Source of the DNA: a bacterium
GTDB lineage: Bacteria > Patescibacteriota > Minisyncoccia > UBA6257 > JAGOQP01
Direction: 5' to 3'
NCBI GenBank assembly: GCA_021812345.1
Contig: JAKANP010000001.1
Location: forward strand, 54,979 to 118,978
Length of the DNA: 64,000 nucleotides
In this document: in pieces, positions 1 through 64,000 of the stretch
Position numbering within the stretch: the first letter of the stretch is position 1
Layout of the letters: each line of letters begins with the position of its first letter
Made by a program: the position numbers and the translations under genes
Notes under the pieces: generated by a model
What the model was told of the DNA's origin: nothing
Databases searched by the model: none
What the model saw: only the letters and a program-made list of their open reading frames with translations

Positions 1-135
1 AAAAAATATTCTCAGTTAAAGCCGATAAAACAAGGATACGGAGTTTCGATTATTTCCACACCGAAGGGGATAATGTCTGACGCGCAGGCCAAAAAAGAAA
101 AAGTCGGAGGAGAAGTATTATTTAATATTTGGTAA
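1..135 (+). CDS. rpsH: 30S ribosomal protein S8, C-terminal fragment (5' end lies outside the window)
   Basis: Frame 1 translates to ...[33 protein letters not shown], a typical S8 C-terminus. It is followed by rplF as in spc operons. Confidence 0.88.
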
Positions 136-137
136 AT

Positions 138-689
138 ATGTCTAGATTAGGAAAAAAACCCATAACTATTCCAAACGGAGTAAAAGTTGAAACTTTCGGA
201 GAAAATATTAACTTTGTCGGTCCCAAAGGAACGGTTAAAGTTAAACTTCTTCCCGGAGTTAATTTTGACATTAAAGATGGAAATATTGTTATTTCTCCAA
301 AAAATGAAACCAAACAAAATTTGATGAATTGGGGAACTATATGGTCTCATTCAAATAATGCCATTGAAGGAGTAACTGCCGGATTTTCAAAAGGACTTGA
401 AATAGAAGGCGTTGGTTTTAAAATTTCTGTCGAAGGGAAAAATCTGGTTTTGAAAGTCGGTTTTTCTCATTTGGTTAATTTCCCGATTCCCGAAGGAATT
501 TTAATTGAGGTTGAAAAGAATAAAATCAAAGTTTCAGGAATAGATAAGCAGCAAGTCGGACATATTGCCGCCAGCATAAGAAAAATTAAAAAACCCGAGC
601 CGTATCTTGGAAAAGGAATTCGCTATGAAGGCGAAATAATAAGGAAAAAAGCCGGTAAGAAAGCGGGAGCGGCAACATCAACTAAATAA
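138..689 (+). CDS. rplF: 50S ribosomal protein L6
   Basis: MSRLGKKPITIPNGVKV... is the L6 signature N-terminus. ATG at 138 is preferred over the TTG at 129 in the ORF track. Position is the spc-operon order. Confidence 0.9.
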   Translation: MSRLGKKPITIPNGVKVETFGENINFVGPKGTVKVKLLPGVNFDIKDGNIVISPKNETKQNLMNWGTIWSHSNNAIEGVTAGFSKGLEIEGVGFKISVEGKNLVLKVGFSHLVNFPIPEGILIEVEKNKIKVSGIDKQQVGHIAASIRKIKKPEPYLGKGIRYEGEIIRKKAGKKAGAATSTK

Positions 690-697
690 TAAAATCC

Positions 698-1051
698 ATG
701 AATTTCAGAAAAAAAACAAACAATTTAAAATCCAAGAGAGCTAATCGCGTAAGAGCGAAAATTTTTGGGACTTCAAAAAAACCAAGACTTTCTGTTTTTA
801 AGAGCAACAATTATATTTACCTTCAAGCCATAGATGATGATTCTCAAAAAACTATTTTTAGCATTTCGAGCCGACAATTGGAAAAGAAACTGAAGAAAAA
901 TGAAGCTGCTAAAATTATAGGAGAAAAAATGGCAAAGATGGCCAAAGACAAGAAAATAAGCGAAGCTATTTTCGATAGAGGAAGATATAAATATCATGGA
1001 ATAGTCAAACAAATTGCCGAAGAATCAAGAAAAAACGGATTAAAAATATAA
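698..1051 (+). CDS. rplR: 50S ribosomal protein L18
   Basis: 117-aa basic protein with the L18-like N-terminal KRANRVRAKI motif. It lies between L6 and S5. Confidence 0.88.
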   Translation: MNFRKKTNNLKSKRANRVRAKIFGTSKKPRLSVFKSNNYIYLQAIDDDSQKTIFSISSRQLEKKLKKNEAAKIIGEKMAKMAKDKKISEAIFDRGRYKYHGIVKQIAEESRKNGLKI

Positions 1052-1070
1052 TTAGTTTTTATAAAAATAA

Positions 1071-1550
1071 ATGTCATTTCAAAAAGGACAAAAAGGCGGA
1101 GGAAAATTTACTCCCAAAAAAAGCGAATACAAAGAAAAAACTCTTGATTTAAGAAGAGTTACTCGTGTCGTTGCCGGCGGTAAAAGATTTTCATTCAGGT
1201 GCACCCTGGTTATTGGAGATGAAAAAGGCAAAGTTGCCGTTGGAATAGCCAAAGGTCAGGATGTTGCGCAGGCCATTGATAAAGCCAGAAACGACGCCAA
1301 AAAGAATATGATAAGGGTTCCATTAAATGGAACGACTTTATCTCATGAAGTTGATGCTAAATTTTCGGCTGCTAAAGTTTTAATCAAACCGTCTTCAAAA
1401 GGTTCCGGACTTAAAGCCGGAGGAGCGGTCCGTGTTGTTTTGCTTATGGCCGGAATAAAAGACGCTTCGGCAAAATGTCTTGGAAGAACAAAAAACAAAC
1501 TAACCAATGCTTTAGCTACCGTAGAGGCGTTAAAAAAATTAAAATCCTAA
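1071..1550 (+). CDS. rpsE: 30S ribosomal protein S5
   Basis: RVTRVVAGGKRFSFRCTLVIGDEKGKVAVGIAKG and GLKAGGAVRVVL are S5 signature regions. Confidence 0.92.
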   Translation: MSFQKGQKGGGKFTPKKSEYKEKTLDLRRVTRVVAGGKRFSFRCTLVIGDEKGKVAVGIAKGQDVAQAIDKARNDAKKNMIRVPLNGTTLSHEVDAKFSAAKVLIKPSSKGSGLKAGGAVRVVLLMAGIKDASAKCLGRTKNKLTNALATVEALKKLKS

Positions 1551-1553
1551 AAT

Positions 1554-1958
1554 ATGCGACTTAACGAATTAAAACCAAAAACAAATAGGGATAAAATAAA
1601 ACGAATCGGAAGAGGGGGTAAAAGAGGAACTTATTCCGGGAGAGGTCAAAAAGGACAAAAAGCAAGAGCCGGAAGAAATATTCGTCCCGGATTAAGAGAT
1701 ATTATCATTCGCACCCCTAAATTAAGAGGGTTTAAAAACAAACCCAAATCATTAAAAATGATTGCGGTTAGTTTGAGCAAGATAGATAAAATGTCGGAGC
1801 AGGAAATCAATGTTGAAGTTTTGAAAAAATACGGAATAAAGTATCCGGTAAAAATTGTCGGAAATGAAAAAATGCAGTCCGCTAAAAATATATCGGGTAT
1901 AAAAATTTCTTCTTCGGCTAAAAAAATAATTGAATCTGCCGGAGGGAGCGTTAAATAA
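1554..1958 (+). CDS. rplO: 50S ribosomal protein L15 (immediately after S5, no L30 gene between)
   Basis: MRLNELKPKTNRDKIKRIGRGGKRGTYSGRGQKGQKARAG is the L15 N-terminus. It starts 4 nt after the rpsE stop. Confidence 0.9.
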   Translation: MRLNELKPKTNRDKIKRIGRGGKRGTYSGRGQKGQKARAGRNIRPGLRDIIIRTPKLRGFKNKPKSLKMIAVSLSKIDKMSEQEINVEVLKKYGIKYPVKIVGNEKMQSAKNISGIKISSSAKKIIESAGGSVK

Positions 1959-1962
1959 AGCA

Positions 1963-3234
1963 ATGTCAAAAATAGCCCAACTTTTTAAGATAAAAGATTT
2001 GAGATTCCGCATTTTGATAGTTTCGATGTGGCTGGTTGTTTTTAGAATCTTAGCCGCTATTCCGATTCCTGACGTTGATATAACCAGATTAAAAAACTTT
2101 TTTGAAAATAATCAGTTGTTTGGTTTTTTAAATGTCTTTTCCGGAGGCGGACTTTCCAATCTTTCGGTTGCCATGTTGGCTGTCGGCCCTTACATAACCG
2201 CCACAATCATCATGCAACTTTTGACAATGATCTTTCCTCGATTAAAAGAGATCTACTACGAAGAGGGAGCTTTGGGGAGGGCTAAATTTAATCGTATTTC
2301 AAAATACATAACCGTTCCTTTGGCTTTTTTGCAAGGATACGGATTTTTAAATTTATTGGCTTCTCAGGGAGTTATTGGTCATCTTGGCGCTTTACAGCTT
2401 TTTCAGGAATCTTTAATCATCACTGCCGGTTCTATGGTTTTGACTTGGATAGGAGATCTGATTACCGAACAAAATTTAGGCAATGGAATTTCATTGATAA
2501 TCTTTGCCGGTATTGTGAGCCGATTGCCAACCACTATTCAGCAAGCAATTGCCACTTTTGATATGTCTGTTTTGACCAGTTATTTGATGTTTGCCGTTTT
2601 GGCGGTTGTAGTTATCGCCGGAGTTGTTTTTGTTAATGAAGGAGAGAGAAAAGTTTCAATAACTTATGCTAAAAGAGTAAGGGGAAACAAAGTTTACGGG
2701 GGAGCCACCAGCTACCTGCCGCTGAGAGTCAATCAGGCGGGAGTTATTCCGATTATTTTTGCCATTTCAGTTTTACTTTTCCCTCAATTTTTTGCTCAGG
2801 CATCGGCTATATTTTCCAAAAATTTTTCACTGGAAGCAACCAATTTTGTAAACAATATATTTAATAATCAATATATTTACGCCGCCATTTATTTTGTTTT
2901 GGTTGTTTTGTTTACTTATTTTTACACCGCAGTTACTTTTGACCCCAAAGAAATATCGAAGAACTTGCAAAACTCGGGAGGATTTATTTTAGGTATAAGA
3001 CCCGGAGAATCAACTTCCGCCTATCTTTCTAAAATTATAAATAGAATTACATTATGGGGAGCTATTTTCTTGGGAGTTCTGGCTATATTGCCGAACATTA
3101 CCAGAATAGTTACCGGCATAACAATATTTTCTCTTGGAGGAACAGCGCTTTTAATCGTCGTTTCTGTCGCTATTGAAGTTCTAAGACAGGTCAACTCTCA
3201 ATTAGTGATGAGAGAATACGAAGGGTTTGAATAA
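1963..3234 (+). CDS. secY: preprotein translocase subunit SecY
   Basis: 10-TM protein with SecY motifs (GGGLSNLSVAMLAVGPYITATIIMQLL, NEGERKVSITYAKR). ATG at 1963 is chosen, 5 nt after the rplO stop. Confidence 0.92.
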   Translation: MSKIAQLFKIKDLRFRILIVSMWLVVFRILAAIPIPDVDITRLKNFFENNQLFGFLNVFSGGGLSNLSVAMLAVGPYITATIIMQLLTMIFPRLKEIYYEEGALGRAKFNRISKYITVPLAFLQGYGFLNLLASQGVIGHLGALQLFQESLIITAGSMVLTWIGDLITEQNLGNGISLIIFAGIVSRLPTTIQQAIATFDMSVLTSYLMFAVLAVVVIAGVVFVNEGERKVSITYAKRVRGNKVYGGATSYLPLRVNQAGVIPIIFAISVLLFPQFFAQASAIFSKNFSLEATNFVNNIFNNQYIYAAIYFVLVVLFTYFYTAVTFDPKEISKNLQNSGGFILGIRPGESTSAYLSKIINRITLWGAIFLGVLAILPNITRIVTGITIFSLGGTALLIVVSVAIEVLRQVNSQLVMREYEGFE

Positions 3235-3261
3235 AATTAAATATTTGAAAATAAATTTAAT

Positions 3262-3283
3262 ACCGGCGCTAGCCGGTTTTTTA
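3262..3283 (+). terminator. Rho-independent terminator after secY (hairpin accggcgctagccggt plus T-run)
   Basis: A perfect 6-bp GC-rich inverted repeat with a 4-nt loop is followed by TTTTTT. Confidence 0.45.
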
Positions 3284-3342
3284 TCGCAATATTAAATCAA
3301 AATTTAATGCCATCGTTATTGATTGTGTTGTTTTTAAATAAA

Positions 3343-3383
3343 TTGACGAATTTTTTGGATTTAATTTGAATTTAGTGTAAAAT
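3343..3383 (+). promoter_or_regulatory. Possible sigma70-like promoter for adk (TTGACG -35 and an extended -10 TGTAAAAT)
   Basis: TTGACG at 3343-3348 and TGnTAAAAT at 3376-3383. The second element ends about 7 nt before the adk ATG, so the mRNA could be leaderless. This rests on sequence resemblance only. Confidence 0.2.
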
Positions 3384-3389
3384 GTCTCT

Positions 3390-4103
3390 ATGTCTAATTT
3401 ACCATCAAATCAAAAAGTGGTCGTTGTCATGGGACCGCCCGGTTCGGGAAAAGGAACTCAAGCAAATCTTATAGCCGGGAAACTTAATCTTTACCATCTT
3501 GATACGGGAAAGTTTCTTGAGGAATTAGTCCATGACCCAAAACTTCAAAACAACCCGGAGGTTCAAAAGGAAAGAGAAAATTTTGACGGAGGAATTTTGG
3601 TAAGCCCAATTTTCTTTTTAAAATGGGTTACTGAAAAAATAAATGAATTATACAAAAATGGCGAAGGAATAATTTTCAGCGGATCGCCCAGGACTATGCT
3701 TGAAGGTTTTGGGGACGAGGGTCATAAGGGGCTTATGGATGTGTTGGAGCAAGATTATGGAAGAGAAAATATACTCATCTTTCTTCTTCAAATTCCTGAC
3801 GAGGAATCAATAAGAAGAAACAGTTCGAGATTGATTTGTTCGGTTTGCGGCAATGCGATGATAAGCGCTCTTAATTTGAATTTGCCTCAATGCCCGGTTT
3901 GTGGAGGAGCGTTTAGGAAAAGAACGCTGGACAAGTCGGATGTTATAAAAGTTCGTTTGGAAGAATATAGAAACAGAACATTTCCGGTTGTTGCGGAATT
4001 GGAAAAACGCGGGTTTGTGGTTAATAGAATCGACGGCACTCCGATGCCGTATAAAGTTTTTGAGAACATCACTTCAATTATCAATGATATTTTTAAAAAG
4101 TAA
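3390..4103 (+). CDS. adk: adenylate kinase with Cys4 zinc-lid
   Basis: GPPGSGKGTQ P-loop. LID with CSVCG...CPVCGG. Confidence 0.9.
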   Translation: MSNLPSNQKVVVVMGPPGSGKGTQANLIAGKLNLYHLDTGKFLEELVHDPKLQNNPEVQKERENFDGGILVSPIFFLKWVTEKINELYKNGEGIIFSGSPRTMLEGFGDEGHKGLMDVLEQDYGRENILIFLLQIPDEESIRRNSSRLICSVCGNAMISALNLNLPQCPVCGGAFRKRTLDKSDVIKVRLEEYRNRTFPVVAELEKRGFVVNRIDGTPMPYKVFENITSIINDIFKK

Positions 4104-4842
4104 GGAAGAAATAGAAATTTTGAAAGAATCGGGTAAAATTCTTTCATCGATATTAAAGACTTTAAAAAAGAAAGCGCTTGTTGGCGTCAACCTTCTTGAG
4201 CTTGAAGATTTATCGAGAAAAATGACAAAAGAGTTAGGGGCCAGGCCGTCGTTTTTGGGATATAAGCCGGATGGCGCCGACAGACCTTATCCGGCGGCTC
4301 TTTGTTTGTCTTTGAATGAAGTTATCGTTCATGGCGTTCCTAAAAATTACCAATTAAAATCGGGAGACATTCTAAAAATAGATATGGGAGTTGTTTATGA
4401 AGGAATGTATACGGATTCGGCTGTTACTGTCGGTATTGGCGAAGTTTCGTCTGTAGCAAAAAAACTTATGAATTCTACAAAAAAAGCTCTTGATGAAGCA
4501 ATTAAAATGGTAAAAATCGGAAGACATATAGGAGATATAGGATGTGTCGTAGAAAAAAGAGCGGATAAAGATGGTTTCGAGGTTATAAAAAATCTTACCG
4601 GACACGGAGTCGGTTATGAGGTTCATGAAGATCCGGTTATTTTAAATTTTGGGAGAAAAAACACCGGACCGGAGATAAAAGAAGGGATGGTTCTTGCCAT
4701 AGAGCCGATGTTCAGTATTTCAAGCGATCAGATTGTTCAAAACCAAGATGAGAGCTATTCATCCGCTGATGGGAGTTTGACCGCCCAATTTGAACACACT
4801 ATTGCGGTTACAAAAAATAAGATTATCGTTTTGACGGAGTAG
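4084..4842 (+). CDS. map: methionine aminopeptidase type I
   Basis: Pita-bread fold motifs (VIVHGVP, DIGCVV..GHGVG.EVHEDP, LAIEPM). The ATG at 4084 overlaps the adk 3' end by 20 nt and is preferred to the upstream alternative start in the ORF track. Confidence 0.87.
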   Translation: MIFLKSKEEIEILKESGKILSSILKTLKKKALVGVNLLELEDLSRKMTKELGARPSFLGYKPDGADRPYPAALCLSLNEVIVHGVPKNYQLKSGDILKIDMGVVYEGMYTDSAVTVGIGEVSSVAKKLMNSTKKALDEAIKMVKIGRHIGDIGCVVEKRADKDGFEVIKNLTGHGVGYEVHEDPVILNFGRKNTGPEIKEGMVLAIEPMFSISSDQIVQNQDESYSSADGSLTAQFEHTIAVTKNKIIVLTE

Positions 4843-4887
4843 TTATAGATTTTATTTTTTTAATATTTTTTGTGATACAATTGTTTT

Positions 4888-6159
4888 ATGAATTATTTTT
4901 ACGCCACCATGGTATCGGTCGTAGGAACAAATTTTATTAATTTTTTTAGCTCTGTTTTTGAAGCAATGTCCTTAAAAGACGTGGCTGATATTTTTTTAAC
5001 TGCCTTGATTATAGGAGGTTTTTTGTGGCTTTTTAAAAAAACTAAAAGTGTTTCTTTGGCTTTAACTTCTATTATCGGTTTTATAATATTTTATTCTGTT
5101 GCTTATTGGCTCAATCTTTACACGGTTTTAAGTATTGCTAATGCTTTTTTGGGAAGCATTGTCGTTATTTTAGTAATTGTTTTCCAAAAAGAATTAAGAC
5201 GTTTTGTCGAGTGGATAGATATTTCTGCCATCAGAAAGAGATTCTCAAAAAATATAAAAGACCAAAAAATTTCCGGAGCTAAAGACGTGATTGATGTTTT
5301 GGCTTCAACTTTTTTTACGATGGCAAAAAGAAAAATAGGAGGATTAATTGTTTTTCCAGGAATAGAGTCAATAAGTTCTTTTGTAAGCGGAGGATTTGAT
5401 TTGGATGGAAAAATTTCCGAGCCGTTGCTTTTGAGTATTTTTGACACCTCATCTCCCGGACATGACGGGGCAATAATTGTAGAGCAAGATGTGATAAAAA
5501 AATTTGGAGTCGTTTTGCCACTATCGGAAAGAGATGATTATGAAAAATTAAAACATCTTGGAACTCGTCATCGATCGGCTCTCGGACTTTCTGAAAGAAC
5601 CGACGCTCTTTGCGTGATTGTTTCTGAAGAAAAAGGAAGAGTTTCTTTGGCTTTTGACGGAGCGATTGAAGTTGTCGAATCTCCGGAAGATTTAAAAAAT
5701 AAATTAAAGACGTTTTTGAATGTTTCCGATACTAACGCCTCAAAATCGAGATTGTTAAGCGCTCAATTATTTTCAAAAATAAGAAAAAATATACCCAATG
5801 CGTTACTGGCATTGTTTTTGGCTTTAATTTTCTGGCTTTTTATAAGTTATCCTCAGCTTGGTATAATTCAAAAAGATATTTTAGCTCCGGTAGTATTTAC
5901 TAATGTCCCCGATAATGCCACTATTGACCGACTGACATATTCTCAAGTGGACCTGACTTTTTTGGGGGCGGAAAAAGATTTCCAATTGCTTGGAACAAAT
6001 AATATAAAAGCGGTGGTTGATATATCAAGTAAAGTTAATAATACGACTACTCAATATTTGTCGGTTTATCTTAAGCCGGATAATATACAATACCCGCCAT
6101 CCTTGAAATTGATCAAGATAGATCCCAGTCAGATAGAATTTAGAATTAATTTCAAATAA
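4888..6159 (+). CDS. cdaA: diadenylate cyclase CdaA fused to a C-terminal TM + YbbR/CdaR-like domain
   Basis: Three N-terminal TM helices. DAC domain with DGA (HDGAIIV) and RHR (GTRHRSALG) motifs. A fourth TM follows, then a beta-rich YbbR-like segment (...VVFTNVPDN..IDRLTYSQVDLTFLGAEKD...). Confidence 0.8.
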   Translation: MNYFYATMVSVVGTNFINFFSSVFEAMSLKDVADIFLTALIIGGFLWLFKKTKSVSLALTSIIGFIIFYSVAYWLNLYTVLSIANAFLGSIVVILVIVFQKELRRFVEWIDISAIRKRFSKNIKDQKISGAKDVIDVLASTFFTMAKRKIGGLIVFPGIESISSFVSGGFDLDGKISEPLLLSIFDTSSPGHDGAIIVEQDVIKKFGVVLPLSERDDYEKLKHLGTRHRSALGLSERTDALCVIVSEEKGRVSLAFDGAIEVVESPEDLKNKLKTFLNVSDTNASKSRLLSAQLFSKIRKNIPNALLALFLALIFWLFISYPQLGIIQKDILAPVVFTNVPDNATIDRLTYSQVDLTFLGAEKDFQLLGTNNIKAVVDISSKVNNTTTQYLSVYLKPDNIQYPPSLKLIKIDPSQIEFRINFK

Positions 6160-6162
6160 TTT

Positions 6163-6912
6163 ATGGATTTAAAGCCGTATCTTTCGGTCATTATTCCCGC
6201 CTATAATGAATCAAGAAGATTGCCCCTTACATTAATTGACGTCGATAAGCACTTACAGAACGTTCCATTTAATTACGAAATTATTGTCGTTGATAATAAC
6301 TCTAAAGATGCCACAAAGGAGATAGCTTTAAGATTCTCTTCAATTATAAAAAATCTTAAGGTTTTTGAATGCAAAACTCAAGGAAAAGGAGCGGCGGTGA
6401 AAACCGGCATGGAACAGGCCAAGGGGCAAATAAGACTGTTTTTGGATGCCGACAATTCGGTTTCTATTGATCATTTTTTTAAAATGAAGCATTTTTTTGA
6501 TGAGGGCTATGACGTGGTTATTGCCTCAAGAAATATTCAGGGATCAAAAACCGATCCTCCTCAACCTTGGTACAGAATTTTTTTGGGAATTTTGGGGAAT
6601 GCTTTTATAAGAATTATTCTTTTGCGCGGAATTAAAGATACTCAATGCGGATTTAAAATTTTTAGCGAAAAGGCGGCATCAAAAATTTTTTTGTTAACGG
6701 ATATTTCAGGATGGGGATTTGATATTGAAGTTCTGTCTCTTGCAAAAGATATGGGATTTAAAATAAAAGAAGCTCCTGTTTTATGGATTAATTCGTCCGG
6801 ATCAAAACTCGGTCCCGGAGCCTATTTTCAGGCGCTTTTTGATGCAATAAAAATAAAATCAAGAATGATTTCAAAGTATTATCTTAAAAAATCATCAAAA
6901 ATCAGGGCTTAA
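6163..6912 (+). CDS. GT2 family glycosyltransferase (polyprenol-phosphate sugar synthase-like, DPM1/ArnC/GtrB type)
   Basis: LSVIIPAYNES...IIVVDNNSKDAT...DAD are GT-A DXD-family signatures. Confidence 0.8.
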   Translation: MDLKPYLSVIIPAYNESRRLPLTLIDVDKHLQNVPFNYEIIVVDNNSKDATKEIALRFSSIIKNLKVFECKTQGKGAAVKTGMEQAKGQIRLFLDADNSVSIDHFFKMKHFFDEGYDVVIASRNIQGSKTDPPQPWYRIFLGILGNAFIRIILLRGIKDTQCGFKIFSEKAASKIFLLTDISGWGFDIEVLSLAKDMGFKIKEAPVLWINSSGSKLGPGAYFQALFDAIKIKSRMISKYYLKKSSKIRA

Positions 6913-6980
6913 CTTTACTTTTTTCAAATAACGAGTATAGTATCTGATTGTAAAATTATTAAGCATTAATTAAATGAATT

Positions 6981-7442
6981 ATGCCAGAACAATTTTTGAG
7001 CAAAGAAAAAGTTGAAGAATTAAAAAAACATCTTAAAGAACTTCAAACTACCGAAAGATTTAAAATAGCCGAACGGCTTAAAAGGGCAAAAGAACACGGA
7101 GATTTATCGGAAAATTTTGAATATTCTCAGGCGAAGGAAGATCAGGATAAGTTGGAAAGAGAAATTTTTGATTTGGAAATACTTTTGAAAGACGCCAAAA
7201 TCATCACCAAACCCAAGAATAAAAATGCGGTAAATGTCGGATTGGCGGTAACCGTAAAAAATAAAGGCAAAGAGATTGTCTTTACTATTGTCGGCTCACA
7301 AGATGCCGATCCGATGCAAAATAAAATTTCAAATGTTTCTCCGTTGGGCAGAGCTCTTTTGGGTAAAAAAATTGGAGATAAAGTTAAATTCAAAACTCCA
7401 AAAGGAATGGAGATTGACTACGAAATATTAAATATTGAATAA
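6981..7442 (+). CDS. greA: transcription elongation factor GreA
   Basis: 153 aa. N-terminal coiled coil with the conserved HGDLSENFEYSQAKEDQ acidic tip. C-terminal FKBP-like domain. Confidence 0.85.
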   Translation: MPEQFLSKEKVEELKKHLKELQTTERFKIAERLKRAKEHGDLSENFEYSQAKEDQDKLEREIFDLEILLKDAKIITKPKNKNAVNVGLAVTVKNKGKEIVFTIVGSQDADPMQNKISNVSPLGRALLGKKIGDKVKFKTPKGMEIDYEILNIE

Positions 7443-7460
7443 TTTTATATCTTAAACAAT

Positions 7461-7490
7461 GGCGGGGCTTTAAAAATCCCCGCTTTTTGT
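7461..7490 (+). terminator. Rho-independent terminator after greA
   Basis: ggcgggg cttt aaaaa tccccgc followed by TTTTTGTT. Confidence 0.5.
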
Positions 7491-7502
7491 TATAATAAAA
7501 AA

Positions 7503-8954
7503 ATGATTGATCAAATAATATCCGACAGATTAAAAAAGCTTGATAATTTGAAAAAAGAAGGGATAAATCCATATCCCATAAAATCCAAAAAAACCGTTTC
7601 AATAGGTGATTTTATATCCGAATTTAATTCCTTCAAAAAATCCGGTAAAAAAATATATTTAGTCGGAAGAATAAAAAGTTTGCGTGATCAAGGAAAAATA
7701 ATTTTTGTTGATGTTGAGGATTTTTCCGGAAGAATTCAGGCGATATTTAAAGACGAACAATTAAAAAATAATTTTAAACTTGTAAAAAATAATATTGACT
7801 TGGGAGATTTTATTCAAATTTTTGGCAAAGCAATGGTCTCAAAATCCGGTCAAAAAAGCGTTTTTGTTAATGATGTTGTTTTTTTGGCAAAATCATTAAG
7901 ACCGATACCCAAAGATTTTTATGGAATTGAAGATGTTGAATTGCGTTTAAGAAAAAGATATTTGGATTCCGTTATTGATTCGAAAGTAAGGGAAATTTTT
8001 GTTAAAAAATCTGTTTTTTGGAATTCGGTAAGATTGTTTTTAAATCAAGCCAATTTTTTGGAAGTTGATACTCCGGTATTGGAACAAACTCCCGGAGGCG
8101 CCGAAGCCGAGCCGTTTAAAACTCATCATAACGCTTTGGACGAAGATTTTTATCTTAGAATTTCTTTGGAAATTTCATTAAAAAAAATGTTGGTTGGAGG
8201 CTTTGAAAAAATATTTGAAATCGGAAGAATTTTCAGAAACGAAGGAATTGATGCCGAACATCTGCAAGATTATACCCAGTGCGAATTTTATTGGGCCTAT
8301 TCCGAATATAAAGAGTTGATGAAATTTACGGAAAAACTTTATAAATTTGTCATCAAAAAAACTGTCGGCTCTTTAATTACCGTTTACAAGGGAGAAAAAA
8401 TAAATTGGGGCAAAAAATGGAAAACAGTTGATTATTGCGACGCTTTTTATAAAGCCACCAATCTTGATCCGACAACGGCATCCAGAGACGCTCTACTTAA
8501 AAAAGCGCACGAGCTGAACATATTTGTCGAAGTTTCTTCCGGAAAGGGGAAGGTTATTGATCAAATATTCAAAAAAACAGTAAGACCAAAATTAATTCAG
8601 CCGACATTCTTAATAAATCCGCCGATTTTTATAGAGCCGCTGGCTAAAAAATCATCCGATAACCCGTTAAAAGTTGAAAGATTTCAAATAATGGCCGGAG
8701 GGACGGAATTGGGCAAAGGATTTTCCGAATTAAACGATCCATTGGATCAAAGAGAAAGATTTCAGGAACAAATGAATTTAAGAGCTCAAGGGGATTTGGA
8801 AGCTCAGCGTTTAGATGAAGATTTTTTGGAGGCTCTTGAATACGGTATGCCTCCGGCATCCGGTTTTGGATTTTCCGAGAGATTATTTGCCGTGATTATG
8901 GATAAGCCGGTGAGAGAAATAATATATTTCCCGCCGATGAAAAAGGAAAAATAA
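7503..8954 (+). CDS. lysS: lysyl-tRNA synthetase, class II
   Basis: N-terminal OB anticodon-binding domain. Class II motifs FRNEGIDAEHLQDYTQCEFYWAY and GGTELGKGFSELNDP...GFGFSERL. Confidence 0.85.
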   Translation: MIDQIISDRLKKLDNLKKEGINPYPIKSKKTVSIGDFISEFNSFKKSGKKIYLVGRIKSLRDQGKIIFVDVEDFSGRIQAIFKDEQLKNNFKLVKNNIDLGDFIQIFGKAMVSKSGQKSVFVNDVVFLAKSLRPIPKDFYGIEDVELRLRKRYLDSVIDSKVREIFVKKSVFWNSVRLFLNQANFLEVDTPVLEQTPGGAEAEPFKTHHNALDEDFYLRISLEISLKKMLVGGFEKIFEIGRIFRNEGIDAEHLQDYTQCEFYWAYSEYKELMKFTEKLYKFVIKKTVGSLITVYKGEKINWGKKWKTVDYCDAFYKATNLDPTTASRDALLKKAHELNIFVEVSSGKGKVIDQIFKKTVRPKLIQPTFLINPPIFIEPLAKKSSDNPLKVERFQIMAGGTELGKGFSELNDPLDQRERFQEQMNLRAQGDLEAQRLDEDFLEALEYGMPPASGFGFSERLFAVIMDKPVREIIYFPPMKKEK

Positions 8955-8975
8955 TTTTTTTATCGGTCTCAATAT

Positions 8976-9905
8976 TTGATGATTGACTATTATCAAAGCC
9001 AGAAATTGGAGAAAAAAAGAAAGAGGAAAGCAAAAATTTTTTTTGCTTTGTTTTTATTTATTTTATTGATTATTATCGGCGGTGTGACTTATTTTTTCAG
9101 AAGTCCTTACTCAAAATTAAAAGAGATTAATGTAAACGTCGGCAATCAGGACAAAACTTTTAATGATAATTTAATAAGTTTATATAATTCCGATGCTAAT
9201 GGCGGGAAATATTTCTTTGAAAAAATATTCGGGCAAAACAGTATTTTTACTCCGATTTTTTATTCATCCGACATTATCAATTCAATAGAAAAAGACGTTC
9301 CGGAAATAAAAAATGTTCAAATTACAACAGGTTTTTTATCCAGGTCGGTAAGTATAAATGGATCCATGAGAGACAAATTTGGTCTCTGGTGTCTTGATGG
9401 AAAACAATCCGCTGTCAATAATAGTTCAACTTCTTTATCTCTGCCAACCTCCGGACAGGCGACTTCTTCCGGTTTGACTTCTTCAAGCTCAAGCGATTAT
9501 CTTTTTTTAAATCCTTCCAACTCAATAAAGTGTTTTTGGTTTGATAGCGACGGGGTGGCTTTTATGGAAGGACCCGATACCGAAGGTCAGTTGATTTACA
9601 AAGTGATGGATTCATATGATAACAATATAAATATAGGTCAGACTATTTTAAGAACGGAATTGATTAAAAATATAATTTTGGATTTTAATTTCCTTGATAA
9701 AACCGGGTTGGGATATAAGATTTTGTATCTTTCCGATCCGTCTTTGGAGGAGATCCATACCGATACTTCAATTAAGCCGGTTATTTATTTTAGTTTGAGA
9801 AACGATCCCGGTTATGCTCTCGACGCTTTTTTGAAGTATAAATCGGATTTTATTAAATCGGGATATGTTGATTTAAGAATTCCTAACAGAATCTATTACA
9901 AATGA
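8976..9905 (+). CDS. membrane-anchored protein, possibly FtsQ/DivIB-like (single TM then POTRA-like start)
   Basis: The basic cytoplasmic N-terminus is followed by one TM and then the ...LKEINVNVGNQ... pattern reminiscent of FtsQ POTRA. The similarity is weak and there is a low-complexity Ser/Thr stretch. Confidence 0.35.
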   Translation: MMIDYYQSQKLEKKRKRKAKIFFALFLFILLIIIGGVTYFFRSPYSKLKEINVNVGNQDKTFNDNLISLYNSDANGGKYFFEKIFGQNSIFTPIFYSSDIINSIEKDVPEIKNVQITTGFLSRSVSINGSMRDKFGLWCLDGKQSAVNNSSTSLSLPTSGQATSSGLTSSSSSDYLFLNPSNSIKCFWFDSDGVAFMEGPDTEGQLIYKVMDSYDNNINIGQTILRTELIKNIILDFNFLDKTGLGYKILYLSDPSLEEIHTDTSIKPVIYFSLRNDPGYALDAFLKYKSDFIKSGYVDLRIPNRIYYK

Positions 9906-9909
9906 TTTT

Positions 9910-11820
9910 TTATTTTAGTTTGTAAATAAAAATCGAAGTTCCGGCTCTAGCATAAGGATTCTGATAATTATTTATCCATGGGTAAGAATCTTCCTGGTTA
10001 ATCTGATAGTTGTTAGTCGGATTAGCCTTTGCCGATTCTATTGAGTTTATTGATACCGCATACCAATCAATTCCTTGACTACTCGGATCTCCTTTGGCTG
10101 AATTCCATTCGACTGCTTTATCTTTCAGATAATATTCGACATTTCCTCCGCCAAAATAATCCACTGCTATTTTTTGTATATTATTTTTATCCACAAAATC
10201 TTTTAGCCGCTTAAGATCCTGTCCCCAATCATAATTGGAATCGGTGGCGATTTTATATCCATTCCAAATACCTCCTCCAAAATAATTATAGTAGGAAAGA
10301 AAATACGGATAAGCCGATACGGTATCGGCAATTAACCAAATAGATATTAAAAAAATAGCAAAAATTTTCAAAGATTTTTTTAAAAAAGTTTTAAAAGCGG
10401 ATGAAATTTTATTTATTGTTGAAATATATTCAAAATCCGGTTTTGAGTTAAACCATTTTTTTATTGAACTGGCGGAAAGAATATATAAAAACGGCAAAGT
10501 AGGGAGCACATGCCTAAGACCTATGTTGAGGTTGCTCCTTACGCTATAGAACCAATAAAACAAAACCATTGCAATCATCGAAAATTCGTAGAAATTAAAT
10601 TCAAGATAATTAAACAATCTTTTTCTTTTTTTATCTTTGGCGTTATCAAAAAATCTCTTAATTGCCAGATATAATCCCAATACAATTGTTATTAAAATCG
10701 GTATCGGCTCCTTCGTTAAAAATAATATCGGAAAATAATACCACCATCCGGATGAGCTTATATTGCCCATAAAATAAGAAGTGTTGCCCCCGGCCGCTCT
10801 CTGGATAACCATAAGAATCCCTAAAATATATTGGCCGAATCCTCTTAGTATGGGTTTAGATGACATCCAAATATCAATATCAGCTATGCATCTTAGTCCG
10901 ATTTGATTTGGCAAACATTTTGACCAACTCGGATCCGGTCCTCCCGAAAAAGAATTCAATAAAAAAACGGTATCCGAGTTTTGTTTTGGTATTGGATAGT
11001 TGAATGTAAACAAAACATAAACAGCCCAAACCAATATATAACCGATAACCAAAATTTTAATAAACGAAAGAAAATATTCCCATAAAACTTTCAATGATTT
11101 TTTTGAAAATATCTTATATTCCAATTCGTTTGATTTGAGCCACCATTTGACCAGAGTCAATAACAAAAACAACGGCACCAGAATAACAGTCGAAAATTTC
11201 AGAAGTTGTGAAATGCCAAATACTATTCCCGCTATCCAAAATGTTTTTTTGTTGGGAGAGGTAAGATATTTGGCATAAGCCCAAATTCCTATAAGAAAAC
11301 CCAAAGCGGCGCCAACATCGGTAGTTACATAATGTCCATTAGCTAAAAAATTAGGAGAAAGACCGACAAAAAACGAAGGCAACAGAGCCCAAATCGGCCC
11401 CATGATTTCTTTTGCCCAAAAATAAACCAAGATTATAAAAATCAAAGTTAGAATTATAGGAAACAATCTTGCCAAAAATATTATTAAATCCGCTTTTTGT
11501 CCGTTATCTTTATAAAGAAAATCGGTTCCGGCGTTCCATTGGCTGTTAACATCCGATGTCCATAATGATTGATTGGTTGGAAAATTGAGTCCTAAAAAAA
11601 GAAGCGGAGTTGCCGCAAGCGCTTTTAACAAGGGAGGATGTTCGGGATTCAGGCGATAATCAAGATATCTTACATAACTATAGCCGGCAGGAATGTGGGC
11701 TAATTCATCCATAACGGCGGAATCTTGGCTTGAAACTTTAAGCATTAAAAATCCCGATGAAATTACAATCAAAGATAAAATGATTAAACCAAAAGAATTG
11801 GCGGAAAGCGCTTTTTTCAT
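9910..11820 (-). CDS. GT-C fold membrane glycosyltransferase (PMT/ArnT GT39/GT83-like)
   Basis: 636-aa polytopic protein. The N-terminal first loop carries the DE motif (MDELAHIPAGYSY) typical of PMT/ArnT-type GT-C enzymes. Many TM helices and a large C-terminal extracytoplasmic domain. Confidence 0.68.
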   Translation of the reverse strand: MKKALSANSFGLIILSLIVISSGFLMLKVSSQDSAVMDELAHIPAGYSYVRYLDYRLNPEHPPLLKALAATPLLFLGLNFPTNQSLWTSDVNSQWNAGTDFLYKDNGQKADLIIFLARLFPIILTLIFIILVYFWAKEIMGPIWALLPSFFVGLSPNFLANGHYVTTDVGAALGFLIGIWAYAKYLTSPNKKTFWIAGIVFGISQLLKFSTVILVPLFLLLTLVKWWLKSNELEYKIFSKKSLKVLWEYFLSFIKILVIGYILVWAVYVLFTFNYPIPKQNSDTVFLLNSFSGGPDPSWSKCLPNQIGLRCIADIDIWMSSKPILRGFGQYILGILMVIQRAAGGNTSYFMGNISSSGWWYYFPILFLTKEPIPILITIVLGLYLAIKRFFDNAKDKKRKRLFNYLEFNFYEFSMIAMVLFYWFYSVRSNLNIGLRHVLPTLPFLYILSASSIKKWFNSKPDFEYISTINKISSAFKTFLKKSLKIFAIFLISIWLIADTVSAYPYFLSYYNYFGGGIWNGYKIATDSNYDWGQDLKRLKDFVDKNNIQKIAVDYFGGGNVEYYLKDKAVEWNSAKGDPSSQGIDWYAVSINSIESAKANPTNNYQINQEDSYPWINNYQNPYARAGTSIFIYKLK

Positions 11821-11851
11821 GTTTTTGAATTATACAACAAATTATTTATTT

Positions 11852-12226
11852 ATGTTAATATTGATAAAAATGTTTAAATTTCCCGTTTCTGAAAAATACA
11901 TTTGGACCAGGCATGCTCAAGCTAAAATGGCTTATTATAAGATTTCCCCGTCCCGAGTGAAAAGAATTATAAAAACTCCTAAAAGGATTGAAGAGGGAAT
12001 TGCCACAGGAACCAAAGCTTTTATGCAGCCCATTTCTTATAAATTTAAAGATGGGAAAAAAATATGGAGTCAGGAATATTGGGTTATGGTAGCCGATAAA
12101 AATATAAAAGACAAAAATAAAATTAAAATTATTTCGGCTTGGAGATATCCCGCGGTAACTAAGCCGGGAGTGCCTTTGCCCAAACAAATACTTGATGAAA
12201 TTGCCGAAGCTTTAATTAATTTATAA
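11852..12226 (+). CDS. DUF4258-like small protein
   Basis: YIWTRHAQAKMAYYKISPSRVKRII resembles the H..A..RM..R.I motif of DUF4258. ATG at 11852 is chosen so it does not overlap the convergent upstream gene. Confidence 0.35.
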   Translation: MLILIKMFKFPVSEKYIWTRHAQAKMAYYKISPSRVKRIIKTPKRIEEGIATGTKAFMQPISYKFKDGKKIWSQEYWVMVADKNIKDKNKIKIISAWRYPAVTKPGVPLPKQILDEIAEALINL

Positions 12227-12265
12227 AACTTGTTTTTTAGGGGATTTTATAAGATTATTATAATT

Positions 12266-13528
12266 ATGGAAAATAATAAATTAGTTTTGGAAAAATTATC
12301 TGAAGTTTTTTTTAACCGATTTTTTGAAAATTGGAAAAATATTTCCGTCTCCGACTTTTTGGATTTTTTAAAACCCAAAATAGAACAAGCCATTACTTTT
12401 GATGAATTTAAAAAGCAGATCTCTCTTAAAGAGAAGAGCAATATCAAATTTGGTATCGACCCCACCGGTCCGGATGTTCATTTAGGGCATCTTTTGCCGA
12501 TAATGGTATTAAGGCAGTTTCAGAAAGCCGGTCATCAGATTCATCTTATAATAGGAGATTTTACGGCGACAATTGGCGATCCCAGCGGCAGAAACGACCA
12601 AAGGCCTCCGCTTACCGAAAATCAGGTTAAGATTAATTCCAAAACTTATTTTTCTCAAATCGGAAAATTCATTGATATTAAAAAATCAAAAAAACACAGG
12701 AACTCCAAATGGTTAAACAAGCTTTCTTTTAAAAATATTTTAATAGATTTAAAAAATCTTAATTTTTCGGAAATTATTCAAAGAGAAGATTTTAGAAATA
12801 GGATAAAACAAGGTCATTCTCTAACGATGGCGGAATTATTATACAGTTATGCTCAGGCGATTGATTCGGTTGAAACAAAAGCCGATGTGGAAATCGGCGG
12901 AAGAGATCAACTGTTAAATTTTGCCCATGCTCGGACAATTATGGGCATAAGAGGATTAAAACCGGAAGTTGTTTTAACCACGCCGGTACTCGAAGGAATT
13001 TTTGGAGATGGAAGAAAAATGAGCAAAAGTTTTGGAAATTACATAGCCGTCAGTTCCTCTTCCGAAGATAAATTCGGAAAAATAATGTCCATGCCTGATT
13101 CCGTTTTGACTATGTATTTTAAGGCCTTTACCGATATAAAAGAGTCCGAAATTGGACAACTTGAAAATTTAATCGAATCTAATCCTTTGGAAGCGAAAAA
13201 ACAACTGGCTCAATTTATTGTTTCTATTGAAAAGAAATCATTAAGCGCAGGATTAAAAGAAAGGAAAAAATTTGAGAATAGATTTTCCAAAAAAAATTAT
13301 GATTCCGACATACAGAAGTTGGAATTCAAAGACGGACAATTTTTATTGGAAGTTTTGTCAAATTGCGGCCAATTTAAAAGTAAATCGGAGATATTCAGGC
13401 TTTTTGAACAAAATGCGATTAAAATGGTCAAACCCGAAGAAAGATTTTTCAGCAGAAATGAAATTGCCGTTGAAGGGGTTTATAAAGTCGGAAAGACAAA
13501 ATTTTTCAAACTGGTAATAAAACAATAA
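12266..13528 (+). CDS. tyrS: tyrosyl-tRNA synthetase
   Basis: Class Ic signatures: GIDPTGPDVHLGHL (HIGH), GDFTATIGDPSGR and KMSKS. Length is about 420 aa with a C-terminal S4-like extension. Confidence 0.83.
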   Translation: MENNKLVLEKLSEVFFNRFFENWKNISVSDFLDFLKPKIEQAITFDEFKKQISLKEKSNIKFGIDPTGPDVHLGHLLPIMVLRQFQKAGHQIHLIIGDFTATIGDPSGRNDQRPPLTENQVKINSKTYFSQIGKFIDIKKSKKHRNSKWLNKLSFKNILIDLKNLNFSEIIQREDFRNRIKQGHSLTMAELLYSYAQAIDSVETKADVEIGGRDQLLNFAHARTIMGIRGLKPEVVLTTPVLEGIFGDGRKMSKSFGNYIAVSSSSEDKFGKIMSMPDSVLTMYFKAFTDIKESEIGQLENLIESNPLEAKKQLAQFIVSIEKKSLSAGLKERKKFENRFSKKNYDSDIQKLEFKDGQFLLEVLSNCGQFKSKSEIFRLFEQNAIKMVKPEERFFSRNEIAVEGVYKVGKTKFFKLVIKQ

Positions 13529-13529
13529 A

Positions 13530-14540
13530 ATGAAACTTTCTATTGGAATCGTCGGTCTTCCAAATGTCGGCAAGTCCACTCTTTTTAAAGATTTGACTCA
13601 AAACGATATTTTAATCGCCAATTACCCATTTGCTACAATTGACCCGAATGTAGGCATAGTTCCTGTTCCTGATGAGCGTTTGGATATTTTGGATAAATTG
13701 AGTCATTCAAAGAAAAAAATACCGGCAATAGTTGAATTTTATGACATTGCCGGATTGGTTAAAGGCGCAAACGAAGGACAAGGGCTTGGCAATCAGTTTT
13801 TATCTCACATAAGAGAGACGGACGCCATAGTGCAAGTTGTAAGATGTTTTAACTCCGGAGAAATAATTCACGTTGAGAATACCGTTGACCCAAAAAGAGA
13901 CATAGACATCATAAATACCGAATTGATTTTAAGAGATTTGGACACTGTTGAAAAAAGAATTGGCAAATTGGAAGGGGAAGCTCGAACAGGCGATAAAACA
14001 AAAATAAAAGAACTTGAAATTGTCAGGCATCTTAATAAACAACTTTCTGATAATAAGCCGATTTATTTTTTGGAAAAGGAAATTATAGAAAATCCGTCGG
14101 TCAAATCTTTAAATCTTTTGACGGCAAAGCCTCAAATATTTTTACTTAACGGCAATCAGGAAGATGTCTCGAAAGAACTTGAAGATAAAATAAAAAACGA
14201 ATTAAAATCCGATTATATAATCTCGGATTTGGGAACTGGCCCCGACTTGTCCGTTTTAATTAAAAAAACTTATCAAATTTTGAATTTAATAAGTTTTTTT
14301 ACGACCGGAGAAGACGAAACAAGGGCTTGGACTATTATTAACGGATGGAAAGCGCCTCAAGCGGCCGGAACCATTCATACCGATTTTGAAAATAAATTTA
14401 TCAGAGCGGAGGTGGTTTTTTGGAAAGACCTGGTTGATGCGGGAGGTTGGTCGCAGGCAAAACAAAAAGGCAAGCTCCGTTTAGAAGGAAAAGATTACGC
14501 AATTAAAGACGGAGATGTTATGGTTATCAGGCATGGATAA
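13530..14540 (+). CDS. ychF: ribosome-binding ATPase YchF (Obg-family)
   Basis: SIGIVGLPNVGKSTLF G1 motif. YchF-type coiled-coil insert. C-terminal TGS domain (GWKAPQAAGTIHTDFE). Confidence 0.9.
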   Translation: MKLSIGIVGLPNVGKSTLFKDLTQNDILIANYPFATIDPNVGIVPVPDERLDILDKLSHSKKKIPAIVEFYDIAGLVKGANEGQGLGNQFLSHIRETDAIVQVVRCFNSGEIIHVENTVDPKRDIDIINTELILRDLDTVEKRIGKLEGEARTGDKTKIKELEIVRHLNKQLSDNKPIYFLEKEIIENPSVKSLNLLTAKPQIFLLNGNQEDVSKELEDKIKNELKSDYIISDLGTGPDLSVLIKKTYQILNLISFFTTGEDETRAWTIINGWKAPQAAGTIHTDFENKFIRAEVVFWKDLVDAGGWSQAKQKGKLRLEGKDYAIKDGDVMVIRHG

Positions 14541-14558
14541 AAAATTAATAAAATACTC

Positions 14559-14831
14559 ATGAGCAGAATTTTAAGGAATATAAATAATGAACTTCCGCCA
14601 AAAATTTCAAACGAAAAAGAAGTTTTGGAATTGGTTGAAAATATAAAACAAAAATTTAAAACCGACGATATTGTCAAAATAAATTCGGGCAATGAAGATG
14701 ATGTCTGGAAATTTTTATATGTGGCGACTAAAAATGATTTTGGAAGAGTGGATCCTAAAGTGGTGGTTATGAATCAAAACGAGGAAAGAATGATCATCAA
14801 CCCCAAAGATTTTTTGGATTATCAAAAATAA
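14559..14831 (+). CDS. hypothetical protein (90 aa)
   Basis: ORF with protein-like composition in a coding-dense context. No recognisable motif. Confidence 0.35.
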   Translation: MSRILRNINNELPPKISNEKEVLELVENIKQKFKTDDIVKINSGNEDDVWKFLYVATKNDFGRVDPKVVVMNQNEERMIINPKDFLDYQK

Positions 14832-14899
14832 TTTTTTACTCTTGAAATTTAAAATTTTTTTAAGTAGTATTATTTTTCGCGCAAAGGAGGAAATAACAC

Positions 14900-15157
14900 T
14901 TGCCCGAACAAAAAGAAGTGAAGATGGTTTTTAATTTTCTTCCTTCCGGCACTTCAAGCTGGCTGGAATCAAAATGTCATTGTCCAAATTGCGGAAGTTT
15001 TCTTTTGCAATATCCCAATGATTCAAGAATTATGGCATGTAATAGCCATCATTGCCTTTGTCTTTATGGCAACAAGGATATGGATGTTGAAACCTGCCGT
15101 CAGAAAATTAAAGAAATTTTCGGCAATTCGATATTCCCGAGTATTGTATTTGTTTAA
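14900..15157 (+). CDS. small Cys/His-rich protein (putative zinc ribbon), TTG start
   Basis: AAGGAGG lies 9 nt upstream of TTG. CHCPNCG...CNSHHCLC cluster. Confidence 0.3.
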   Translation: MPEQKEVKMVFNFLPSGTSSWLESKCHCPNCGSFLLQYPNDSRIMACNSHHCLCLYGNKDMDVETCRQKIKEIFGNSIFPSIVFV

Positions 15158-15174
15158 CGCGAAAAATTGCACAC

Positions 15175-15203
15175 AAACCCTTTTAAAAAGGGTTTTTATT
15201 TTG
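15175..15203. terminator. Bidirectional terminator between convergent genes
   Basis: aaaccctttt a aaaagggttt hairpin flanked by T-runs on both strands. Confidence 0.4.
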
Positions 15204-16755
15204 GCTCAAGATATAAAACAACGGCATTTTTATCGTTGATTTCTTTTTCTTGAGATGGAAGTAAATAATAAATATTTTTCTCTTTTTGTTTTTCTTGAGT
15301 AAAGGTGTCGGTTATAAACATAATTGTTTCTGCCGGCATCGGTATTCCGTTCACCAAAACTCCATCGGCATTAACAATTACATATTTTTTGATGCTTTGC
15401 GGCATTTGATTCAGTTGATTGCCAAGCTGAACATAGTTTTCACTGAAAGCGTTGGCAACGTTGGGATTTTGCGCCCAAAAAATAAAATAGCTCGCATAAG
15501 ATTGAAAGATCAAAAATACTCCCACAATAATCAGAGTTGCGTAAAAAATTTTTTCTTGAGAACATTTCTTTTGAAAATAATTTATAAAAGCCAGAGCGCC
15601 CAATCCGGCAAGCATATATGACGGGGGAATCATAAGGATTGAACGTAAAGCGTGCGGAATTGATTCGTTTGAAAATACGACCGGCAACATTGCCATAAAC
15701 ATCCAAAATATCAATATCCACCAAAAAAATTCAAATTCTTTATTTTTTTCCGATTCCTCGCTTTCATCTTGTTTTTCGCTTAAATTAATAGCAGACGATT
15801 TGATTTTAGGAATCAATGAAAATATTCCGATTATAAAAAATATTCCGACAAACCAATATATTTCCGGGGATCCGGAAATATTGTGCCTCCAATTTGAATC
15901 TCCCTTAAAATCGAACATTCCCAAAGTTTTTATTATATTGGATGATAAATCCTTTAATGGAGATGCGGACGAAGTGATGGATATTTCGGACGTTCTTCCA
16001 AAAAAGTCTCCCGGATTTTTTATAAAATATATTCCCAAAGGAGAAAATACAATCAATGAAGCTATAACGTAAAAAGCAAAACTTGTAAAAATTTTTTTAA
16101 AATCTATTTTATAAATCCATTTATACAGCAAATAAATAAATATGATCAGAATCGGAGTGGCTCTGTAGGCGATATAAGAATACATTCCCAGTCCATAAAT
16201 GCTTCCTCCCAAAACACTCATTAAAATTATTTTTTTGTAATTTATTTTCTGTTCTTTTAATAATTCAAGCGATAAAATCAGTAAATAAATTCCCCACACC
16301 AATATTGCCGGCGCCATTATCGCTCTAAATCCCATTCTTGAAAAATCAACATGCCAAAAACTGATGGCGGTAAAAAACGAAGACAAAAAAGCCACCAAAT
16401 GGGAATATTTTCTTTTTCTGAAGATGTATTGAGTTAAAAGATAAATTCCTAAAATTGTTATCACTCCCCAAAAAGCGCTCTCGCTTCGCAACACCCAAGG
16501 AGCATGAACTTTAAAAATATATAACAAAAATGACTGAATATTGATAAATAATCCTTCCCGCCCGTTATTTTCAGGATAAAAAACTTTGTAATCTCCCGTG
16601 GATAGAGCTTGTGAGGCATTATTTCCGTTGATTGCTTCATCGGGATAGAGTCCCGGCGGAGTAATCGATAAATTGTAGAATCTAAAAAAGATTGCTATAA
16701 TTAAAACCGTAATAAGCCCATATTTTCTGAAGAAAGAATAAAATTTTTCGTTCAT
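15196..16755 (-). CDS. GT-C fold membrane glycosyltransferase (ArnT/PMT_2-like)
   Basis: 519-aa polytopic protein. The first periplasmic loop has YPDEAINGNNA and NNGREGLF motifs typical of ArnT/PMT_2 family transferases. Confidence 0.7.
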   Translation of the reverse strand: MNEKFYSFFRKYGLITVLIIAIFFRFYNLSITPPGLYPDEAINGNNASQALSTGDYKVFYPENNGREGLFINIQSFLLYIFKVHAPWVLRSESAFWGVITILGIYLLTQYIFRKRKYSHLVAFLSSFFTAISFWHVDFSRMGFRAIMAPAILVWGIYLLILSLELLKEQKINYKKIILMSVLGGSIYGLGMYSYIAYRATPILIIFIYLLYKWIYKIDFKKIFTSFAFYVIASLIVFSPLGIYFIKNPGDFFGRTSEISITSSASPLKDLSSNIIKTLGMFDFKGDSNWRHNISGSPEIYWFVGIFFIIGIFSLIPKIKSSAINLSEKQDESEESEKNKEFEFFWWILIFWMFMAMLPVVFSNESIPHALRSILMIPPSYMLAGLGALAFINYFQKKCSQEKIFYATLIIVGVFLIFQSYASYFIFWAQNPNVANAFSENYVQLGNQLNQMPQSIKKYVIVNADGVLVNGIPMPAETIMFITDTFTQEKQKEKNIYYLLPSQEKEINDKNAVVLYLEPK

Positions 16756-16780
16756 ACAATAAATTTATATAATAAAACTT

Positions 16781-17176
16781 ATGGATTCAAATATTGTTCA
16801 TAATATCAATTATCACGAGTTGGCTCAAGAAGTTAATGTTAAAAAAGAAGCCTCTCCCGAATTGTCGCATAAAGAAATAGTATCGAATGTTTTGGAAAAA
16901 AGCGGAATGCCTCCGATGTCTCAGCCAATTACGCCCGCTCCTTCGGTAACTCAATCTTCAAACAAAAACGATGATTCAATTTTGCCGGATTATGCGAAGA
17001 AATCCGATCCGGGTATTCAAAATAAAATTCAACATTTGGTGTCTTTAACTTTGGAAAAGGGATTGAAAGAGGGAATTAATTTTGCAAAAAAAGAGGATCC
17101 ATTTGTCATGGACGCCTATCACGATTCTCTTTCGGATGTTTTGGTTGATGAAATGAAAAAAAGAAAACTTATATAA
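16781..17176 (+). CDS. hypothetical protein, translationally coupled to the downstream ATPase
   Basis: Its stop overlaps the start of the next gene at 17176. No recognisable domain. Confidence 0.4.
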   Translation: MDSNIVHNINYHELAQEVNVKKEASPELSHKEIVSNVLEKSGMPPMSQPITPAPSVTQSSNKNDDSILPDYAKKSDPGIQNKIQHLVSLTLEKGLKEGINFAKKEDPFVMDAYHDSLSDVLVDEMKKRKLI

Positions 17177-19539
17177 TGCAAAGCGTTATTATCACTTTAA
17201 TTATTGTTGTGAGTTTGGCCTCGTTTTTGGGCATAATTTGGTATGTTCTTTTAAAACAACAGAGGGAAAAAATAAAAAAATCTTTAAATTTAAAATTGTT
17301 AACAATCAAAATGCCCCGTCCGGATTTAACGGATTCCAGAGAGCATAATTTCAAAGAAGAAATAAATTTTTCGGAACAGCTTTTCAGTTCTCTTGCCTCG
17401 CTCAAGGAGATGACTGCTTTTGAAGTTGCAGTCCATCATGTCGGCGAGGAAATATTTTTTTATGTGGCGGTTCCTGAAAAAATGGTTTCTTTTATCAGTC
17501 GTCAGATAGAAGGAATTTTTAAGGACTCTCAAGTAACGGCTTCTCCCGAATATAATATTTTTCAACCGGGAGGATTTAACGCCGGATTTTATTTAAAACA
17601 AGACGCTCATTATTCGTTGCCGTTAAGAACTTATCTTGAATCCGAAGCCGATACTTTTTCTCCAATAGTCAGCGGACTTTCTAAAATTAATGAAATTGGT
17701 GAAGGCGCCGTTATCCAAGTTTTAATAAAATCCGCCCCGGAAAGTTATAAGAAAGGCATAGTTTCAATAATAAATTCTTTAAAAAAGGGAGAGAGTTTCA
17801 AAAAAATTGCCTCCACTAAAGCCATCGATTTAAAAGGTTGGGCTGATGTTTTAAAAGATAAAAAACCTGAAGATGATAAAAAACCTTCCATTATCGATGA
17901 AGAATCAATAAAATCGCTTGAAAGAAAAATTTCAAAACCTCTTTTTAAAGTTAATTATCGCGTATTGGTTTCTGCCATCAATCAATTTCAAACGGAGAAT
18001 ATTTTAGACGGTATTGCCGGGTCATTTAATCAATTTGAAGCGCCATTAAAAAATAAATTTAAAATAAATAAAGTAAAAAATTTCCAAAAATTCGCTTATC
18101 AGTTTTCTTTCAGAGATTTTGACGATTCTCAAGCGATGATTTTAAACACCGAAGAGATGGCCGGAATTTTTCACATGCCTTCGTCTTCCACATTATCTCC
18201 AAAGATCAAATGGATAAAATCAAAAGAATCTCCTCCGCCCTCAGAACTTCCCGATAACGGAACTTTGATTGGCCAAAGCAATTTTAGAGGGGAAGTAAAA
18301 CCGGTTTACATAACCGAAAGTGACAGACGCAGACACGTTTATTCTATCGGTCAAACCGGTGTCGGTAAAACAACATTGATGGTGGATATGATTTGGGATG
18401 ATATAAAAAAAGGCAAAGGAGCTTGTTATATTGACCCTCACGGAGATGCCATTGAAACTATTTTAGGATTGATTCCTAAAGAAAGGATGGACGATGTCAT
18501 TGTTTTTGATCCGGGATACACAAAAAAACCTATAGGATTGAACATGCTTGAATACAATTTTGATCATCCCGAAGAAAAAACTTTTATTGTTAACGAAATT
18601 CAGGGAATTTTTAATCGATTGTTTTTAGCTGAAACCATGGGCCCGATGTTTGAACAATATATGCGCAATTCGCTTTTATTGCTGATGGAAGATGCCGTCA
18701 ACGAGCCGGCTACATTTATTGATGTCCCGAGAGTTTTAACCGACGAAGAATTTCGTATTAAAAAATTATCAAGAATTACCAATCCGGTGGTTATAGATTT
18801 TTGGACAAAGGAGGCGAGCAAAGTCGGAGGTGAAGCGTCTTTGGCGAATATGGCTCCGTATATTACTTCCAAATTTAATAATTTTATTGCCAATGATTAT
18901 TTGAGGCCGATTATCGGACAAGCTAAATCGTCTTTTAATTTCAGGCAAATAATGGATGAGAAAAAAATTCTTTTGGTTAATTTATCCAAAGGAAAGATAG
19001 GAGATATCAATGCCGGACTTCTTGGAATGATAATCACGGGAAAATTGCTTATGGCGGCGCTTTCTCGGGTGGATATGGCCGAATCGGAAAGAAATGATTT
19101 TTATCTTCACATCGACGAGTTTCAAAACTTTACCACCGATTCCATTTCCACTATTTTATCGGAAGCCAGAAAGTATCGTCTTAACTTGAATATAACCCAT
19201 CAATTTATTGCTCAGCTTGAAGAAAAAATAAGAGATTCTGTTTTTGGAAACGTCGGTTCTATGGTTGTTTTCAGAGTTGGCGCTCAGGATGCGGAATTTT
19301 TAATCAAGCAATTTGAACCCGTGTTTACGCAATCGGATTTGATGAATATAGACAACTTTAATGCTTACGCCAAAATTTTGATTAACAATCAAACGTCCAA
19401 GCCGTTTAATATGAAAACGGTAATGTATCCCAAGCCGGATGTTGAGCTGGCTCAAAAAATAAAAGAGCTTTCTTTCTTAAAATACGGAAAAGACAGAGTG
19501 GAAGTAGAAAAAGAAATTATGGAAAAACTGAGAAGTTGA
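17176..19539 (+). CDS. membrane-anchored P-loop ATPase of the FtsK/HerA/VirD4(TraG)-like type (T4 coupling-protein-like)
   Basis: N-terminal TM. Walker A SIGQTGVGKTT, Walker B FYLHIDEFQNF. The C-terminal RKYRLNLNITHQFIAQLEEKIRDSVFGNVGSMVVFRVG resembles the TraG/TraD C-terminal motif. Confidence 0.6.
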   Translation: MQSVIITLIIVVSLASFLGIIWYVLLKQQREKIKKSLNLKLLTIKMPRPDLTDSREHNFKEEINFSEQLFSSLASLKEMTAFEVAVHHVGEEIFFYVAVPEKMVSFISRQIEGIFKDSQVTASPEYNIFQPGGFNAGFYLKQDAHYSLPLRTYLESEADTFSPIVSGLSKINEIGEGAVIQVLIKSAPESYKKGIVSIINSLKKGESFKKIASTKAIDLKGWADVLKDKKPEDDKKPSIIDEESIKSLERKISKPLFKVNYRVLVSAINQFQTENILDGIAGSFNQFEAPLKNKFKINKVKNFQKFAYQFSFRDFDDSQAMILNTEEMAGIFHMPSSSTLSPKIKWIKSKESPPPSELPDNGTLIGQSNFRGEVKPVYITESDRRRHVYSIGQTGVGKTTLMVDMIWDDIKKGKGACYIDPHGDAIETILGLIPKERMDDVIVFDPGYTKKPIGLNMLEYNFDHPEEKTFIVNEIQGIFNRLFLAETMGPMFEQYMRNSLLLLMEDAVNEPATFIDVPRVLTDEEFRIKKLSRITNPVVIDFWTKEASKVGGEASLANMAPYITSKFNNFIANDYLRPIIGQAKSSFNFRQIMDEKKILLVNLSKGKIGDINAGLLGMIITGKLLMAALSRVDMAESERNDFYLHIDEFQNFTTDSISTILSEARKYRLNLNITHQFIAQLEEKIRDSVFGNVGSMVVFRVGAQDAEFLIKQFEPVFTQSDLMNIDNFNAYAKILINNQTSKPFNMKTVMYPKPDVELAQKIKELSFLKYGKDRVEVEKEIMEKLRS

Positions 19540-19582
19540 CGGCTTTATTTTGATTTGTTTTTATTGTATATTTTTTACGCTT

Positions 19583-19655
19583 GCCACCTTAGCTCAGCTG
19601 GTAGAGCAGCGCTTTCGTAAAGCGAAGATCCGCGGTTCAAATCCGCGAGGTGGCT
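19583..19655 (+). tRNA. tRNA-Thr (anticodon CGU)
   Basis: 73-nt cloverleaf: acceptor GCCACCU/AGGUGGC, D-arm GCUC/GAGC, anticodon loop UUCGUAA, T-arm CGCGG-UUCAAAU-CCGCG. There is one G.A mismatch at the top of the anticodon stem. Confidence 0.8.
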
Positions 19656-19663
19656 CAAAACCT

Positions 19664-20747
19664 ATGATTCAAAAAGAGTATGAATTAAAAATTAACGAGC
19701 TTCTTCAACGCCTCCAACAGCTAGGAGGCTGGCTTTGACGTAGAATCAAAACAAAACAGAATGAAAGAAATCCAGGCTCTTATGCAAGATTCTGATTTTT
19801 GGAAAAACAAAAATTCCGCCGATGAAACAATAAAAGAAATGGGCGACATCCAAAATGTTTTGGATAAATATCTTAAAGCTCAAAAAATGGTTGAAGAACT
19901 TGTAAAAAACAGCGAAGAAATAAACGAGGACGAATATTATAAAACGGAAAAAATAATAAAAGAACTTGAAATAAAAAAATTATTCAAAAACGAGTTTGAT
20001 TCCGGAAATGCCATAGTTTCTATTTATGCCGGCGCCGGGGGACAGGACGCGGCCGATTGGGTTCACATGCTTTATCTGATGTATGAAAAATATTCTCAAA
20101 AAAAAGATTGGAAAATATCGGTAATCGATTCCGCTCAAGAATCGGGAGAAGCAAGAACTGGAAGGACTTCGTTAAAAAATATAACTTTTGAAATAAAAGG
20201 GAATTATGCTTACGGCTATTTAAAAAAAGAGAGCGGCGTTCATCGTTTAGTGAGAGTTTCTCCTTTTTCGGCTCAAGGGCTAAGGCACACTTCGTTTGCT
20301 TTGGTTGAAGTTTTACCTGAAATAAAAGAAAGTTCTTTAAAAATAAATCCGGCTGATTTGAAAGTTGAATTTTATCGCTCTTCCGGACCCGGAGGACAAA
20401 ATGTAAATAAAGTTGAAACAGCCGTAAGAATAGTTCACTTGCCTACGGGACTTTCCGCGTCGTCTCAAGTGGAGCGCTCTCAATCACAAAACAGGGACAA
20501 GGCTATGAAAATTTTGGAAGCCAAGCTTATTCAATTGATGGAAAAAGAAAGAGTCAAAGAAATTGAAAAAATAAAAACAAAGGTCAAGCCGGAATGGGGA
20601 AGTCAGATAAGGTCTTATGTCTTAAATCCCTACAAACTTGTTAAAGACCATCGCACCGAACATGAAACAACTCAAATTGACAAGGTGATTGAAGGAGGAG
20701 ATTTGGACGGATTCATAGAATCGGAATTGACTGCCGATAATATCTGA
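19664..20747 (+). CDS. prfB: peptide chain release factor 2 with programmed +1 frameshift
   Basis: Frame 0 runs ATG 19664 to CTT 19733-19735 (MIQKEYELKINELLQRLQQLGGWL), then an in-frame UGA at 19736-19738. An AGGAGG SD-like element lies 4 nt upstream of CUU UGA C. The +1 frame continues DVESKQNRMKEIQALMQDSDFW... with SPF and GGQ motifs, in frame from 19737 to 20747. Confidence 0.88.
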
Positions 20748-20805
20748 TAAAATCTTCATAAAGCGTTTGGATTTTTTTAAAGCGCGTGATATAATTATTT
20801 TCGTT

Positions 20806-21498
20806 ATGATTATTTTTCAAGGAGTATCAAAAATTTATAAAGGCGACGATCATGAATTAGTAGCTCTTGATAATGTCAGTTTTAAAATCAATCCCAAAGA
20901 ATTTGTTTCTTTAGTGGGGAAATCAGGCGCCGGAAAATCAACTATAATAAAACTTTTAACGGGAGAAGAAAAACCTACCAAAGGCAGAATTATTTTTGGT
21001 TCTTATGATGTTACCAAAGTAAAGAATAACGAACTTTATCAAATGAGGCGCCATATCGGCACCATTTTCCAGGACTTTAAATTGCTTCCGGAAAAAACCG
21101 CCTTTGAAAATGTGGCTTTTGCTTTAGAAGCTTCGGGAAGGCCCGAAGGAGAAATCACCGAACTTGTCCCGAAAGCGTTGGATATGGTGGGACTTTCTTC
21201 AAAAATAAAAAGTTTTCCCAGAGAAATGTCCGGTGGAGAAAAACAAAGAGTTGCTATTGCCCGCGCTATGATAAATAATCCCGATGTTATAATTGCCGAT
21301 GAGCCAACCGGGAATCTGGACCCTATAAACAGCAACGATATTATAAAACTTCTTTTAAAAATCAATGAACTTGGAACAACTATAATTTTAGCCACTCACA
21401 ATAAAGACGTGATTAATAATTTAAGCAAACGAGTTATCAGTCTTGAGTCGGGACAAATAATTCGCGACGAAGAGGAAGGGAAATATATTTTATTTTAA
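20806..21498 (+). CDS. ftsE: cell division ATP-binding protein FtsE
   Basis: ABC ATPase: Walker A GKSGAGKST, signature LSGGEKQRV, Walker B IIADEPT. Followed by ftsX. Confidence 0.87.
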   Translation: MIIFQGVSKIYKGDDHELVALDNVSFKINPKEFVSLVGKSGAGKSTIIKLLTGEEKPTKGRIIFGSYDVTKVKNNELYQMRRHIGTIFQDFKLLPEKTAFENVAFALEASGRPEGEITELVPKALDMVGLSSKIKSFPREMSGGEKQRVAIARAMINNPDVIIADEPTGNLDPINSNDIIKLLLKINELGTTIILATHNKDVINNLSKRVISLESGQIIRDEEEGKYILF

Positions 21499-21507
21499 GA
21501 TTTAAAA

Positions 21508-22416
21508 ATGGTTACTACTTTTTTCAGAATAATCAAATACGGCAAGCAAAATTTTTCAAGAAACGCTTGGCTTTCCACCGCGACTATTGCCATCATGGTT
21601 TTAGCATTATTAGTTTTTATGGGTTTGATAATTTTTAATGTTCTCACCAGAACTGTTATCTCCAGCATTGAAGATAAAATTGATATCAGTGTTTATTTCA
21701 AAACTACTACCGCCGAAGATGATATTTTGAGAATAAAATCGACTTTACAAGGATTGCCCGAAGTAAAAAGCGTCGATTATATTTCCAAAGACGAGGCGCT
21801 GGCTATTTTTAAAGACAAGCACGCTAACGATCAGACAATATCTCAGGCGATTTCGCAATTAACCGATAATCCGCTTTTAGCTTCTTTAAACATCAAAGCA
21901 CGCAACCCGAGCGATTATCAGGCAATTTCCGATTATCTTAACAACGACTCTATCAGTCCGTTTGTTGATAAAGTTTCTTACGCTCAAAATGCCGGCGTGA
22001 TAGACAGATTGAATAAAATAACAACAACCGCTAAGAATGGAGGATTGGGTCTTGCTATAGTTATGTCGTTAATAGCAATGTTGATAACTTTCAACACTAT
22101 TCGTTTGGCTATTTATTCGAACAGAGAAAGCGTAAACATTATGCGTCTTGTCGGTGGTTCCAACTTTTTTATCCGAGGGCCATTTTTGATTGAAGGAATT
22201 TTATATGGAGTAATTTCGGCGATTGTAAGCTTGATTATTTTGGCGCCGATAATTTATTTTGTTTCTCCTTATACCAACGCTGTTATTCCGGAATTAAACT
22301 TGTGGAGTTATTTTGTCGGCAGGTTGCCCGTATTGCTTGTTTATCAACTTTTGTTTGGTATCGGACTTGGAATAATTTCCAGCTTCATCGCTATCGGAAA
22401 GTATTTGAAAAATTAA
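21508..22416 (+). CDS. ftsX: cell division permease FtsX
   Basis: 4-TM FtsX topology with a large periplasmic loop after TM1. Follows ftsE. Confidence 0.85.
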   Translation: MVTTFFRIIKYGKQNFSRNAWLSTATIAIMVLALLVFMGLIIFNVLTRTVISSIEDKIDISVYFKTTTAEDDILRIKSTLQGLPEVKSVDYISKDEALAIFKDKHANDQTISQAISQLTDNPLLASLNIKARNPSDYQAISDYLNNDSISPFVDKVSYAQNAGVIDRLNKITTTAKNGGLGLAIVMSLIAMLITFNTIRLAIYSNRESVNIMRLVGGSNFFIRGPFLIEGILYGVISAIVSLIILAPIIYFVSPYTNAVIPELNLWSYFVGRLPVLLVYQLLFGIGLGIISSFIAIGKYLKN

Positions 22417-22430
22417 TTTTAAAAAAACAA

Positions 22431-22458
22431 AATCGCCTTGAATTAAGGCGATTTTTAG
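22431..22458 (+). terminator. Rho-independent terminator after ftsX
   Basis: aatcgcctt gaatt aaggcgatt followed by TTTTT. Confidence 0.5.
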
Positions 22459-22488
22459 TTTATTTTTATTAAGGACTTTTATATTTAA

Positions 22489-22559
22489 TGGGGGATCGTC
22501 TAATGGTAGGACATGGGCCTTTGAAGCCCAGTATCGGGGTTCGAATCCCTGTCCCCCAG
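22489..22559 (+). tRNA. tRNA-Gln (anticodon UUG)
   Basis: UGGGGGA acceptor pairs with UCCCCCA. D-loop AAUGGUA. Anticodon arm UGGGC-CUUUGAA-GCCCA. T-arm CGGGG-UUCGAAU-CCCUG. Discriminator G. CCA is not encoded. Confidence 0.85.
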
Positions 22560-22561
22560 CA

Positions 22562-22830
22562 AAATAAATACACTCTTGTGGTGTATTTTATTTTGCATGG
22601 GAAGTCCCGAAACTGCTTTCGGGACGTCAGGGATTTTAAACGACGTAGCTTGTTCCGCTCAGCAGAGCGGAACGCGAGTCGGTGCTTAGACCAATTCTAC
22701 TCGACGGAGTAGAATTGAGTCGAAGGAGATTCCCTGCCGCGCCCGTCCGAAACTTTAGTGAAGGAGGGTCCCCCAGCCGATTTTTAAGCGTAAAAATCGC
22801 GTCGGAATGAGTACATTTCCGACGTCGTCC
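22562..22830 (+). ncRNA. Candidate structured RNA of unknown class (six strong hairpins, locally GC-rich)
   Basis: Perfect stems at 22567-22587 (6 bp), 22604-22625 (9 bp), 22652-22672 (8 bp), 22693-22716 (10 bp), 22778-22799 (9 bp) and 22800-22824 (8 bp). No ORF. GC is well above the local background. Confidence 0.3.
22768..22777 (+). repeat. 10-nt direct repeat of the tRNA-Gln(UUG) 3' end (gtcccccagc)
   Basis: Identical 10-mer at 22551-22560 (tRNA 3' end) and 22768-22777. Confidence 0.5.
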
Positions 22831-22948
22831 ACTATCTCTTTATTTTGTGTACAGCAAGCAACTTGGGTCAAAAATTTAAAGAATAGTAAGTTTCTTGTAT
22901 TAATCTTCCATTTGCTGATATACTGAATAAACAATTAAAAAAATATAT

Positions 22949-23074
22949 ATGGGCAAAAGAAACACAAGCACCGGCAGACGCAGGCCGTCAAAATCTCATA
23001 AGACTAAAAAAAGACTGGAGGCAAAGAGACTTATGCTTGAATCAAAGAAAAAGAAACATCTTTCAAAAAAATAA
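22949..23074 (+). CDS. possible small highly basic protein (41 aa)
   Basis: MGKRNTSTGRRRPSKSHKTKKRLEAKRLMLESKKKKHLSKK. Composition resembles a small ribosomal protein or nucleic-acid-binding peptide. It falls below the ORF-track size cutoff. Confidence 0.25.
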   Translation: MGKRNTSTGRRRPSKSHKTKKRLEAKRLMLESKKKKHLSKK

Positions 23075-23302
23075 AATCCGAACAAAAAATCGTCAATCAG
23101 GCGGTTTTTTGTTTCTTCTGTGCTTTGCAAGCTGCAAACGGACGCAGTAAAATAAATTCGTGCAACCGGGGGTCGGGAGATCGTCTTCAATTAATAAATT
23201 AATCGGCAAAATATATGAAAAAAATAAATATCAATAAAATGCGTAAAAAAATACTTTAATTATTAATTTGTAAAAATTTCAAAAATGATTTAATATAAAC
23301 AT

Positions 23303-24277
23303 ATGAACAAAAAAATTAATATTTTATTTTTATCGCTCTTTGCCTTGATCGGAGTTGTTTTTGTAATTCCTCATTCCGTGTTAGCTGATGGACCGGAGTT
23401 TTTACCTCCTGCATGTGGACAATACGATGGAAATCAACGTACTTGTAGTTTTTATACGGTTAGTCGTGATATGAATATAACTCCCGAACTTACAAACTCA
23501 TTTGTGTTTGTAACTCATTTGAGAAATAAAGATATGATAGGATATGTAGATCAAAGTCTAACAAATGCGGACTATAAGTTGCAGAATTTTGTCTCAACGA
23601 CAGGGATTATTGATGAAGCAGTTGATAAAAATTATTTTAATGAAAATGGCGGAATAAATAATCTTTTTACAAAAACAGATATTATAAAAGTAGCAGCGTC
23701 TTCTTCGTGTCCGAGTGGATATCAAATAATCGACGTTCCCATAGACCAGAATGGAAATAGTACATGCGCCAAAGAAGCAGCTCCAAAACCAGAGACAAAA
23801 AAACATATGTTTAGTATATGGGTAGTAGCAACAGATAAATACGATTCTCCTTCCGCTAAACCCGGAAATTTGGTGCCTTGGAATCAGGGAGACCACATTG
23901 ATCCATTTGTTCAGACAACTTTAGGTAATCCAATTACTATAAAAATATTAAGATACAGTCCTCTGGGAATTTTGAATAATAAAATAATTTTTTATCGCTC
24001 TCAAGAAATTTATTATATTAATCAAGGAACCGAAAAAACCATCTCCAGACAAACAAACTTATCGGCACCTACCGTTCAAGGGATCAAACCATTTTCGGCG
24101 GCACAAACAAATGTTGTAACAAATATCCAGGCAAATACAACTACCACAACTGTTTCTGCTACAACTAGTCAAAATGACAACAAGCCGGTTACCGTCAATT
24201 CTCCATCTTTAATTGGTTATATAAAATCTTTTTTCTCCGGATTTGGTAATCTTGTGCGAATACTTTTCCGCTTCTAA
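23303..24277 (+). CDS. secreted hypothetical protein (signal peptide, Cys pairs, C-terminal hydrophobic tail)
   Basis: N-terminal MNKKINILFLSLFALIGVVFVIPHSVLA signal-like segment. No catalytic motif recognised. Confidence 0.5.
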   Translation: MNKKINILFLSLFALIGVVFVIPHSVLADGPEFLPPACGQYDGNQRTCSFYTVSRDMNITPELTNSFVFVTHLRNKDMIGYVDQSLTNADYKLQNFVSTTGIIDEAVDKNYFNENGGINNLFTKTDIIKVAASSSCPSGYQIIDVPIDQNGNSTCAKEAAPKPETKKHMFSIWVVATDKYDSPSAKPGNLVPWNQGDHIDPFVQTTLGNPITIKILRYSPLGILNNKIIFYRSQEIYYINQGTEKTISRQTNLSAPTVQGIKPFSAAQTNVVTNIQANTTTTTVSATTSQNDNKPVTVNSPSLIGYIKSFFSGFGNLVRILFRF

Positions 24278-24280
24278 CTA

Positions 24281-24661
24281 ATGATTCCTTACACATATCA
24301 ATTTCTTTTCTCTCTGTTTGGAACCGTTGTAATTGAAACGGCGGTTCTTATTATCCTGGTGCGATTAATTTTTAAAATCGACCAACAAAAAATCGAATTA
24401 AAAGTTCTCTTGACTGCGGGTGTCTTTGCCAACTTAAGTACAATATCTTATGTTTGGTATGTTATTCCCATTTTGACATTTTGGAATCTTCCACTCGCCA
24501 TTGCTATCGGAGAGATATTCGCTTTTCTGATGGAAGCTATTTTTTACGAGGTATTTTTAAAATTTAACTTCAAAAGAGCTCTTATGGTATCGTTTTTATG
24601 TAATATCAGTTCGTTCATATTAATGACCCCACTACTTAAAGCATTTATCCTTTTTTCTTAA
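24281..24661 (+). CDS. small polytopic membrane protein (about 4 TM)
   Basis: Hydrophobic helices throughout. Starts 4 nt after the upstream stop. Confidence 0.45.
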   Translation: MIPYTYQFLFSLFGTVVIETAVLIILVRLIFKIDQQKIELKVLLTAGVFANLSTISYVWYVIPILTFWNLPLAIAIGEIFAFLMEAIFYEVFLKFNFKRALMVSFLCNISSFILMTPLLKAFILFS

Positions 24662-24823
24662 TTGAAACATATTTAAATCCAGGTTTTTTAAAATAGGTTT
24701 AAATTTTTTATATTTGATAATAATTCAATTTAAAACAAAAACAAAACGGGCTAATGGAAAAAGTATCCTATAGTGATATACTCAAATTAGCAAACAAATT
24801 TTCAAAAAAAGAGAGGGGGGGAT

Positions 24824-25912
24824 ATGATACTACTGCCCAAGATTGCTATTCGTGGCTTAGGGCGAGAAATTATTTTTATTCAAGGGGGAATGGGTGCAGG
24901 TATTTCTCTTGCGCCTCTTGCCGGAGCGGTTGCTCGGAGAGGTGGCGTTGGAACGGTATCTTTTGTCGCCTTGGATAGATTTGTTGAGCGTCGCATAGGC
25001 CATAAAGTGAGCCATCATGAAGCCGCCGAACTTGAAATTCAAGAAGCGCGACGAATTTCCTGTGGCAATGGCGCAATCGCCATTAATTGTATGGTCTTGA
25101 TTGAAAGGACATATATTCCTTCAATAGAAGGCGCAATTGATGGCGGAGTAAATGCAATTATTGCCGGTGCGGGTTTGCCTATGACTTTGCCTGAAATTGT
25201 AGATAATGCACCCGTTTCGCTAATTCCCATCATTTCTTCCGGTAGGGCATTGGAACTAATATGCCGTCGCTGGAGCCGTTATGAAAAAATACCCGACGCA
25301 GCAATTCTTGAAGGGCCACTTGCGGGAGGACATCTTGCTTTTAGAGCTGAAGATATTTTCAAACAAGAATTTCAGTTGGAAGCGATATTTGAACGAGTTA
25401 AAATAATCGCTCAGAAAAACGGAAATTTTCCGATAATTGTGGCTGGTGGCATTTATACTCGTGAAGATATTATTTGGTGGATTAATGCCGGAGCCGATGG
25501 TGTACAGATGGGGACTCGCTTTGCCGCAACACACGAAAGTGGCGCATCAAAAGAGTTTAAAAATGCCATTGTTGCTTGTTGCTCAGAGGATATAGAAATA
25601 GCAACCAACCCGGGATCACCGGCAGGATTACCATTTCGTGTTATCCGTACTTCACCTGGGTACCAACAAGCACTGATTCATGGAAGAAAAATTTTATGCG
25701 ATAAGCAATATCTATTGAATAAAGACAAGAGCGGCCGTTTGGGATGCCCCGCTTTGGATGGTAATGATGCTTTTTGTATCTGTAACGCTCTTTTATCCGC
25801 AGCGGATTGTAATAACGTATCCGAATTGCCGATCTTTACCGTTGGAGCGAATGCGGCTCGTGTAGATCGCATTCTCTTCGTTGATGAATTGATGGATGAA
25901 TTAATAGGGTGA
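24824..25912 (+). CDS. NMO-family FMN oxidoreductase (nitronate monooxygenase / FabK-like TIM barrel) with C-terminal Cys-rich extension
   Basis: IIFIQGGMGAGISLAPLAGAVARRGGVGTV matches the NMO/FabK GGMG.G.S N-terminal signature. GG-rich RBS upstream. GC is about 48% against a background near 35%. Confidence 0.72.
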   Translation: MILLPKIAIRGLGREIIFIQGGMGAGISLAPLAGAVARRGGVGTVSFVALDRFVERRIGHKVSHHEAAELEIQEARRISCGNGAIAINCMVLIERTYIPSIEGAIDGGVNAIIAGAGLPMTLPEIVDNAPVSLIPIISSGRALELICRRWSRYEKIPDAAILEGPLAGGHLAFRAEDIFKQEFQLEAIFERVKIIAQKNGNFPIIVAGGIYTREDIIWWINAGADGVQMGTRFAATHESGASKEFKNAIVACCSEDIEIATNPGSPAGLPFRVIRTSPGYQQALIHGRKILCDKQYLLNKDKSGRLGCPALDGNDAFCICNALLSAADCNNVSELPIFTVGANAARVDRILFVDELMDELIG

Positions 25913-25990
25913 CGCTTAGCTAATTTCTACTAAGCGTCTTTTTTTAAATAATTTAAAATAAAAAATTTATCATATTAATGATACAAATTA

Positions 25991-26566
25991 TTAAATTAAA
26001 TTATCTTTGTTTTTTATAAAAACCAAAAAGAATCCGATTACTCCGCCTAATAAATCAAAACTTAAATCTCCCATCGTATCAAGATTGGTCGGTTGGTCTA
26101 ACAAGTTAAGATGAACTCTCCAATTTACCAATTTCTCTCCTAAAATATCCAAACGAAAGGCGTCATGAGCGCATTCATACATTTCCCAAGCTACCGATAC
26201 CAAAGCTATGATTGCTATGATTTCAATAAACATTTTCCATTTTTCTTCTTTCAATAATGAATATTTCGGATAAAGCTTATCAAACAGAATAAGTCCGATG
26301 GCTAAAGCAACTCCAAAAAATAAATGTTCAAAAGCGTCATATCCAAAAAATCCCTCAATGCATCCTAAATATTTTGAACAAACATTATTTCCCGCCCAAT
26401 CGTAAAGAAGCTCTCCCAAGCTGGTGATTAAAAGCCAGACCGCCGTAAAATAAAAAAGTAAAATTTTTATTTTTTTTATTTCTGTTCCTTTTGATAATTT
26501 TGTAAAAAAAATAACTATCGCCGAAATTACAAAAGATAAAATTATTACATATGTTGGCGTATCCAT
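25991..26566 (-). CDS. hypothetical polytopic membrane protein
   Basis: 191 aa with multiple TM helices and conserved Cys/His (YECAHDAF). Confidence 0.45.
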   Translation of the reverse strand: MDTPTYVIILSFVISAIVIFFTKLSKGTEIKKIKILLFYFTAVWLLITSLGELLYDWAGNNVCSKYLGCIEGFFGYDAFEHLFFGVALAIGLILFDKLYPKYSLLKEEKWKMFIEIIAIIALVSVAWEMYECAHDAFRLDILGEKLVNWRVHLNLLDQPTNLDTMGDLSFDLLGGVIGFFLVFIKNKDNLI

Positions 26567-26691
26567 TTGTTATTACTTATTAATACGGATAAAAAGTGAT
26601 TTTGTTTTCTTTACGGCGAGTATGTGACATATATGGACAAAAATCATTTTTATATTATACTCTTTTCAGATATTTGAAAAAGGAGGGCTCT

Positions 26692-27714
26692 GTGAAAAAG
26701 GGCTTTTATCTGGAGAATTGGCACAAGTTGTCTTTGCCTGTAGTTCAAATTGCCAACGAATTAAATCCGTTTTATAACAAGGGAGTTGTTTTTTATGCGG
26801 CATTGGCTAACCATTTGCCTTATGAAAACATAAAATTTATTACGGTTTATGGGCTTTTACAAAACGCATTGGATGTTGGGGCTCTTCAAAAGACAAAGAT
26901 TTTGGTTGAGGCAACCTCCGGCAATACCGGCGTGGCGTTGGCTTTGATGGCAAAACATTTTGGGATTAACAAGGTTAAGCTTGTGGTGGCTCCCGATATC
27001 CCCGATGGAAAGCGTTATCCGCTGATTCTTGCCGGAGCGGAATTGATTTATCCCAAGGAAGGATTGAGTGCTATCGCAACTGCCAGAGAAATGGGAGGCG
27101 GGGGATGGAAGCCGGATGGTTGGCAACCTGATAGCGGATATTTGAATCTTGACCAATATGCCAATCCTTTTGGCGCCGAACCTCATTCAACTTTTACCGC
27201 TGATAAGATAGTAGAAAAGCTTTTTTATAACACTCCGTCTATTTTTGTTTCCGGCATTGGGACCGGAGGGACTATGGTTGGTATCGGTAAATATATCAAG
27301 CGCAATAATATGCGCGCGGTAAATATCGGCGTGCTTTTGAAGGCGGGGAGTGAAATTCCCGGAGTAAGAGATTTGAATCGGATGAAAGAAATAACTTTGC
27401 CTTGGAGAGATTTTTCAGACGGCATTGTTGAAATAGGTTCAAGGCAATCGTATTTGGCGAGTCTGTGGCTTAACTGGGTTATGGGTATTACTCCCGGTCC
27501 AAGCAGCGGCTTTGCTTATTTGGGAGCTCTGAAGTTTATCAAGAGCCTGATTGATTCCAAGTTGGATTCTTTTAGGGATGATCATGACAAGGTTAGAGTT
27601 GTTGTTATTTTTCCCGACGGAAATCGCCCCTACGGAGATAGGTATATGGCAAACTTGCCCTTTGAGTGTTTGAGTCCGGCAACAGCGCCATTGCCTTGGA
27701 ATTGGAAAGTATAG
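26692..27714 (+). CDS. PLP-dependent enzyme of the cysteine synthase / Trp-synthase-beta (fold type II) family
   Basis: VEATSGNTGVALALMA matches the CysK SGNTG loop. Glycine-rich GIGTGGTMVGIG PLP-phosphate loop. GTG start at 26692 with AAGGAGGG 7 nt upstream. GC is about 47%. Confidence 0.72.
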   Translation: MKKGFYLENWHKLSLPVVQIANELNPFYNKGVVFYAALANHLPYENIKFITVYGLLQNALDVGALQKTKILVEATSGNTGVALALMAKHFGINKVKLVVAPDIPDGKRYPLILAGAELIYPKEGLSAIATAREMGGGGWKPDGWQPDSGYLNLDQYANPFGAEPHSTFTADKIVEKLFYNTPSIFVSGIGTGGTMVGIGKYIKRNNMRAVNIGVLLKAGSEIPGVRDLNRMKEITLPWRDFSDGIVEIGSRQSYLASLWLNWVMGITPGPSSGFAYLGALKFIKSLIDSKLDSFRDDHDKVRVVVIFPDGNRPYGDRYMANLPFECLSPATAPLPWNWKV

Positions 27715-27755
27715 TTTTGATTTTTAATTTATCCGCCCGAAAACGGCGGATTTTT

Positions 27756-28487
27756 TTATTTTTTTTCGCGCAAAATACAAAACGGAGTCATCTCGTCAGC
27801 TTGTCCTAAGGGATTATCTTTAAATGCCTGCTGAATAAATTTTTCGGTAATTGATCTATTTGATTTTCCGACAGAAAAGGCTCCTAAATAATTGGCGTCC
27901 AATATCACAGCTTCGTTTCCAAATTCTTTTTTTATTTTTTTTGCCGCGCCATCCGGATCCATCGGCGCTAATTTTGCATGATGAGCATATTCCAAAATAT
28001 TAAATGAGAGGGGACAGTCGATGGATTTTGCTCTTTTGCCGCAAATCACGTAAAACAAACCTTTGATTCCGAGCGGGCGAGTAATTGCCGAAATTGCGGC
28101 CGCCAAAAAAACTCTCGGATATCCGGCTTCTTCTATTAAAAGTTGCATTGCCATCGGAGTGCCGTGGCCAAAACCTCTAAAATCTTTTGTTCCGTATTTA
28201 TTGTTGACTTTTCTTGCCAAGAATCTGGCAAAAGAAGTCGGTTTAATATCGTTTAGATTTATAATTCTTCCTTGAGTGATAGCCAAGACCTTTTCGCTTA
28301 CAAAAATTATATCGTTTGGCTCCAGATAAGGCGTTATATATTTTTTTAATTCTTCAATAATATCGCTTTTTTCGGTGATGAGGGCTGTTCTTATGGGCAA
28401 TCTTAAATATGTTTTTGAACCGATTTGAATTTCCAGATTTTTCCCCTTGTTGGGTTTTATTTCTTTGTTGTTGATTTCATTTTTCAT
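27756..28487 (-). CDS. CofE-like protein (F420-0:gamma-glutamyl ligase family fold)
   Basis: IIFVSEKVLAITQGRI and surrounding pattern resemble the CofE/F420-ligase family. The identification is by pattern only. Confidence 0.5.
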   Translation of the reverse strand: MKNEINNKEIKPNKGKNLEIQIGSKTYLRLPIRTALITEKSDIIEELKKYITPYLEPNDIIFVSEKVLAITQGRIINLNDIKPTSFARFLARKVNNKYGTKDFRGFGHGTPMAMQLLIEEAGYPRVFLAAAISAITRPLGIKGLFYVICGKRAKSIDCPLSFNILEYAHHAKLAPMDPDGAAKKIKKEFGNEAVILDANYLGAFSVGKSNRSITEKFIQQAFKDNPLGQADEMTPFCILREKK

Positions 28488-28525
28488 CGGTTGTATTATA
28501 ATATTAATTCAAATAATATCAAAAT

Positions 28526-28903
28526 ATGTTAATAAGAGTTTGTTTATCAAAAATTCACAGAGCAACAGTAACCGAAGCCGATTTGAATTATGTCGGTTCA
28601 ATTACGATTGATAGCGAACTTTTGGAAAAAAGCGGAATGAGGCCTTTTCAATATGTTAATATCACCAATGTCTCAAACGGCGTTTTTTGGCAGACATATA
28701 TAATGCCGGGTAAAAAAGGAAACGGAGATATTTGCTTAAATGGCCCTCCTGCAAGGCATTTTCAACCGGGAGATAAAATTATAATTTTAGCCGAAAGTCT
28801 GGTTGAGCCGTCCGAAATGAGAGATTTAAATCAAACTATTGTCTTTGTGGATGATAAAAACAAAACAACCGAAGTTAAGATAAATAAAATGTCTCAATTA
28901 TGA
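28526..28903 (+). CDS. panD: aspartate 1-decarboxylase (pyruvoyl-dependent)
   Basis: MLIRVCLSKIHRATVTEADLNYVGSITID... matches the PanD N-terminus, including the GS self-cleavage site. HFQPGDKIIIL is also present. Confidence 0.85.
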   Translation: MLIRVCLSKIHRATVTEADLNYVGSITIDSELLEKSGMRPFQYVNITNVSNGVFWQTYIMPGKKGNGDICLNGPPARHFQPGDKIIILAESLVEPSEMRDLNQTIVFVDDKNKTTEVKINKMSQL

Positions 28904-28910
28904 GACATTT

Positions 28911-29153
28911 TTAGTAAATAAAAGTTTCAATAACCACAATAACGTTTATAAAAAAGTTTGCCACGTTGGATATAATTATCGGTTTTTCATCATGAACAAT
29001 TCCATAGATCGTCCAAACAATGTTTGCCAATGAATAGCATATCCAAGAAAATGCCGATTTATCCAGAAAATTTTTAAGTTTTTCCGGATGAGGATAGGAT
29101 TCAAATTTTTGACTGATTCTCTTTCTTATGTTCTGATGTAAAAAAGCAAGCAT
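28911..29153 (-). CDS. hypothetical small membrane protein
   Basis: 80-aa ORF with 2-3 hydrophobic helices. Confidence 0.3.
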   Translation of the reverse strand: MLAFLHQNIRKRISQKFESYPHPEKLKNFLDKSAFSWICYSLANIVWTIYGIVHDEKPIIISNVANFFINVIVVIETFIY

Positions 29154-29161
29154 AATATTAT

Positions 29162-30292
29162 TTATAAATTAAATTTTGTTTTTTCTTCTTTTAAATTTTC
29201 TATGACAGCGATTTCGAAAGGAGCTATCGGAAAAGGATTGTATTTCATTTGAGAATAAGCCGAAATTAAAGATTTGATTAAAGCGATGAGCTTGTCGCGG
29301 TTGGCTATTTTGGCATGTTGCTGAATTTTATTTATTTCCGCCTCCGCCAATTCCCGTTTGAACATTTCTTCCAAATCGGGATTCAAGCTTAACGAAAGAA
29401 CTCTTCTTAAATATTCGGTTATATCTTTATTGAATTGAAAAAGATTATATCCTTTGTTGGCAATATCATAAAGAAACTCGAGAGATTGCTTTAAATCGTT
29501 TTTTATCAACAAATCGCACATGCCGACTGTTTTTGAAAAATCCACTTTGCCTAATATTTCTTCAACGTTTGCAACCGTCAGATTTTCTCCTTTTAATGAA
29601 ATTATTTGATCCAAAAGCGATTCCGCATCGCGCAAACTTCCGTCGGCAAGATAAGCTATCATTTCAATCGCTTCTTTGGAATAAGACGTTTTTTCGTTTT
29701 TTAAAATTGTTTCAAGTTTTGACGATATCTCGCTTAAAGTAAGTTTTCTAAAGTGAAATCTTTGGGTTCTTGAAATGATTGTCGGGGGAACTTTTTCGTA
29801 TTCGGTTGTTGCTAAAATAAAAATTACATGAGTCGGCGGTTCCTCAAGAGTTTTTAAAAGCGCATTAAATGCCTGAGTGGTGAGCATGTGAACTTCGTCT
29901 ATTATAAAAACTTTGTAATTAAAAAGAGAGGGGAGTGTTTTTATATTTTCTTTTAAATCTCTTATCTCGTCTATTCCTCTGTTTGAAGCGGCATCAATTT
30001 CAACGACATCAAGCGCTTGTCCGGCGTCTATCGCCAAACATGCCTGGCATTTATTGCAAGGTTCTCCTTTTTTAGCAAATTCGGAATCTTTTTTTCTTGT
30101 TTGACAATTGGCTATTTTGGATAAAATTCTGGCAACGGTTGTTTTGCCGGTTCCTCTTGAGCCATAAAAAATGTAGGCGTGCGCCAACTTATCTTGGGCT
30201 GCCGAATTTTTAATGATAGTCGTTACATTTTCTTGGCCGATAACATCGGCTAATTTTTTCGGTCTGTATTTTCTGTAAATTGCCAATGACAT
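29162..30292 (-). CDS. dnaX: DNA polymerase III subunit gamma/tau
   Basis: YRKYRPKKLADVIGQE, GSRGTGKTT Walker A, Cys4 zinc module (CQTRKK...CNKCQAC), FIIDEVHMLT Walker B, SRTQ sensor. Start taken at the internal ATG (MSLAIYRKY). Confidence 0.85.
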   Translation of the reverse strand: MSLAIYRKYRPKKLADVIGQENVTTIIKNSAAQDKLAHAYIFYGSRGTGKTTVARILSKIANCQTRKKDSEFAKKGEPCNKCQACLAIDAGQALDVVEIDAASNRGIDEIRDLKENIKTLPSLFNYKVFIIDEVHMLTTQAFNALLKTLEEPPTHVIFILATTEYEKVPPTIISRTQRFHFRKLTLSEISSKLETILKNEKTSYSKEAIEMIAYLADGSLRDAESLLDQIISLKGENLTVANVEEILGKVDFSKTVGMCDLLIKNDLKQSLEFLYDIANKGYNLFQFNKDITEYLRRVLSLSLNPDLEEMFKRELAEAEINKIQQHAKIANRDKLIALIKSLISAYSQMKYNPFPIAPFEIAVIENLKEEKTKFNL

Positions 30293-30385
30293 GATAAATA
30301 GTATAAAACAAAAAACCACTCAAAAACAAGCGATAAAAAAACCGCTCTTCTTATTTTAAAGAGCGGGTGATTGATTAAAAGAGCG

Positions 30386-32140
30386 TCAAGAAATTAACAA
30401 TTCAAAATCATCAATCATTTTTTTGATTATATTAAATCCGTCTTGCCAAAACTTGTTTGATTTTATATTGATTCTTGCTCTTGCAAGAATTTCCATCGGA
30501 TAAGCGGATCCGCCGGCAGATAATATTTTCAAAATATTTTTAGCGTATTTGGGTCCGTTCTTTTTAAATCTGTTAAAAAGATGCAGGGCAATTATTTCAT
30601 TTACGGCGTAAGAGTAAATCCAAAACGGATTTTCAAAAAAATGAGGAATAGTCATCCATTCCCACCTGAATTTTTGGGGGACCGATATTTTTTCTCCGAA
30701 TTGTTCTTTAATCAAAGCAAGATATTCCTCATTCATTATTTTCAGATTATTGCTGTCTTTTGTTATATTCCCAAACGTTTTTTCTTCCCAGATTGCCAGA
30801 TAGCCCATCTTAAAAATTAATGTAAGGATATTGTCGAGCATTGACCCTAAAATATAAATCTTATCTTTCACCTCATTAGTTTCGGAAAATAATTTATCAA
30901 AAACGATAAGTTCGGACAAAGACGAAGATAATTCCATCAAAAATATTGACGGTTCGCGAACGACAAATTTGTGATGACCGGAAAGGTCATCGTGGACAGC
31001 ATGCCCGACTTCATGAGAAAGAATAATCAAGCTTTCCAGGTCTTTGTTAAAAACAACGTTTATGTATGACGGAATTCTGTTTGAAACCGAAACGGTAAAA
31101 TTCATCGGGAATTTGCCTTGTCTGTTCTGGGCGTCGATATGATTTGAATCAAAAATTTTTTTAGCCGAATTTCCATAAACCGGAGAAAAGTCAAAAAATG
31201 ATTTTAAGATGATTTTTTTGGCTTGAAAAAAATCTATTTTTCTCATCGATGCCGGAACTTTAAATGGAATATTCAGATCATAAGCGGTTGCCTTTTTTAA
31301 TTTAAGAAGTTTTGATTTCAGTTCAAAATATTGCTGGAAAATAGAGATGTTTTTTCTGATTAATGTAAACATCTGATCCAAAATGGCTTTTGAAATGTAA
31401 TTTTGGCTTACTCCTTTTTTCTTTTCTCCGATGATGTCTTTTATGATGATTTCATAAATATAAGACAGTGTCGGACCGATTCCATTTTCAAATTCTTCAA
31501 AATACTCGTCGTAAGCCCGTTTTCTGAGTTTCTTATTTCCAGAATAAAAATACGATTCAATTTCTTCAACTGTAAGAATCTTCGTTTCATCTCCAACCTT
31601 GAGCTTGAATTTCAGATTTTTTATGAGCAAAGAATATATTTGTTTCAACGATTTAACTCCGATATTTTTTTCGGAAATCAAATTACCATCCGTTTGCCTA
31701 ACAGCTAACTCGTTTTGGCGTATTTGTCTTAATTCGTGCTTAAAATCTTTTCCGGCCAAAGACATTAATCTTTTGGCGTTTTGTTCATCGAGTTTTTTCC
31801 ACCATCGGTCAAAAAATATAAGGCGGTCATCAAAATTATTCAGTATCTTTTCCGTGTCGGTTTTGTTTTTATTTGTTTCCAAATCAAAAACATTTTCACC
31901 TTGCTTAATTTCAAAATAAGCGTCAATTATGTTTTTTTGTTGATGATATAAGTCGATGAGTTTTAACAATTTTAAGAAATTTTTTGAAGAAATGTTTTTT
32001 CTTAATTTATTTTTATAGCTTTCTATAGATAGAACATTTTTCTCCAAATTAAAAATCGCTTTCTCGATAAAATTCGGATTATTTTCATCAAAAATATCAT
32101 TTAAGTTCCAACGGGGCAAAGATTTTGTGTTCGCCCTCAT
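30386..32140 (-). CDS. pepF: oligoendopeptidase F (M3 family zinc metallopeptidase)
   Basis: HEVGHAVHD HExxH motif in an M3B-like 584-aa protein. Confidence 0.8.
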   Translation of the reverse strand: MRANTKSLPRWNLNDIFDENNPNFIEKAIFNLEKNVLSIESYKNKLRKNISSKNFLKLLKLIDLYHQQKNIIDAYFEIKQGENVFDLETNKNKTDTEKILNNFDDRLIFFDRWWKKLDEQNAKRLMSLAGKDFKHELRQIRQNELAVRQTDGNLISEKNIGVKSLKQIYSLLIKNLKFKLKVGDETKILTVEEIESYFYSGNKKLRKRAYDEYFEEFENGIGPTLSYIYEIIIKDIIGEKKKGVSQNYISKAILDQMFTLIRKNISIFQQYFELKSKLLKLKKATAYDLNIPFKVPASMRKIDFFQAKKIILKSFFDFSPVYGNSAKKIFDSNHIDAQNRQGKFPMNFTVSVSNRIPSYINVVFNKDLESLIILSHEVGHAVHDDLSGHHKFVVREPSIFLMELSSSLSELIVFDKLFSETNEVKDKIYILGSMLDNILTLIFKMGYLAIWEEKTFGNITKDSNNLKIMNEEYLALIKEQFGEKISVPQKFRWEWMTIPHFFENPFWIYSYAVNEIIALHLFNRFKKNGPKYAKNILKILSAGGSAYPMEILARARINIKSNKFWQDGFNIIKKMIDDFELLIS

Positions 32141-32253
32141 TTTCCCCTCCTTTTCAAGGTTCTAATTAAATGTTTATTTAATATCTTGCCGTTGTCAACG
32201 GCTTGCTAAATTTAATTGAATTTGACGCTTTTTTGAGTTAGAATTGATATATT

Positions 32254-33003
32254 ATGTATCAGGTAAAAACCGAAGCGTTTTCAGGGCCGTTAGAGAAGCT
32301 TCTGGAGATGATTGAAGAGAAAAAAATGGATATAACCAGGATTAGTTTGGCTGAAGTTACCGCCGATTTTATTTCTTATGTTGAATCGCTTAAATCTAAA
32401 ATAGATAATTTTGAAGAAGGAAACGAGGAAGAAAAGAAAACCGAATCATTGCGGATGTTGGCCGATTTTTTGACGGTCGCTTCGCAATTAATTCTGATTA
32501 AATCCAAAGCATTGCTTCCGGAATTGGTTTTGTCCCAAGAGGAAGAGGATGAAATAAATAATCTTGAAATGCGTCTTAAGATATACAGCCAATTGAAACC
32601 GATGTTTGCCCTTACAAAGAAATATTGGATTGAATCCAATCGGTTGCATTCGCGAACAATGTTGATGTCTGTGGAGCCCGTTTTCTATCCGCCCAAAGAA
32701 ATGAAACTTGAATTTTTAAAATCCGCTCTTGATAAGATTCTGAATTCTTTGGGTTCATTTTTTTTGGATACGGAAAAAATAAAAAAACAATTATTTTCTT
32801 TGGAGGATAAGATTGCCGAATTAACCAAAAAAATAAAATCCGGAATATCCAAATTTTCTCAGGTGATAACCAATAAAAACAAAGAAGAGGTGGTAGTGAT
32901 GTTTTTGGCGTTGCTTCATCTTTTGAGAGAAAATGCTTTTACCGCTTCTCAAAACAGCGCTTTCGAAGAAATAAGTATTGAGAATAGTCCCAATTTAAGT
33001 TAG
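32254..33003 (+). CDS. scpA: segregation and condensation protein A
   Basis: Kleisin-like. The N-terminal FSGPLEKLLEMIEEKKMDITRISLAEVTADF is the ScpA signature. Confidence 0.8.
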   Translation: MYQVKTEAFSGPLEKLLEMIEEKKMDITRISLAEVTADFISYVESLKSKIDNFEEGNEEEKKTESLRMLADFLTVASQLILIKSKALLPELVLSQEEEDEINNLEMRLKIYSQLKPMFALTKKYWIESNRLHSRTMLMSVEPVFYPPKEMKLEFLKSALDKILNSLGSFFLDTEKIKKQLFSLEDKIAELTKKIKSGISKFSQVITNKNKEEVVVMFLALLHLLRENAFTASQNSAFEEISIENSPNLS

Positions 33004-33015
33004 AATTTAAATTAA

Positions 33016-33654
33016 ATGCTTCAAGAAGAAATTAAAAATATTGTCGGTCCGTTGGAAGCCCTGCTTTTTATTTTTGGAGAACCGCTTGATTCAAAAAAAA
33101 TAGCCGATGTTTTAAAAACCGACGAAGAAAAAGTGAAAACCGCCGCCAAGGAACTTTCCGATATTTTATCTAACGATTCAAATAGGGGAATCGTTTTAAT
33201 TGAAAATAGCGGGAAATATATGCTGGCCACAAAACCTCAATATTCGGCATTGGTTGAAAAATTTATCACGGACGATTTAAAAGAGGATTTAAGTCCGGCA
33301 TCTTTGGAGACTCTTTCAATCATCGCTTATTTTGGTCCGGCAACGAGAGCTCAGATAGATTATTTAAGAGGCGTTAATTCAAGTTATATTTTAAGAAATC
33401 TGCTTATAAGAGGACTGATAAACAGAAAATCAAAGGGAAATGCTTTTGAATACGAGGTAAGTTTTGATTTCTTGAAATTTATGGGGATAGACAATGTCGA
33501 AAAAATGCCTCAATATCAGGAGTATCAAAAATTAAAAGAACAATATTTTTCACCAAAACCGGAGTCGGAAAACTTTTCGGAAATTAACAATGAATCAAAA
33601 CCGGAAAATAAAGAATCTCAAGATATTTCTTTAAGTCCTGAAAATAAAAATTAA
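33016..33654 (+). CDS. scpB: segregation and condensation protein B
   Basis: GPLEALLFIFGEPL ScpB N-terminus with tandem winged helices. Follows scpA. Confidence 0.8.
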   Translation: MLQEEIKNIVGPLEALLFIFGEPLDSKKIADVLKTDEEKVKTAAKELSDILSNDSNRGIVLIENSGKYMLATKPQYSALVEKFITDDLKEDLSPASLETLSIIAYFGPATRAQIDYLRGVNSSYILRNLLIRGLINRKSKGNAFEYEVSFDFLKFMGIDNVEKMPQYQEYQKLKEQYFSPKPESENFSEINNESKPENKESQDISLSPENKN

Positions 33655-33666
33655 TTTTTAATTAAG

Positions 33667-34722
33667 ATGAGATATCAAGCATTGGCGCTTTTATTAATAG
33701 TTCTTGTTTCTTCTTATTTATTTAGGGAGAATTCGGTTTTTTCTCAAAGCGGAAATGGATTAAGCCAGCTTTCGGCGACTGCCGTTGATACTATTAATTT
33801 AAATTCCTCGCCCCAGTCGATTCAGCAAAGTGAAAACACAATAAGTTCAACCGAATCTTTGATATTAAAAGATAAAGAAACGCCATCAACATCGTCGGTT
33901 GTTTCTCAAATTTCTCCATCGGAACCGATTGATAATTCCACCAGAATTGAAAATGCGATGATTGAAAAACCGATAATTGAGAATTCATCTTCAACTCCAA
34001 ATAGTTTGTGCGCTCCGGTTACCGCTAAAATTTATATCGCTCAAACGATTGACGGAGGAAATGTTCTCTATGAAAAAAATTCTCAGAACAGATGGCCAAT
34101 AGCTTCTGTCTCAAAATTAATGACTGCAGTTATAGCGCTTGAAAATTTAAATCAGTCGGACAAAGTTACCATAACCCAAAAAGAAATTGACGATACCGGA
34201 GGAAATAATACTCTTATGGCAGGAGATACTTTTACCATAAGCAGTTTGGTAAGAGCTTTGCTTATTGTTTCCAGCAATGACGCCGCCTATGCTCTGGCTG
34301 ATGCTATGGGACAAGATGCCTTTGTTCAGAAAATGAATGAAAAAGCCAAAGAAATTTCTATGTCTCAGACAACATATTTTGAACCATCGGGACTTTCTTA
34401 TTTGAATCAATCAACCGCTCATGATTTATATTCATTATTGATTTACATACAAAAACACGACCCTTTGATATTGGATATAACCAGAATCAAAACTTTGACA
34501 ATAAAAAATTTAGCCAAAGGAATGCAGGATAAAAAACTTGTCAATATAAACGAATTTGCCGGAAGAAACGATTTTTTTGGAGGGAAAACCGGATTTATAG
34601 ACCAGTCGGGAGGCAATCTTGTTTCTTTATTTAAAAAAGACGGCAAGATGGTTTATGTAGGAGTACTGGGAAGTTCCGATAGATTTAATGACAGCTTGGC
34701 GATATTATCTTGCATTCAATAA
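33667..34722 (+). CDS. D-alanyl-D-alanine carboxypeptidase (S11, PBP5-like)
   Basis: Signal peptide. SxxK (ASVSKLM), SxN (SSND) and KTG (GKTGF) motifs. Confidence 0.78.
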   Translation: MRYQALALLLIVLVSSYLFRENSVFSQSGNGLSQLSATAVDTINLNSSPQSIQQSENTISSTESLILKDKETPSTSSVVSQISPSEPIDNSTRIENAMIEKPIIENSSSTPNSLCAPVTAKIYIAQTIDGGNVLYEKNSQNRWPIASVSKLMTAVIALENLNQSDKVTITQKEIDDTGGNNTLMAGDTFTISSLVRALLIVSSNDAAYALADAMGQDAFVQKMNEKAKEISMSQTTYFEPSGLSYLNQSTAHDLYSLLIYIQKHDPLILDITRIKTLTIKNLAKGMQDKKLVNINEFAGRNDFFGGKTGFIDQSGGNLVSLFKKDGKMVYVGVLGSSDRFNDSLAILSCIQ

Positions 34723-34723
34723 T

Positions 34724-35776
34724 ATGACTTTAAGTTTTTTAGCAACAAAAGTTTTAATTCTTACGGCGTTATCTTTTTTTACCGCTTTATTTTTGACTCC
34801 ATTAGTTTCCAAATTTCTTTATAAATATAAGGCCGGCAAACAAATTAGAAAAAGTGAAGACGCTCCGGTTTATAATTCTCTTCATCAAAAAAAAGAAGGA
34901 ACGCCGACAATGGGAGGAATAATAATTTGGGTGACGGTTCTCGGTCTTTCGGGAATTTTATTTTTGTTGAGTTTGTTTTTTGACGGAGATTTTTCAAGAT
35001 TGAATATTATAGAAAGATCTCAAACTTATCTTCCAATCGCCGCAATGTTGATAGCGGCGCTTTTGGGTTTGATTGACGATATTTTAGGAATAAAGAAAAA
35101 AGGTCCTAACGGAGGCGGAATGGCAATGAGACAAAAAATAATTATTTATTTGGCGATTGCCTTGGTTGGAGCTTATTGGTTTGCGGCAAAACTCGGATGG
35201 TCAACTCTTTATATTCCTTTTGCCGGAAGCGTTGAAATCGACGGATGGTATATTCCTATTTTTATTTTTGCCATAGTTGCCACCGCTTTTTCCGCCAATG
35301 AAACTGACGGACTTGATGGACTGCTGGGTGGAACATCGCTTTTTACATTCGGTTCTTTGGCGGTTGTCTCTTTTGCTTTGGGGAGATATGAATTAGCTTC
35401 TTTTTCGGCAATGATTATCGGAGCTTTGCTTGCTTTTTTGTGGTTCAATATTTATCCGGCAAGATTTTTTATGGGAGATACCGGCTCAATGGCCTTGGGA
35501 ATAACAATGGGCGTTATAGCTATGTTAACAAACACTCTTTTATTTTTGCCGTTTTTTGCTCCAATTTTGGTTTTGGAATCTCTTTCGGTTATAATTCAAA
35601 TGATATCCAAAAAATTTTTCAAAAAGAAAATTTTTATATCCACCCCCATTCACCATCATTTTGAAGCTCTCGGCTGGCCGGAATCTCGAGTGACGATGAG
35701 ATTTTGGATAGTGTCCGCAATTTCCAACGGATTGGGATTGGTTCTATTCTTTCTTTCGCGAATAATGCTACACTAA
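34724..35776 (+). CDS. mraY: phospho-N-acetylmuramoyl-pentapeptide transferase
   Basis: 10-TM protein with MraY motifs (TPTMGG, DDxxG-like GLIDDILG, NETDGLDGL, HHH). ATG at 34724 is chosen. Confidence 0.88.
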   Translation: MTLSFLATKVLILTALSFFTALFLTPLVSKFLYKYKAGKQIRKSEDAPVYNSLHQKKEGTPTMGGIIIWVTVLGLSGILFLLSLFFDGDFSRLNIIERSQTYLPIAAMLIAALLGLIDDILGIKKKGPNGGGMAMRQKIIIYLAIALVGAYWFAAKLGWSTLYIPFAGSVEIDGWYIPIFIFAIVATAFSANETDGLDGLLGGTSLFTFGSLAVVSFALGRYELASFSAMIIGALLAFLWFNIYPARFFMGDTGSMALGITMGVIAMLTNTLLFLPFFAPILVLESLSVIIQMISKKFFKKKIFISTPIHHHFEALGWPESRVTMRFWIVSAISNGLGLVLFFLSRIMLH

Positions 35777-35781
35777 TATAT

Positions 35782-37302
35782 ATGATAACTCTTATCAAAA
35801 ATGTAATTATCGTTGATGGCAGTGGCAAGCCTCCGATAAAAGGGGATGTTTTAGTAAGAGAAGAAAAAATTTTAGCCATAGGAAGTTTTCCTCAATATAA
35901 AGCGGATAAAGTTATTTTAGGAAATGAAGGATATTTGTTTCCCGGTTTCATAGACCCGAATGTGAGTTCCGACAGATATCTTACGATGTTTTTATCTCCG
36001 CTTCACAAAGATTTTCTGCTTCAAGGAGTGACCAGCGCCGTTATCGGTCAATGCGGTTTTTCACTTGCTCCGTCTTTTTACGGAAAAAATTTGGAACATA
36101 TAGAAAGTTGGGCTAAATCAAGTCATATAAATATAAATTGGAAAAGCGTCGCCGAGTTTTTGAAAGTTATCGAAAATTACGGGATGGGAATAAATATCGG
36201 AACTCTTGTCGGACATGAAATCATCAGAGAAGATATATTAAAAGATCCGAACGAAAAATTCAGAAACTTAAGTTCAAACGAATTGAGAGTTTTCAGATCT
36301 ATTTTGGAAAAATCGTTAAAAGAAGGAGCTTTGGGCTTATCTACCGGATTAGGTTATTATCCTTATCAAGAAACAAGTTATTACGAAATCAGAGCTCTTT
36401 TGGATGTATTAAAAGAATATAAAGGAATTTATGCCACTCATTTGAGAAATGAACGGGAAAAACTTTTTGATTCGGTGGATGAAACAATTAAAGTGAGCCA
36501 AGAGATGTCGGTAACTTCTATAATCAGTCATTTCAGACCGCTTATCGGTTTTGAGGATCAATATGAAAAATCGTTAAATGCAATTGAGGAAAAATCTTCA
36601 AAATCAAATGTTTATTTTGATATCAATCCGTTTAATTTCAGCGCCACTTCTTTAAGTGTCTTTTTGCCGGATTTTATTAAAGACAATGACAATGCTGTTG
36701 TTTTGGAAAAAATATCCAATAAAGACATACTCAAAAAACTTGCATCCAGCATGCCCAAGATTGATCCGCAAAAAATGATAATTTTAAATGCCCCATCTCT
36801 TGAGTTTCTTAACGGAAAAACTCTTTATGAGTTTGCAAAAAATCGGGAGCTTGGGTCTTCTCAAGCATTGATTAAGTTGATGGAAATAACAAAACTCAAT
36901 GGCGTAGTACTTTATGAAAATCTTAATCAGCAGGAAGTTTCAAAAGCGATTTTCAGTTCGCGTTCGCTGATTTCAACCAATAGTCCGAACTTTGATAATG
37001 TTTTTGGAACATTCAAACCGGAGAGGGCTTATAAAACATTCACGACGTATTTGAAAGAATCGGATAAAAATAAAATCTCTATTGAAAAATCGGTTGCTAA
37101 AATAACCGGTCTTCCGGCATCTATTTTTAATTTGGATGGAAGGGGATTTGTAAGCGCCGGATATTTTGCCGACTTATCTTTATTTACAAAAGATTTTGAC
37201 GCTTCCTTGGTTATGGTTAATGGAAAAATTATGGTTGAAGACGGAAATATTGTTGTTTCGGGTCAAAAGGGAAACGGAAAGATTTTGAGAAAAAATAAAT
37301 AA
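35782..37302 (+). CDS. amidohydrolase-superfamily protein (D-aminoacylase/dihydroorotase-like) lacking the N-terminal HxH metal ligands, at the dcw position normally held by murD
   Basis: IKNVIIVDGSG...GDVLVREEKILAIGS...GYLFPGFIDPNVSSD has amidohydrolase architecture. The canonical GFID.H.H motif is replaced by PNV. No Mur-ligase P-loop is present. Confidence 0.6.
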   Translation: MITLIKNVIIVDGSGKPPIKGDVLVREEKILAIGSFPQYKADKVILGNEGYLFPGFIDPNVSSDRYLTMFLSPLHKDFLLQGVTSAVIGQCGFSLAPSFYGKNLEHIESWAKSSHININWKSVAEFLKVIENYGMGINIGTLVGHEIIREDILKDPNEKFRNLSSNELRVFRSILEKSLKEGALGLSTGLGYYPYQETSYYEIRALLDVLKEYKGIYATHLRNEREKLFDSVDETIKVSQEMSVTSIISHFRPLIGFEDQYEKSLNAIEEKSSKSNVYFDINPFNFSATSLSVFLPDFIKDNDNAVVLEKISNKDILKKLASSMPKIDPQKMIILNAPSLEFLNGKTLYEFAKNRELGSSQALIKLMEITKLNGVVLYENLNQQEVSKAIFSSRSLISTNSPNFDNVFGTFKPERAYKTFTTYLKESDKNKISIEKSVAKITGLPASIFNLDGRGFVSAGYFADLSLFTKDFDASLVMVNGKIMVEDGNIVVSGQKGNGKILRKNK

Positions 37303-37304
37303 AA

Positions 37305-38471
37305 ATGGCCAAAGGATTTTTTTCGATAAAATCGGAGCACAAACCGAATTATATTTTTTTACTTGTCTCGCTTTTTTTGTTGCTTGCGGGTTTTATAGCC
37401 TTGGCTTCCGCGTCTTCCGACATCGGGAAGATTCGTTTTAATAACACTTACTATTATTTGTTTGAACAGCTTATAAAAGGACTTATTCCCGGGCTTGTCG
37501 GATTTTTTGCCGGATATCTTATTTATTACAGAAAAATAAAAAAAGCTTCTTTATATTTATTTTTAATCAATTTGGTTTTATTGGTATTGGTTTTTGTTCC
37601 TAAAATAGGAATCAATGCCAATGGATCAAGACGATGGATTGGTTTTGGCTCGTTTTCTTTTCAACCGTCGGAACTTTTAAAAATAACTTATATTCTTTAT
37701 ATTGCTTCTTTATTTTCCGGGCAAAGAATTAAAAAATTGAGCAATTCTTCCGGTGGATGGAAAAATTATGGAATATTTTTTGCTGTTTCGGCTATCGTGG
37801 GGGCATTAATATTTTTTGAACCGGCAACAACAATGGCTTTAGTTCTGCTCGTTTCCGGAATGGTGGTTTATTTTTTAAGCGGAAAATCTTTAAAGCAAAT
37901 TGTATCCCAAATAATTTTATCCGGAGCGGTAGCTATTTTGGCAATTATTGCTTTGTCGATAATAACTCCATACAGAATGGCAAGAATAGTTCCATTTTGG
38001 AACGATATTGCTCAAAAATTTTTTCCTTCGGCAGTTGTTAAAACGGAAAACACGGACACTTATCATTTAAATCAGGCCTTGATGGCAATAGGCACCGGAG
38101 GTGTTAGCGGAGTCGGCTTTGGCAATTCAACCAGTAAGTACAGTATTCTTCCCGAACCGATGGGGGATTCAATTTTTGCCGTCATTGCCGAAGAGTTTGG
38201 ATTTGCCGGTTCTTTGGTTCTAATTTTTGCTTATTTTTTGTTATTTTGGCAATCGATAAGAATCGCCCAAAAAAGCAACGACGATTTTGCGCGTCTTACC
38301 GTTGTCGGGTTTGCCTCTATTTTAGCGATGCAAACTATAATTCACATAGGAGCCAATACGGGGCTATTGCCGTATACCGGAGTGCCGTTGCCGTTTATCA
38401 GTTATGGAGGAACATCTTTAGCAATAACTCTTACAATGACCGGAATAATCGCAAATATTTCAAAATACTAA
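37305..38471 (+). CDS. ftsW: SEDS-family peptidoglycan glycosyltransferase FtsW/RodA
   Basis: 10-TM SEDS protein with the conserved C-terminal ...PLPFISYGG motif. Located between mraY-side genes and murG. Confidence 0.85.
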   Translation: MAKGFFSIKSEHKPNYIFLLVSLFLLLAGFIALASASSDIGKIRFNNTYYYLFEQLIKGLIPGLVGFFAGYLIYYRKIKKASLYLFLINLVLLVLVFVPKIGINANGSRRWIGFGSFSFQPSELLKITYILYIASLFSGQRIKKLSNSSGGWKNYGIFFAVSAIVGALIFFEPATTMALVLLVSGMVVYFLSGKSLKQIVSQIILSGAVAILAIIALSIITPYRMARIVPFWNDIAQKFFPSAVVKTENTDTYHLNQALMAIGTGGVSGVGFGNSTSKYSILPEPMGDSIFAVIAEEFGFAGSLVLIFAYFLLFWQSIRIAQKSNDDFARLTVVGFASILAMQTIIHIGANTGLLPYTGVPLPFISYGGTSLAITLTMTGIIANISKY

Positions 38472-38503
38472 ATTTTTTATCGTTTTTTTGTTATTATTAA
38501 AAT

Positions 38504-39655
38504 ATGAGAAAAGAATTAAGAATTGGTTTTACCGGAGGCGGGACAGGAGGTCATATTTATCCTTTATTGGCAGTCGCCGACTTGGTTGGAGAAAAGCTCA
38601 ATCATTCGCAGATTGAATTTAAATTTTATTATTTCGGTTCTCCCGGACAATATGCTCAAGAATTTTTAAAGAGAAATTTTAAGATAATAAACATTATCTC
38701 TTCAAAAATCAGAAGATACGCTTCTGCGGAAAATATTTTGGATGTTATAAAATTTCCTTTTTCTTTGGCGCAAGCATTTTTTAAGATGCTTTTTATCATG
38801 CCGGACGTGATATTTTCCAAAGGAGGCACCGGCGCGGTGCCGGTTGTTATTGCCGCTTGGTTTTATAGAATTCCGGTTTTTATTCACGAATCGGATTCCA
38901 TACCCGGCCTTTCAAATAAAATATCATTTTCATTTTCGAAAGCGGTTGCTGTTTCTTTTAAAAAAACATTGGATTTTTTCTCGGGAGAAAAGGTCAATCT
39001 GGTCGGAAATCCTGTGAGAAGTTTTTTAATTGAGCCGAGTCCGGATTTGAACGGAGAAAAGGCAAAAAAAATATTCGGTTTTGATTCTCAGTTGCCGTTG
39101 ATATTGGTTTTAGGAGGTTCCCAGGGGTCTCAAAGAATCAATGAGTTTATGTTGGATAATGTAAAAAAATTTGTAGAAAAGTATCAGGTGCTTCATCAGG
39201 TCGGTTCCGAAAATTTCAACGATTTTAAAAGTGAATTGGCGGTGGCGACAGAAAGTTTCATTCCCGAAGAAAGAACAAGATATAAAATAGTTGGATTTCT
39301 AAATAATGAAATAAAAGAAGCGATGATAGCTTGTGATCTTGTTGTTTCAAGAGCTGGGAGCGGGGCAATTTTTGAAATCTCGGCTTTTAAAAAACCGTCT
39401 ATTTTAATTCCTTTGGCCGAATCGGCCGGAAATCATCAATTTTATAACGCTTACGAATATGCCCAGAACGGAGCGGCGATAGTCATTGAAGAAGATAATT
39501 TAAAATCGGATATCTTCTTTTCTCAATTGCGGTTGGTTTTGGAAAATAAAACAAAATACAATCTTATGAGTGAAGCTTCCGGTAAATTTTTTAATCCTCA
39601 ATCAGCGGAAATTATAGCTGACGAATTAATAAAGTTAGCTGAAAAAAATAATTAA
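38504..39655 (+). CDS. murG: undecaprenyldiphospho-muramoylpentapeptide beta-N-acetylglucosaminyltransferase
   Basis: GGGTGGHIYP G-loop. GT-B architecture. dcw context. Confidence 0.88.
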   Translation: MRKELRIGFTGGGTGGHIYPLLAVADLVGEKLNHSQIEFKFYYFGSPGQYAQEFLKRNFKIINIISSKIRRYASAENILDVIKFPFSLAQAFFKMLFIMPDVIFSKGGTGAVPVVIAAWFYRIPVFIHESDSIPGLSNKISFSFSKAVAVSFKKTLDFFSGEKVNLVGNPVRSFLIEPSPDLNGEKAKKIFGFDSQLPLILVLGGSQGSQRINEFMLDNVKKFVEKYQVLHQVGSENFNDFKSELAVATESFIPEERTRYKIVGFLNNEIKEAMIACDLVVSRAGSGAIFEISAFKKPSILIPLAESAGNHQFYNAYEYAQNGAAIVIEEDNLKSDIFFSQLRLVLENKTKYNLMSEASGKFFNPQSAEIIADELIKLAEKNN

Positions 39656-39740
39656 CTACGAAATACAAATTAACTACCCTTCGACTTCGCTCAGGGCGAG
39701 TTCCTTCCTTCGCTAAAGCTACGGAGGGCGCGCAAGTTTG

Positions 39741-39966
39741 TCATTCCAGCGGAGGCTGGAATCCAGGAAGCGTGGATCCTGAATCAAGTTCAGGATGACA
39801 AACTCTCTCGTCATTCCAGCGTATGCTGGAATCCAGGAAGCGTGGATCCTGAATCAAGTTCAGGATGACAAACTCTCTCGTCATTCCAGCGGAGGCTGGA
39901 ATCCAGAAAAGATGGATCCTGAAATAAATTCAGGATGACAAACCCTCTCGTCATTCCAGCGAAAGC
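39741..39966. repeat. Tandem array of a 70-bp unit (3 full copies plus a partial fourth), each unit containing two 8-bp hairpins
   Basis: Units at 39741-39810, 39811-39880 (67/70 identical), 39881-39950 (more diverged) and a partial copy from 39951. Each unit has attccagc-NNNN-gctggaat and atcctgaa-tcaagt-ttcaggat stems. There are no unique spacers and no ORF. Confidence 0.85.
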
Positions 39967-40046
39967 TACTCGTTCGAATCAGAGCGGAGGATGGATTCCA
40001 AGCCCATCCTTAATGCCATCTTGATTTGCGTAATAAATTCCAATGT

Positions 40047-40083
40047 GCGCTGTTATGCTATAGCATAACAGTCGTGTTTTTAT
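40047..40083 (+). terminator. Perfect 22-nt palindrome (ctgttatgctatagcataacag) followed by a T-run. Possible terminator for the dcw operon
   Basis: 11-bp perfect stem with no loop mismatch, then gtcgtgTTTTTaTT. Confidence 0.35.
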
Positions 40084-40097
40084 TAGAATCAAAAGTT

Positions 40098-40178
40098 GTT
40101 AAGTATCTCACGCCGCGCCCCGTAGCAAATTCACTTTGCTATTTGGGGATCGTGAGATACTTAACGGAAGTGTTTTTT
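40098..40178. repeat. Long inverted repeat with 15-bp arms (gttaagtatctcacg ... cgtgagatacttaac) enclosing a nested hairpin, followed by T6
   Basis: Arms at 40098-40112 and 40151-40165. The internal tagcaaa ttcac tttgcta hairpin lies between them. T-run at 40173-40178. Confidence 0.6.
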
Positions 40179-40224
40179 GGGGATTGTTATTTGTAATTTG
40201 TTATTTGGGATTTATACTTTAAGC

Positions 40225-40322
40225 GTGAGGGTCGCCAAGACGGGAAGGCGCAAGACCTCGCAAGGCCTTCATCGCCGGTTCAAATCCCTACCTGCCGACA
40301 GGCAGGCGGGCCCCTCACTCCA
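40225..40322 (+). ncRNA. tRNA-like cloverleaf element of uncertain identity (possible degenerate/pseudo tRNA or novel RNA)
   Basis: 5' GUGAGGG pairs with 3' CCCUCAC followed by U-CCA. U8, A14, G18G19 and A21 are in place with a GCC/GGC D-stem. A GGUUCAAAUCC T-loop-like motif is present but has no complementary stem. A 9-bp interrupted hairpin with a GACA loop precedes the acceptor 3' strand. It does not fold as a canonical tRNA. Confidence 0.2.
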
Positions 40323-40415
40323 ACAGCACTTTTAGCTTAAGGCTCGGCATAAAGAGCCTATTTTTTATAGAAAAACATCCTTTTAAAACAACTTTTTTTG
40401 TGTTAGAGTTGTTTT

Positions 40416-41861
40416 ATGACAGAATCAGTTCCAATAAGGGTAAGAATCGCTCCATCACCGACGGGATATCTTCACTTAGGCACCATTAGGGCCGCTTTGT
40501 TTAACTATCTTTTTGCCAAAAAAGAAAACGGAAAGTTTATTATAAGAATTGAAGATACGGACACTGAACGTTCCCTGCCTATTTATGAAAGAGATATTCT
40601 TGACGGTTTAAAAAATCTTGAAATAAATTGGGACGAAGGTCCGGACGTGGGAGGAGATTACGGACCGTACAGGCAAAGCGAAAGGATGGAAATTTATAAA
40701 AAATATATAAAAGAATTACTTGATTCAAAAAAAGCATATAAATGTTTTTGCTCCAAAGAAGAATTAGAAGAAGAAAGAAAAGCAATGTTATCGGCCGGAA
40801 TCTTTCCAAAATATAGTGGAAAATGCAGAAATCTGACCGAAGAAGATGTAAAAAGTAAGGAGAAAGACGGGAAAGAAAGCGTAATCAGATTAAATGTTCC
40901 GTCAAATATTGAAATAGAATTTAGTGACATTATCCGTGGAAAAATTTCCGTAAACAGTGATACTATCGGCGATATTGTTATTGCCAGAAACGAACGTTCG
41001 CCATTGTATAATTTGGCGGTTGTTATTGACGATCATTTAATGAAAATTTCTCACGTTATAAGAGGTGAGGATCATATTTCAAACACGCCAAAACAAATTT
41101 TGATTCAAAAAGCGCTCGGAATTGAAATGCCGAAATACGCTCATTTGCCTTTGGTTTTGTCTCCGGACAGAAGCAAGATGTCTAAAAGAAAAATGGAGAC
41201 CTCTTTTGATGAGTATATAAAAGACGGATATCTTCCGGAAGCAATAGTTAATTTTTTGGCATTGCTCGGATGGCACCCTGAAGACGAAAAAGAAATAATG
41301 CCGCTTGAAGAATTAATTTCCAAATTCAGTTTAAAACGAGTTCAAAAAGCCGGAGGAGTTTTTAATATGGAGAAATTGGACTGGTTTAATTCTCAATACA
41401 TAAAAATATTGCCCATAGAAAAACTTGCCCAGAGAATGTCGGCGATTGTTCCATCGAGTTGGACCCTAAATTCCGACAAATTCAAAAAAGCTCTTGAAAT
41501 AGAAAGAGAAAGAATGAAAAAACTCTCCGATTTTAACAGTTCGGCAAAATTATTTTTTGAAAATATAAATTATGATAAAGATTTGTTGGTATGGAAAAAT
41601 CTTCCGCTTGATTCCGCCAAGGACAATCTTTTGAAAGCTAAAAATTTTTTGGAGAAAATGAAAGATTCTGATTTTGATAAAAAAACTCTGGAAGAAAAGT
41701 TTATGCCGCTGGCTTCTTCGTTGGGAAGAGGGGAGTTGTTGTGGCCGTTAAGAGTATCTCTTTCGGGGCAGAAAAATTCTCCCGGACCGTTTGAAATAAT
41801 GGAAGTTTTGGGAAAAAGAGAATCTCTTGAAAGAATTCAGAAAGCAATTGACCTTGCGTAA
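40416..41861 (+). CDS. gltX: glutamyl-tRNA synthetase
   Basis: RVRIAPSPTGYLHLGTIRAALFNYLFAKK (HIGH-type), IRIEDTD, KMSKRK. Confidence 0.88.
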   Translation: MTESVPIRVRIAPSPTGYLHLGTIRAALFNYLFAKKENGKFIIRIEDTDTERSLPIYERDILDGLKNLEINWDEGPDVGGDYGPYRQSERMEIYKKYIKELLDSKKAYKCFCSKEELEEERKAMLSAGIFPKYSGKCRNLTEEDVKSKEKDGKESVIRLNVPSNIEIEFSDIIRGKISVNSDTIGDIVIARNERSPLYNLAVVIDDHLMKISHVIRGEDHISNTPKQILIQKALGIEMPKYAHLPLVLSPDRSKMSKRKMETSFDEYIKDGYLPEAIVNFLALLGWHPEDEKEIMPLEELISKFSLKRVQKAGGVFNMEKLDWFNSQYIKILPIEKLAQRMSAIVPSSWTLNSDKFKKALEIERERMKKLSDFNSSAKLFFENINYDKDLLVWKNLPLDSAKDNLLKAKNFLEKMKDSDFDKKTLEEKFMPLASSLGRGELLWPLRVSLSGQKNSPGPFEIMEVLGKRESLERIQKAIDLA

Positions 41862-41872
41862 ATTAAATTATT

Positions 41873-43174
41873 ATGACTGATAAAAAGCCGATTTTTTATA
41901 TATTGACTTGCTCACTGTTTAGTTTTGTAATAATAACTTTTAGCGTTATTTTTGGTCATTTTTGGGGTGGGGTAGTAATGGCGCAAACAATCGATAAAAG
42001 CGCCTTACAGAGCCAAATTGATGCCAAAAATGGCCAATTGCAACAGATCCAACAGCAATTAAAGGATCAGCAACAGCAATTAATTAACACTCAAAATCAA
42101 AAGCAGACATTATCTTCGGAAGTTAAAAGGATTAATTCCAATATTAATCAAATAAACTTAAATATACAATCAAGCCAAATTCAAATAGAAAAACTCAATC
42201 TTCAGATGCAGGAACTTCAGGGACAAATATCGGACGCTAAAAACGATATTTCCATAAAAAGTCAGGCGGTTGAAGAATTGATGAGGCAGATACAACAATC
42301 GGACAGCGAGAATGTAATCGTCGGTTTCTTAAAAAATAAAACTCTATCCGACGGAGTAATGGAGGCCCAATCTTTGCAGGATTTGAACAATAATCTTATT
42401 GTAAGCATCCAACAATTAAACAATGCCAAACAGAATTTAAATAATATTTTAATAACCACGAATAATACCAAAAATCAAAAAGAGGTTGAAAATTCAAATT
42501 ATCAGAATCAAAAACAAATCGCCAGTGATCTAAAAAACCAAAAACAACAATTTTTAGACCAAACAAAAAATCAGGAAAAAGTTTATCAAAGTTCAATATC
42601 AAAACTTCAACAGCAACAAGTTCAAATTGCTTTAGAAATAGAAACAATAGAAAGCCAATTAAGGTCGGAGATAAATTATAAAAATCTTCCCAAGAGCATT
42701 CCCGGTCTCTTGGAAGTTCCGATTCAAAAAGGAGTTTTTGTAATGACTCAGGGATACGGTTCTACCGGCTTTGCTCAAAAAGCTTATAAAGGAAAATGGC
42801 ATAACGGCATTGATCTTGCGGCACCTATCGGGACTCCGATTATGGCAGCCGCCGACGGAGTTGTAATCAGTGTTGATAATCAGGATAGGTATTGTTATCA
42901 CGGAGCTTATGGAAAATATGTTGCCATAAAACATTACAACGGACTTACAACAATTTATGGTCACATGTCTCTTTATGTTGTTAAAGAAGGAGATAAAGTT
43001 AATCGCGGTCAAGTGATAGGATATGTCGGTCAAACCGGGTATGCCACCGGACCTCATGTTCATTTTGGAGTTTATGATTCGGCGACTTTCAAAATAGCTC
43101 CAAGCGTCTCTTGCGGTCCTAAAATGCCATTAGGAGGAGACTTGAATCCGCTTAATTATGTTTCAATTAATTAA
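41873..43174 (+). CDS. M23/LytM-family peptidase with long N-terminal coiled coil (EnvC-like murein hydrolase activator/endopeptidase)
   Basis: N-terminal TM and Q-rich coiled coil. C-terminal M23 motifs HNGIDLAAPIGTPI and HYNGLTTIYGHMS. Confidence 0.8.
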   Translation: MTDKKPIFYILTCSLFSFVIITFSVIFGHFWGGVVMAQTIDKSALQSQIDAKNGQLQQIQQQLKDQQQQLINTQNQKQTLSSEVKRINSNINQINLNIQSSQIQIEKLNLQMQELQGQISDAKNDISIKSQAVEELMRQIQQSDSENVIVGFLKNKTLSDGVMEAQSLQDLNNNLIVSIQQLNNAKQNLNNILITTNNTKNQKEVENSNYQNQKQIASDLKNQKQQFLDQTKNQEKVYQSSISKLQQQQVQIALEIETIESQLRSEINYKNLPKSIPGLLEVPIQKGVFVMTQGYGSTGFAQKAYKGKWHNGIDLAAPIGTPIMAAADGVVISVDNQDRYCYHGAYGKYVAIKHYNGLTTIYGHMSLYVVKEGDKVNRGQVIGYVGQTGYATGPHVHFGVYDSATFKIAPSVSCGPKMPLGGDLNPLNYVSIN

Positions 43175-43196
43175 AAAATGGTCTATAATTTAATTA

Positions 43197-43475
43197 ATGA
43201 ATAACAATATTGATATTAATAAATTAATTTCATCAATCCTGGCTCCGGTTATCGATTTTTTAAAACGAAATAATATTTGGGATACTTTGGTTAATATATA
43301 TCAATTGGTTTATGGTTTGGTTATCAATCTATGGTCATGGCTGGGGAACAATATTGGAACTCAAAGAATTTTGGATTTTTTAATAACTTTTACAAAATTT
43401 ATTTTGAATATATTTCTTACCTTATTTAGCGTGTTGTCTCAAATAGTAAATTGGGCATTGCACCTGCTTAAATGA
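43197..43475 (+). CDS. hypothetical small protein (92 aa), possibly membrane-associated
   Basis: Open frame with hydrophobic segments. No motif. Confidence 0.3.
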   Translation: MNNNIDINKLISSILAPVIDFLKRNNIWDTLVNIYQLVYGLVINLWSWLGNNIGTQRILDFLITFTKFILNIFLTLFSVLSQIVNWALHLLK

Positions 43476-43592
43476 TTATATTTAAATATTTCAGATATAT
43501 AGTGTCGCAAAATCTACCTTGTGCGACACATAATATAATAAAGATTTAGGCAAATAATCGCTATTCCCTAAATAAACAGGTCAAATAAAAAT

Positions 43593-43617
43593 TCCGATTA
43601 AAAAATCGGATTTTTTG
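43593..43617. terminator. Hairpin tccgatt-aaaa-aatcgga with flanking T/A runs (bidirectional terminator-like)
   Basis: 7-bp stem followed by TTTTTT on the plus strand, with an A-run upstream. Confidence 0.4.
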
Positions 43618-43880
43618 TTTACTTAATTAAATTTTGATAAAAAATTTTCTTGATATTGAAATAACAATATCGGAGATAATAACCAAAAAAATCAAAATAA
43701 TGGCAGTGAAAAAGTTTTTTGGCTGGTCCGGCTCTTTGTTTTCGTGTTTGCTCGCTTCCCCGAATTCCGTTCGTGTCATTTTTTATCCTTTCTTGAAAAA
43801 TGAACTTTAAATAATATAAAACGAATTTTATTTTTTGTCTAGTTAGATATTTTTTTATATTCTGATACAATTTTTATCAA

Positions 43881-44666
43881 ATGAATAATTATCACAATGT
43901 TGAAGAATTTAAAACTCTTGCCGGATATGACATAGACGGCACGTGGTATCCTCGGGTGACTAAAATAGTTGAAATAAAAGCCAAGCCCGCTTTATATAAA
44001 TTTTATGCCGAGCTATCCAGTTTTGAAGAAGGAGAATCCGTTAAAAAAATATCTGCCACCGAAGGAACACTCATTCATGAAACGATAGAAGGAATTTTTA
44101 TGAATAAAAATCCGGAAATAGACTCTACAATCAAGCCGGCAGTAGAAGCTTTCCAAAAATTTATTGCAACAAAAAATATTCAGGTTGATTCCGAGTTTGT
44201 TGAAAAAAGAGTTGCCAATCACGAAGAAAAATATGCAGGAACGATAGACTCGATGGCGCTTATTGACGGGAAGTTTGGAGTATTGGATATAAAAACTTCC
44301 CAGTCTATTTACCGTGATTATAATCTGCAAACTTCGGCTTACATGGCGGCGCTTGAAAAAGATTTTCCGACATTACAAACGAGGTGGATATTGAGAATAG
44401 ATCAAAATAAAATATGTAAAAAATGCGGAGCCACTTTACGTCCCAAAGGCGGAAGAGAGAAAATTCGTTTGCCATGGGACCCAAAAGACAAAAGCATAAG
44501 AGCTAGAGCTTCCGTTTGTGAACATGAATGGTCGGATTTAAGAGGAGAAATTGAACTTAAAGAATTCCCCTACTGGAAGGATGATTACAAAGCGTTCTTG
44601 GGCGCTAAAAAATTGTGGGAATGGGAAAATGAATTTTGGCTCAAGCAGGCCGGATATTTGCAATAA
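43881..44666 (+). CDS. PD-(D/E)XK superfamily nuclease (Cas4/RecB-like core) with C-terminal Cys/His zinc-ribbon-like segment
   Basis: GTIDSMALIDGKFGVLDIKTSQSIY fits the D...(hydrophobic)xDxK...Q/Y PD-(D/E)XK core. C-terminal CKKCG...CEHEW. Confidence 0.55.
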   Translation: MNNYHNVEEFKTLAGYDIDGTWYPRVTKIVEIKAKPALYKFYAELSSFEEGESVKKISATEGTLIHETIEGIFMNKNPEIDSTIKPAVEAFQKFIATKNIQVDSEFVEKRVANHEEKYAGTIDSMALIDGKFGVLDIKTSQSIYRDYNLQTSAYMAALEKDFPTLQTRWILRIDQNKICKKCGATLRPKGGREKIRLPWDPKDKSIRARASVCEHEWSDLRGEIELKEFPYWKDDYKAFLGAKKLWEWENEFWLKQAGYLQ

Positions 44667-44828
44667 TTGATTTTAATATTTTTGGATAATTATCGGAATT
44701 TTGGAAAAATCTCTTCCTGATATAAATCCCAACGCATAAGCCAGTAAAATTATCAGCAGTCCCATAATTGAAAGCAAAATATTTTTTTTATTGTTTCTAA
44801 TCCAGATTTTTAATCTTACAAACATATA

Positions 44829-45524
44829 TTATAAATTAAGATATTTATCCCATCTGCGATAAATTTCGGCGGTGGCTTTTAAATCTCTCAGATTGTATTC
44901 CGCTACATCCAAAATTTTATTTTCTTTATAAAGAGCGGTAACATTATCCCCTGTTACCCCCTGTTCTTTGGGGCTTTCTACTCCGAATGCTTTACTCCAC
45001 ATATGCAAAGGAAAATGATTTCTTGTCGCTCCATAAAAAGTAAGCTGATCGGCTAAGTCTATGTGTTTGGCGCCAAATTGTTGAGAGTTCAGGTATCTAT
45101 TTGAAAGAAGATTTTTTGACGGTCTGATTCCAAATATTGCCGAACGAACTTCCAAAAAAGGGACATCAAACCCTCTTCCATAAAAAGAAATAAAAACGCC
45201 GTATTGTTTTATTATTTCCCAAAATTTTTCTAAAATTTCTTTTTCACTCCCCTGCTCTAAAATTATTCCATCTCCGATTTCTTCGGGTAGTTTTATATTA
45301 TTATCGTTTCTTAGCAATATTCTTCCCTGATTGGTTTCGGGGTTTAACATTCCAATTACCACAATTTCTCCGGTTAATGGATAAAAACTTGTTCCGTTTT
45401 TTGCTTGAATTTCATCTTCTTCGCTTTCGGCATATTTTAGAAGATGTTCTTGGGACATCTTATCCAAAGATTCAAAATCATTGCCTATGGTTTCCACATC
45501 AAAAACTAATTTTGCATTTGACAT
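44829..45524 (-). CDS. DEDD-type 3'-5' exonuclease (RNase H-like fold, PolB-exonuclease/YprB-like)
   Basis: Exo I motif FDVETIG at the N-terminus. Downstream acidic/Tyr motifs (YGRGFDVPFL, H....D) are consistent with DnaQ-like exonucleases. Confidence 0.62.
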   Translation of the reverse strand: MSNAKLVFDVETIGNDFESLDKMSQEHLLKYAESEEDEIQAKNGTSFYPLTGEIVVIGMLNPETNQGRILLRNDNNIKLPEEIGDGIILEQGSEKEILEKFWEIIKQYGVFISFYGRGFDVPFLEVRSAIFGIRPSKNLLSNRYLNSQQFGAKHIDLADQLTFYGATRNHFPLHMWSKAFGVESPKEQGVTGDNVTALYKENKILDVAEYNLRDLKATAEIYRRWDKYLNL

Positions 45525-45589
45525 ATTGGTTTATTATATACTATAATGGAAAAAATCAAAACATTATTTTTGATTTTATTTTTTAATTT

Positions 45590-45862
45590 ATGGCGCATAC
45601 TAAACAGCTCGGTTCAACTAAGTTGGGCCGAGAATCAGAATCGAAAAGATTAGGAGTTAAACGTCAGCAAGGACAAAAAGTCAATGCCGGCGAAATTTTA
45701 ATCAGACAAAGAGGAACAAGATATCTTCCCGGTTTTAACATAAAAAAAGGCAAAGATGATACTCTTTATGCCGGCAAATCCGGCGTTGTCCAGTTTAAAA
45801 AAGTTAAGAAAACTAACTTCAACGGCAGACCGAGATATGCCACTCAAATCAGTGTAAAATAA
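45590..45862 (+). CDS. rpmA: 50S ribosomal protein L27
   Basis: [25 protein letters not shown]... is the L27 signature. Confidence 0.88.
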
Positions 45863-45865
45863 AAA

Positions 45866-45896
45866 ACAGCCTGAAAATAATCGGCTGTTTTTTTGT
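45866..45896. terminator. Bidirectional Rho-independent terminator between convergent rpmA and rplI
   Basis: acagcc-N11-ggctgt followed by TTTTTTTG. An A-run lies upstream for the opposite strand. Confidence 0.5.
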
Positions 45897-45899
45897 TTT

Positions 45900-46373
45900 T
45901 TATTTTTTAGGCAATACCTCTATTTCTATTTGAATATTTTTACCGATTTCCCCTCTGCCGATTTTGATGAATATCTTTTTATTTCCTAATTCTTTAATGG
46001 GTTTGATGTCCAATCCGATATCGTTTTCGTCTATATTTTTTAAGCCATTGCTTTTTGCAAAATCTAATATTTTTTCTTTTATATGAGAATCATGAATAGA
46101 TGAAAAAATCTGGTTATTTTCTCCGGTTTTAATTTCAAATTGAAATTTTTGTCCGGATATTTTTTTGGCAATATCCGATATTTCTTTCTTCTTTTCTTCA
46201 AAAATTCTTATTTCTTTTTCCTTTTTTTGTTTATTTTCAATAATTATTTGAGAGCTGGCTATTTTCGCCAGATTTTTTCTTAGAAGAAAATTTTTCGCGT
46301 ATCCTTCGGAAACTTCCACAATTTCTCCCTTGTGTCCGATTTTTGGGACTTCGCTTAAAAGTAACACTTTCAT
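45900..46373 (-). CDS. rplI: 50S ribosomal protein L9
   Basis: MKVLLLSEVPKIGHKGEIVEVSEGYAKNFLL is the L9 N-domain signature. Two-domain, 157 aa. Confidence 0.85.
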   Translation of the reverse strand: MKVLLLSEVPKIGHKGEIVEVSEGYAKNFLLRKNLAKIASSQIIIENKQKKEKEIRIFEEKKKEISDIAKKISGQKFQFEIKTGENNQIFSSIHDSHIKEKILDFAKSNGLKNIDENDIGLDIKPIKELGNKKIFIKIGRGEIGKNIQIEIEVLPKK

Positions 46374-47660
46374 TTATTGAATTTTTTTATCAATTATTTT
46401 TACCGATTGTTGAAAAACATAATCCGAATTTAAATCATTGCTATAACTGCTTTTGAGTTCGTTTGCTGTAGATGTCGATTCATTTGAGGCAATCGCAATG
46501 TCCGGAGTGATTCCGTTTTTATCTATTTGATTGCCTTTGGGAGTAAGCCAATGAGCAATTGTTAATTTCATCATTGAACCGTCGGAAAATGGGATTAATT
46601 CCTGGACTGTTCCTTTACCAAAGCTTTTTTCTCCGACAGTTATTGCCCCATTATCTTCTTTAAGCGCTCCGGCAAGAATTTCCGAAGCCGATGCCGATCC
46701 TTTATTTATTATCACGAGAGTTGGAGTTTTATCAAAAATTGAAGGTCCTGATGAATTAAAAACATTGTTGTTCTTTATATCTCTAAACTCCTCGGTGACA
46801 ATAGTTTTTCCTTTATCCACAAACCAACCTCCGATGCTTACTGCGGCATCCAAATATCCTCCGGGGTTGTCTCTTAAATCGATAATAATGCCTTTGGCAT
46901 GATTAGCGGAAGCTTGCATTGCCGCTTGATAAAATAAATAAGGAGATTGTTCATAAAAATTATAAATTCTTATGTAAGCAATTGTTCCATTTGGATCTTT
47001 TTTCCCGTTACTGTTTATCATTTTAAAATCAATTGTCGGAACATTTATGATTTGTCTGGTTATTGTTATATCCTTCGTGTTGTTCCATCCGTTTCTTAAA
47101 ATTGTTAAAGTCACTTGAGTCCCCTCTTTGCCTCTTATCTTTTTAACAGCTTCATCAACCGACAATCCCGATGTGACTTGATTGTCTATTTTCAAAATCA
47201 AATCTCCCGATTTTATTCCGGCATTGTAAGCCGGAGTTCCATTTATTGGCGCGATGACAACTACTTGTCCTTGTTTATTGGCTCCGATTTCCGCTCCTAT
47301 TCCTCCAAACTGGCCTGTCATATCTTGATTAAATTGACTCGCGTCTTGTGGAGGAAAGAAAACGGAATAAGGATCTCCAAGCGAAGAAACCAGTCCGGAC
47401 GCTGCTCCATAAATTAATTTTTGATTGTCTTCGGTTGAACTTTGATAAACGTATTTTGATTTTATCGTATTCCAAACATCCCAAAAAGTTCCGAAATTTC
47501 CTGTGCCGGGCTGATTTATATTACCCACTCCTTCAACTGTTATATTTCTTGTTTGTTCGTTTCCTTTAATAAAACCCAAATAATAAAAACCGCCCATGAT
47601 GGCAACGGAAATTATTGATATTGCGGTAAAAATCCCCGCCTCTTTTATGTGTTTTTTCAT
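46374..47660 (-). CDS. ctpA: carboxyl-terminal processing protease (S41, PDZ-containing)
   Basis: N-terminal TM, PDZ (GIKSGDLILKIDNQ), and S41 catalytic region with GSASASEILAGALKE and catalytic K. Confidence 0.85.
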   Translation of the reverse strand: MKKHIKEAGIFTAISIISVAIMGGFYYLGFIKGNEQTRNITVEGVGNINQPGTGNFGTFWDVWNTIKSKYVYQSSTEDNQKLIYGAASGLVSSLGDPYSVFFPPQDASQFNQDMTGQFGGIGAEIGANKQGQVVVIAPINGTPAYNAGIKSGDLILKIDNQVTSGLSVDEAVKKIRGKEGTQVTLTILRNGWNNTKDITITRQIINVPTIDFKMINSNGKKDPNGTIAYIRIYNFYEQSPYLFYQAAMQASANHAKGIIIDLRDNPGGYLDAAVSIGGWFVDKGKTIVTEEFRDIKNNNVFNSSGPSIFDKTPTLVIINKGSASASEILAGALKEDNGAITVGEKSFGKGTVQELIPFSDGSMMKLTIAHWLTPKGNQIDKNGITPDIAIASNESTSTANELKSSYSNDLNSDYVFQQSVKIIDKKIQ

Positions 47661-47684
47661 ATATTTATATTATAAGTTATTATA

Positions 47685-48284
47685 TCATTGAAAAAAATTT
47701 GATTCAAATATGGGAACATAAAATCTTTCGCCGTCTTTTTGAATTGATTCAAATAAAAAAACAGAATGTGCATCAAATGAAAAATTTATATTTTCAGGAA
47801 ATGTATCTTCTATTTTCAGAATCTCTTCTTTCTTTTGTTTGTCGTTTTTTAAAACAAAACTCTCTTGCCATCGGTTGGAAAATCTGGCGACAGTCAGATG
47901 GGAATTTGTTTCATGTGTTTTATCATATTTTATCCGGCTGGAATCGAGCTCCTCTTTTATTTTTTTAGACAAGGATTTAATAAAAATATTTGTTTTCTCA
48001 TCCGTCAACAGCCAGATCATTTTAGGACTTGCCGCATCCGGAGCTATCTTTATATCGTTGATTGTAATTTTATCGGGTGCCATTTCTTTTGATATCTTAA
48101 TGAGTAATTCTTTTATTTTTAAGATGTCTGATCTGTCTGATTCTCCCAAAAACGCCAGCGTAATGTGAAGGTTTTCCTCTTTGGTAAATGACGCGAAATC
48201 TAACGAATCTTTGGCATAAGCAACGGCATTTTTAATATTATTCTTCGCAATATTTGGTAAATTTATGGCAATAAATGTTCTCAT
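47685..48284 (-). CDS. thpR: RNA 2',3'-cyclic phosphodiesterase / 2'-5' RNA ligase (2H phosphoesterase, LigT/ThpR)
   Basis: Two H-x-T/S-x motifs (HITLAFLG and SHLTVARF) in a 199-aa protein. Confidence 0.75.
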   Translation of the reverse strand: MRTFIAINLPNIAKNNIKNAVAYAKDSLDFASFTKEENLHITLAFLGESDRSDILKIKELLIKISKEMAPDKITINDIKIAPDAASPKMIWLLTDEKTNIFIKSLSKKIKEELDSSRIKYDKTHETNSHLTVARFSNRWQESFVLKNDKQKKEEILKIEDTFPENINFSFDAHSVFLFESIQKDGERFYVPIFESNFFQ

Positions 48285-48598
48285 ATTGATTTATAAAGTA
48301 TTTATTATATCATTAAAAAAATGCTTGAAAAAGATTATTTAAAGAAAATTGTTTCAAGAAAAAAACAGACGCATGTTTTTAAAGATTTTCAGCATACCGG
48401 TCTGGTGATTTCCGAAATGCTTGAAGATAAAAAAAATAAATCTTTATACATAAAATTAGCCAAAACCATCAGCAAACAGATATTAATTCCTATCGCCAAG
48501 GATGTTTCGGAAAGAAAAAACGTTGCCTCAAAAGGAGCTTATTTTATGAAATTGATAAAAGAAAAAGGAATATTTAACAATATAATTTCAAAAAAAAT

Positions 48599-49111
48599 AT
48601 GGTTAAAGAAGAAAACCAAAAAATCTGGACAACAGAAATTAAATCTCAAAAAGATTTTTTAAAAGGAAGAGCCAAAAAATTCGATTTTGCCGAATATTCA
48701 AAAAAAGATATAAATGATCTTATTCTTTTTATGAGAATGATGATGATAAAAAATCGCGGAGTGGGCTTAGCCGCTCCTCAAATCGGGTTAAATATGAGAG
48801 TTTTTGTCGCTCAACTTCCCAACGATGACGGATCCGGATATGTGGGAAAATTTTACGCGATATTTAATCCGGAAATAGAATCTATTTCCAAAAAATATAT
48901 TTCTGACGTTGAGGGTTGTTTGAGTGTTCCTTATTACTACGGGTCGGTCGAGAGAGCCGACAAAATAACAATAAATGGGTTTGATAAGAACGGCAGAAAA
49001 ACAAAAATCAAAGCCCAAGGATATTTGGCTAGAATATTTCAGCATGAAGTGGATCACTTGAACGGAATCTTGTTTTCCGACAAATCAAAAGATTTAAAAA
49101 AATATCAATAA
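48599..49111 (+). CDS. def: peptide deformylase
   Basis: GVGLAAPQIG, EGCLSVP and QHEVDHLNG motifs. Confidence 0.85.
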   Translation: MVKEENQKIWTTEIKSQKDFLKGRAKKFDFAEYSKKDINDLILFMRMMMIKNRGVGLAAPQIGLNMRVFVAQLPNDDGSGYVGKFYAIFNPEIESISKKYISDVEGCLSVPYYYGSVERADKITINGFDKNGRKTKIKAQGYLARIFQHEVDHLNGILFSDKSKDLKKYQ

Positions 49112-49112
49112 T

Positions 49113-49970
49113 ATGATAAGTTCCTCATTTGTTTTTTTTGGAAGTCCGAAATTCGCCAAGATAATTCTTGAAAAATTGGAAGAAAATAATATTATTCCAT
49201 CAATTTTGATATGCAATCCGGACAAACCTTTTGGAAGAAAACACGTAATAACTCCCCCTCCGACAAAAGAGTTTGTAATTAAAAAAAATCTTCCTATAAA
49301 AATTTTTCAACCTAATTCAAAAGAAGATTTGGTTAAATTATTTAAAAGCGGAGAAATTCCCGAAAATAAATTTGCGGTTGTAGCGGCCTACTCTAAAATT
49401 ATTCCAAAAGAAGTGATTGATTTTTTTCCGTTAAAAATCGTAGGCGTTCATCCCTCGTTATTACCCGCTTATAGAGGCGCTTCTCCCATCCAAAATGCTA
49501 TTTTAAACGGCGATAAAATTTTTGGAACATCAATCTTTCTGATTGATGAGAAAACAGACCATGGACCGATTTTGGCTCAAGAAACTATAGATTTATCGGA
49601 TAAATTGCCGAATTATGAAGAGCTTGAAAAAACTCTGGCATCATCGTCCGCAAATCTTTTGATAAGAAACCTCCCTCTTTTTGCGGAAAATAAAATAACA
49701 CCGAGTCCTCAAGATGAATTTAAAGCCACATATACAAAAAAATTTAAAACCGAAGACGGATTTGTGGACTTAAGAAAAGATAATCCTGAATTGGTTTTTA
49801 GAAAAATAAAATCTTTAAATCCGGAGCCGGGAGTTTATGCGATAATAAACGAAAAAAGAATCAAATTAATCGATGTAATAAAAATATCGGATAATAATTT
49901 TGTGATAACAAAAATTCAGCCGGAAGGGAAAAAAGTCCAATCGGCCGATTTAAAATTGCCTTTAAATTAA
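49113..49970 (+). CDS. fmt: methionyl-tRNA formyltransferase
   Basis: N-terminal formyltransferase domain with HPSLLPAYRGASPIQ and IFLIDEKTDHGPIL. C-terminal Fmt domain. def-fmt operon. Confidence 0.88.
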   Translation: MISSSFVFFGSPKFAKIILEKLEENNIIPSILICNPDKPFGRKHVITPPPTKEFVIKKNLPIKIFQPNSKEDLVKLFKSGEIPENKFAVVAAYSKIIPKEVIDFFPLKIVGVHPSLLPAYRGASPIQNAILNGDKIFGTSIFLIDEKTDHGPILAQETIDLSDKLPNYEELEKTLASSSANLLIRNLPLFAENKITPSPQDEFKATYTKKFKTEDGFVDLRKDNPELVFRKIKSLNPEPGVYAIINEKRIKLIDVIKISDNNFVITKIQPEGKKVQSADLKLPLN

Positions 49971-50545
49971 AAAAGTTTATTAAATCTTTCGGATACAACT
50001 TCCCAATTTATTGCTTTCATAAAAGCGCTTATGTAATCCGCTTTTTTTGTTCCGTAATCAATCATAAAAGCATGCTCAAAAACGTCTATGTTTAACAATA
50101 TGGGAAGTCCGGCCAGATGACCTTGATCGTGCTCATTAACCCAATTATTTATAAGAGAATTCGATTTATTGTCGTAATAAAGAATCCCCCAGCCTATTCC
50201 GCGGGATGACGCTATTGTTTTAAATTCTTTTTCCCATTGGTCAAAACTTCCAAAATCATCTTCTATTTTTTTATAAAGACCTGACTGTTCTTGTATTTTT
50301 TGGGAGTTTTTTGATAAAGATTCAAAATAATATTCATGCAGTCTCATTCCGTCAAATTCCCAGCCGAATCTTCTTTGCATCTCTGCGCGAGCCGGAGATT
50401 CTTGATTTACCGATTTTAATTCGTCAATCAGTTTATTGGTATTGCTTACATACCCCTGATAAAGAGCGAAATGAATTTTTAAAGCATTATCGCTAAAACC
50501 TTCCAAACCGAAAAGATTTTCAAAATTTTTAGCTTCGTATTTCAT
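49967..50545 (-). CDS. Fe/Mn superoxide dismutase
   Basis: HH..Y N-terminal helical hairpin motifs and C-terminal DVFEHAFMIDY metal-binding signature. Confidence 0.88.
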   Translation of the reverse strand: MKYEAKNFENLFGLEGFSDNALKIHFALYQGYVSNTNKLIDELKSVNQESPARAEMQRRFGWEFDGMRLHEYYFESLSKNSQKIQEQSGLYKKIEDDFGSFDQWEKEFKTIASSRGIGWGILYYDNKSNSLINNWVNEHDQGHLAGLPILLNIDVFEHAFMIDYGTKKADYISAFMKAINWEVVSERFNKLF

Positions 50546-50548
50546 ATT

Positions 50549-50854
50549 TTATTTATTAAATAAATTTTCTTGACTATCCGAGTCACTGCCTGAAATTTTA
50601 TCCGTGCTTGCATAAGATGTTTTTTTATTGGTTGATATTTTAAAGATGGCATAAATAGCGCAGAATCCGGTTACTGCCGTTACTAAAATTATTCCACCGA
50701 CAACCGCCATTAATATTCTAAGCCAGCTGGAAGATACCCAAAACATCGCTCCATAAAATAAAATTAAAGATAGAACGACTCTTATTATTCTATCGACTAA
50801 CCCTTCATTCTGTTTCATATTTTTTAAATAAATTAATTTAATTTTTATCGACAA
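50549..50854 (-). CDS. small membrane protein, DUF2892/YgaP-like
   Basis: GLVDRIIRVVLSLILFYG matches the DRxxR motif of DUF2892. Two TM helices. Confidence 0.5.
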   Translation of the reverse strand: MSIKIKLIYLKNMKQNEGLVDRIIRVVLSLILFYGAMFWVSSSWLRILMAVVGGIILVTAVTGFCAIYAIFKISTNKKTSYASTDKISGSDSDSQENLFNK

Positions 50855-50864
50855 TTGATTATAG

Positions 50865-50895
50865 CATAAAATAAAAACTCCGCTAAGTAGCGGAG
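50865..50895 (-). terminator. Rho-independent terminator downstream of the 353-aa membrane-protein gene
   Basis: ctccgct aagt agcggag hairpin followed, on the minus strand, by TTTTTATTTTAT. Confidence 0.5.
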
Positions 50896-50918
50896 TTGTG
50901 TGTAAAATTCGGTCAGAT

Positions 50919-51980
50919 TCAGGCTTTAGCCGGGTTTGTAACGTGAGAATCGGATGTGATGTTAAGCCATCTTTCGATAGCCATCGATACGGTTATCCCG
51001 ACGAGACTTCCCGTGATGGTGAACGTGATGTAAGGAGTCAACAGCATCAAAGACATTTGTTCGCGAGTAAGATATCTGAACGTCAAATACCAAATTCCAT
51101 TACTGAAAACGGAAGCAATTGCGTGATAAATAAAGTTATTTCTGCTTCTGGCCCGACTGATGAGAGCAAAACTGATATTCTGAGAAATTGCCAAAATCAT
51201 CAGAATGTAAGCTTGGTCGATGGTTTTGGATATAACCGCAAACAAAATACCGATCGTTGCCAATATTGATGCCGGAACCAGCGGAGAAACAGAATCCTTA
51301 TTTTTCAGATGAGAGTCGGCGGAAGTTCCCACCAATCTTTCGATGGTCATGGAAACTTTCTGCCCCGACATTCCTCCAAGAATCGATCCGAAAAGATACG
51401 GCGGGAAAAGGTCAAACGTCAATTTCGCCATAATTAACTCTCTCCACATAAAATACCACAGAACTCCGTCAACAATCGATATCAATGCATGATAAGTGGC
51501 ATTATTTGTGTTGCGTGAACGTCTTACAGCCGTAAAGCCGGCATCCTTCATGAAAGCCAGCGCCGCCAGCGTCATCAATGCCAAAGCGCTTTTTCTGGCA
51601 AGAATTATTGACAGAAGAATCAAAATTCCCATCATCACCAAAAGAAATACCTGAGCCATCTTTGGAGTTGAAGTATTCTTGTTTGGCTTGGTTGTTATAT
51701 TGAACAACTTTTCGATCTTCATTGAAAGCGCGGCTCCGCTTACGCTTCCAAAAACAGTAGCTACGGTGTATGGAACCCACAAAATCAAAGTCATGTTTTT
51801 ACTGACCAACATTTTTAATGTGGAAAAGAAGACAAGATTTGAAAGCAACATAGTAAAGGCGTAGTAAATAAAACTGTTTCTATTTCCCGCCCTGCTGGTT
51901 AACGAATAACAGGTATTCTGTATGTATGCCATTAAAACCAACAGCAAAACGAAAGACAGCGAAAGTGTCATCTTGTCCAT
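50919..51980 (-). CDS. polytopic membrane protein built from three internal repeats (each with S-R-x3-RN-x2-[FIY]-Y ... PY ... GS..G...SM.IE[RK][LW] motifs)
   Basis: Repeats are visible by eye around residues 20-95, 140-235 and 260-353 (LTSRAGNRNSFIYY / AVRRSRNTNNATYH / LISRARSRNNFIYH, and SMKIEKLFNITT / SMTIERLVGTS / SMAIERWLNITS). GC is elevated (~45%). Confidence 0.55.
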   Translation of the reverse strand: MDKMTLSLSFVLLLVLMAYIQNTCYSLTSRAGNRNSFIYYAFTMLLSNLVFFSTLKMLVSKNMTLILWVPYTVATVFGSVSGAALSMKIEKLFNITTKPNKNTSTPKMAQVFLLVMMGILILLSIILARKSALALMTLAALAFMKDAGFTAVRRSRNTNNATYHALISIVDGVLWYFMWRELIMAKLTFDLFPPYLFGSILGGMSGQKVSMTIERLVGTSADSHLKNKDSVSPLVPASILATIGILFAVISKTIDQAYILMILAISQNISFALISRARSRNNFIYHAIASVFSNGIWYLTFRYLTREQMSLMLLTPYITFTITGSLVGITVSMAIERWLNITSDSHVTNPAKA

Positions 51981-52063
51981 CCTGCCCTCCCCTTTTTCAA
52001 TTTTCTAATACATATTTAATATTTATATTAATTTTTTGTCAATGTTTTTTAATTAAAAATAAA

Positions 52064-52093
52064 TTATAAAAAAATCCCTGCTTTTGCAGGGAT
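52064..52093 (-). terminator. Rho-independent terminator downstream of the 935-aa gene
   Basis: atccctgc tttt gcagggat hairpin followed, on the minus strand, by TTTTTTT. Confidence 0.5.
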
Positions 52094-52112
52094 TAATGTT
52101 CTAGTAAAATCA

Positions 52113-54920
52113 TTATGCCGGATTAGGCAGGAATGATTCCCAATCCAATTTGGCATTTTCCTTAATAAATTTATGAATTTGATCGGCGGGAAGCACACGG
52201 ACAAGAATTGGCGCACTTTGAGGTCCCTCTGCCGGAAGTCCCACAAATGAGACTCCGGAACTGTTAGGAGGAAATCCAAGTTCACCGTACTGATCGGTAT
52301 GAACATCGGCTCCCGAGCTGTGATAAATCGCGTATCCGGTAATTACTGTTCCCGTAAAATGTTTGTCGCCAACCGTTTTCAAGGTTATGCGATGATTCAT
52401 AATTCTATTGTAATTACCGCGACGAATATCATTGCGAACCATATTAAGCAATGTGTCGCCCCAATTTACACCTTGACCGGTAGGAGTATCTCGAAAATCG
52501 ATGCCGTATTCATATCCATCCGGAATTTGGAACGTTCCCCACGCAATGTATTGATTTCCAAAGAGAGGAGATTTAATCGAATGCTCGATCCATTCCGGAT
52601 GATTTGCCCAATGAGAAAGAGCAAGCAACTTAGCCTTAAGGATCCGGGCATAAATGAACCCTTCCGTTATCGTTTTGTCGGTTGTCTTAAGAATATGATT
52701 TCCGGTTCCATCGCTGATAATACCAACGTCGCGACGGTCGAAATCGGTTCCATTAAAATCACTGATTCCCTTGACAATGAGTCCGGACTTTTTAGCCCGA
52801 CGCAAAACAGCATCAAAAAATTCAACACCTTCCAAAACAAGAGAATCGATAGCTTCCTCAATTTGATCTTGAGCCCAATGAATTCCTCTGTACCAAAGTT
52901 GTGTTAACATAAACCTTCGCGCTTTTTCAAAATAAAAACGCAACTTATCCGGATCACTTTCATTCATCGCTCTATCACTCATATCCATAAGCTTTTTCTG
53001 AATTTGAGTGTAATTCATAGCGCGCGGATCCGGTTGTTTGTGGTTCTCATAATGATGTCCGTGGACGCCATCGTCATTCATGGTAACGCTATGAATTGGC
53101 ATAGCATCATTTTCAAAAAGACCGTCACGTTCCATCATCTTAAAACTTGCTTCAGTAATACCGACAACTTTCCCGTTGGGCATACTGATTATTTCCCGCG
53201 AAGGAGAACCAATATGAGTATCGGTAATTTCTTCAACCCATATATATTTCGGTTTGGGAACCGTGATTCCTCTTGCTTTGCTTTCCTTAATTCGTATTGA
53301 TGTTTTTTGAAGAGACTCAGTAGACCAGACAACCGGTTGGAATTTTCCATCAACCATTTTAAGTGTCAAAACTCCACTTTCAAATTGCTCGTTAAGCATA
53401 GAATTCGAAAGCTTGTGAACTTTCCTGATGGTGTCGCGAAGAGTTCCTCTGATAAAACGCTTATCAATCGCAATCGGCGCGACAAATACCTGAGCCGAAC
53501 CTCGTTTTCCGTCCGCATCCACTTGGCGTTCCGTAGAACGATAGTTGACGGCAAAAGGATGGCAAATAACAACATTATCCGCCATGCGTTCACGAAGAAC
53601 CTTCGGACCGTAAGAATTGCAGTAATTAGCCAACAACTCGTCACTCGGATCGTCGTTTCTGGGAATATTAATCTCAATACTTTGGCCGTTGTTTCTCGCA
53701 AAAGTGCTTCCGATGCCGATAACCTTGGAATTCGGAATAGTTTCTTCGATTCTCTTGATCACGAAGCGCATTACTTTGTAGTAATAACGCTTATGTTCTT
53801 GAGATGCTATGTTTGACGCCGCAGTGCGAGCCAGTTCATTCGAAACAGATTCCAAATTTTTTCTCAACTCATCGGCTAGAGAATGATCTTTTTTGTTGAT
53901 TGCGTGAGCAATTTGAATTTCCAACAAACGCTTTTGAACGTTCAATTCGTTTTGAATCCGTCTCATAAAATACAACTCTTCCCAATAAGCGCCGGCGGCA
54001 ATAATTTCTTCATCTCTGTAACCAAGAACAACCAATATCTGTCCGTTGAACGTCGGGTTCTTTTTGGTGCCGACAATCTTGGACCAACCTCTCATGCTTT
54101 CGGTGAACAATTCCGCGGTTGTCTGAAACATTATCTCGTCATGCGGTTGTTTTTCGATGATTCTTTTTGCCTTTTCGGCATAATCACGATCGAGATCGTC
54201 AGGATTGACATTGCGTCCGGAAAGAAGAGCTCGAAGAACCTTAATCGGTCCGGCTGCTTTCTTGGTATCGATATCAAGAATGTTGGTCAAAATTATCGCG
54301 GAATGCTTATAATAGCAAGCAATTTCAAGCGGTTGGCGCGCAGGATTCTCGGATATTACGCTGCTGTAAGGAATTCCCAAATTGACTCCGTTAAGAAATG
54401 TGATAGCGGCAGGGCTATCGTCATTGTCTGAACGAATTTCAAACGGTTTGATAAATGTTCCGGTTTCGAAATGCAACGGTTCCCCGCTCATTTCGGAAAT
54501 TTCTTCGCCTAGTCGCAAGATGCCCTTAACAAATCCGGTAGAAGATGAATCTTTCCGTCCGATTGTATTGCCGTGCAGTTGATTCCACTTTCTTACAAAT
54601 AATTCATAAGGAATATATGAAACGGCAGAATAAACTTTATTCATTTCCAATCGATGACGAACGGCAATTTTAATTTCCGCAAGAACCTTGAAAGTCCATA
54701 TCAATTCGATAATCTTACGTTGAAAATTGCGTTTATTAAAATTATATTCCGGCTTTTTCAGATGTTCAGCAAATTCTTCCTTAATTGCCTCGTACAAATA
54801 GTCGATGCCTTTGTCTTTTAACGTGCCGTCATAAATTAATTTTTCGATTCGATCAATAAGTCCGGAAATTTTCCAAGTATCTTTCTTCTTCCTTGCGGAA
54901 ACTTCCTTCTTGGAGCTCAT
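52113..54920 (-). CDS. large (935 aa) two-part protein: unknown N-terminal ~550-aa region plus C-terminal calcineurin-like metallophosphoesterase domain
   Basis: Metallophosphatase motif I (WVEEITDTHIGSP, D-x-H), probable motif II (NDDGVHG), motif III (ISDGTGNHIL, GNH), and downstream His-containing motifs. No P-loop. GC is about 45% against ~35% background. Confidence 0.6.
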   Translation of the reverse strand: MSSKKEVSARKKKDTWKISGLIDRIEKLIYDGTLKDKGIDYLYEAIKEEFAEHLKKPEYNFNKRNFQRKIIELIWTFKVLAEIKIAVRHRLEMNKVYSAVSYIPYELFVRKWNQLHGNTIGRKDSSSTGFVKGILRLGEEISEMSGEPLHFETGTFIKPFEIRSDNDDSPAAITFLNGVNLGIPYSSVISENPARQPLEIACYYKHSAIILTNILDIDTKKAAGPIKVLRALLSGRNVNPDDLDRDYAEKAKRIIEKQPHDEIMFQTTAELFTESMRGWSKIVGTKKNPTFNGQILVVLGYRDEEIIAAGAYWEELYFMRRIQNELNVQKRLLEIQIAHAINKKDHSLADELRKNLESVSNELARTAASNIASQEHKRYYYKVMRFVIKRIEETIPNSKVIGIGSTFARNNGQSIEINIPRNDDPSDELLANYCNSYGPKVLRERMADNVVICHPFAVNYRSTERQVDADGKRGSAQVFVAPIAIDKRFIRGTLRDTIRKVHKLSNSMLNEQFESGVLTLKMVDGKFQPVVWSTESLQKTSIRIKESKARGITVPKPKYIWVEEITDTHIGSPSREIISMPNGKVVGITEASFKMMERDGLFENDAMPIHSVTMNDDGVHGHHYENHKQPDPRAMNYTQIQKKLMDMSDRAMNESDPDKLRFYFEKARRFMLTQLWYRGIHWAQDQIEEAIDSLVLEGVEFFDAVLRRAKKSGLIVKGISDFNGTDFDRRDVGIISDGTGNHILKTTDKTITEGFIYARILKAKLLALSHWANHPEWIEHSIKSPLFGNQYIAWGTFQIPDGYEYGIDFRDTPTGQGVNWGDTLLNMVRNDIRRGNYNRIMNHRITLKTVGDKHFTGTVITGYAIYHSSGADVHTDQYGELGFPPNSSGVSFVGLPAEGPQSAPILVRVLPADQIHKFIKENAKLDWESFLPNPA

Positions 54921-55061
54921 CGAGTCCTCCCTGTCTCTCGCCCTAAATTGTCAATGAGCGAAAGTGTTCTGCCAAAATATTATCACGATATATTTTGAAT
55001 AACAATACTCAAATAATCCTCAATTATTCTATATTTAAAGGATAGATAATAAGGATAAAAT

Positions 55062-55089
55062 AATAAAAATCAGCTGCTTTTGGCAGCTG
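55062..55089 (-). terminator. Rho-independent terminator downstream of the Cys-rich small gene
   Basis: cagctgc ttttg gcagctg hairpin followed, on the minus strand, by a T-run. Confidence 0.45.
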
Positions 55090-55101
55090 AAAAATGTTTT
55101 T

Positions 55102-55362
55102 TTACTTTTCTTCAAAAATAAATTTAGGACAGCGGGTAACCGCCAAAGCGACATTGGTAATTTGGCAAATCTTATAAAAAGCTCCGGCAATTGGACAATT
55201 TTCATTGTCCGGACGATGAAAATTAAGATTGGCGCAATTGTAACAAAGACATTCCGTGCGCCTTAATTCATCCATCTTTTTGTTCACAAAAACATAAGAT
55301 CCGTAATGATTTTTCAAAACTGCCGGCGCTTCCATGCCGCCATACTTCTTTCCTTCAGCCAT
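55102..55362 (-). CDS. small Cys-rich protein (86 aa; C-x-C-x2-C ... C-P ... C ... C-P)
   Basis: ECLCYNC...NCPIAGAFYKICQ...TRCP. Probable metal-binding mini-protein. GC elevated. Confidence 0.4.
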   Translation of the reverse strand: MAEGKKYGGMEAPAVLKNHYGSYVFVNKKMDELRRTECLCYNCANLNFHRPDNENCPIAGAFYKICQITNVALAVTRCPKFIFEEK

Positions 55363-55478
55363 GCGCTCCCCTTTCTTTTTTGTTGTTTTACTGCTGAAAA
55401 AATTATAAATAATTGCAAGTGGTAAATCAATGGCAACCGTTGAAAAACAACGTCTTTTATTATATATTTTACAAGTAT

Positions 55479-55549
55479 TGCGGGATCGTCTAATGGTAGG
55501 ACACGTGCCTCTGGAGCACGGTATCTTGGTTCGAATCCAGGTCCCGCAG
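55479..55549 (+). tRNA. tRNA-Gln (anticodon CUG)
   Basis: UGCGGGA acceptor pairs with UCCCGCA. Same D-arm as the UUG isoacceptor. Anticodon arm CGUGC-CUCUGGA-GCACG. T-arm with UUCGAAU. Discriminator G. Confidence 0.85.
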
Positions 55550-55551
55550 CA

Positions 55552-56520
55552 ATGATTATCGACGATGTTATTATAAAAATAAAAGCCGGCAACGGAGGAA
55601 AAGGCGCTGTTGCTTTTAATAAAAATCTGATGTCTTTGGGGCCGGCTGGTGGCAGTGGAGGGAGAGGCGGAAATGTTTATGTTAAAATTATTCCCGAAAT
55701 TGACGCCTTAAATCAATTCAGAAATAAAAAAGAAATTATTGCCAAAGATGGAGAAAATGGCGGAAGACAATTCAGAGATGGAAAAGACGGGGAAGATTTG
55801 ATAATAAAAATTCCACAAGGATCGGTCATCCATAATTTATCCAACGGATTAAAAATTGAACCTAAAGAAATAGGAGAAATAATTCTTTTGGCAAAAGGCG
55901 GAAACGGAGGAAAAGGAAATTTTCATTTTCGTTCTCCAAGAAATACATCTCCAAAAAATTTTCAAACAGGACTTCCCGGAGAAAGATTTGAAATTCGCTT
56001 TGAGTTAAAGCTTATCGCCGATATTGGTTTAATCGGCCTTCCTAATGCTGGAAAGTCCAGTTTTTTGAATGCCATAACCAGCGCTAAGAGTAAAATCGGA
56101 AATTATCCTTTTACTACATTGGAACCTAATTTGGGCTCTTACTATGAATTAATTCTGGCCGATATACCCGGGTTAATAGAGGGGTCATCTGTTGGAAAAG
56201 GTCTGGGAATAAAATTTTTGCGCCACATTGAAAGGACTAAAATCCTGTTTCATTTAATCAGTTGCGAATCGGATGATATAAAAAACGACTATCAGATTGT
56301 CAGAAATGAACTTAAAAATTACAACAAAGAATTGTTGAAAAAACCGGAATATATTTTCTTGACCAAAATTGACTTGATCGAAAAAGATGAAGTTGAAGAA
56401 AAAATGAAAATTATTAAAAAAATATCTTCAAAATCGAATGCGATATCAATTTACGACGACACCAGTTTGGATAAAATAAAAAAAATATTAAATGAAATCA
56501 AAGATAAATCGGGTAATTAA
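55552..56520 (+). CDS. obg: GTPase Obg/CgtA
   Basis: Glycine-rich Obg fold N-terminus (GNGGKGAVAF...GGSGGRGGNV). G-domain GLIGLPNAGKSS, DIPG. Confidence 0.9.
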   Translation: MIIDDVIIKIKAGNGGKGAVAFNKNLMSLGPAGGSGGRGGNVYVKIIPEIDALNQFRNKKEIIAKDGENGGRQFRDGKDGEDLIIKIPQGSVIHNLSNGLKIEPKEIGEIILLAKGGNGGKGNFHFRSPRNTSPKNFQTGLPGERFEIRFELKLIADIGLIGLPNAGKSSFLNAITSAKSKIGNYPFTTLEPNLGSYYELILADIPGLIEGSSVGKGLGIKFLRHIERTKILFHLISCESDDIKNDYQIVRNELKNYNKELLKKPEYIFLTKIDLIEKDEVEEKMKIIKKISSKSNAISIYDDTSLDKIKKILNEIKDKSGN

Positions 56521-57260
56521 TTTCTTATATCTCTTTGATTCTTTGCTTTCCTAAATGGCCTGCCTTTGATTGTTATCCATAAATAATCAAAACTTGCTCT
56601 TACTCCGGTCATTACCACGCCTTCCGCTTTTAATCTTCTTCCGGACGTGTATATGGGTAATTTTGATGTAAATTTAACTTTTCCAACTCTGCTTATTCTT
56701 TTGGCAATGTCTATATCTTCTCCAAAAAAGGTTAGGTCCATATTGTAGCCGTTTACTTTTTTTAGGGCATCTTTGCGGATAATAAAATTGCCTCCTTGTA
56801 AGACAGCTCCATTTTTAAAAACTCTCTGATTTAAAAAATTGCTTAAGGACCCGAAATAAAAAAAGGTTTTAATAAGAGCATTGGATATTTTCGATAAATC
56901 ATAATAAATAAAAGGGCCGCTTAACGCCACCAAATCATTATCTTTTTGAAATTCTTCAAAAACTTTGGAAATCCAATTTTCCGTCAAAACTGTATCGGCG
57001 TCTATATTGGCAATCAAATCCCCTTTTGATGCCAAAAAACCGGCCTGTCTTGCCTGAACCAGTCCTTTTTTGGGTTCATCAACTACTATTACTTCCTCAA
57101 ACATCTGCGCCACTCTTTTAGTATTGTCGGTGCTGGCATTATTGACCACAATAATTTCTGTTTCATGTCCGCATCTTTTGGAAGCATCCACAACTGAAGT
57201 CAAACATTTGTCCAAATAAGATTCTTCATTATGAGCCGGAATAACAAAAGTTAATTTCAT
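56517..57260 (-). CDS. GT2 family glycosyltransferase
   Basis: LTFVIPAHNEE...IIVVNNASTDNT...DAD are GT-A signatures. Confidence 0.8.
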   Translation of the reverse strand: MKLTFVIPAHNEESYLDKCLTSVVDASKRCGHETEIIVVNNASTDNTKRVAQMFEEVIVVDEPKKGLVQARQAGFLASKGDLIANIDADTVLTENWISKVFEEFQKDNDLVALSGPFIYYDLSKISNALIKTFFYFGSLSNFLNQRVFKNGAVLQGGNFIIRKDALKKVNGYNMDLTFFGEDIDIAKRISRVGKVKFTSKLPIYTSGRRLKAEGVVMTGVRASFDYLWITIKGRPFRKAKNQRDIRN

Positions 57261-57261
57261 A

Positions 57262-57954
57262 TTAATCTTTTACTTTTAATGAATGCATTTTTATTATCTG
57301 ATAGATCACTTTAAAAGGAGATGAAATTTTCAGTATTTGAATTGTCATTTTAATTTCTTCGATAAATCCCCTTAATTTTCCCACCTTCCATGATTTCCAT
57401 GGACTTAAAACATTATTCCATTCAACTATTTTTATTTTAAGATTATTTTTGATAATAATATTATTCATAAATGTTTCAAGTCCGTAAGATGGAAGATTTT
57501 CTATTTCACTCAGTTTATCCGATATCATTTTTTTATAAAAAACCCTTTCTCCCGAAATAAAATCGAGTCCTATTTTTCGATACCAAATTGGAGCATTTTT
57601 CCTTAAACTTATGGAAATATCAGCTTTTTTATCAATTACCGGCTCGATTAAATCGGAAATGTTTTCTTTGGTAATTCCTATAAGATCCGCGTCCAAGAAA
57701 AATAAAATGTCGTTTTTTGATGCTTTGACGCCTACTACTATTGTTTTGCTTTTACCCAAATTTTTTTCATTTTTTATAAACGTTATGTCTTTATATTTTT
57801 TAACAACTTCGGACGTATTGTCCTTTGAGGCATCGTCAATAACCACCAACTCGTCAATAAGCGGATGCTGATAAACCGATTCAAGAACATTTTCAATTCT
57901 TTTTTCTTCGTTATAAGCGGGAATGATGCAAGAAACTTTTGGCATATTAATCAA
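57262..57954 (-). CDS. GT2 family glycosyltransferase (polyprenol-phosphate sugar synthase-like)
   Basis: VSCIIPAYNEEKRI...VVIDDASKDNT...LDAD. Confidence 0.8.
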   Translation of the reverse strand: MINMPKVSCIIPAYNEEKRIENVLESVYQHPLIDELVVIDDASKDNTSEVVKKYKDITFIKNEKNLGKSKTIVVGVKASKNDILFFLDADLIGITKENISDLIEPVIDKKADISISLRKNAPIWYRKIGLDFISGERVFYKKMISDKLSEIENLPSYGLETFMNNIIIKNNLKIKIVEWNNVLSPWKSWKVGKLRGFIEEIKMTIQILKISSPFKVIYQIIKMHSLKVKD

Positions 57955-58540
57955 TATTAATTTTATCTTTATTTTTCTTTATATAAAAATAAATAGCAAC
58001 AACGGAAACAATTATAATCAACATTAGCACACTAAAATATCCGAAATATTTGTCTATTTTATTATAAGCCGAACCAAAATAATATCCGATTATCAAGAAA
58101 ATAAACGTTTTGGGAATCGATCCGACAACATTATACAAAATGAATTTATTGATTTTTATCTTAGCCATTCCGGCGGCAATCAATATTGGGGCCCCAACGG
58201 AATGAGTCAATTTGCCGAATAAAAGAGTTTTTCCCGAATGTTCCTTGAAGTGGCCCTCTATTTTTTCTATATTATTTAATTTTATTCCTAAAAATTTACC
58301 TTTCTTGACAATTTTTTGACCGCCCCATCGGCCGATTAAATAATAAATAACGTCTCCGGTTATATCACCAAGAAAAGCGACCGCATAAACCACAAAAAAA
58401 TTGAAATATCCCAAAGAAGATAAAAATCCGGCGATTATGGTAACTATGGGCCCTTCGGCAACCATTATCGGAAAAAGAATGAAATATCCGTAATTTATTA
58501 ACAATGTTGAAATTTCGTTGGGAGTTATGGCGTTAAACAT
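57947..58540 (-). CDS. DedA/VTT-domain membrane protein
   Basis: DedA signature region FIPGVRTF-like, with GYFNFFVVYAVAFLGDITGDVIYYLIGRWGG and re-entrant helices. Overlaps the upstream GT2 gene by 8 nt, so it sits in the same operon. Confidence 0.78.
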   Translation of the reverse strand: MFNAITPNEISTLLINYGYFILFPIMVAEGPIVTIIAGFLSSLGYFNFFVVYAVAFLGDITGDVIYYLIGRWGGQKIVKKGKFLGIKLNNIEKIEGHFKEHSGKTLLFGKLTHSVGAPILIAAGMAKIKINKFILYNVVGSIPKTFIFLIIGYYFGSAYNKIDKYFGYFSVLMLIIIVSVVAIYFYIKKNKDKINID

Positions 58541-58676
58541 GGATATATTCAGTATATATTATTCAATCATTTTTACAATAATTTCTACGAGGTTGACTAA
58601 AACAAAAATAATGATTAGGATAAAAACGCTAATTGATCATTGAAAAGGTCGTTTAGATTAAGAAGTATAGCCAAAA

Positions 58677-59300
58677 ATGAAAAGAATCGCTTTTGGTGCG
58701 GTTATTTTTATTGTTTTGATATTTTCCATTATTGGCGTTCAAACCGCTAAAGCGGCTGAAGTTACGGTTAATTATACAACTTCCGGGTCAAAATTGAGCC
58801 AGCAAGATGCCGTTGTTTTAAAACAGGCACTTGACGTTCTCAAGCAAGCCCTCGATACTTTGGGAGAATTTATCACTGTCGCTCCCAAACCGATAAAAAA
58901 TGCTTCGTCTATAAATTTAACTTTGGATAATTTAAGGTCCAATCTTCAGGGAATAAATACCACGCTTATCGCCTATCAAACGAGTTCGGGCAATAATGTG
59001 GCGGTAAATCCAAACACTAATAATTCGATCAATAATGAAAATTCCGCTCAATCGGAAAATAATCTTTCCCCACAAGAAGTAAACCAGCAAGTGACAAATC
59101 AATTGGCTCAAGCGCAATCATCGTTTGATTTGAAATCTTTGACATGGCCAGCAGTAGCAGTCCTAGCGGTAATTGTTGTAGCGGCGCTCGCGATAGTTTT
59201 AAGAAGAAGGATGGTTAAAGCCAAAATTACAAACGTAAAGAAAAATATTCAGGATTTAAAGGAAAAAAATACTCCGATTAGTCAGCCTAAACAGGTATAG
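58677..59300 (+). CDS. hypothetical secreted protein with signal peptide, low-complexity N/Q/S region and C-terminal TM anchor
   Basis: MKRIAFGAVIFIVLIFSIIGVQTAKA signal-like segment. C-terminal AVAVLAVIVVAALAIVLRRR stop-transfer. Confidence 0.45.
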   Translation: MKRIAFGAVIFIVLIFSIIGVQTAKAAEVTVNYTTSGSKLSQQDAVVLKQALDVLKQALDTLGEFITVAPKPIKNASSINLTLDNLRSNLQGINTTLIAYQTSSGNNVAVNPNTNNSINNENSAQSENNLSPQEVNQQVTNQLAQAQSSFDLKSLTWPAVAVLAVIVVAALAIVLRRRMVKAKITNVKKNIQDLKEKNTPISQPKQV

Positions 59301-59347
59301 ATGACTACCAACAAAAACTGCCTTAAAAATAAACGGGCGGTTTTTGT

Positions 59348-60049
59348 TTAGTTTGTAAATTTGAAAGTTTTTAATATGTCTTGAGTCTTATCAAAATAAC
59401 CATTTAAAACAGAATCGGGAATATCACTCGGATTTGGTTCTTCTCTGTAACTACTGCCCGTCTCCAGTCGTTCAACCGCGAAACAAATATTATTATGCAC
59501 AATTCTATAGCTGAATCCTTTTAAATATTGCATCATCCCGGCATCTTCTACTTGAAATTTTTTAAAGATTTCTCCGTTTATGTTTTCATTGGTTGACGTA
59601 ACATTCAAATAAGACGGCGGATTTAAACAATTTTTTATATCTTCCAAGTCCTTACTGGCTCCGATTCTTATCTCGGCATCATAATAAAGAGGATAACTTT
59701 TGTAAGCGCCATTGCCGCTGTCTATTCTATAAACCGGAATACTTATTATAGGAATTCCTTTGGAGTTGTCTGTAAATATTTCAGCATTCCATTTGTCGGA
59801 TAAGTGATAAAATGTTTTGAATTTGAATTCCGGAATTAAATAATTCGGATAACTTATTTCAAATCCATAGTCGGTATTTTTATAAGTTGATAAATCAACT
59901 TGAGAAAGATCCCATTTTGTATTAAGTGATTTATTATTTGGACTTTTTAATAGAAAATAAAGAGATATAAATAAAAACAGGAGTAAAATAAACAATCCTC
60001 CGAATAAAATTCTTTTATTTTTATTTGTCATATTTTGAAATTTTATCAT
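59348..60049 (-). CDS. hypothetical N-terminally anchored exported protein
   Basis: N-terminal TM (ILFGGLFILLLFLFISLYFLL) followed by a hydrophilic Tyr/Asn-rich domain. Confidence 0.45.
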   Translation of the reverse strand: MIKFQNMTNKNKRILFGGLFILLLFLFISLYFLLKSPNNKSLNTKWDLSQVDLSTYKNTDYGFEISYPNYLIPEFKFKTFYHLSDKWNAEIFTDNSKGIPIISIPVYRIDSGNGAYKSYPLYYDAEIRIGASKDLEDIKNCLNPPSYLNVTSTNENINGEIFKKFQVEDAGMMQYLKGFSYRIVHNNICFAVERLETGSSYREEPNPSDIPDSVLNGYFDKTQDILKTFKFTN

Positions 60050-60072
60050 TTATGTTTTAATATTCAATAATA

Positions 60073-60366
60073 ATGAAAATTATTGTAGAAACAAAACGTT
60101 CGGAATTGGACGCAATGAGGAGAGCCGGATACGGTTTTTTAAAGCAGGACGCGCAATCAGGAGAATTCTCATTCACTAAAAGAGCCGGCGGAAGCGACTA
60201 CCCACGATTTCATGCTTATGTAAAAAAAGAAAAGGGGGTGCTTATTATCAATTTGCATCTTGATCAAAAACGCCCAAGTTATTCGGGAAGTCACGCCCAC
60301 AATGCCGAATATGACGGAGAAATGATTGAAAACGAAATGGAAATAATAAAAAAAACCGCCATTTAA
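60073..60366 (+). CDS. hypothetical protein (97 aa)
   Basis: ORF with a conserved-looking GSDYPRFHAY...GSHAHNAEYDG segment. No confident family assignment. Confidence 0.35.
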   Translation: MKIIVETKRSELDAMRRAGYGFLKQDAQSGEFSFTKRAGGSDYPRFHAYVKKEKGVLIINLHLDQKRPSYSGSHAHNAEYDGEMIENEMEIIKKTAI

Positions 60367-60393
60367 ATGGCGATTTTTTGAATAAACAACTAT

Positions 60394-61521
60394 TTAAAAA
60401 GCTTCTTTTAATATTCCGGCAACAATCAAAAATACCAGAATAATAATAAGAATTAATCCGAATAAGCTATTTTGATTTAAATATCCAACTGAACCTATAA
60501 CCGATGCGCCAAGTCCATAGCTATAGCTTGAGGGCACAACCGTCTGCATTCCATAATATGGAGCATAGTATTGATTTCCCCAATAAGCGGCATTTGAAAA
60601 ATTTGACGTGTTCGCATTTTGATTATTTATATTTTGATTTTGAGGATTATATTGATTTCCATTGGCATCAATATAAATAATCTTTGGAGTTTCGTATACA
60701 TATTGAATTTGAGAATTACTACCGTTGTTATTTGAGTTATCGGGAACATAATTATATGAAACAGGATTAGTGTAGTTATAAGTAGGAGTGTAAGTGAGCG
60801 AATTTCCGTAAGTGGTAAACATTAAAGTTTGGCCGTAAGAAATGTAAGAGGTCCCATCGCTGGAGCTAATCCCCGCTCTAAAATAATATGTAGTGTTAGG
60901 ATTTAAATTATTAAGTTGATAAGTGAAATATGGCGATGAATTTGAATTTCTATAATAAGAAGCCGCGGGGACTACTGCCGGAATTGTCTTGTTGATTAAA
61001 TAATTTGGGTCAGTGCCGTATTCAAACCAAGTTGATCCCTGGTAAGTTTCGGAAACCGAAGCAAATGAATTTAATGTAGCGTAATTTGAAGAAATATTTG
61101 TTGCCGCATTGGTAGTGATTGATAAATTATAAACATTATAATTTCCGTTTCCGTTGGTACTGAAACTCATTATACTCCCCTGTGTTGAACCATAAGCATT
61201 GTAAGCGTCAATTCTATAATAATAAGTAACGTTATTGTTTATTCCGGAAATCTGATAAGCGACGTTTGAATACGAATAGCTTGAGCCTATGATTTGAGAA
61301 GGAGTTGTTTGTCCTAAAGAGGTTGTCTGGCCGTATTCAAAATAATAAGTTGTCTGATAACCGTTTGGATTTACTTGACCGCTTAAAGTTGCATAGTTAT
61401 TTCCAATACTCGTTGCCGATCCGGTTGAAACATAAGGAAGATTATAAGATTGGGAAAAAACTGCCGTTGCCCCCAAGACAAGAGAAGCTATTATTAAGAT
61501 AATAAATATTGTTTTTTTCAT
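60394..61521 (-). CDS. cell-surface protein with FN3-like T/Y-rich repeats and C-terminal TM anchor
   Basis: Signal peptide. Repeated TYYFEYG / TYYYRIDAYN / TYYFRAGIS beta-sandwich-like motifs. C-terminal LFGLILIIILVFLIVAGIL anchor. Confidence 0.5.
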   Translation of the reverse strand: MKKTIFIILIIASLVLGATAVFSQSYNLPYVSTGSATSIGNNYATLSGQVNPNGYQTTYYFEYGQTTSLGQTTPSQIIGSSYSYSNVAYQISGINNNVTYYYRIDAYNAYGSTQGSIMSFSTNGNGNYNVYNLSITTNAATNISSNYATLNSFASVSETYQGSTWFEYGTDPNYLINKTIPAVVPAASYYRNSNSSPYFTYQLNNLNPNTTYYFRAGISSSDGTSYISYGQTLMFTTYGNSLTYTPTYNYTNPVSYNYVPDNSNNNGSNSQIQYVYETPKIIYIDANGNQYNPQNQNINNQNANTSNFSNAAYWGNQYYAPYYGMQTVVPSSYSYGLGASVIGSVGYLNQNSLFGLILIIILVFLIVAGILKEAF

Positions 61522-61626
61522 TTGACAAGATTATACGCTAAAATATTTATTTGTCCATATTTGTCAAGTTATCAAAAACCGCTTATAAAACAGCGGTTTT
61601 TGACAATTTATTTAAAAAAATTATTT

Positions 61627-64000
61627 TTATCTTGGAATTATTTCACGAAGAACAGGAATAAATCCGACATTGACAGTGGTCTGAGTATCGGTAACGGTCG
61701 GAGCTCCATCACAAGAAAGGTTATATTGAGTAGTAGCAATTGGTTTCACTCTGAATGTTCCGGATTCGGTTCCTGTGGCAACCATGCTATTATCCGAAAC
61801 TTTGGTAATTGCACAATTTCTTGAAACTCCGGTTGGGTCACAAGACCAAGATAAAATGGAAGATTGTCCGGTTAAAATTGACGAAGAAGAAGCGGTGAAA
61901 GTACAGGAAGCGGGAGTCAATGACTGGCAAGTAGCGCTATAAACACTGTTGTCATTTTGGGCACATCTATAAATATCGGCGTACACTGATTTTCCAAAAT
62001 ATTGACCCCACTGGCTATCCAAAGTACTACACATTATTTCCGGTTCATTTTTTAATAATTGACCGGGCTGTGGAACTTGGACGTAATCGGTTTCTCCATT
62101 ACTTGATGTATTTCTGGAACCGGACCAACCAACTATAACAGAAGACCCCCTTGATGTTGTAGTAGCATAACAATTAGTTACATTATTCACTGACCAAGAT
62201 AATACTATCGGATATGTTGAAAATTGATAGTTATATGGAACTATAAGAGGATCTATCGATACGTCAGTCCATTTATATTTAGGTGGAGGAGATAATACTT
62301 TTATATAACTACCTCCAAAACCTGTAGAAAAGCCGTTATTTTGAGTTGTAGACCACACCGTCGCCGGATTGAGACCATCCGCTACAGCCATCCACCCATT
62401 AGGCCTATTTGTAACGCCAGTTCCATTAATGTTGAGTAAGCACGAAGTCGTGTTATTATTTTTATCACTCACTCCTATATTTAGATGACAGCCGTTAACC
62501 GAATCACCACAAGTATATGTTGGTGTGCTATTGTATCCATAACAAGTCATGTCAGCTATAGCGCCTGGCCAGTTATAACATCTATAAGGAGACGTCCCTC
62601 CGGTAATTCCTACCGAAACTTGAGTTGGAGCGCTACTTGATGGATTTGCCGTAAGATTGCAGGAAAAACCTCCCGGAGGTGGCGGAGTTGAGCTTACTAT
62701 ATCTATATCCGCATTTGCCGAATGATTTAATGTTCCGCTCACTCCTGTAACTGTGAATGTGTATCTTTCAATTACTGCAGCACTTGAGACATTTAACGTA
62801 AGATTGGAAGTTCCGCTTGTTGAAATTGTTTGAGGAGAAGGAGTTCCTGTTGTGCCGCTGTGAAGACCGGATATTGATAAAGCTACATTTCCGGTAAACC
62901 CCCCGCTTGGGGTTACTGATATTGTATATGATGCTGAACCTGGCTTTGTAGTAGAAGCATAATTCGGAGAAATAGAAATTAAAAAGTCTGGAATTCCCGG
63001 AGGATTAGTTACGTTAAGAATGGCTGTAGCATTGATACTATTATAAGTAGAATTAATTCCTGCAGTTCCTGATTTTTTTCCCAAATAGAGTCCACTTCCT
63101 TGAGATGAAGCAATTGATGAATCGGGAGCGTTAACCGCCCAAGAAGCAAATTGATTAACTTTAAAATTTCCATATCTTATATCCGTTCCATCCGGATCAT
63201 ATAATCCGTTGTATTGATATGTGCTACCAACGGTTGTTGTCGCGCTTGGAGGATCAATAACATAAGTCGGGGTATGACCTGGTGGTGGCGGAGGAGGAGA
63301 ATCACAATCGCCGGCATATGGAAATGGAGTTTTTACAGAAATAGTATTGGATGGGGAACTTTCTCCACTACTGTTCACGGAAGTCACATAATAATTATAG
63401 GTTGAATTAACATTTACATTTTGATCTATATACCAAGTATTGATTGTGTTGGCTATTTTTGATCCGTTTCTGTAAACATTATAATTTGAAGCGCCGGAAA
63501 CCGGGCTCCACCCTAAAATTGCTTGGACTGAAGCTGATGGATAGTTTTGATGACATTCACCGTTTGCAGCAAAATTCGTTGGAGATCCCGGGATACCACC
63601 TCCTATTGGTGCAAAATAGAGTTTTATTTCTTGTTCTAGCGGCGGAAGAGATGCGTTAGTTCTTACATTAGTTATCGAACCACTATTGCTACAATATTGA
63701 TATCCATTTGGAGGAACTACATTTTTACCAGTAACGGTAAATTTTGAAGGGTAATAAGAATCCCATGGTCCCCACGTAAAATCATTTGGTTTTTGAGGCG
63801 TGTTGCTTAATGAAGCTGTTGGGTAATCGGCAATGGTAGTTTGGGCGGGACCACTGGTGATTGTTACGTCAAATCTTACATTGGGATCATTAGGGCTCAT
63901 AGCCACAGCGCCCGCCAAAGGAGCGGAACAATTTGGTAAGGTGTAACCATTAAAATGGACTAAGTCGTGGAATTGACTAACGGATATTGTCTTTGTAGTT
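61627..64000 (-). CDS. very large S/T/N/G-rich surface protein with FN3-like repeats (5' end beyond window)
   Basis: The frame stays open upstream of the first start codon out to the window edge. FN3-like motif (WYIDQNVNVNSTYNYYVTSVNSSGESSP) and long low-complexity T/S/G/N tracts. Confidence 0.55.
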   Translation of the reverse strand, partial: TTKTISVSQFHDLVHFNGYTLPNCSAPLAGAVAMSPNDPNVRFDVTITSGPAQTTIADYPTASLSNTPQKPNDFTWGPWDSYYPSKFTVTGKNVVPPNGYQYCSNSGSITNVRTNASLPPLEQEIKLYFAPIGGGIPGSPTNFAANGECHQNYPSASVQAILGWSPVSGASNYNVYRNGSKIANTINTWYIDQNVNVNSTYNYYVTSVNSSGESSPSNTISVKTPFPYAGDCDSPPPPPPGHTPTYVIDPPSATTTVGSTYQYNGLYDPDGTDIRYGNFKVNQFASWAVNAPDSSIASSQGSGLYLGKKSGTAGINSTYNSINATAILNVTNPPGIPDFLISISPNYASTTKPGSASYTISVTPSGGFTGNVALSISGLHSGTTGTPSPQTISTSGTSNLTLNVSSAAVIERYTFTVTGVSGTLNHSANADIDIVSSTPPPPGGFSCNLTANPSSSAPTQVSVGITGGTSPYRCYNWPGAIADMTCYGYNSTPTYTCGDSVNGCHLNIGVSDKNNNTTSCLLNINGTGVTNRPNGWMAVADGLNPATVWSTTQNNGFSTGFGGSYIKVLSPPPKYKWTDVSIDPLIVPYNYQFSTYPIVLSWSVNNVTNCYATTTSRGSSVIVGWSGSRNTSSNGETDYVQVPQPGQLLKNEPEIMCSTLDSQWGQYFGKSVYADIYRCAQNDNSVYSATCQSLTPASCTFTASSSSILTGQSSILSWSCDPTGVSRNCAITKVSDNSMVATGTESGTFRVKPIATTQYNLSCDGAPTVTDTQTTVNVGFIPVLREIIPR

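What the first reader, a model, noticed from the sequence alone, without database searches (positions are those of the whole stretch)
4888..6159. Single-polypeptide fusion of diadenylate cyclase CdaA with a YbbR/CdaR-like regulatory domain
In Firmicutes cdaA and its regulator cdaR (YbbR domains) are separate genes of the cdaA-cdaR-glmM operon. Here the DAC domain (DGA, RHR motifs) is followed in the same ORF by a fourth TM helix and one YbbR-like beta domain, placing the regulatory module in cis. This implies an extracytoplasmic-sensing, self-regulated c-di-AMP synthase. glmM is not adjacent; a GT2 gene follows instead.
Basis: partly seen in the sequence, partly recalled or inferred. Interest (0 to 1): 0.5.

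Follow-up and report, generated by a model that had tools for sequence, protein, structure and literature searches.

The report
CdaA cyclase fused to YbbR domain
The gene really does encode a membrane-bound c-di-AMP synthase joined in one chain to a single outward-facing YbbR domain like that of its usual partner CdaR, but this fused design is common in many bacterial phyla and so is an ordinary member of a known kind.

Summary
Window 4888..6159 (+) is one intact 423-aa ORF. It has three N-terminal TM helices, a DAC domain (119 bits) with HDGA and TRHR motifs, a linker helix, a fourth TM helix (residues 302-320) and one beta-rich C-terminal domain (326-422). The query alone misses Pfam's YbbR cut-off (15.3 vs 22.3 bits). 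YbbR identity is still established: 58/119 full-length relatives hit YbbR, a C-terminal profile finds solved YbbR domains first (2l3u 1.7e-5; Listeria CdaR 5hqh 2.7e-4), and an AF2 model (pLDDT 90.6) matches six YbbR structures first. It is not an artefact, because the identical protein lies on 9 contigs.

It is not new. 60 of 80 GTDB species loci carry the same fusion, across Parcubacteria, Saccharibacteria, Desulfobacterota (cultured Citrifermentans, Desulfobulbus, Malonomonas), Myxococcota, Planctomycetota, Verrucomicrobiota and others. Most unfused relatives have cdaR immediately downstream. CdaA-CdaR fusions are already mentioned in a 2023 review.

Most likely function: a CdaA-type cyclase whose activity is modulated in cis by a minimal CdaR module (TM + YbbR domain I) facing the cell wall. 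This is inferred, not shown. It lacks the disordered tail reported to be the wall sensor of B. subtilis CdaR. No glmM, phosphodiesterase, receptor or c-di-AMP riboswitch was found in the window.

The parts
4888..6159 (+). Complete ORF (423 aa + stop): fused CdaA-type diadenylate cyclase / TM / YbbR protein
   Evidence: identical product on 9 contigs
4960..5196 (+). N-terminal membrane domain (residues 25-103; TM helices about 31-49, 54-72, 80-98), CdaA_N type
   Evidence: Pfam CdaA_N 21.3 bits, below cut-off 23.8; 112/119 relatives match CdaA_N; hydropathy; helices in the AF2 model; aligns to the TM region of full-length CdaA 9g69_C
5314..5664 (+). DAC (diadenylate cyclase) catalytic domain, residues 143-259
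   Evidence: Pfam PF02457 119.4 bits; solved CdaA structures are the top PDB hits; block pLDDT mostly above 90
5461..5472 (+). H-D-G-A active-site motif (H192 D193 G194 A195)
   Evidence: read from the sequence; invariant in 119 relatives; aligned to HDGA of 9g69_C
5563..5574 (+). T-R-H-R active-site motif (T226 R227 H228 R229)
   Evidence: read from the sequence; R227 and H228 invariant, T226 and R229 at least 90% conserved; aligned to GTRHR of 9g69_C
5743..5790 (+). Basic cytoplasmic linker helix (residues 286-301, SRLLSAQLFSKIRKNI) preceding TM4
   Evidence: helix 286-300 in the AF2 model; Lys/Arg residues on the DAC side of TM4, read from the sequence
5791..5847 (+). Fourth transmembrane helix (residues 302-320), counterpart of the N-terminal anchor of CdaR
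   Evidence: hydropathy 2.28; helix 302-319 in the model; present in 116/120 homologues; W316 at least 90% conserved
5863..6153 (+). Single extracytoplasmic YbbR domain (residues 326-422); the chain ends 1 residue later, with no disordered tail
   Evidence: Pfam YbbR 15.3-16 bits for the query; 58/119 and 29/38 relatives hit YbbR; profile hits to 2l3u, 5hqh, 3lyw, 2kpu; AF2 pLDDT 90.6; Foldseek top six all YbbR; tail analysis
6163..6912 (+). Downstream GT2 gene (249 aa), 3 nt after the stop; DPMS/GtrB/ArnC-like polyprenyl-phosphate glycosyltransferase type. A probable operon partner in this lineage only; a functional link is not shown
   Evidence: Pfam Glycos_transf_2 98 bits; best PDB hit 5mlz dolichol-P-mannose synthase, E=3.4e-17; synteny kept at 59% and 43% identity and lost at 39%; absent next to fused genes in other phyla

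Best explanation
The gene encodes a membrane-integral CdaA-type diadenylate cyclase that makes c-di-AMP from two ATP in the cytoplasm. At its C-terminus, in the same chain, it carries a minimal version of its usual partner CdaR: one transmembrane helix plus one YbbR domain on the outer face of the membrane. The inferred topology is N-terminus out, three TM helices, cytoplasmic DAC domain, basic linker helix, TM4, YbbR domain outside facing the peptidoglycan-containing envelope. By analogy with split CdaA/CdaR pairs, where the two proteins contact each other through their TM segments, TM4 is expected to pack against the CdaA TM bundle. The ectodomain would then bias the oligomeric or active state of the DAC domains according to some envelope condition. 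Shown here: the architecture, the homology of each module, conservation of catalytic residues, and the equivalence of the fused module to TM + YbbR domain I of adjacent CdaR proteins. Inferred: the topology, cyclase activity, and any regulation at all. The protein belongs to a large, old subfamily of fused CdaA-YbbR cyclases found in many phyla.
For: DAC 119 bits with HDGA and TRHR conserved. TIGR00159 CdaA is the best NCBIfam family. Four hydrophobic helices, with Lys/Arg on the DAC side of TM3 and TM4. Full-length AF2 model pLDDT 83.6 with the predicted helices and a beta-rich C-terminal domain. YbbR identity: 58/119 relatives hit PF07949 with best E=4.7e-12; the C-terminal profile hits 2l3u at 1.7e-5, Listeria CdaR 5hqh at 2.7e-4, plus 3lyw and 2kpu; Foldseek's top six are all YbbR, with TM-score 0.81 (target-normalised) to 3lyw, followed by L25/CTC. 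An HMM built from the fused C-terminal domains recognises the first YbbR domain, just after the TM anchor, of the ORF immediately downstream of cdaA in 15 of 19 unfused loci, and of standalone TM+YbbR proteins. The window encodes peptidoglycan machinery (mraY, murG, ftsW, S11 carboxypeptidase, M23 peptidase), so a wall exists to be sensed. Literature: CdaR binds CdaA via the TM domains and modulates its activity (PMC10243994; PMC10636490; bioRxiv 10.64898/2026.09.06.749708).
Against: No experiment or computation here shows regulation. The query's own YbbR score is below Pfam's cut-off, and its TIGR00159 score is below the equivalog cut-off. In B. subtilis the element reported to sense the wall is CdaR's disordered region (Brogan et al. 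2025, as cited). This protein has none, and it has one YbbR domain where Firmicute CdaR has three or four. So the sensing mechanism, if any, may differ. The direction of CdaR's effect on CdaA is inconsistent between species. I could not inspect model coordinates to test TM4 packing. No c-di-AMP receptor, phosphodiesterase or riboswitch was found in the 64-kb window, so the rest of the pathway is unseen.
Confidence: 0.7

Rival explanations
1. The TM4-YbbR module is a localisation or anchoring device and not a regulator. It would tether or target the cyclase to a particular envelope site, such as the division septum or nascent peptidoglycan, without changing catalytic rate.
For: In S. pneumoniae CdaA and CdaR are enriched at mid-cell. 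YbbR has the L25-like fold, a binding fold. There is no IDR sensor in this protein. The function of YbbR domains is still described as unknown.
Against: In split systems CdaR changes c-di-AMP output when co-expressed or depleted. Localisation and regulation are not mutually exclusive.
Confidence: 0.15
2. The fusion is an artefact: adjacent cdaA and cdaR genes joined by a sequencing, assembly or frameshift error, or a recent stop-codon loss with no functional meaning.
For: cdaA and cdaR commonly abut or overlap in split loci, so a single-base error could join them.
Against: The identical 423-aa product is on 9 contigs from different assemblies. 116 of 120 homologues down to about 33% identity keep the same layout. 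60 of 80 GTDB species loci are fused. Fused forms make a nearly clean clade on a DAC tree, with 2 state changes in 81 tips.
Confidence: 0.01
3. The C-terminal domain is not a YbbR homologue but an unrelated small beta domain (for example L25/CTC-like, POTRA-like or lipocalin-like) that resembles YbbR by chance.
For: The query alone scores below Pfam's gathering threshold. The C-terminal profile also gives weak hits to fatty-acid-binding proteins at E about 0.006.
Against: YbbR is the only Pfam family hit by many members (29/38; every other family by one member). Four different solved YbbR chains are among the top five profile hits. Foldseek's top six are all YbbR, at better E-values than L25/CTC. 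The same HMM finds the CdaR encoded next to cdaA in split loci.
Confidence: 0.03
4. In this lineage the cyclase works with the adjacent GT2 and the nearby PMT_2 transferase. Either the soluble DPMS/GtrB-like GT2 replaces GlmM as the cytoplasmic partner of the DAC domain, or the ectodomain is O-glycosylated by the GT2 + GT-C pair.
For: A 3-nt gap separates the two genes. Synteny with GT2 and PMT_2 is kept at 59% and 43% identity. The GT2 is of the polyprenyl-phosphate sugar synthase type. S. pneumoniae CdaR is glucosylated by GtrB plus a GT-C enzyme.
Against: The query has no Ser/Thr-rich tail. The linkage is lost at 39% identity and is absent in nine other phylum-level examples. The cluster is flanked by housekeeping genes (map, greA, lysS), so the synteny may be incidental.
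Confidence: 0.1

Closest known systems
CdaA (DacA/YbbP) membrane diadenylate cyclases of Firmicutes (B. subtilis, L. monocytogenes, S. aureus; PDB 4rv7, 6hvl, 6gyw, 7ojs, full-length 9g69)
   Same: Three N-terminal TM helices followed by a cytoplasmic DAC domain with HDGA / TRHR / S-x-E residues. Alignment to full-length 9g69_C spans residues 18-262. TIGR00159 is the best NCBIfam family.
   Different: About 140 extra C-terminal residues (linker helix, TM4, YbbR). Scores below the TIGR00159 equivalog cut-off (167 vs 188.8). There is no cdaR or glmM downstream.
CdaR (YbbR) regulators of CdaA (B. subtilis YbbR, L. monocytogenes Lmo2119 PDB 5hqh, S. pneumoniae SP_1560 PDB 4qdy, D. hafniense Dhaf_0833 PDB 3lyw/2kpu/2l3u)
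   Same: A single-pass TM anchor followed by an extracytoplasmic YbbR fold. The fused module aligns with TM + YbbR domain I of CdaR.
   Different: One YbbR domain where Firmicute CdaR has three or four. No C-terminal Ser/Thr-rich disordered region. Covalently attached to the cyclase, not encoded separately.
CdaA-CdaR fusion proteins noted in some streptococcal strains (UniProt A5LQF8, E1M7C3, V8IIN0; Turner group review, PMC10243994)
   Same: CdaA and CdaR are in one polypeptide, joined through CdaR's TM helix.
   Different: The review calls these 'large fusion proteins' of CdaA with CdaR in individual strains of species that are otherwise split. The present protein belongs to an old, stable subfamily with a single YbbR domain. 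I did not retrieve those sequences.
Fused CdaA-YbbR proteins of Desulfobacterota and other phyla, e.g. Citrifermentans bremense R1 (L040), Desulfobulbus elongatus DSM 2908 (L078), Malonomonas rubra DSM 5091 (L024), Desulfopila sp. IMCC35006 (L037)
   Same: Same order CdaA_N - DAC - TM - YbbR. The C. bremense protein passes Pfam cut-offs for all three domains. They group with the window protein apart from split forms on the DAC tree.
   Different: 27-35% identity. Many are about 480 aa with a longer C-terminal region. Different gene neighbours. To my knowledge none has been characterised experimentally (no paper found).

Membership tests
CdaA-type diadenylate cyclase | DAC (DisA_N, PF02457) domain above the curated cut-off | tested here: met
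   119.4 bits vs 27
CdaA-type diadenylate cyclase | Catalytic DGA and RHR motifs (plus the preceding His/Thr and the S-x-E) | tested here: met
   H192-D-G-A195, T226-R-H-R229, S246, E248, read from the sequence and conserved in 119 relatives
CdaA-type diadenylate cyclase | Three N-terminal TM helices (CdaA_N, PF19293) | tested here: inconclusive
   Three hydropathy peaks and alignment to the TM region of 9g69_C. However, Pfam CdaA_N scores 21.3 bits, below the 23.8 cut-off, for the query. 112/119 relatives match at E<=0.01.
CdaA-type diadenylate cyclase | NCBIfam TIGR00159 equivalog score at or above its cut-off | tested here: not met
   167.4 bits vs 188.8, though it is the top-scoring family. 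It is therefore a CdaA-like subfamily and not a strict equivalog.
CdaA-type diadenylate cyclase | Synthesises c-di-AMP from ATP | not testable with these tools
   Needs an enzyme assay or heterologous expression
CdaR / YbbR-domain regulator | YbbR domain (PF07949) above the curated cut-off | tested here: not met
   15.3-16 bits vs 22.3 for this sequence
CdaR / YbbR-domain regulator | YbbR homology at family-profile level | tested here: met
   58/119 and 29/38 relatives hit PF07949. Profile hits to 2l3u at 1.7e-5, 5hqh at 2.7e-4, plus 3lyw and 2kpu.
CdaR / YbbR-domain regulator | YbbR fold | tested here: met
   AF2 pLDDT 90.6. Foldseek top six are all YbbR structures; 3lyw TM-score 0.69 (query-normalised) and 0.81 (target-normalised).
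CdaR / YbbR-domain regulator | Single TM anchor immediately before the first YbbR domain, with the domain outside the cytoplasm | tested here: met
   TM4 at 302-320, then YbbR at 326-422. Lys/Arg residues precede TM4 and DAC must be cytoplasmic. The topology is inferred, not measured.
CdaR / YbbR-domain regulator | Three to four tandem YbbR domains (Firmicute CdaR) | tested here: not met
   One domain only; the chain ends at residue 423
CdaR / YbbR-domain regulator | C-terminal Ser/Thr-rich disordered region (the reported wall sensor / glycosylation site) | tested here: not met
   One residue follows the last modelled strand. Only 8/119 relatives have a tail of at least 10 aa that is at least 35% Ser/Thr/Pro.
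CdaR / YbbR-domain regulator | Modulates CdaA activity through TM-TM contact | not testable with these tools
cdaA-cdaR-glmM operon (Firmicute type) | glmM downstream | tested here: not met
   GT2, greA and lysS follow. No glmM-like (phosphoglucosamine mutase) Pfam family appears among the window's annotated genes.

The most novel reading that the evidence does not exclude
The IDR-less, single-YbbR fused cyclase may be the minimal, possibly ancestral, CdaA-CdaR signalling unit. In this Parcubacteria lineage it would be functionally coupled to lipid-linked glycosylation instead of to GlmM. The co-transcribed soluble DPMS/GtrB-type GT2 (with the conserved nearby PMT_2 GT-C enzyme) would either bind the DAC domain as GlmM does in Firmicutes or glycosylate the ectodomain, tying c-di-AMP output to envelope glycan supply in ultra-small bacteria.
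Probability: 0.08. Interest if true: 0.55.

Novelty: new member of a known kind. Interest (0 to 1): 0.2.

Why it matters
The value is mainly practical. It corrects the impression that cdaA and cdaR are always separate genes. A fused CdaA-TM-YbbR form is the norm in Parcubacteria and common in Desulfobacterota, Planctomycetota and other phyla, yet databases label it only 'diadenylate cyclase' or 'TIGR00159 family'. How CdaR controls CdaA is still unresolved, so a natural single-chain version reduced to one TM helix and one YbbR domain could be a convenient construct for structural and biochemical work. It also suggests that TM + YbbR domain I is the core of the CdaA-CdaR interface. For this window it adds nothing unexpected.

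Tried and rejected
1. Frameshift or assembly artefact: rejected.
2. Recurrent, sporadic fusion and fission: I expected fused and split forms to intermix because Desulfobulbaceae show both. The DAC-domain NJ tree separates them with only 2 state changes, so I favour an old fused subfamily. The tree is crude (NJ, midpoint root, about 170 columns).
3. IDR-based wall sensing as in B. subtilis CdaR: not applicable, because there is no tail.
4. A general GT2 linkage: only lineage-level synteny.
5. A c-di-AMP riboswitch in the window: none; only three tRNAs at Rfam gathering thresholds.
6. Phosphodiesterases, receptors, glmM or a separate cdaR in the window: none seen among Pfam-annotated genes. The ORF at 60394..61521 has only a weak purple-acid-phosphatase N-domain hit and is not a known c-di-AMP phosphodiesterase type.
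7. Literature: the catalogue of DAC architectures (Galperin 2023, PMC10127676), Commichau 2019 (PMC6287462) and He 2020 (PMC7102992) are not held. I could not check whether the fused class already has a formal name. No paper links diadenylate cyclase, YbbR and Geobacter.
8. The AFDB50 fold library was unavailable, so UniProt/AFDB entries with the full architecture could not be listed.
9. The sources give no name for this exact protein.

Full report
OBSERVATION. Window 4888..6159 (+) is a single open reading frame of 423 codons with an ATG start and no internal stop. Pfam finds a strong DAC domain (residues 143-259, 119.4 bits). It also finds a near-threshold CdaA_N membrane domain (25-103, 21.3 vs 23.8 bits) and a sub-threshold YbbR match (334-405, 15.3 vs 22.3 bits, E=0.026) that covers positions 2-75 of the 81-position model. 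NCBIfam's best family is TIGR00159 (CdaA) at 167.4 bits, below its 188.8 equivalog cut-off. The catalytic H-D-G-A (5461-5472) and T-R-H-R (5563-5574) codons can be read directly from the sequence. These residues are invariant or nearly so in 119 relatives and align to the same motifs in full-length CdaA 9g69_C.

TOPOLOGY. A Kyte-Doolittle scan gives hydrophobic helices at 31-49, 54-72, 80-98 and 302-320, with Lys/Arg on the DAC side of TM3 and TM4. Since DAC needs cytoplasmic ATP and a single TM helix separates it from the C-terminal domain, that domain should lie outside the membrane. This topology is inferred, not measured.

NOT AN ARTEFACT. The identical 423-aa product is encoded on 9 contigs assembled independently (ENA, Logan, NCBI). 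116 of the 120 closest homologues, down to about 33% identity, keep TM4 and a tail of at least 90 residues.

IS THE C-TERMINAL DOMAIN YbbR? Yes, by three independent lines.
- Scanning 119 full-length relatives one by one, 58 hit PF07949 at E<=0.01 (best 4.7e-12). Of 38 diverse C-terminal fragments, 29 hit it at E<=0.1, and no other family was hit by more than one.
- A profile of the C-terminal fragments alone (A2) finds solved YbbR domains first in the PDB: 2l3u at 1.7e-5, Listeria Lmo2119 (CdaR) 5hqh at 2.7e-4, then 3lyw and 2kpu at about 6e-3. The full-length profile gives the same hits more weakly.
- An AlphaFold2 model of residues 321-423 is confident (pLDDT 90.6). Its six best Foldseek matches in the PDB are all YbbR-family structures (2kxy, 3lyw with target-normalised TM-score 0.81, 4qdy from S. 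pneumoniae, 2kq1, 2l3u, 2kpu). Ribosomal protein L25/CTC follows, which is the known structural relative of YbbR.
The full-length model (pLDDT 83.6) shows the expected order: helical N-terminal region, alpha/beta DAC, helix 286-300, helix 302-319, then seven strands.

HOW COMMON IS THE FUSION? Very common. A scan of one genome per GTDB species returned 80 loci. In 60 of them DAC and the YbbR-like domain lie in one reading frame. These include Parcubacteria/Nomurabacteria, Saccharibacteria, many Desulfobacterota, Myxococcota, Planctomycetota, Verrucomicrobiota, Fibrobacterota, Acidobacteriota, Binatia and Rhodothermales. Cultured isolates among them are Citrifermentans bremense R1, Desulfobulbus elongatus DSM 2908, Malonomonas rubra DSM 5091 and Desulfopila sp. 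IMCC35006.

The C. bremense protein passes Pfam's curated cut-offs for CdaA_N, DAC and YbbR together. Of 19 unfused loci, 15 have a TM + YbbR ORF abutting or overlapping the end of cdaA, which is the classical split cdaA-cdaR arrangement. The HMM built from the fused domains recognises the first YbbR domain of that ORF, right after its TM anchor.

An exhaustive HMMER search of 1.84 billion cluster representatives with the C-terminal profile gave 5,268 hits at E<=1e-3 and 786 at E<=1e-10. Of 143 new sequences among the top 150, 74 carry a DAC domain in the same chain (median length 400 aa). 31 are standalone membrane-anchored YbbR proteins with one to five repeats, 37 are short fragments, and one fits none of these classes.

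On a neighbour-joining tree of DAC domains, fused and unfused forms separate with only two state changes in 81 tips. So the fused type looks like an old, coherent subfamily and not repeated accidents. The tree is crude and the locus set is biased toward full-length matches, so the 60/80 ratio is not a population frequency.

LITERATURE. Reviews describe CdaA as 3TM + DAC. They describe CdaR as a TM anchor plus three or four extracellular YbbR domains that contacts CdaA through the TM segments, with activating or inhibiting effects depending on species (PMC10636490; PMC10243994; PMC8316131). PMC10243994 states explicitly that in some streptococcal strains CdaA and CdaR are fused (A5LQF8, E1M7C3, V8IIN0), and that AlphaFold models suggest CdaA's first TM helix contacts CdaR's TM helix.

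A 2026 preprint summarises Brogan et al. 2025: in B. subtilis an extracellular disordered region of CdaR senses peptidoglycan status and activates CdaA. The catalogue of DAC architectures (Galperin 2023) could not be read. I therefore cannot say whether the fused class already has a name. Public sources call relatives only 'diadenylate cyclase', 'CdaA', 'TIGR00159 family' or 'DisA nucleotide-binding domain protein', and give no name for this exact protein.

MECHANISM. Most likely (about 0.7) this is an active CdaA-type cyclase with a minimal CdaR module in cis. TM4 takes the place of CdaR's anchor and the single YbbR domain faces the wall. The window encodes MraY, MurG, FtsW, an S11 carboxypeptidase and an M23 peptidase, so peptidoglycan is made. 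Regulation itself is inference.

Two real differences from Firmicute CdaR weaken a simple transfer of mechanism. There is only one YbbR domain, and there is no disordered tail: the chain ends one residue after the last modelled strand. Only 8 of 119 relatives have a tail of at least 10 aa that is at least 35% Ser/Thr/Pro. An anchoring or localisation role is the main rival.

CONTEXT. The gene lies at the end of the ribosomal-protein/secY/adk/map cluster and is followed after 3 nt by a 249-aa GT2, then greA and lysS. The GT2's best solved relative is P. furiosus dolichol-phosphate mannose synthase (5mlz, 3.4e-17), then GtrB and ArnC. It is therefore a polyprenyl-phosphate sugar synthase type, but it lacks their C-terminal TM helices.

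The arrangement, including a PMT_2 (GT-C) gene a few kb downstream, is kept in relatives at 59% and 43% identity. It is lost at 39% and absent next to fused genes in nine other phylum-level examples, none of which has glmM either. S. pneumoniae CdaR is O-glucosylated on its Ser/Thr tail by GtrB plus a GT-C enzyme (PMC12041528). Since the present protein has no such tail, a functional link is only a low-probability lead.

No c-di-AMP riboswitch and no recognisable phosphodiesterase, receptor, glmM or separate cdaR was found in the window. The rest of the genome was not available.

VERDICT. The functional claim is plausible but untested. The architecture is a widespread, database-visible and literature-noted variant of the CdaA/CdaR system, so this is a new member of a known kind and of low interest.

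Noticed in passing
window 6163..6912 (+) and 9910..11820 (-): A soluble-looking DPMS/GtrB/ArnC-type GT2 (249 aa, no C-terminal TM helices; best PDB hit 5mlz) lies directly after the cyclase, with a PMT_2 (GT-C) gene nearby. The pair is syntenic with the cyclase in relatives down to 43% identity. Such GT2 + GT-C pairs O-glycosylate extracytoplasmic proteins, including CdaR, in streptococci.
   Followed up: partly
L044+L048, L043+L054, L042+L066 (GTDB loci): Three Desulfobacterota MAGs each carry two loci with fused CdaA-YbbR genes, i.e. apparent paralogues of the fused cyclase within one genome.
   Followed up: no
A1/A2 family members P0067, P0025, P0047, P0106, P0090, P0096, P0115, P0100: A minority of fused relatives (8 of 119) end in short Ser/Thr/Pro-rich tails after the YbbR domain. 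These resemble the disordered, glycosylated C-terminal tail of Firmicute CdaR. The window protein and its close relatives lack one.
   Followed up: partly
P0097, P0109 (about 483-496 aa), P0112 (557 aa) and many roughly 480-aa Desulfobacterota loci (e.g. L030, L037, L078): Longer fused forms have about 95 or more extra C-terminal residues, probably a second, more divergent YbbR-like domain. My HMM detected a second copy only in L048.
   Followed up: no
window 17176..19539 (+): A 787-aa ORF with weak hits to type IV secretion coupling-protein domains (TrwB_AAD_bind 23 bits, TraG-D_C 22 bits), followed by a tRNA at 19583..19655.
   Followed up: no
window 52113..54920 (-), 50919..51980 (-), 15196..16755 (-), 23303..24277 (+): Large ORFs (935, 353, 519 and 324 aa) with no Pfam family at all. 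They are called as genes on independent contigs.
   Followed up: no
Neither resembles a known c-di-AMP phosphodiesterase.
   Followed up: partly
window 24824..28903: A run of metabolic genes that I would not have expected in a small Parcubacteria-type genome: NMO/IMPDH-like oxidoreductase, PALP enzyme, an F420_ligase-family protein (27756..28487, -) and aspartate decarboxylase (28526..28903).
   Followed up: no
window 3390..4842: The mechanical ORF list starts map at a TTG at 3988, but the gene called on the public contigs starts at about 4084 and overlaps the end of adk by 20 nt. This is only a start-codon annotation point.
   Followed up: no

Follow-up and report, generated by a model that had tools for sequence, protein, structure and literature searches.

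The window, a stretch of 64,000 nucleotides of Patescibacteria DNA, contains a two-gene locus for an ATPase related to the coupling proteins (T4CPs) of type IV secretion systems (T4SS) and for its small partner protein. In the most likely reading, to which we assign a probability of roughly 45 %, the products are a coupling ATPase and its adaptor which act in trans on a relaxase-less chromosomal T4SS. A role independent of any T4SS is nearly as likely.

The small gene (16781..17176, + strand) codes for a soluble protein of 131 aa and is followed by the gene for the 787-aa ATPase (17176..19539, + strand), a member of a family combining DUF8128 with a T4CP-type NTPase as identified by its open reading frame, HMM matches and an AF2 model. 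Direct reading of the sequence revealed a TAATG stop/start overlap of 1 nt (17174..17178, + strand), in which the last base of the TAA codon (17174–17176) of the small ORF is the first base of the ATG of the ATPase ORF. This arrangement is the one expected for translational coupling of both genes and bears out the original prediction of an overlapping, coupled partner. Both genes are considered to be real, because more than 4,433 homologues of the 787-aa protein exist, the best 120 of which share 59–92 % identity with it over the full length. One scan found the family in at least 395 species of Patescibacteria.

Domain architecture of the ATPase

In the 787-aa protein (AF2 model, mean pLDDT 82.4), one transmembrane (TM) anchor is followed by DUF8128, an N-terminal domain of the VirB4 type, and then by a nucleotide-binding domain of the T4CP clade with an all-alpha insertion. 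The predicted anchor is a single N-terminal helix (aa ~3–25; 17182..17250, + strand), visible both in the hydropathy profile (2.74 over aa 1–28) and in the model (helix 2–37). It is followed by a Lys/Arg-rich stretch, an order which would place the remainder of the protein in the cytoplasm. The adjacent N-terminal domain (aa ~36–346; 17281..18213, + strand; Pfam PF26449, DUF8128) has, in the model, the fold of VirB4 N-terminal domains. Its assignment to DUF8128 is a precomputed annotation, given for exactly this protein and for all of the best 120 homologues; a local Pfam scan of the protein yielded no PF26449 match. The DUF8128 family itself is already catalogued in Pfam, and a literature search on it found no papers.

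The nucleotide-binding domain (aa ~360–750; 18253..19425, + strand) is of the FtsK/HerA superfamily and, as judged from its sequence, has retained all catalytic motifs intact. Both Walker motifs of the original prediction could be located. Walker A (GQTGVGKT, aa 392–399; 18349..18372, + strand) precedes the T4CP-typical IDPHGD (aa 419–424), and the columns of both are invariant in an alignment of 49 sequences and correspond to GATGTGKS and VDPNGD of TrwB. Walker B (YLHIDEF, aa 643–649), EARK (aa 663–666) and THQ (aa 674–676; together 19102..19203, + strand) are invariant or nearly so in the same alignment. Aligned to TrwB, EARK falls at the arginine of the TrwB GRK motif. Between Walker A and Walker B the model places the helices of an all-alpha insertion (aa ~465–594; 18568..18957, + strand), which occupies the position of the all-alpha domain of TrwB. 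Superposition of TrwB onto the model covers 361 of 420 residues with a TM-score of 0.65.

The small partner protein in split and fused forms

In the 131-aa protein, a low-complexity linker joins a charged helix at the N-terminus to a conserved helical module at the C-terminus (...kG..A..va.k..p..lD.fHD.L...), and the hydropathy profile of the protein contains no TM helix. It has 345 homologues of ~130–157 aa, all devoid of a Pfam domain, and comparison of the protein with Pfam and NCBIfam returned noise only. An unrestricted iterative profile of the small protein drifts into the ATPase and thereby exposes a fusion of the two proteins; a further profile search was restricted to stand-alone ORFs. 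Among 81 sequences (80 loci and the window), the small gene is separate, directly upstream and on the same strand in 36, and its module is fused to the N-terminus of the ATPase in 30. The stop/start overlap, together with this fusion in other lineages, identifies the 131-aa protein, at the level of gene arrangement, as a dedicated cytoplasmic partner of the ATPase. Homology between type-1 and type-2 small proteins is undetectable by hhalign (probability 0.2 %).

The TM helix of the ATPase is present in 35 of the 36 split forms and in none of the 30 fused ones; membrane anchor and fusion are mutually exclusive among the compared sequences. The originally predicted membrane anchoring thus holds for the 787-aa protein, which has its one helix, but not for the family as a whole.

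Relationship to coupling proteins, VirB4 and other ATPases

Sequence comparisons support the assignment of the ATPase half to the VirD4/TraG/TrwB coupling-protein clade, in agreement with the original prediction. In the HMM searches proposed along with it, the Pfam and NCBIfam matches are to T4CP families throughout. TrwB_AAD_bind (PF10412) scores 23.2 bits, above its cut-off of 20.5, and the NCBIfam models SXT_TraD (46.6 against 366) and CD1115 VirD4-like (29 against 250) stay below theirs. The predicted TraG/TraD-type C-terminal motif is recognizable as a match of TraG-D_C (PF12696) to aa 643–706, although its 21.9 bits lie just under the cut-off of 22.0. Against the PDB, the ATPase profile matches TrwB (7.7e-7), DotL (1.4e-4) and HerA (7e-3), and it has no sequence match to VirB4 at E ≤ 10. 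By hhalign, the C-terminal domain is related to coupling proteins of Embleya, Bradyrhizobium, Rhodococcus, Shouchella and Halorussus plasmids with E-values of 1e-25 to 1e-58, but only weakly to the VirB4-like ATPases encoded alongside those of Embleya and Shouchella (1.4e-5 and 7e-4).

The nearest relatives outside the CPR are members of real conjugation clusters. The Embleya cluster encodes an 812-aa T4CP together with PrgI, NlpC/P60, a replication-relaxation protein and a VirB4-like ATPase. In Shouchella, the gene of the corresponding 883-aa protein lies beside genes for conjugal transfer, for a VirB4-like ATPase and for a replication-relaxation protein; this T4CP has its N-terminal domain in common with the 787-aa protein (E 2.7e-9). 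The family shares with T4CPs (PF02534, PF10412, PF12696) a nucleotide-binding domain with all-alpha insertion and the series Walker A...IDPxGD, Walker B, ARK and HQ; identity to plasmid T4CPs, especially to the long monoderm/actinobacterial forms encoded beside replication-relaxation proteins, amounts to 25–34 %. Unlike T4CPs, which usually have two TM helices directly before the nucleotide-binding domain, the family has one or none and carries a VirB4-type domain of ~310 aa between its membrane anchor and the nucleotide-binding domain. Its gene also differs from those of T4CPs in being part of the chromosomal core, in never lying beside relaxase or Mpf genes and in its obligate small partner gene.

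The order of a VirB4-type N-terminal domain and a RecA-like C-terminal domain is also that of VirB4 ATPases. That the protein is itself a VirB4, the assembly/pilus ATPase in a T4SS, instead of a coupling protein, we regard as very unlikely. Besides the PDB result, the matches to VirB4-like paralogues are 20–50 orders of magnitude weaker than those to T4CPs, Pfam models of the VirB4 clade (PF03135/PF12846-type) do not match the 787-aa protein, and PF12846 occurs in only 1 of the 120 best homologues. In contrast to VirB4/TrwK/TraC, the family has no VirB3, VirB6 or VirB8 neighbours in a census of 80 loci, and its small partner is soluble, unlike the membrane protein VirB3. Furthermore, Patescibacteria have a VirB4 clade that is distinct, well defined and encoded in a gene cluster of its own (PMC12102498).

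Even less probable is an anti-phage defence ATPase of the HerA/DptH/MADS type or a substitute for FtsK in chromosome segregation, since the likeness is at the superfamily level only. The sequence matches to HerA, FtsK, DptH-C and TcpA are weaker, as the HerA value illustrates. In place of a HAS-barrel the protein has a VirB4-like N-terminal domain; it lacks the gamma domain of FtsK and is not accompanied by nucleases or defence partners. PADLOC gave weak, generic matches only (mad8, 4.5e-13, 47 bits; HerA, 2.4e-5) and no partner genes near the ATPase, and nuclease, Sir2 and Dnd partners were not found in the 80-loci census; a defence system was therefore rejected. With the E. coli FtsK motor as query, tblastn found no match in the window (1e-5), nor in 1.45 Mb of CPR DNA, a sample too small (~2–3 % of each genome) to be informative. 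FtsK/SpoIIIE is, however, reported in most Patescibacteria bins (PMC10469934), which argues against a substitute. The adjacency to ftsEX is confined to close relatives; since it vanishes below ~60 % identity, a functional link to prfB-ftsEX, and with it a role in division, was likewise rejected.

Chromosomal setting

All larger ORFs of the window and of the 10 kb before its start are housekeeping genes, among them those for ribosomal proteins and secY, adk, map, cdaA, greA, aspS, tyrS, ychF, prfB and ftsEX as well as dnaX, scpAB, dacA, mraY, ftsW, murG, gltX, def, fmt, sodA and obg. T4SS, type IV pilus (T4P), com, relaxase and integrase genes are absent from this region. The prediction that no other T4SS or conjugation genes lie in the window was thus correct, and a search for the com/pil/virB genes, recommended with it for the genome, came back empty over the window and the 10 kb upstream. 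In none of the 80 loci do T4SS genes occur within ±10 kb of the ATPase gene, and the small gene is its only universal neighbour.

The GC content of the gene pair equals that of its surroundings. Across the 80 species-level loci the ATPase retains 42–77 % identity. The mean column identity of its alignment is 69 %, and its gene keeps macro-synteny with secY-adk-map amid housekeeping neighbours. The gene pair is a conserved, vertically inherited part of the chromosomal core of Parcubacteria-type Patescibacteria and lies outside any mobile element. The homology to plasmid coupling proteins might suggest that the locus is what is left of an integrated element, conjugative or mobilisable. The conserved synteny with core genes, which extends across many lineages, all but refutes this reading, and strong purifying selection in hundreds of species, the matching GC content and the lack of integrase, relaxase, replication and Mpf genes nearby speak against it as well.

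A divergent 519-aa GT-C-like gene also neighbours the locus; it has no Pfam or PADLOC match and is kept in only 19 loci, and was therefore treated as lineage synteny.

Proposed function

Patescibacteria account for a large share of bacterial diversity. Their T4SS are described as MPF-FATA-like, chromosomal, mostly devoid of a relaxase and encoded in a cluster that usually lacks a T4CP (PMC12102498; PMC10633639). The recent survey lists a chromosomal VirB4-type T4SS in 2,417 of 3,035 genomes and 5,713 T4CP homologues in 2,918 of them, only 148 of these homologues near virB4 (Quinonero-Coronel 2025, PMC12102498). The predicted solitary state of the ATPase holds for its locus only. Solitary T4CP homologues in Patescibacteria are thus already published; those far from virB4, detected in the survey by T4CP HMMs, are almost certainly the same genes as the family described here. 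As far as the available part of that account extends, the DUF8128/VirB4-like N-terminal domain, the small partner and the split/fused, TM/no-TM dichotomy go beyond it.

The T4SS is essential in S. epibionticum (PMC12102498), the one genetically tractable species of Patescibacteria, yet its cluster contains no recognizable coupling protein, and the DUF8128–T4CP family is an obvious candidate for the missing component. We tentatively propose that the two genes form a two-part, presumably hexameric ATPase of the coupling-protein type, which would serve as substrate receptor and motor, in trans, of a monoderm-type (MPF-FATA-derived) T4SS encoded elsewhere. The N-terminal domain of VirB4 docks on VirB3/VirB8. 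In analogy, the VirB4-like domain, supported by the TM helix where present, may dock the ring at the inner-membrane translocon. The small helical protein might be a stoichiometric adaptor or regulator whose role resembles that of CagZ for Cagβ or of IcmSW for DotL, an idea suggested solely by the gene fusion. Since relaxases are absent, protein is a more likely cargo than conjugative DNA. The proposed docking domain, the small partner recognized through its fusion and the mutual exclusion of anchor and fusion provide new handles on this system.

Several observations argue against the coupling function. T4SS genes are missing from the window and the 80 loci, the survey counts T4CP homologues in more genomes than it does VirB4, and the t4cp homologue of S. 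epibionticum, perhaps not of the DUF8128 type, is non-essential in contrast to the T4SS (PMC12102498). TM-less fused orthologues would be unusual for a channel-docked T4CP, and the conservation is far above that of usual conjugative T4CPs; a housekeeping role outside secretion would also fit. The same features, including the invariable separation from virB4 and the housekeeping context, favour an exapted core translocase independent of any T4SS, in which the hybrid of a VirB4 N-terminal domain and a T4CP, together with its small partner, would carry out housekeeping translocation or remodelling, for instance of DNA or nucleoprotein in uptake, segregation or repair, or of proteins at the membrane. 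The authors of the survey state that exaptation cannot be ruled out (PMC12102498). We consider such a translocase nearly as likely as the coupling function. Against it, the small gene is the sole universal neighbour and an alternative partner system was not found, the nearest relatives elsewhere are genuine coupling proteins of conjugation, and in ordinary systems, too, T4CP genes often lie apart from the Mpf genes (PMC12102498). ComEC, like FtsK/SpoIIIE, is reported in most Patescibacteria bins (PMC10469934) and those roles are therefore already filled; the DNA-uptake role raised in the original prediction was not directly borne out here.

Rather unlikely, in our view, is a related and farther-reaching scenario, in which the family forms a core machine of Parcubacteria that is complete in itself and needs no T4SS, built on a VirB4/VirD4 “missing-link” ATPase that would have kept an ancestral VirB4-type N-terminal domain. 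Its task would be essential housekeeping translocation, e.g. of host-derived DNA, nucleoprotein or proteins at the membrane, and the split, anchored and the fused, soluble forms would represent two solutions for the same complex. Should the family indeed operate independently of a T4SS, it would represent a new core machine in one of the major bacterial radiations. The combination of a VirB4-type N-terminal domain with an ATPase of the coupling-protein clade, found also in at least one plasmid T4CP of the Bacillota, bears on the divergence of VirD4 and VirB4.

Gene pair and domain architecture

The 131-aa ORF (16781-17176, + strand) and the gene of the 787-aa ATPase (17176-19539, + strand) are present and overlapping as originally predicted: in TAATG the last base of the small-gene TAA stop is the first base of the ATPase ATG. 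The anticipated Walker A (GQTGVGKT, residues 392-399) and Walker B (YLHIDEF, residues 643-649) motifs were likewise located, and one hydrophobic helix lies at the N-terminus (hydropathy; AF2 helix 2-37). Family models backed the predicted VirD4/TraG-like character only in part. In Pfam, the matches were marginal for TrwB_AAD_bind (23.2 bits, above the cut-off of 20.5), DUF87 and TraG-D_C (21.9 bits, just below the cut-off of 22), whereas scores against the NCBIfam TraD-type models were far under their cut-offs.

Assignment to the coupling-protein clade

Since the fold cannot settle between VirB4 and VirD4 for the ATPase half (C-domain), sequence controls were used. Among PDB sequences, the family profile matched TrwB (E 7.7e-7), DotL (1.4e-4) and HerA (7e-3) but no VirB4. 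The C-half matched 401 plasmid records (tblastn; up to 34 % identity, E 6e-67), annotated as T4SS DNA-binding, DUF87 or TraM-recognition proteins. In Embleya, the gene order is PrgI-family, XF1762-family, ATP-binding protein (643 aa, VirB4-like), T4CP (the 812-aa relative), replication-relaxation protein and NlpC/P60; in Shouchella, an 883-aa relative adjoins a replication-relaxation protein, conjugal-transfer genes and an 837-aa VirB4-like ATPase. The C-domain profile aligned to these coupling proteins with E-values of 1e-25 to 1e-58, but to the VirB4-like ATPases of the Embleya and Shouchella clusters with only 1.4e-5 and 7e-4 (hhalign). The profile of the DUF8128 half (N-domain) matched the Shouchella T4CP in its N-region (96 % probability, E 2.7e-9 over 223 columns) and, weakly and collinearly, the Embleya protein (E 0.007). 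By these sequence controls the 787-aa protein is assigned to the coupling-protein clade, as an intact ATPase of a long form with a VirB4-type N-domain, which by the same measure is present on at least one Bacillota conjugative plasmid too. A true VirB4, the type resembled by the N-domain, is poorly supported.

Two plasmid relatives from Bradyrhizobium (708 aa; L090:7044-9170) and Rhodococcus (738 aa; L092:8167-10383) have the ATPase half in common, while their N-regions are unrelated and gave no match to the N-domain profile alone. As CHAT-domain, TPR and NYN-domain genes replace conjugation genes in their neighbourhood, the T4CP-like ATPase has probably been recruited there to other systems, possibly conflict-related ones. 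For the 787-aa protein, a function as defence ATPase or FtsK substitute is poorly supported.

A 496-aa paralogue comprising the ATPase half only (L052:4384-5874; E 1.4e-94 to the C-domain profile; Pfam T4SS-DNA_transf, TrwB_AAD_bind, DUF87) sits 3.7 kb upstream of a full-length fused gene. Such paralogues may be the source of the ~2 T4CP homologues per genome found in the literature.

Split and fused forms of the small partner

In 30 loci, a profile built exclusively from stand-alone upstream ORFs also matched ATPase ORFs of 908-968 aa over their first ~120 residues (E 1e-10 to 2e-4), and independent gene calls in the protein library have the same fused layout (909-977 aa). The small protein is thus a dedicated partner of the ATPase, and its fusion in other loci provides strong evidence, at the level of sequence, that both products act as one complex. 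In the window and 80 orthologue loci from GTDB species genomes (81 sequences), a TM helix precedes the N-domain in 35 of 36 split forms (window included) and in none of the 30 fused ones; it is found in 9 of 10 sequences with no small gene detected and in 4 of 5 cut by a contig end. The original interpretation is partly supported: it holds as to clade and partner, but the membrane anchor is no constant of the family.

In seven of the ten loci lacking a detectable small gene, which belong to other lineages, the coupled upstream position is taken by a conserved small ORF of a second family (150-194 aa, with the motif IPGVNrFFLEQEAKIKTD; L043:9402-9917, L046:3701-4153, L056:472-948, L060:9363-9947, L074:9320-9868, L086:8165-8635, L088:122-622), whose homology to the 131-aa type is undetectable; one is a long, fused-like form and two have unrelated upstream genes. 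The 345 database homologues of the 131-aa protein are all ~130-157 aa long and contain no Pfam domain; the conserved portion is a C-terminal helical module.

Distribution and genomic context

Homologues of the 787-aa protein number more than 4,433. The best 120 are all ~785 aa long, 59-92 % identical at full length, named as Patescibacteria/Parcubacteria proteins and provided with precomputed Pfam PF26449 (DUF8128) plus T4CP families. Of the first 600 pattern matches in GTDB species genomes, at least 395 were confirmed as encoding loci; the 80 retained (42-77 % identity) cover, among others, Wolfe-, Vogel-, Nomura-, Taylor-, Zambryski-, Sung-, Uhr-, Morani- and Komeilibacteria. Mean column identity is 69 % in a 49-sequence alignment of the ATPase family. 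Residues 31-360 alone retrieved 1,072 clusters at 50 % identity, and in full-length proteins this region always occupies either residues ~30-370 of ~790-860 or ~140-490 of ~910-930. The titles 'uncultured Candidatus Saccharibacteria', 'Bdellovibrionales' or 'Gammaproteobacteria' look unreliable for several GTDB representative MAGs (L010, L012, L014, L025, L028, L046 and others), whose synteny is Paceibacteria-like and whose orthologues are 43-63 % identical.

Annotation of essentially all sizeable ORFs in the window and in the 10 kb preceding it yielded ribosomal protein operons, secY-adk-map, cdaA, greA, aspS, tyrS, ychF, prfB, ftsEX, dnaX, scpAB, dacA, mraY-ftsW-murG, gltX, def-fmt, sodA and obg; it revealed no gene for a T4SS, pilus, competence, relaxase or integrase, in agreement with the predicted solitary state of the ATPase. 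GC content is uniform across the window. The small gene is the sole universal neighbour of the ATPase gene in the 80 loci, none of which contains a VirB4-like ORF within ±10 kb. The window's ychF / GT-C-like / prfB-ftsEX synteny is kept in close relatives and lost below ~60 % identity. In fused-type lineages (L052, L053, L057, L059) secY-adk-map is immediately followed by the ATPase gene, with ndk after it. In the window both are on the same strand, secY-adk-map being ~13 kb upstream of the ATPase gene. Neighbours, synteny and the missing VirB4-like ORFs indicate a vertically inherited core gene and not a mobile element, a remnant of which is poorly supported. Macro-synteny with the spc operon is seen in the window (1930-4842 and 17176-19539) and the same four loci.

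Functional implications

Solitary T4CPs of reduced genomes are already known in outline. In the essential T4SS cluster of S. epibionticum, neither a coupling protein nor a relaxase is recognisable (Wang et al. 2023, PMC10633639). Quinonero-Coronel et al. (2025, PMC12102498) reported VirB4 in 2,417 of 3,035 Patescibacteria genomes and 5,713 T4CP homologues in 2,918 genomes, only 148 near virB4. We tentatively propose (probability about 0.45) that the ATPase serves in trans as coupling ATPase of a chromosomal relaxase-less T4SS. Docking at the translocon would fall to the N-domain, together with the TM helix in those forms that have one; the small protein would be an adaptor or regulator.

The main rival, a core translocase operating independently of any T4SS, is only somewhat less likely. 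It is favoured by the greater prevalence of T4CP homologues compared to VirB4, the very high conservation of the ATPase, the TM-less forms and the S. epibionticum T4CP homologue, which Quinonero-Coronel et al. noted as not essential; they also allowed for exaptation. No mention of DUF8128 was found in the literature and, as far as the available text of Quinonero-Coronel et al. extends, neither the fold of the N-domain nor the partner, nor the split/fused-TM dichotomy, appears to have been described before. The present analysis supplies architecture and partner for a catalogued but uncharacterised family.

Further features of the window

Four large ORFs of 935 aa (52113-54920, - strand), 353 aa (50919-51980, -), 763 aa (61627-63918, -) and 324 aa (23303-24277, +) gave no meaningful Pfam match and may encode surface or host-interaction proteins specific to the lineage. 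Neither Pfam nor PADLOC gave a match for a 519-aa multi-TM protein (15196-16755, - strand) whose N-terminus is GT-C/PMT-like (PPGLYPDEAINGNNA). Its gene is divergently transcribed, just 25 nt separating the two start codons; this adjacency is kept in 19 of 81 sequences. Downstream of the ATPase gene, tRNA-Thr (19583-19656) precedes prfB (19664-20747) with its canonical +1 programmed frameshift: an SD-like AGGAGG and then CTT TGA C (~19722-19740) mark the end of ORF0 (MIQKEYELKINELLQRLQQLGGWL), while the +1 frame (DVESKQNRMKEIQ...) runs on to 20747.

Follow-up and report, generated by a model that had tools for sequence, protein, structure and literature searches.

The segment 22596-22777 of the stretch of DNA analyzed here (64,000 nucleotides, hereafter the window) was interpreted, with moderate confidence, as the partly rearranged gene of a small structured RNA of about 150-180 nt, which would lie on the + strand and end in a copy of the 3' part of the neighboring tRNA. 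Candidate copies of the same element are found on Patescibacteria-type contigs (for the metagenome contigs this origin is presumed) and together describe a well-defined new RNA, with a fold of roughly 150 nt, six covariation-supported helices, and invariant loops. On sequence grounds, the novelty of the family is well supported by this covariation and by the lack of a match in Rfam 15, and so is the novel structured RNA beside tRNA-Gln that an earlier note on this DNA had listed among several possibilities. The observation is real and more than a coincidence. Because Patescibacteria genomes are small, a non-coding RNA that is retained in them is worth explaining.

The window, which is rich in AT, originates from a Patescibacteria genome; the FtsX homologs are labelled Paceibacterota, Wolfebacteria or Parcubacteria. 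The gene order at the locus is prfB, ftsE, ftsX, a terminator, and tRNA-Gln(UUG), which was identified at 22489..22560 of the + strand by ARAGORN and by Rfam (RF00005, 63.9 bits), directly 5' of the segment as had been described. This tRNA, which has G57 at 22543 and the discriminator G73 at 22559, is the donor of the copied 3' segment. The GC content is 0.49-0.53 over 22500-22800 compared to 0.32-0.37 (about 0.35) in the flanks. Comparison of the folding energy with shuffled sequences, a check that had been proposed in the earlier note, gave -101.7 kcal/mol for the plus strand against -75.3 +/- 5.1 for the shuffles (z = -5.2), and z = -6.0 for the minus strand. Six perfect stems had been claimed, and an inverted-repeat search found six perfect-stem hairpins within the GC-rich island. 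The inverted repeats of the region include a terminator-like one that is 85% complementary (22561-22593) and hairpins of 9 bp (22604-22625), 9 bp (22652-22673), 11 bp (22692-22717), 9 bp (22778-22799), and 8 bp (22800-22824), the last two being the inverted repeats I13 and I18. The window contains two occurrences of the 10-mer GTCCCCCAGC, one at 22551-22560 and the other at 22768-22777, and no more, while 0.01 are expected from window shuffles; the previous estimate of its chance occurrence, about 0.06, was thus of the right order. The GC-rich hairpin island had been drawn as extending over 22551-22940. The island itself stands, but the structured part is limited to 22596-22824, and 22830-22940 is an AT-rich, promoter-like region that belongs to the next small ORF, which encodes a basic product of 41 aa (22949-23074).

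No known RNA family accounts for the segment. A search against Rfam 15, another of the proposed checks, returned tRNA as the sole match for the window region both at the gathering threshold and at E <= 10. ARAGORN and the models RF00005/RF00023 detected neither a tmRNA nor a second tRNA in the region, the tRNA-Gln at 22489-22560 being the sole match. The models for tmRNA, RNase P, SRP, and YrlA had no Rfam match even at E <= 10, in agreement with the earlier failure to see motifs of the first three by inspection. The description of the segment as non-coding also held: no reading frame is kept open across the 11 family copies, and a protein-coding reading was rejected for this reason. Gene callers put spurious ORFs over the elements, as in the 107-aa call across L009:7273-7596. 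Hammerhead-like or k-turn motifs were considered as well and discarded by inspection, since the conserved loops fit neither consensus.

Relatives of the locus were fetched via FtsX homologues. The region downstream of ftsX is conserved in the closest relatives only, and most loci obtained in this way were therefore uninformative. L007, the FtsX of which is 95% identical, has this element behind the same tRNA; the last 19 nt of the element, GAATCCCTGTCCCCCAGCA, copy the 3' part of the tRNA, and a canonical terminator comes next. In L009 (FtsX 70% identical), tRNA-Gln(CUG) is followed by a related element, the last 26 nt of which copy the 3' part of that tRNA. A scan of metagenome contigs with a pattern of shared motifs produced 19 stretches, nine of which were real and represented seven distinct sequences; the other ten, assessed by eye, are mostly GC-rich and apparently coding and look like chance matches. 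Genome contigs were scanned with a variant of the pattern (N8 instead of N7 after CTGCT), and among its 18 matches only L023, which has a hairpin 1 of 10 bp, was real. The family alignment includes 11 sequences, of which eight were recovered by a sequence pattern that fixes some of the motifs. The covariance model built from the relatives, R1, finds 11 distinct copies on 10 contigs with scores of 80-156 bits, which answers the proposal to look for the element beside tRNA genes of related genomes; the GC content of these contigs ranges from 0.37 to 0.50. With this model the core of the window copy (22592-22750) scored 132.6 bits (E = 3e-36), and exactly one copy was found in the 64 kb window, even with filters off. 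A literature search found no description of this Patescibacteria element family. In a single case, L039, the neighborhood includes a DGR reverse transcriptase and bAvd.

The unit has a constant order of parts. From its 5' start, a closing strand and an unpaired A lead into hairpin 1 (9 bp, invariant CUGC) and a GU, after which come a strand of 5-6 nt that pairs with the start of the tRNA copy and a linker. Arm 1 consists, in the family, of a co-varying stem of 2-4 bp, GNA/GA, GC(G)/(C)GC, and hairpin 2, the loop of which is usually AGCA or AGUA. A GYG separates it from arm 2, formed by CCU/AGG followed by hairpin 3, and the unit is completed by AGA and the tRNA 3' copy. Thus, two upstream strands pair with the tRNA-derived 3' copy, and they co-vary with it; across the copies, an element's own 5' closing and 3' copy strands pair better than mixed ones (permutation p = 0.0003). 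The closing stem that results is continuous and acceptor plus T-stem-like, with the topology of a tRNA acceptor/T-arm minihelix. The hairpin with the CUGC loop sits where the D and anticodon arms would emerge, and the two-armed domain of about 105 nt, a three-way junction with the landmarks GNA/GA, CGCGAG, CCU/AGG, and GAAGGAGA, occupies the T-loop-equivalent place. In L037 the acceptor-like stem differs from that of the parent tRNA-Tyr (GCGUCGG/CCGACGC to GCGCUGG/UCGGCGC) and includes a compensated pair. The same stem is short or mismatched in several members (3-7 bp). Mimicry of the elbow or of the T-loop is doubtful, since the linker is poorly conserved (UUCGAA, CUCGAA, and CGAGAA, which are T-loop-derived, AGCGAA, and, in the window, UUUUAAA) and in several members could simply lengthen the helix.

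Covariation in this structure is far above controls. RNAalifold on nine sequences predicted 30 pairs, 19 of them with compensatory changes; of the 29 pairs that were modelled, 19 have such changes. In the refined structure of the 11 sequences, 94.3% of the cells pair compared to 35-46% when the partners are slid, and 85 cells are changed on both sides compared to 26 in shuffles. The covariation score was 0.713 (0.08-0.14 in the slid controls), and none of 500 shuffles reached the observed value. Compensatory changes above controls are therefore found in several helices, as expected of a conserved structured RNA, and MFE folding of L039 and L007 as single sequences arrives at this architecture again (z = -6.0 and -5.3, respectively). 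As the G.U pairs in the main helices number only eight against five A.C cells, pair counts alone are not decisive for the strand. The + strand is favored because conserved G.U pairs are found in GCGAN/NUUGU and in the T-like helix, the orientation to the tRNA is constant, terminators follow the unit (a canonical one in L007 and others elsewhere), and in L009 the 5' strand is immediately preceded by an extended -10 box, TGGTATAAT. A kissing interaction of the hairpin 1 loop CUGCU with the hairpin 2 loop AGCAG or AGUAG is possible; the complementarity is present in only seven of the 11 members and does not co-vary.

In the window copy, the A-tract/stem/U-tract hairpin AAAAUAAAUACAC-UCUUGUG-GUGUAUUUUAUUU (22561..22595, + strand, inverted repeat I6) resembles a terminator of the tRNA. 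Since L007, L039, and L045 have a comparable hairpin, with a loop of the CUUGUGG type, ahead of the element, it may be part of the unit. The acceptor-5'-like closing strand UGGGAA (22598..22603, +) pairs with UCCC/CCCA of the tRNA 3' copy (22769-22775), and the MFE fold of the region can still close UGGG with CCCA around the whole element. Hairpin 1 (22604..22625, +) has the 9-bp stem GUCCCGAAA/UUUCGGGAC and the invariant loop CUGC; its covariation includes both-side changes in seven of the nine pairs, and 100% of its cells pair in the 11-sequence alignment. The T-stem-5'-like strand CAGGGA and its linker occupy 22628..22640 (+), and CAGGGA pairs with UCCCUG at 22731-22736 in helix 2, which shows covariation. 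Arm 1 of the inserted domain (22641..22681, +; helices 3, 4, and 5 of the alignment) comprises a CGAC/GUCG stem, the conserved internal loop GNA/GA, a GC/GC stem, hairpin 2 (22652-22673, loop AGCA), and the conserved CGCGAG. All seven modelled pairs of hairpin 2 co-vary, and one pair of the arm 1 stem (columns 54/119) exists in AU, CG, and GC variants. Arm 2 (22682..22729, +; helix 6) is made of CUU/AGG (CCU/AGG in the relatives), GAC/GUC, hairpin 3 (22692-22717, loop GACG), and the conserved GAAGGAGA. The base of hairpin 3 occurs as GAC/GUC, GCU/AGC, or GCC/GGC; in type II copies it is GCGAN/NUUGU, with two conserved G.U pairs and a fifth pair that is A-U, G-C, or C-G. In L051a, GGUC/GACC replaces CCU/AGG, a fully compensated change.

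The 3' portion of the window copy is rearranged. Comparison with GAATCCCTGTCCCCCAGCA of L007 identified UUCCCUG (22730..22736, +) as a copy of T-loop position 60 and the T-stem 3' strand; at 22736 the tRNA copy breaks off and does not go on into the 3' strand of the acceptor. From direct repeats D2 and D7 and from the MFE fold, in which it forms a small hairpin, 22737..22767 (+) was recognized as the relic of a second, internally deleted tandem copy: CCGAAACT is the 5' half of hairpin 1, GAAGGAGG is the GAAGGAGA junction again, and GAAGGAGGGTCCC was found by the direct-repeat search to repeat GAAGGAGATTCCC. The second GTCCCCCAGC (22768..22777, +), a copy of the acceptor 3' strand and discriminator of tRNA-Gln, is the acceptor-strand part of the tRNA copy of that second unit. 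The duplication that was said to bound the segment is accordingly a true copy, but what remains in the window is a degenerate repeat of 10 nt, the decayed remainder of the 19-39-nt repeat seen in relatives. The suggestion of a remnant of serial events was right insofar as 22737-22777 is the relic of a second tandem copy; second copies exist also in L051 and L007. The terminator region of the unit probably consists of two further perfect hairpins (22778..22824, +; I13 and I18), after which the sequence is rich in U as far as about 22847. These hairpins are peculiar to the window strain; in L007 the canonical terminator is at that position. The window copy is best described as a rearranged, derived member of the family that has lost the continuity between the T-like and acceptor-like 3' strands, and it may still be able to fold or may be decaying. 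Since the second-copy fragment of L007 resembles the window variant, the large hairpin differences between both strains may be paralogous and not orthologous.

The association with tRNA genes is a property of the whole family. The element is 16-44 nt downstream of a same-strand tRNA in eight of the ten contigs, and the seven host tRNAs are Gln-UUG, Gln-CUG, Lys-CUU, Leu-GAG, Tyr-GUA, Asn-GUU (two tandem copies), and Ser-UGA. In seven of the copies, located on six contigs, the 3' end is an exact 19-39-nt copy of the 3' part of the tRNA, so that the insert is flanked by a direct repeat. In every intact case the exact repeat begins at G57 of the T-loop, covers the 3' strands of the T-stem and of the acceptor together with the discriminator (approximately the final 18 nt of the tRNA), and continues for another 1-13 nt; the repeat in L023 extends up to 13 nt past the tRNA end. 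L039 and L045 have the same kind of 3' end, with no tRNA within the available sequence. The unit measures about 175-220 bp from repeat to repeat. Copy number varies: L051 has two full tandem copies, which are diverged paralogues, relics of a second copy are present in the window and in L007, and fragments are present also in L013. Occupied and empty sites coexist among relatives, as the identical tRNA-Gln(UUG) of L010 is not followed by the element, L008 has the small ORF but lacks the element, and L013 has a remnant of about 75 nt. A recent event at the DNA level is indicated by those exact repeats that continue beyond the end of the mature tRNA.

These observations can be combined in the following model. 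Transcription of the RNA would start at a promoter of its own or reach it by read-through from the tRNA. As its closing stem mimics the top half of a tRNA, both ends would be defined by the enzymes of tRNA maturation (RNase P, 3' trimming, CCA addition); a stable RNA matured by tRNA-processing enzymes is our best guess for the product. The inserted two-armed domain would be the working part, with a putative partner. Recombination between the tRNA 3' end and the downstream copy would expand, contract, delete, and homogenize the units, which could result in the tandem units, remnants, and unoccupied sites of the relatives. The repeats beyond the tRNA end would be accounted for only via such recombination or gene conversion.

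A rather improbable alternative, the strongest of those considered, is a miniature non-autonomous integrative DNA element (CIME- or satellite-like) that would be mobilized by a tyrosine integrase acting in trans at the T-loop sublocation. The repeat would then be the att core, and the hairpins would bind proteins or act at the DNA level. Attachment sites in tRNA genes, including those at the T-loop sublocation, were reportedly described by Williams in 2002. As in T-loop-class att sites, the direct repeat starts in the T-loop at G57, runs through and past the 3' end of the gene, and leaves the upstream tRNA intact. Occupation of seven tRNAs, each with a locally matching repeat, the presence or absence of the element with tandem double occupancy, and the conserved GAAGGAGA directly at the junction would also be consistent with integration. 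However, neither an integrase nor any other recombinase was found in or near the copies examined: among ORFs of at least 90 aa within +/-4 kb of seven copies, the 18 that were scanned against Pfam included none, and the precomputed Pfam labels of L007 and L009 included none either. The N7 form of the search pattern had no match in viral contigs, and a unit of about 0.2 kb would be small for such an element. The boundaries are common to all copies, which therefore are not independent deletion remnants. In an att site only 7 nt would separate the T-stem-5'-like arm from the 3' arm of the T-stem, compared to about 105 nt in the present units, and the distal repeat has no complete T-arm-like core. 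Finally, the interior is conserved like an RNA, with covariation across six helices that includes G.U pairs, and the covariation of the two upstream strands with the tRNA copy is not predicted by an att scar. The idea of an integrase scar or mobile tRNA-targeting element, put forward in the earlier note, is thus not borne out by the neighborhoods examined or by the RNA-type covariation inside the unit.

Chance, debris, and leader readings are unlikely. Debris, to which we give very little weight, would be what is left of a partial tandem tRNA duplication, without function and kept by chance and local recombination. The rearranged window copy, the decayed fragments in L013 and L007, and the absence of the element from close relatives, which indicates that it is dispensable, would agree with such an origin. 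Nonetheless, a core of about 150 nt is conserved beside seven tRNAs on contigs that differ in GC content, 19 pairs have compensatory changes, loops and junctions are invariant, and two diverged tandem paralogues were kept in L051. The position of the element upstream of a same-strand ORF and a sequestered Shine-Dalgarno-like AGGAG inside it might suggest a leader that regulates the downstream gene in cis (a riboswitch or a T-box-like RNA), which in the window would be the 41-aa ORF. This is barely conceivable, because the downstream gene differs at every locus, terminators come after the element, the small ORF has its own promoter-like region and is found without the element in L008, and no start codon follows the AGGAG.

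As a structured RNA that ends in a tRNA copy, the family can be compared with several known systems. The tRNA-like domain of tmRNA, viral tRNA-like structures, and YrlA have in common with it paired ends that mimic the acceptor/T-arm and a domain that is not tRNA. The family differs from them in that the T-loop is not intact, there is no tag frame, and the tRNA-like strand copies the adjacent tRNA gene letter by letter; neither a cloverleaf nor an intact T-arm with a tag ORF was found. Group I introns in Patescibacteria tRNA genes interrupt functional tRNAs at the anticodon-loop position 35/36 and match group I models (PMC13011429). They are, as is the present family, extra tRNA-associated structured RNAs of Patescibacteria that were overlooked by standard annotation. 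They differ in that the element lies outside an intact tRNA and has its approximately 105 nt at the T-loop-equivalent position; RF00028 had no match at E <= 10, and the tRNA is not interrupted.

The closest relative in layout, as far as sequences can tell, is the RtT RNA of E. coli (rttR; RF00391), which belongs to a separate sequence family. Four RtT units (RF00391, 133-138 bits) come after tyrT-tyrV in the K-12 strain of E. coli. They contain AAGGUUCGA, which corresponds to the T-stem 5' strand and T-loop of tRNA-Tyr, followed by a GC-rich insert of about 65 nt, and they end in AAUCCUUCCCCCACCACCA, the 19 nt of the tRNA-Tyr 3' end from the T-loop onward. The 5' strand GGGGAAGGA is complementary to the tRNA copy and forms the stem GGGGAAGGA/UCCUUCCCC, and the annotated rttR RNA ends at the CCA of the tRNA copy. 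Some E. coli strains have no RtT units. In the literature consulted, the function of RtT is described as unknown or possibly tied to the stringent response. Both RtT and the Patescibacteria elements are directly downstream of a same-strand tRNA, split the T-loop within one or two nucleotides of the same place, end in a tRNA 3' copy that is back-paired, and are absent from some strains. Both also occur in tandem, the RtT units (130-180 nt) as tandem repeats and the Patescibacteria units as the two full copies of L051. The family differs from RtT by its hairpin 1, its two-armed insert, and its 5' strands, which are separate for the acceptor-like and the T-like part; the CCA that is present in the RtT copy is not encoded in its genes, it is found beside at least seven tRNA species and not only tRNA-Tyr, and it has no tpr-like ORF. 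Homology between the two was considered and rejected, as the models are blind to each other: R1 reached only about 8 bits on the E. coli RtT units, and RF00391 had no match at E <= 10 on window 22400-23250, L039, or L051 (the gathering score of 45 bits was not reached). A 13-mer, GAAGCGCGCAGCG, is common to L051 and E. coli, and since it is at non-equivalent positions it was treated as a coincidence.

RtT has been an unexplained curiosity of E. coli tyrT since the late 1970s, and the same layout is now seen in an unrelated family of Patescibacteria. This layout, in which the tRNA 3' end from T-loop position 57 is back-paired and accompanied by a structured insert, can now be compared across phyla and at least seven tRNAs. 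It raises an evolutionary question, namely how such units are created and re-targeted at a fixed T-loop position without an encoded recombinase. One speculative answer, which we hold to be doubtful, is that the family, and E. coli RtT as its distant analogue, are self-propagating RNA genes that hitch-hike on tRNAs, either through G57-targeted insertion or copying by host enzymes alone or as isoacceptor-specific acceptor-stem decoys. The two short scaffold strands would then be re-matched to the 3' end of the adjacent tRNA, and the decoys would be directed against factors that read tRNA 3' ends.

Two family members were found in tandem after tRNA-Asn on contig L051 (L051:3454-3792, + strand), with no terminator in between. 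The two members are identical over their spacers and 5′ scaffolds, which together span about 85 nt, and their inserts, the domains located between the T-stem-like strand and the copy of the tRNA 3′ part, are strongly diverged; the two units scored 86 and 120 bits with the covariance model R1.

The family member on contig L039 is directly followed by another tRNA 3′ fragment, which differs from the first and has its split within the T-loop (L039:13510-13650, - strand). In this fragment, GGGAUUCGAA comes first and is separated from GGAAUCCCUG by an unrelated insert about 85 nt long; a hairpin of 12 nt then leads to CCACCCUCUCCGCCA, in which the CCA is encoded. Its arrangement suggests that other insert types share the T-loop-split design. 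A diversity-generating-retroelement-type reverse transcriptase (RVT_1, E = 3e-23) and a bAvd gene, at L039:12069-13437, are convergent to both tRNA-like elements, a single case from which no link is claimed.

A LAGLIDADG-type homing-endonuclease-like ORF was located immediately upstream of an element-carrying tRNA-Leu (L036:2403-3116, - strand). The ftsE and ftsX genes of one relative are separated by an inserted 23S_rRNA_IVP (four-helix-bundle) gene (L014:2115-2456), which is missing from the otherwise near-identical locus of another relative, L013. Public gene calls include spurious ORFs over the tRNA and the element at L009:7273-7596 (107 aa) and L003:3981-4103 (40 aa).

Downstream of the window element is a very basic 41-aa ORF, MGKRNTSTGRRRPSKSHKTKKRLEAKRLMLESKKKKHLSKK (window 22949-23074, + strand), whose product had no Pfam match. 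The ORF and its promoter-like upstream region are both conserved in two relatives, L007 and L008. The copy in L008 has no adjacent element, and the ORF is therefore independent of the RNA.

The E. coli RtT unit (RF00391) offers a curious parallel, as it contains tpr, a small basic protamine-like ORF, although the tpr protein and the 41-aa product share no similarity. The tyrT locus of E. coli SK1144 has two tRNA-Tyr genes 33 nt apart and zero RtT units, whereas that of K-12 has four, so RtT units are subject to gain or loss among strains of E. coli.

Follow-up and report, generated by a model that had tools for sequence, protein, structure and literature searches.

Gene content and layout of the locus

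The sequence that we examined, here called the window, is a 64-kb stretch with 61 genes from a small-genome bacterium of the Patescibacteria (CPR). Four of its genes had been described in an initial annotation as one candidate biosynthetic cluster. All four are real and their family calls were right, as each matched its family in a Pfam scan (Table 1); the four-gene cluster as drawn did not hold up. Several of the 61 scanned ORFs (58 of at least 100 aa) had no family match, and none matched a family of the pan, coa, acp or fab genes or of F420 biosynthesis, in agreement with the earlier remark that no other pantothenate/CoA genes lie nearby.

Table 1. Features of the locus, in window coordinates
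Feature	Position	Strand	Remarks
NMO-family FMN oxidoreductase with C-terminal four-Cys subdomain (FabX-like)	24824..25912	+	PF03060, E 2e-33; outside the proposed module
Membrane protein (DUF2238-like), between NMO and PLP genes	25991..26566	-	85%-identical sister homologue has PF09997; outside the proposed module
Promoter-like site TGGACA-16-TATACT (26634-26661) and Shine-Dalgarno site AAGGAGGG, 5' of GTG start 26692	26634..26684	+	
Fold-type-II PLP beta-substitution enzyme (CysM/aspergillomarasmine A synthase-like), 340 aa	26692..27714	+	PF00291, E 5e-26; trio member 1
GC-rich hairpin followed by T-run, probably the shared terminator of the PLP and CofE-like genes	27731..27751		7-bp stem, 5 G-C pairs, then TTTTTTATTT
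CofE-fold protein, putative nucleotide-dependent amide ligase, 243 aa	27756..28487	-	PF01996, E 9e-12; trio member 2, anchor
Divergent intergenic region, CofE-like/PanD-like, 38 bp	28488..28525		overlapped by best CofE-like promoter-like site
PanD-like pyruvoyl-dependent decarboxylase with altered substrate pocket, 125 aa	28526..28903	+	PF02261, E 4e-40; trio member 3

Judging from the gene layout and from promoter-like and terminator-like sites, the four genes form separate transcription units rather than an operon. The NMO and PLP genes are separated by the minus-strand membrane-protein gene, which was found in the closest relatives only. The PLP and CofE-like genes converge on a common terminator-like hairpin, and the CofE-like gene has a promoter-like site on the minus strand (TTGATA-16-TATAAT, 11/12 matches, 28522-28495). 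For the PLP enzyme, the length of its homologues (about 340 aa), the Shine-Dalgarno site and the promoter-like site support the GTG start over the first start of the ORF at 26596.

The NMO and PLP genes are the two richest in GC among the 61 genes (44.4% and 44.1%; mean 34.9%, sd 3.5); the raised GC noted earlier was thus confirmed, though not the figure of 47-48%. G-rich Shine-Dalgarno sites are indeed real and rare, preceding 6 of 61 genes, including NMO, PLP, pepF and two unannotated ORFs at 50.9-54.9 kb. The foreign origin read from these features is nevertheless weak. The GC3 of the NMO gene (0.325) is close to the window mean (0.313), so its additional GC sits in the first two codon positions and reflects amino-acid composition. 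Homologues within CPR are 70-91% identical, and a sister genome has the same Shine-Dalgarno sites and the same raised GC (43.8% and 42.8%), which argues against recent transfer. Signs of exchange within CPR were seen in the PLP gene only, with a GC3 of 0.437 and 63% identity to the sister copy, most neighbouring genes being 85-95% identical.

Linkage of three genes across Patescibacteria

The PLP, CofE-like and PanD-like genes, hereafter the trio, are adjacent in the window and in close relatives. Divergent Patescibacteria also carry them together, in six or more different orders and orientations. The distant Paceibacterota genome L007 carries all three (PLP 44%, PanD-like 67% and CofE-like 64% identical), as do L087, L088, L172 and L173, with a different order and orientation in each. 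L172 retains the dnaX-pepF-scpAB flank, but it lacks the NMO gene and has the whole trio flipped as one unit. Taking the CofE-like gene as anchor, we scanned metagenomes and obtained 76 distinct loci, 18 of them well flanked (3 kb or more to either side). A PanD-like gene was present no farther than 3 kb from the anchor in 42/76 loci and a PLP gene in 24/76; among the well-flanked loci, 14/18 had the PanD-like gene and 9/18 both partners. When ORFs within 5 kb were clustered, the trio families alone recurred (81, 35 and 32 loci; 9 for the next family). Linkage of these three genes was thus borne out in distant genomes as well as in metagenomes.

Several observations count against a module. The trio genes are separate transcription units in the window, each with its own promoter-like site; the PLP gene is linked at no more than roughly half of the well-flanked loci; the CofE-like gene has neither partner nearby at 4/18; and L086 has a close PLP homologue without the other two genes. 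The separate units and the CofE-like genes that lack both partners would fit three independent housekeeping genes that are neighbours by chance or history, syntenic in this lineage and sharing no pathway. We consider this very unlikely, since the adjacency survives the rearrangements described above, amid unrelated flanks and with the PLP enzyme at only 25-45% identity, and since no further family recurs nearby.

Membership of the NMO gene, by contrast, was rejected. It was found in 0/76 CofE-like loci, including 0/18 of the well-flanked ones, and is missing from all five trio genomes named above, even from L172 with its same right-hand flank. Elsewhere it stands alone among unrelated neighbours, in the CPR genomes L004, L170 and L171 and likewise in Desulfobacca. 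The original proposal, in which NMO, PLP enzyme, CofE-like ligase and PanD cooperate on a single modified amino acid or cofactor-like product, could draw on their location within about 4 kb, here as well as in the sister genome (91% identical), and on the raised GC and rare G-rich Shine-Dalgarno sites common to the NMO and PLP genes. However, synteny with the sister genome spans the whole housekeeping region and is therefore uninformative on function, and we give this proposal hardly any credence.

Judged by its sequence and its neighbours, the NMO protein is a stand-alone relative of Helicobacter pylori FabX, its best solved relative (E 2e-58, residues 18-360). It is not FabK, for which its score of 59 bits lies far under the cut-off (453). 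The Cys-rich tail pointed out earlier is real: H170, C292, C308, C318 and C320 are invariant in 112/112 homologues, and C329 is not conserved. No fatty-acid synthesis genes were found near it in the window or at the other NMO loci.

Properties of the trio proteins

The PLP enzyme is not a housekeeping CysK or CysM (83-98 bits, cut-offs 344-394), and its scores lie well under the equivalog thresholds for CysK, CysM and SbnA. Its best solved relative by sequence is aspergillomarasmine A synthase (8h4h/8h4q, E 9e-35; CysM, E 4e-18), which couples O-phosphoserine to L-aspartate through a C-N bond. The same protein was the top fold match of the AF2 model (pLDDT 95; TM 0.83, 29% identity). Lys48, Ser76-Gly77, Gln155, a GTGGT loop and Arg226 are conserved, and the beta-replacement machinery is, by these residues, intact.

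In the CofE-like protein, PF01996 covers only the N-terminal part (45 bits, above the gathering score). The match to TIGR01916 reached 30 bits against a cut-off of 180 and that to solved CofE an E-value of 0.03. The AF2 model (pLDDT 85) had a sole PDB match, Archaeoglobus fulgidus CofE (TM 0.55-0.57, 17% identity). CofE is a GTP-dependent amide ligase of described mechanism (PMC10861534). Its GTP- and metal-binding residues could not be mapped onto our protein, so that the case for a putative nucleotide-dependent amide ligase comes from the fold alone. The family is 60-80% identical over Patescibacteria, and many homologues have an additional N-terminal segment of about 100 aa that matches no Pfam family.

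The PanD-like protein lies just over the NCBIfam PanD threshold (TIGR00223, 117 bits; cut-off 106) and retains the pyruvoyl and catalytic residues K9, H11, Y22, G24-S25, T57, Y58, N72, G73, I86 and N112. Thirteen residues are reported to be strictly conserved among aspartate decarboxylases (PMC3314653); ten are kept and only Arg54, Ala74 and Ala75 are altered. Position 54 is F, L, Y, S or H in 46/46 homologues, positions 74-75 are Pro-Pro in 44-45/46, and residue 55 is an invariant Trp. In Mycobacterium tuberculosis PanD, precisely these three residues bind the inhibitor pyrazinoic acid by its carboxylate, which occupies the place of the substrate side-chain carboxylate, and an R54A mutant is inactive (PMC6969166; PMC3975893). 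Of the best 150 representatives in a 1.84-billion-protein library, the first 20 or so lacked Arg54 and mostly had Pro-Pro, most others had Arg54 with Ala-Ala (91 sequences), and just one combined Arg54 with Pro-Pro. By this residue pattern, the PanD-like proteins are a discrete subfamily. Since the site for the aspartate side-chain carboxylate is dismantled, the earlier statement that this PanD makes beta-alanine is doubtful, and the enzyme probably yields another amine-containing metabolite. Against an altered substrate, Arg occurs at position 56 in 15/46 homologues, and most have Arg or His at position 77; such residues could bind a carboxylate in a new manner.

Such substitute contacts would be needed if the trio served ordinary precursor supply, with the PLP enzyme as a cysteine synthase (using O-phosphoserine or thiosulfate), the PanD-like protein making beta-alanine, the CofE-like protein ligating it (e.g., as a pantothenate synthetase analogue) or doing something unrelated, and all feeding coenzyme A. 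Arg56, the PanD-level score, the complete set of catalytic and self-processing residues, the CysM-type PGxR motif of the PLP enzyme and its best NCBIfam scores (cysKM and CysM) are consistent with that scheme. We regard it as improbable, as Arg54 and the backbone-NH donors Ala74 and Ala75 are jointly lost, loss of Arg54 alone kills the M. tuberculosis enzyme, the PLP enzyme is nearer to an enzyme that makes C-N bonds than it is to CysM, and panB, panC, panE and coa families were not detected in the window or among recurrent neighbours.

Proposed pathway and comparison with known systems

We give about an even chance to the reading that the window between 26.7 and 28.9 kb holds a three-gene metabolic module conserved in Patescibacteria, with the NMO and membrane-protein genes as unrelated neighbours. 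The non-canonical small-molecule module of the initial annotation would thereby stand, stripped of NMO membership, beta-alanine and foreign origin. From the retained residues and folds we infer the activities of the three proteins and an order of steps. First, the PLP enzyme would form aminoacrylate from O-phospho- or O-acetyl-serine and add a nucleophile to produce a beta-substituted L-alanine; sulfide would yield cysteine, and the other candidate is an amine, the type of nucleophile used by aspergillomarasmine A synthase and SbnA. Second, the PanD-like protein, self-processed at Gly24-Ser25 to a pyruvoyl enzyme, would decarboxylate this amino acid to a 2-substituted ethylamine, instead of converting aspartate to beta-alanine; a non-acidic substrate is suggested by the replacement of the carboxylate site with Phe/Leu54, Trp55 and Pro74-Pro75. 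Third, the CofE-fold protein would activate a carboxylate of some acyl partner as an acyl phosphate with GTP or ATP and couple it to an amine, so that the product would be amide-linked. Neither the neighbourhood nor the window showed a transporter, regulator or riboswitch hinting at the product.

A related scheme, patterned on aspergillomarasmine A, EDDS or staphyloferrin B, would lead to a metabolite of the aminopolycarboxylate or ethylenediamine type. Here the PLP enzyme would link O-phosphoserine to the amine of an amino acid to make an N-substituted 2,3-diaminopropionate, the PanD-like protein would strip the carboxylate beside the free amine, and the CofE-like protein would add glutamate or another acid. 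The closest solved homologue of the PLP enzyme and the presence of SbnA among its matches speak for this, as do the larger, non-aspartate pocket of the PanD-like protein, suited to a bulkier side chain, and glutamate addition as the known chemistry of CofE (PMC10861534). We nonetheless think it unlikely: if the side chain were anionic, one would expect an arginine to be retained; exporter, importer or metal-related genes do not recur among the clustered ORFs within 5 kb; and the CofE-like and PanD-like proteins, conserved at 60-80% over lineages, look like core rather than secondary metabolism. Moreover, the rhodanese domain in bacterial relatives of the aspergillomarasmine A synthase clade hints at sulfur chemistry.

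Outside the trio, the NMO protein compares with H. pylori FabX, a decanoyl-ACP dehydrogenase/isomerase with FMN and [4Fe-4S] (PDB 7E1Q). Both have a TIM barrel with a C-terminal Cys subdomain, and the catalytic His is kept (H170, FabX H182), together with Arg164, which contacts the acyl carrier protein, and identical residues at the FabX FMN contacts Asn99, Glu175, Gln240 and Thr243. In contrast, the Cys spacing is C-x15-C-x9-C-x-C instead of C300-x3-C304-x3-C308-x11-C320, two of the four FabX cysteines fail to align and FabX Thr130 is Met.

The CofE-like protein shares its overall fold, over its full length, with A. fulgidus CofE (PDB 2PHN and 7ULD) and the FbiB N-terminal domain. It differs by the low identity and match scores given above and by its context, F420-biosynthesis families being undetected near its gene in the window and among recurrent neighbours. 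The PLP enzyme is a fold-type-II beta-substitution enzyme like the Aspergillus aspergillomarasmine A synthase (PDB 8H4H and 8H4Q) and the related SbnA and CysM; it has in common with the synthase an N-terminal LNPFY, the PLP lysine, a TSGxT loop, the PGxR arginine and a PW motif, but lacks the C-terminal rhodanese domain (340 aa versus 525 aa). Finally, the PanD-like protein shares fold, length and the Gly24-Ser25 self-cleavage site with the PanD proteins of Escherichia coli, M. tuberculosis (38% identical) and H. pylori, and keeps their other catalytic residues. It differs from them in lacking all three side-chain carboxylate contacts, and its gene is linked to CofE-fold and CysK-like genes rather than to panB or panC.

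Composition and gene content of the region

The window has a GC content of 35% and carries core genes (a ribosomal-protein operon, secY, tRNA synthetases, prfB, ftsEX, dnaX, scpAB, mraY, ftsW and murG). Close homologues all came from Patescibacteria (CPR) assemblies, assigned to Paceibacterota, Minisyncoccia or Parcubacteria, and the same sequence is contained in NCBI assembly GCA_027423215.1. The initial annotation had proposed a four-enzyme cluster made of an NMO-family FMN oxidoreductase (NMO), a fold-type-II PLP enzyme, a CofE-like ligase and PanD. The positions and family assignments of these four genes were borne out. They lie in separate transcription units, and we detected no riboswitch or other RNA element at 22.0-30.5 kb except a tRNA-Gln.

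Positions of the genes and other features discussed, in window coordinates
Feature	Positions	Strand	Remarks
423-aa protein	4888-6159	+	DisA-type diadenylate cyclase domain
787-aa protein	17176-19539	+	weak match to type IV secretion coupling protein family (TrwB)
Variable region	22489-24661		
tRNA-Gln	22489-22560		
NMO-family FMN oxidoreductase	24824-25912	+	
PLP enzyme	26692-27714	+	340 aa
Terminator-like hairpin	between PLP and CofE-like genes		common to both genes
CofE-like protein	27756-28487	-	
Divergent region	between CofE-like and PanD-like genes		38 bp
PanD-like protein	28526-28903	+	
SemiSWEET-like transporter	28911-29153	-	80 aa; NCBIfam matches below threshold; directly downstream of PanD-like gene
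pepF-like M3 peptidase	30386-32140	-	40% identical to sister copy, versus 85-95% for most flanking genes
Large ORF	50919-51980	-	353 aa; no significant Pfam match; GC 41.6%, GC3 0.49; G-rich SD site
Large ORF	52113-54920	-	935 aa; no significant Pfam match; GC 41.7%, GC3 0.40; G-rich SD site

A foreign origin had been proposed for the NMO and PLP genes, based on a GC content of 47-48% and G-rich Shine-Dalgarno (SD) sites. We measured lower values, 44.4% for NMO and 44.1% for PLP, which are nonetheless the two highest among the 61 genes of the window. The SD sites are indeed unusual, since a recognisable SD-like motif was found at only 6 of the 61 genes, with AT-rich sequence ahead of most start codons. 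The third-codon-position GC (GC3) of NMO, however, is at background (0.325; the mean for the window is 0.313), so that amino-acid composition accounts for its excess GC. Moreover, in the sister genome GCA_021837745.1, a close relative whose NMO is 91% identical, the two genes have GC contents of 43.8% (NMO) and 42.8% (PLP) and the same SD sites as in the window. Raised GC and SD sites are thus inherited in the lineage and do not reflect a recent import. Recent horizontal transfer as the source of the high GC was rejected for NMO on both grounds, and is weakened for PLP by the sister genome. The PLP gene has a GC3 of 0.437 and shares only 63% identity with its sister-genome copy, compared to 85-95% for most neighbouring genes, which suggests that it was exchanged among CPR lineages.

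Several other features of the window were recorded. The pepF-like peptidase gene has a GGAGG SD site, among few genes to do so, and looks, like the PLP gene, as if its allele had been replaced from another lineage. NMO, PLP and the two large unannotated ORFs at 50.9-54.9 kb combine an SD-like motif with the four highest GC values of the window, and the two ORFs may form a foreign or fast-evolving island. After the tRNA-Gln come two unannotated genes (324 and 126 aa) that have no Pfam match and do not align to the sister genome, which has a DUF4256 gene there; this stretch is a small variable region beside a tRNA. The sister-genome counterpart of the 787-aa protein, at the same position, is a DUF8128 protein.

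Three linked genes and a separate oxidoreductase

We observed the PLP, PanD-like and CofE-like genes adjacent to one another in a distant Paceibacterota genome (L007) that lacks NMO at this site, and the same trio, in differing orders and orientations, at four further loci (L087, L088, L172 and L173). L172 keeps the right flank of the window (SemiSWEET, dnaX, pepF, scpA and scpB) with the trio inverted en bloc and NMO absent. Pairs of trio genes are co-directional in L172 (10001-11853) and L173 (8930-11162), as CofE-like then PLP and CofE-like then PanD-like, with gaps of 55-85 bp. The trio genes are thus organised as operons elsewhere, although the window copies are separate units. The SemiSWEET-like gene also adjoins the trio in L172 and in a second compared locus, L001; in genomes further removed it does not.

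We also scanned metagenomes with the CofE-like family as anchor, which yielded 80 loci (76 distinct). Of the distinct loci, 42 had a PanD-like gene and 24 a PLP enzyme within 3 kb of the CofE-like gene. In 18 loci the sequence extended for 3 kb or more to either side of it; the PanD-like gene was present in 14 of these, both partners in 9, neither in 4 and NMO in none. When non-overlapping ORFs within 5 kb of the CofE-like gene were clustered, only three families recurred (81, 35 and 32 loci) and these were the trio itself; the next commonest was present in 9 loci, so that PanD-like and PLP were the sole recurrent neighbours of the CofE-like gene. Linked PLP enzymes are 25-59% identical, against 55-80% for the CofE-like and PanD-like proteins. 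The association thus outlasts long divergence, since the PLP enzyme is strongly diverged and yet still linked. A genome scan with a narrow PLP alignment found only two true relatives; most of its matches were generic cysteine synthases picked up by way of the GTGGT pattern.

NMO is not FabK (59.3 bits against TIGR03151, cut-off 453.1). Its best solved relative is Helicobacter pylori FabX (E 2e-58 over residues 18-360), an FMN enzyme that holds a [4Fe-4S] cluster in its C-terminal subdomain through C300, C304, C308 and C320 and uses His182 in catalysis (PMC8626469). The equivalent of His182, H170, is invariant in all 112 NMO homologues, as are C292, C308, C318 and C320, and Asn, Glu, Gln and Thr residues of NMO align with the FabX FMN contacts N99, E175, Q240 and T243. 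The cysteines of NMO are spaced differently from the C300-x3-C304-x3-C308-x11-C320 pattern of FabX, and only two of the four align. The unusual Cys-rich C-terminal tail singled out in the initial annotation is therefore real and conserved, and judging from its residue pattern it is probably the iron-sulfur subdomain of a FabX-related subfamily. This subfamily is also present in Desulfobacca and Nitrospirales. Elsewhere, NMO homologues stand alone amid unrelated genes, and we detected no acyl carrier protein or fab families in the window or near the homologues in four compared loci (L004, L169, L170 and L171). An SbnB-like role for NMO, as oxidase partner to the PLP enzyme, was rejected, since the two do not co-occur.

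A four-gene cluster including NMO is thus effectively excluded. The proposal of a non-canonical small-molecule locus holds; the boundary and the chemistry given for it do not. What emerges is a conserved module with two re-purposed subfamilies.

The PanD-like and CofE-like proteins

The PanD-like protein narrowly passes the NCBIfam PanD model TIGR00223 (117.2 bits, cut-off 106) and is 38% identical to Mycobacterium tuberculosis PanD. Thirteen residues are strictly conserved among aspartate decarboxylases (PMC3314653). Ten of them (K9, H11, Y22, G24, S25, T57, Y58, G73, I86 and N112) are retained in 43-46 of 46 CPR homologues. The self-processing and catalytic residues Lys9, His11, Tyr22, Gly24-Ser25, Thr57, Tyr58 and Asn72 are invariant in all 46, including the window protein. 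Arg54, in contrast, is replaced by F, L, Y, S or H in all 46, Ala74 by Pro in 44 and Ala75 by Pro in 45, and residue 55 is an invariant Trp. Arg54 binds the side-chain carboxylate of the substrate (PMC3975893). In the M. tuberculosis enzyme, the inhibitor pyrazinoic acid places its carboxylate at the same position, where Arg54 and the backbone NH groups of Ala74 and Ala75 hold it, and an R54A mutant is inactive (PMC6969166). Since proline has no backbone NH, the three contacts are lost together in the PanD-like protein. A search against 1.84 billion representative proteins separated the two types: the best approximately 20 matches lack Arg54 and mostly have Pro-Pro, most others have Arg54 with Ala-Ala (91 sequences), and one sequence only combines Arg54 with Pro-Pro.

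The PanD-like proteins thus form a discrete subfamily that has retained the decarboxylation machinery and lost the aspartate pocket. This bears on a less probable rival reading, in which the module ensures an ordinary supply of beta-alanine and cysteine. The pass on the PanD model and the retained catalytic residues fit such a role, but the production of beta-alanine assumed in the initial annotation is made doubtful by the loss of the aspartate carboxylate site. As that annotation had noted, other pantothenate and coenzyme A genes are missing nearby: F420, pan, coa, acp and fab families were not detected in the window, and panB, panC and panE were also not detected among the recurrent neighbours of the trio. 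Our literature search on Patescibacteria returned nothing useful about coenzyme A or PanD.

The CofE-like protein scores 30.3 bits against TIGR01916 (cut-off 180.65) and matches PDB sequences of CofE marginally (E 0.03). Its predicted model, a confident one (pLDDT 85), has a single significant fold match in the PDB, Archaeoglobus fulgidus CofE (TM 0.55-0.57; for 2PHN, Foldseek E 3e-9 and TM 0.57). CofE, an amide ligase, requires GTP and Mn2+ and acts through an acyl phosphate intermediate (PMC10861534), and the modelled fold suggests that the CofE-like protein may also be a ligase. No cofC, cofD or fbiC-type families were detected in the window. Many homologues (P0334, P0336, P0338, P0344, P0359, P0360 and proteins of many of the metagenome loci L089-L168) carry an extra conserved N-terminal segment of approximately 100 aa, with the motif ...TGFxIVYxPxxDG...DEAHILYMEATELLRSRA..., which has no Pfam match and is missing from the window copy. 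A CofE-like/PanD fusion was considered and rejected, since the N-terminal extension of the 335-367-aa homologues is not PanD.

Public pipelines label the trio "aspartate 1-decarboxylase", "F420-0:L-glutamate ligase" and "cysteine synthase", from which metabolic reconstructions would infer synthesis of beta-alanine, F420 and cysteine. Of these labels, the first two at least are probably incorrect. The corresponding proteins would represent two new enzyme subfamilies, a PanD scaffold with a rebuilt specificity pocket and a CofE-fold enzyme outside F420 biology.

The PLP enzyme and candidate chemistry

The PLP enzyme is not a housekeeping CysK. It falls far below the cut-offs of CysK (TIGR01139, 83 bits against 351), CysM (TIGR01138, 95 against 394), the cysKM subfamily model (98 against 344) and SbnA. 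Among its homologues, K48, S76 and G77 are invariant and T75, N78 and T79 are conserved in at least 90% of the closer ones. Q155 (equivalent to Gln142), G190-T191-G193 of the GTGGT phosphate loop and S271 (equivalent to Ser272) are invariant or nearly so. The beta-replacement active site is thus complete.

The most economical reading is a three-step scheme. The PLP enzyme would produce a beta-substituted alanine, the PanD-like protein would decarboxylate it to a 2-substituted ethylamine, and the CofE-fold enzyme would form an amide. The order of the steps, their substrates and the ligase activity are what we infer from the linkage, folds and residue patterns of the trio. In the boldest rival reading, which we consider a long shot, the trio would supply the cysteamine end of pantetheine and coenzyme A by a route not recognised before. 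The PLP enzyme would then make cysteine from O-phosphoserine and sulfide, the PanD-like protein would act as a pyruvoyl-dependent cysteine decarboxylase releasing free cysteamine, and the CofE-fold ligase would join cysteamine to pantothenate or 4'-phosphopantothenate. If true, the near-universal CoaB/CoaC steps would be bypassed in these reduced genomes.

Biosynthetic genes are very scarce in Patescibacteria (CPR). A small-molecule module conserved at 60-80% identity across their lineages therefore probably serves a core need, and through the trio a new pathway to an amine or cofactor could come to light in this uncultivated radiation.

By both sequence and fold, the nearest solved relative of the PLP enzyme is aspergillomarasmine A synthase (8H4H/8H4Q; E 9e-35, TM 0.83, 29% identity), followed by CysM (E 4e-18). 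A literature search by either PDB code found no paper. Aspergillomarasmine A synthase is cysteine-synthase-like and couples O-phosphoserine to the amine of L-aspartate, and this relationship is consistent with another less probable rival to the three-step scheme, an aminopolycarboxylate pathway akin to that of aspergillomarasmine A or EDDS. Bacterial relatives of the synthase clade have a rhodanese domain, so that sulfur chemistry is as plausible as C-N bond formation for the PLP enzyme. Aspergillomarasmine A synthase itself carries this rhodanese domain, whereas the PLP enzyme of the window lacks it.
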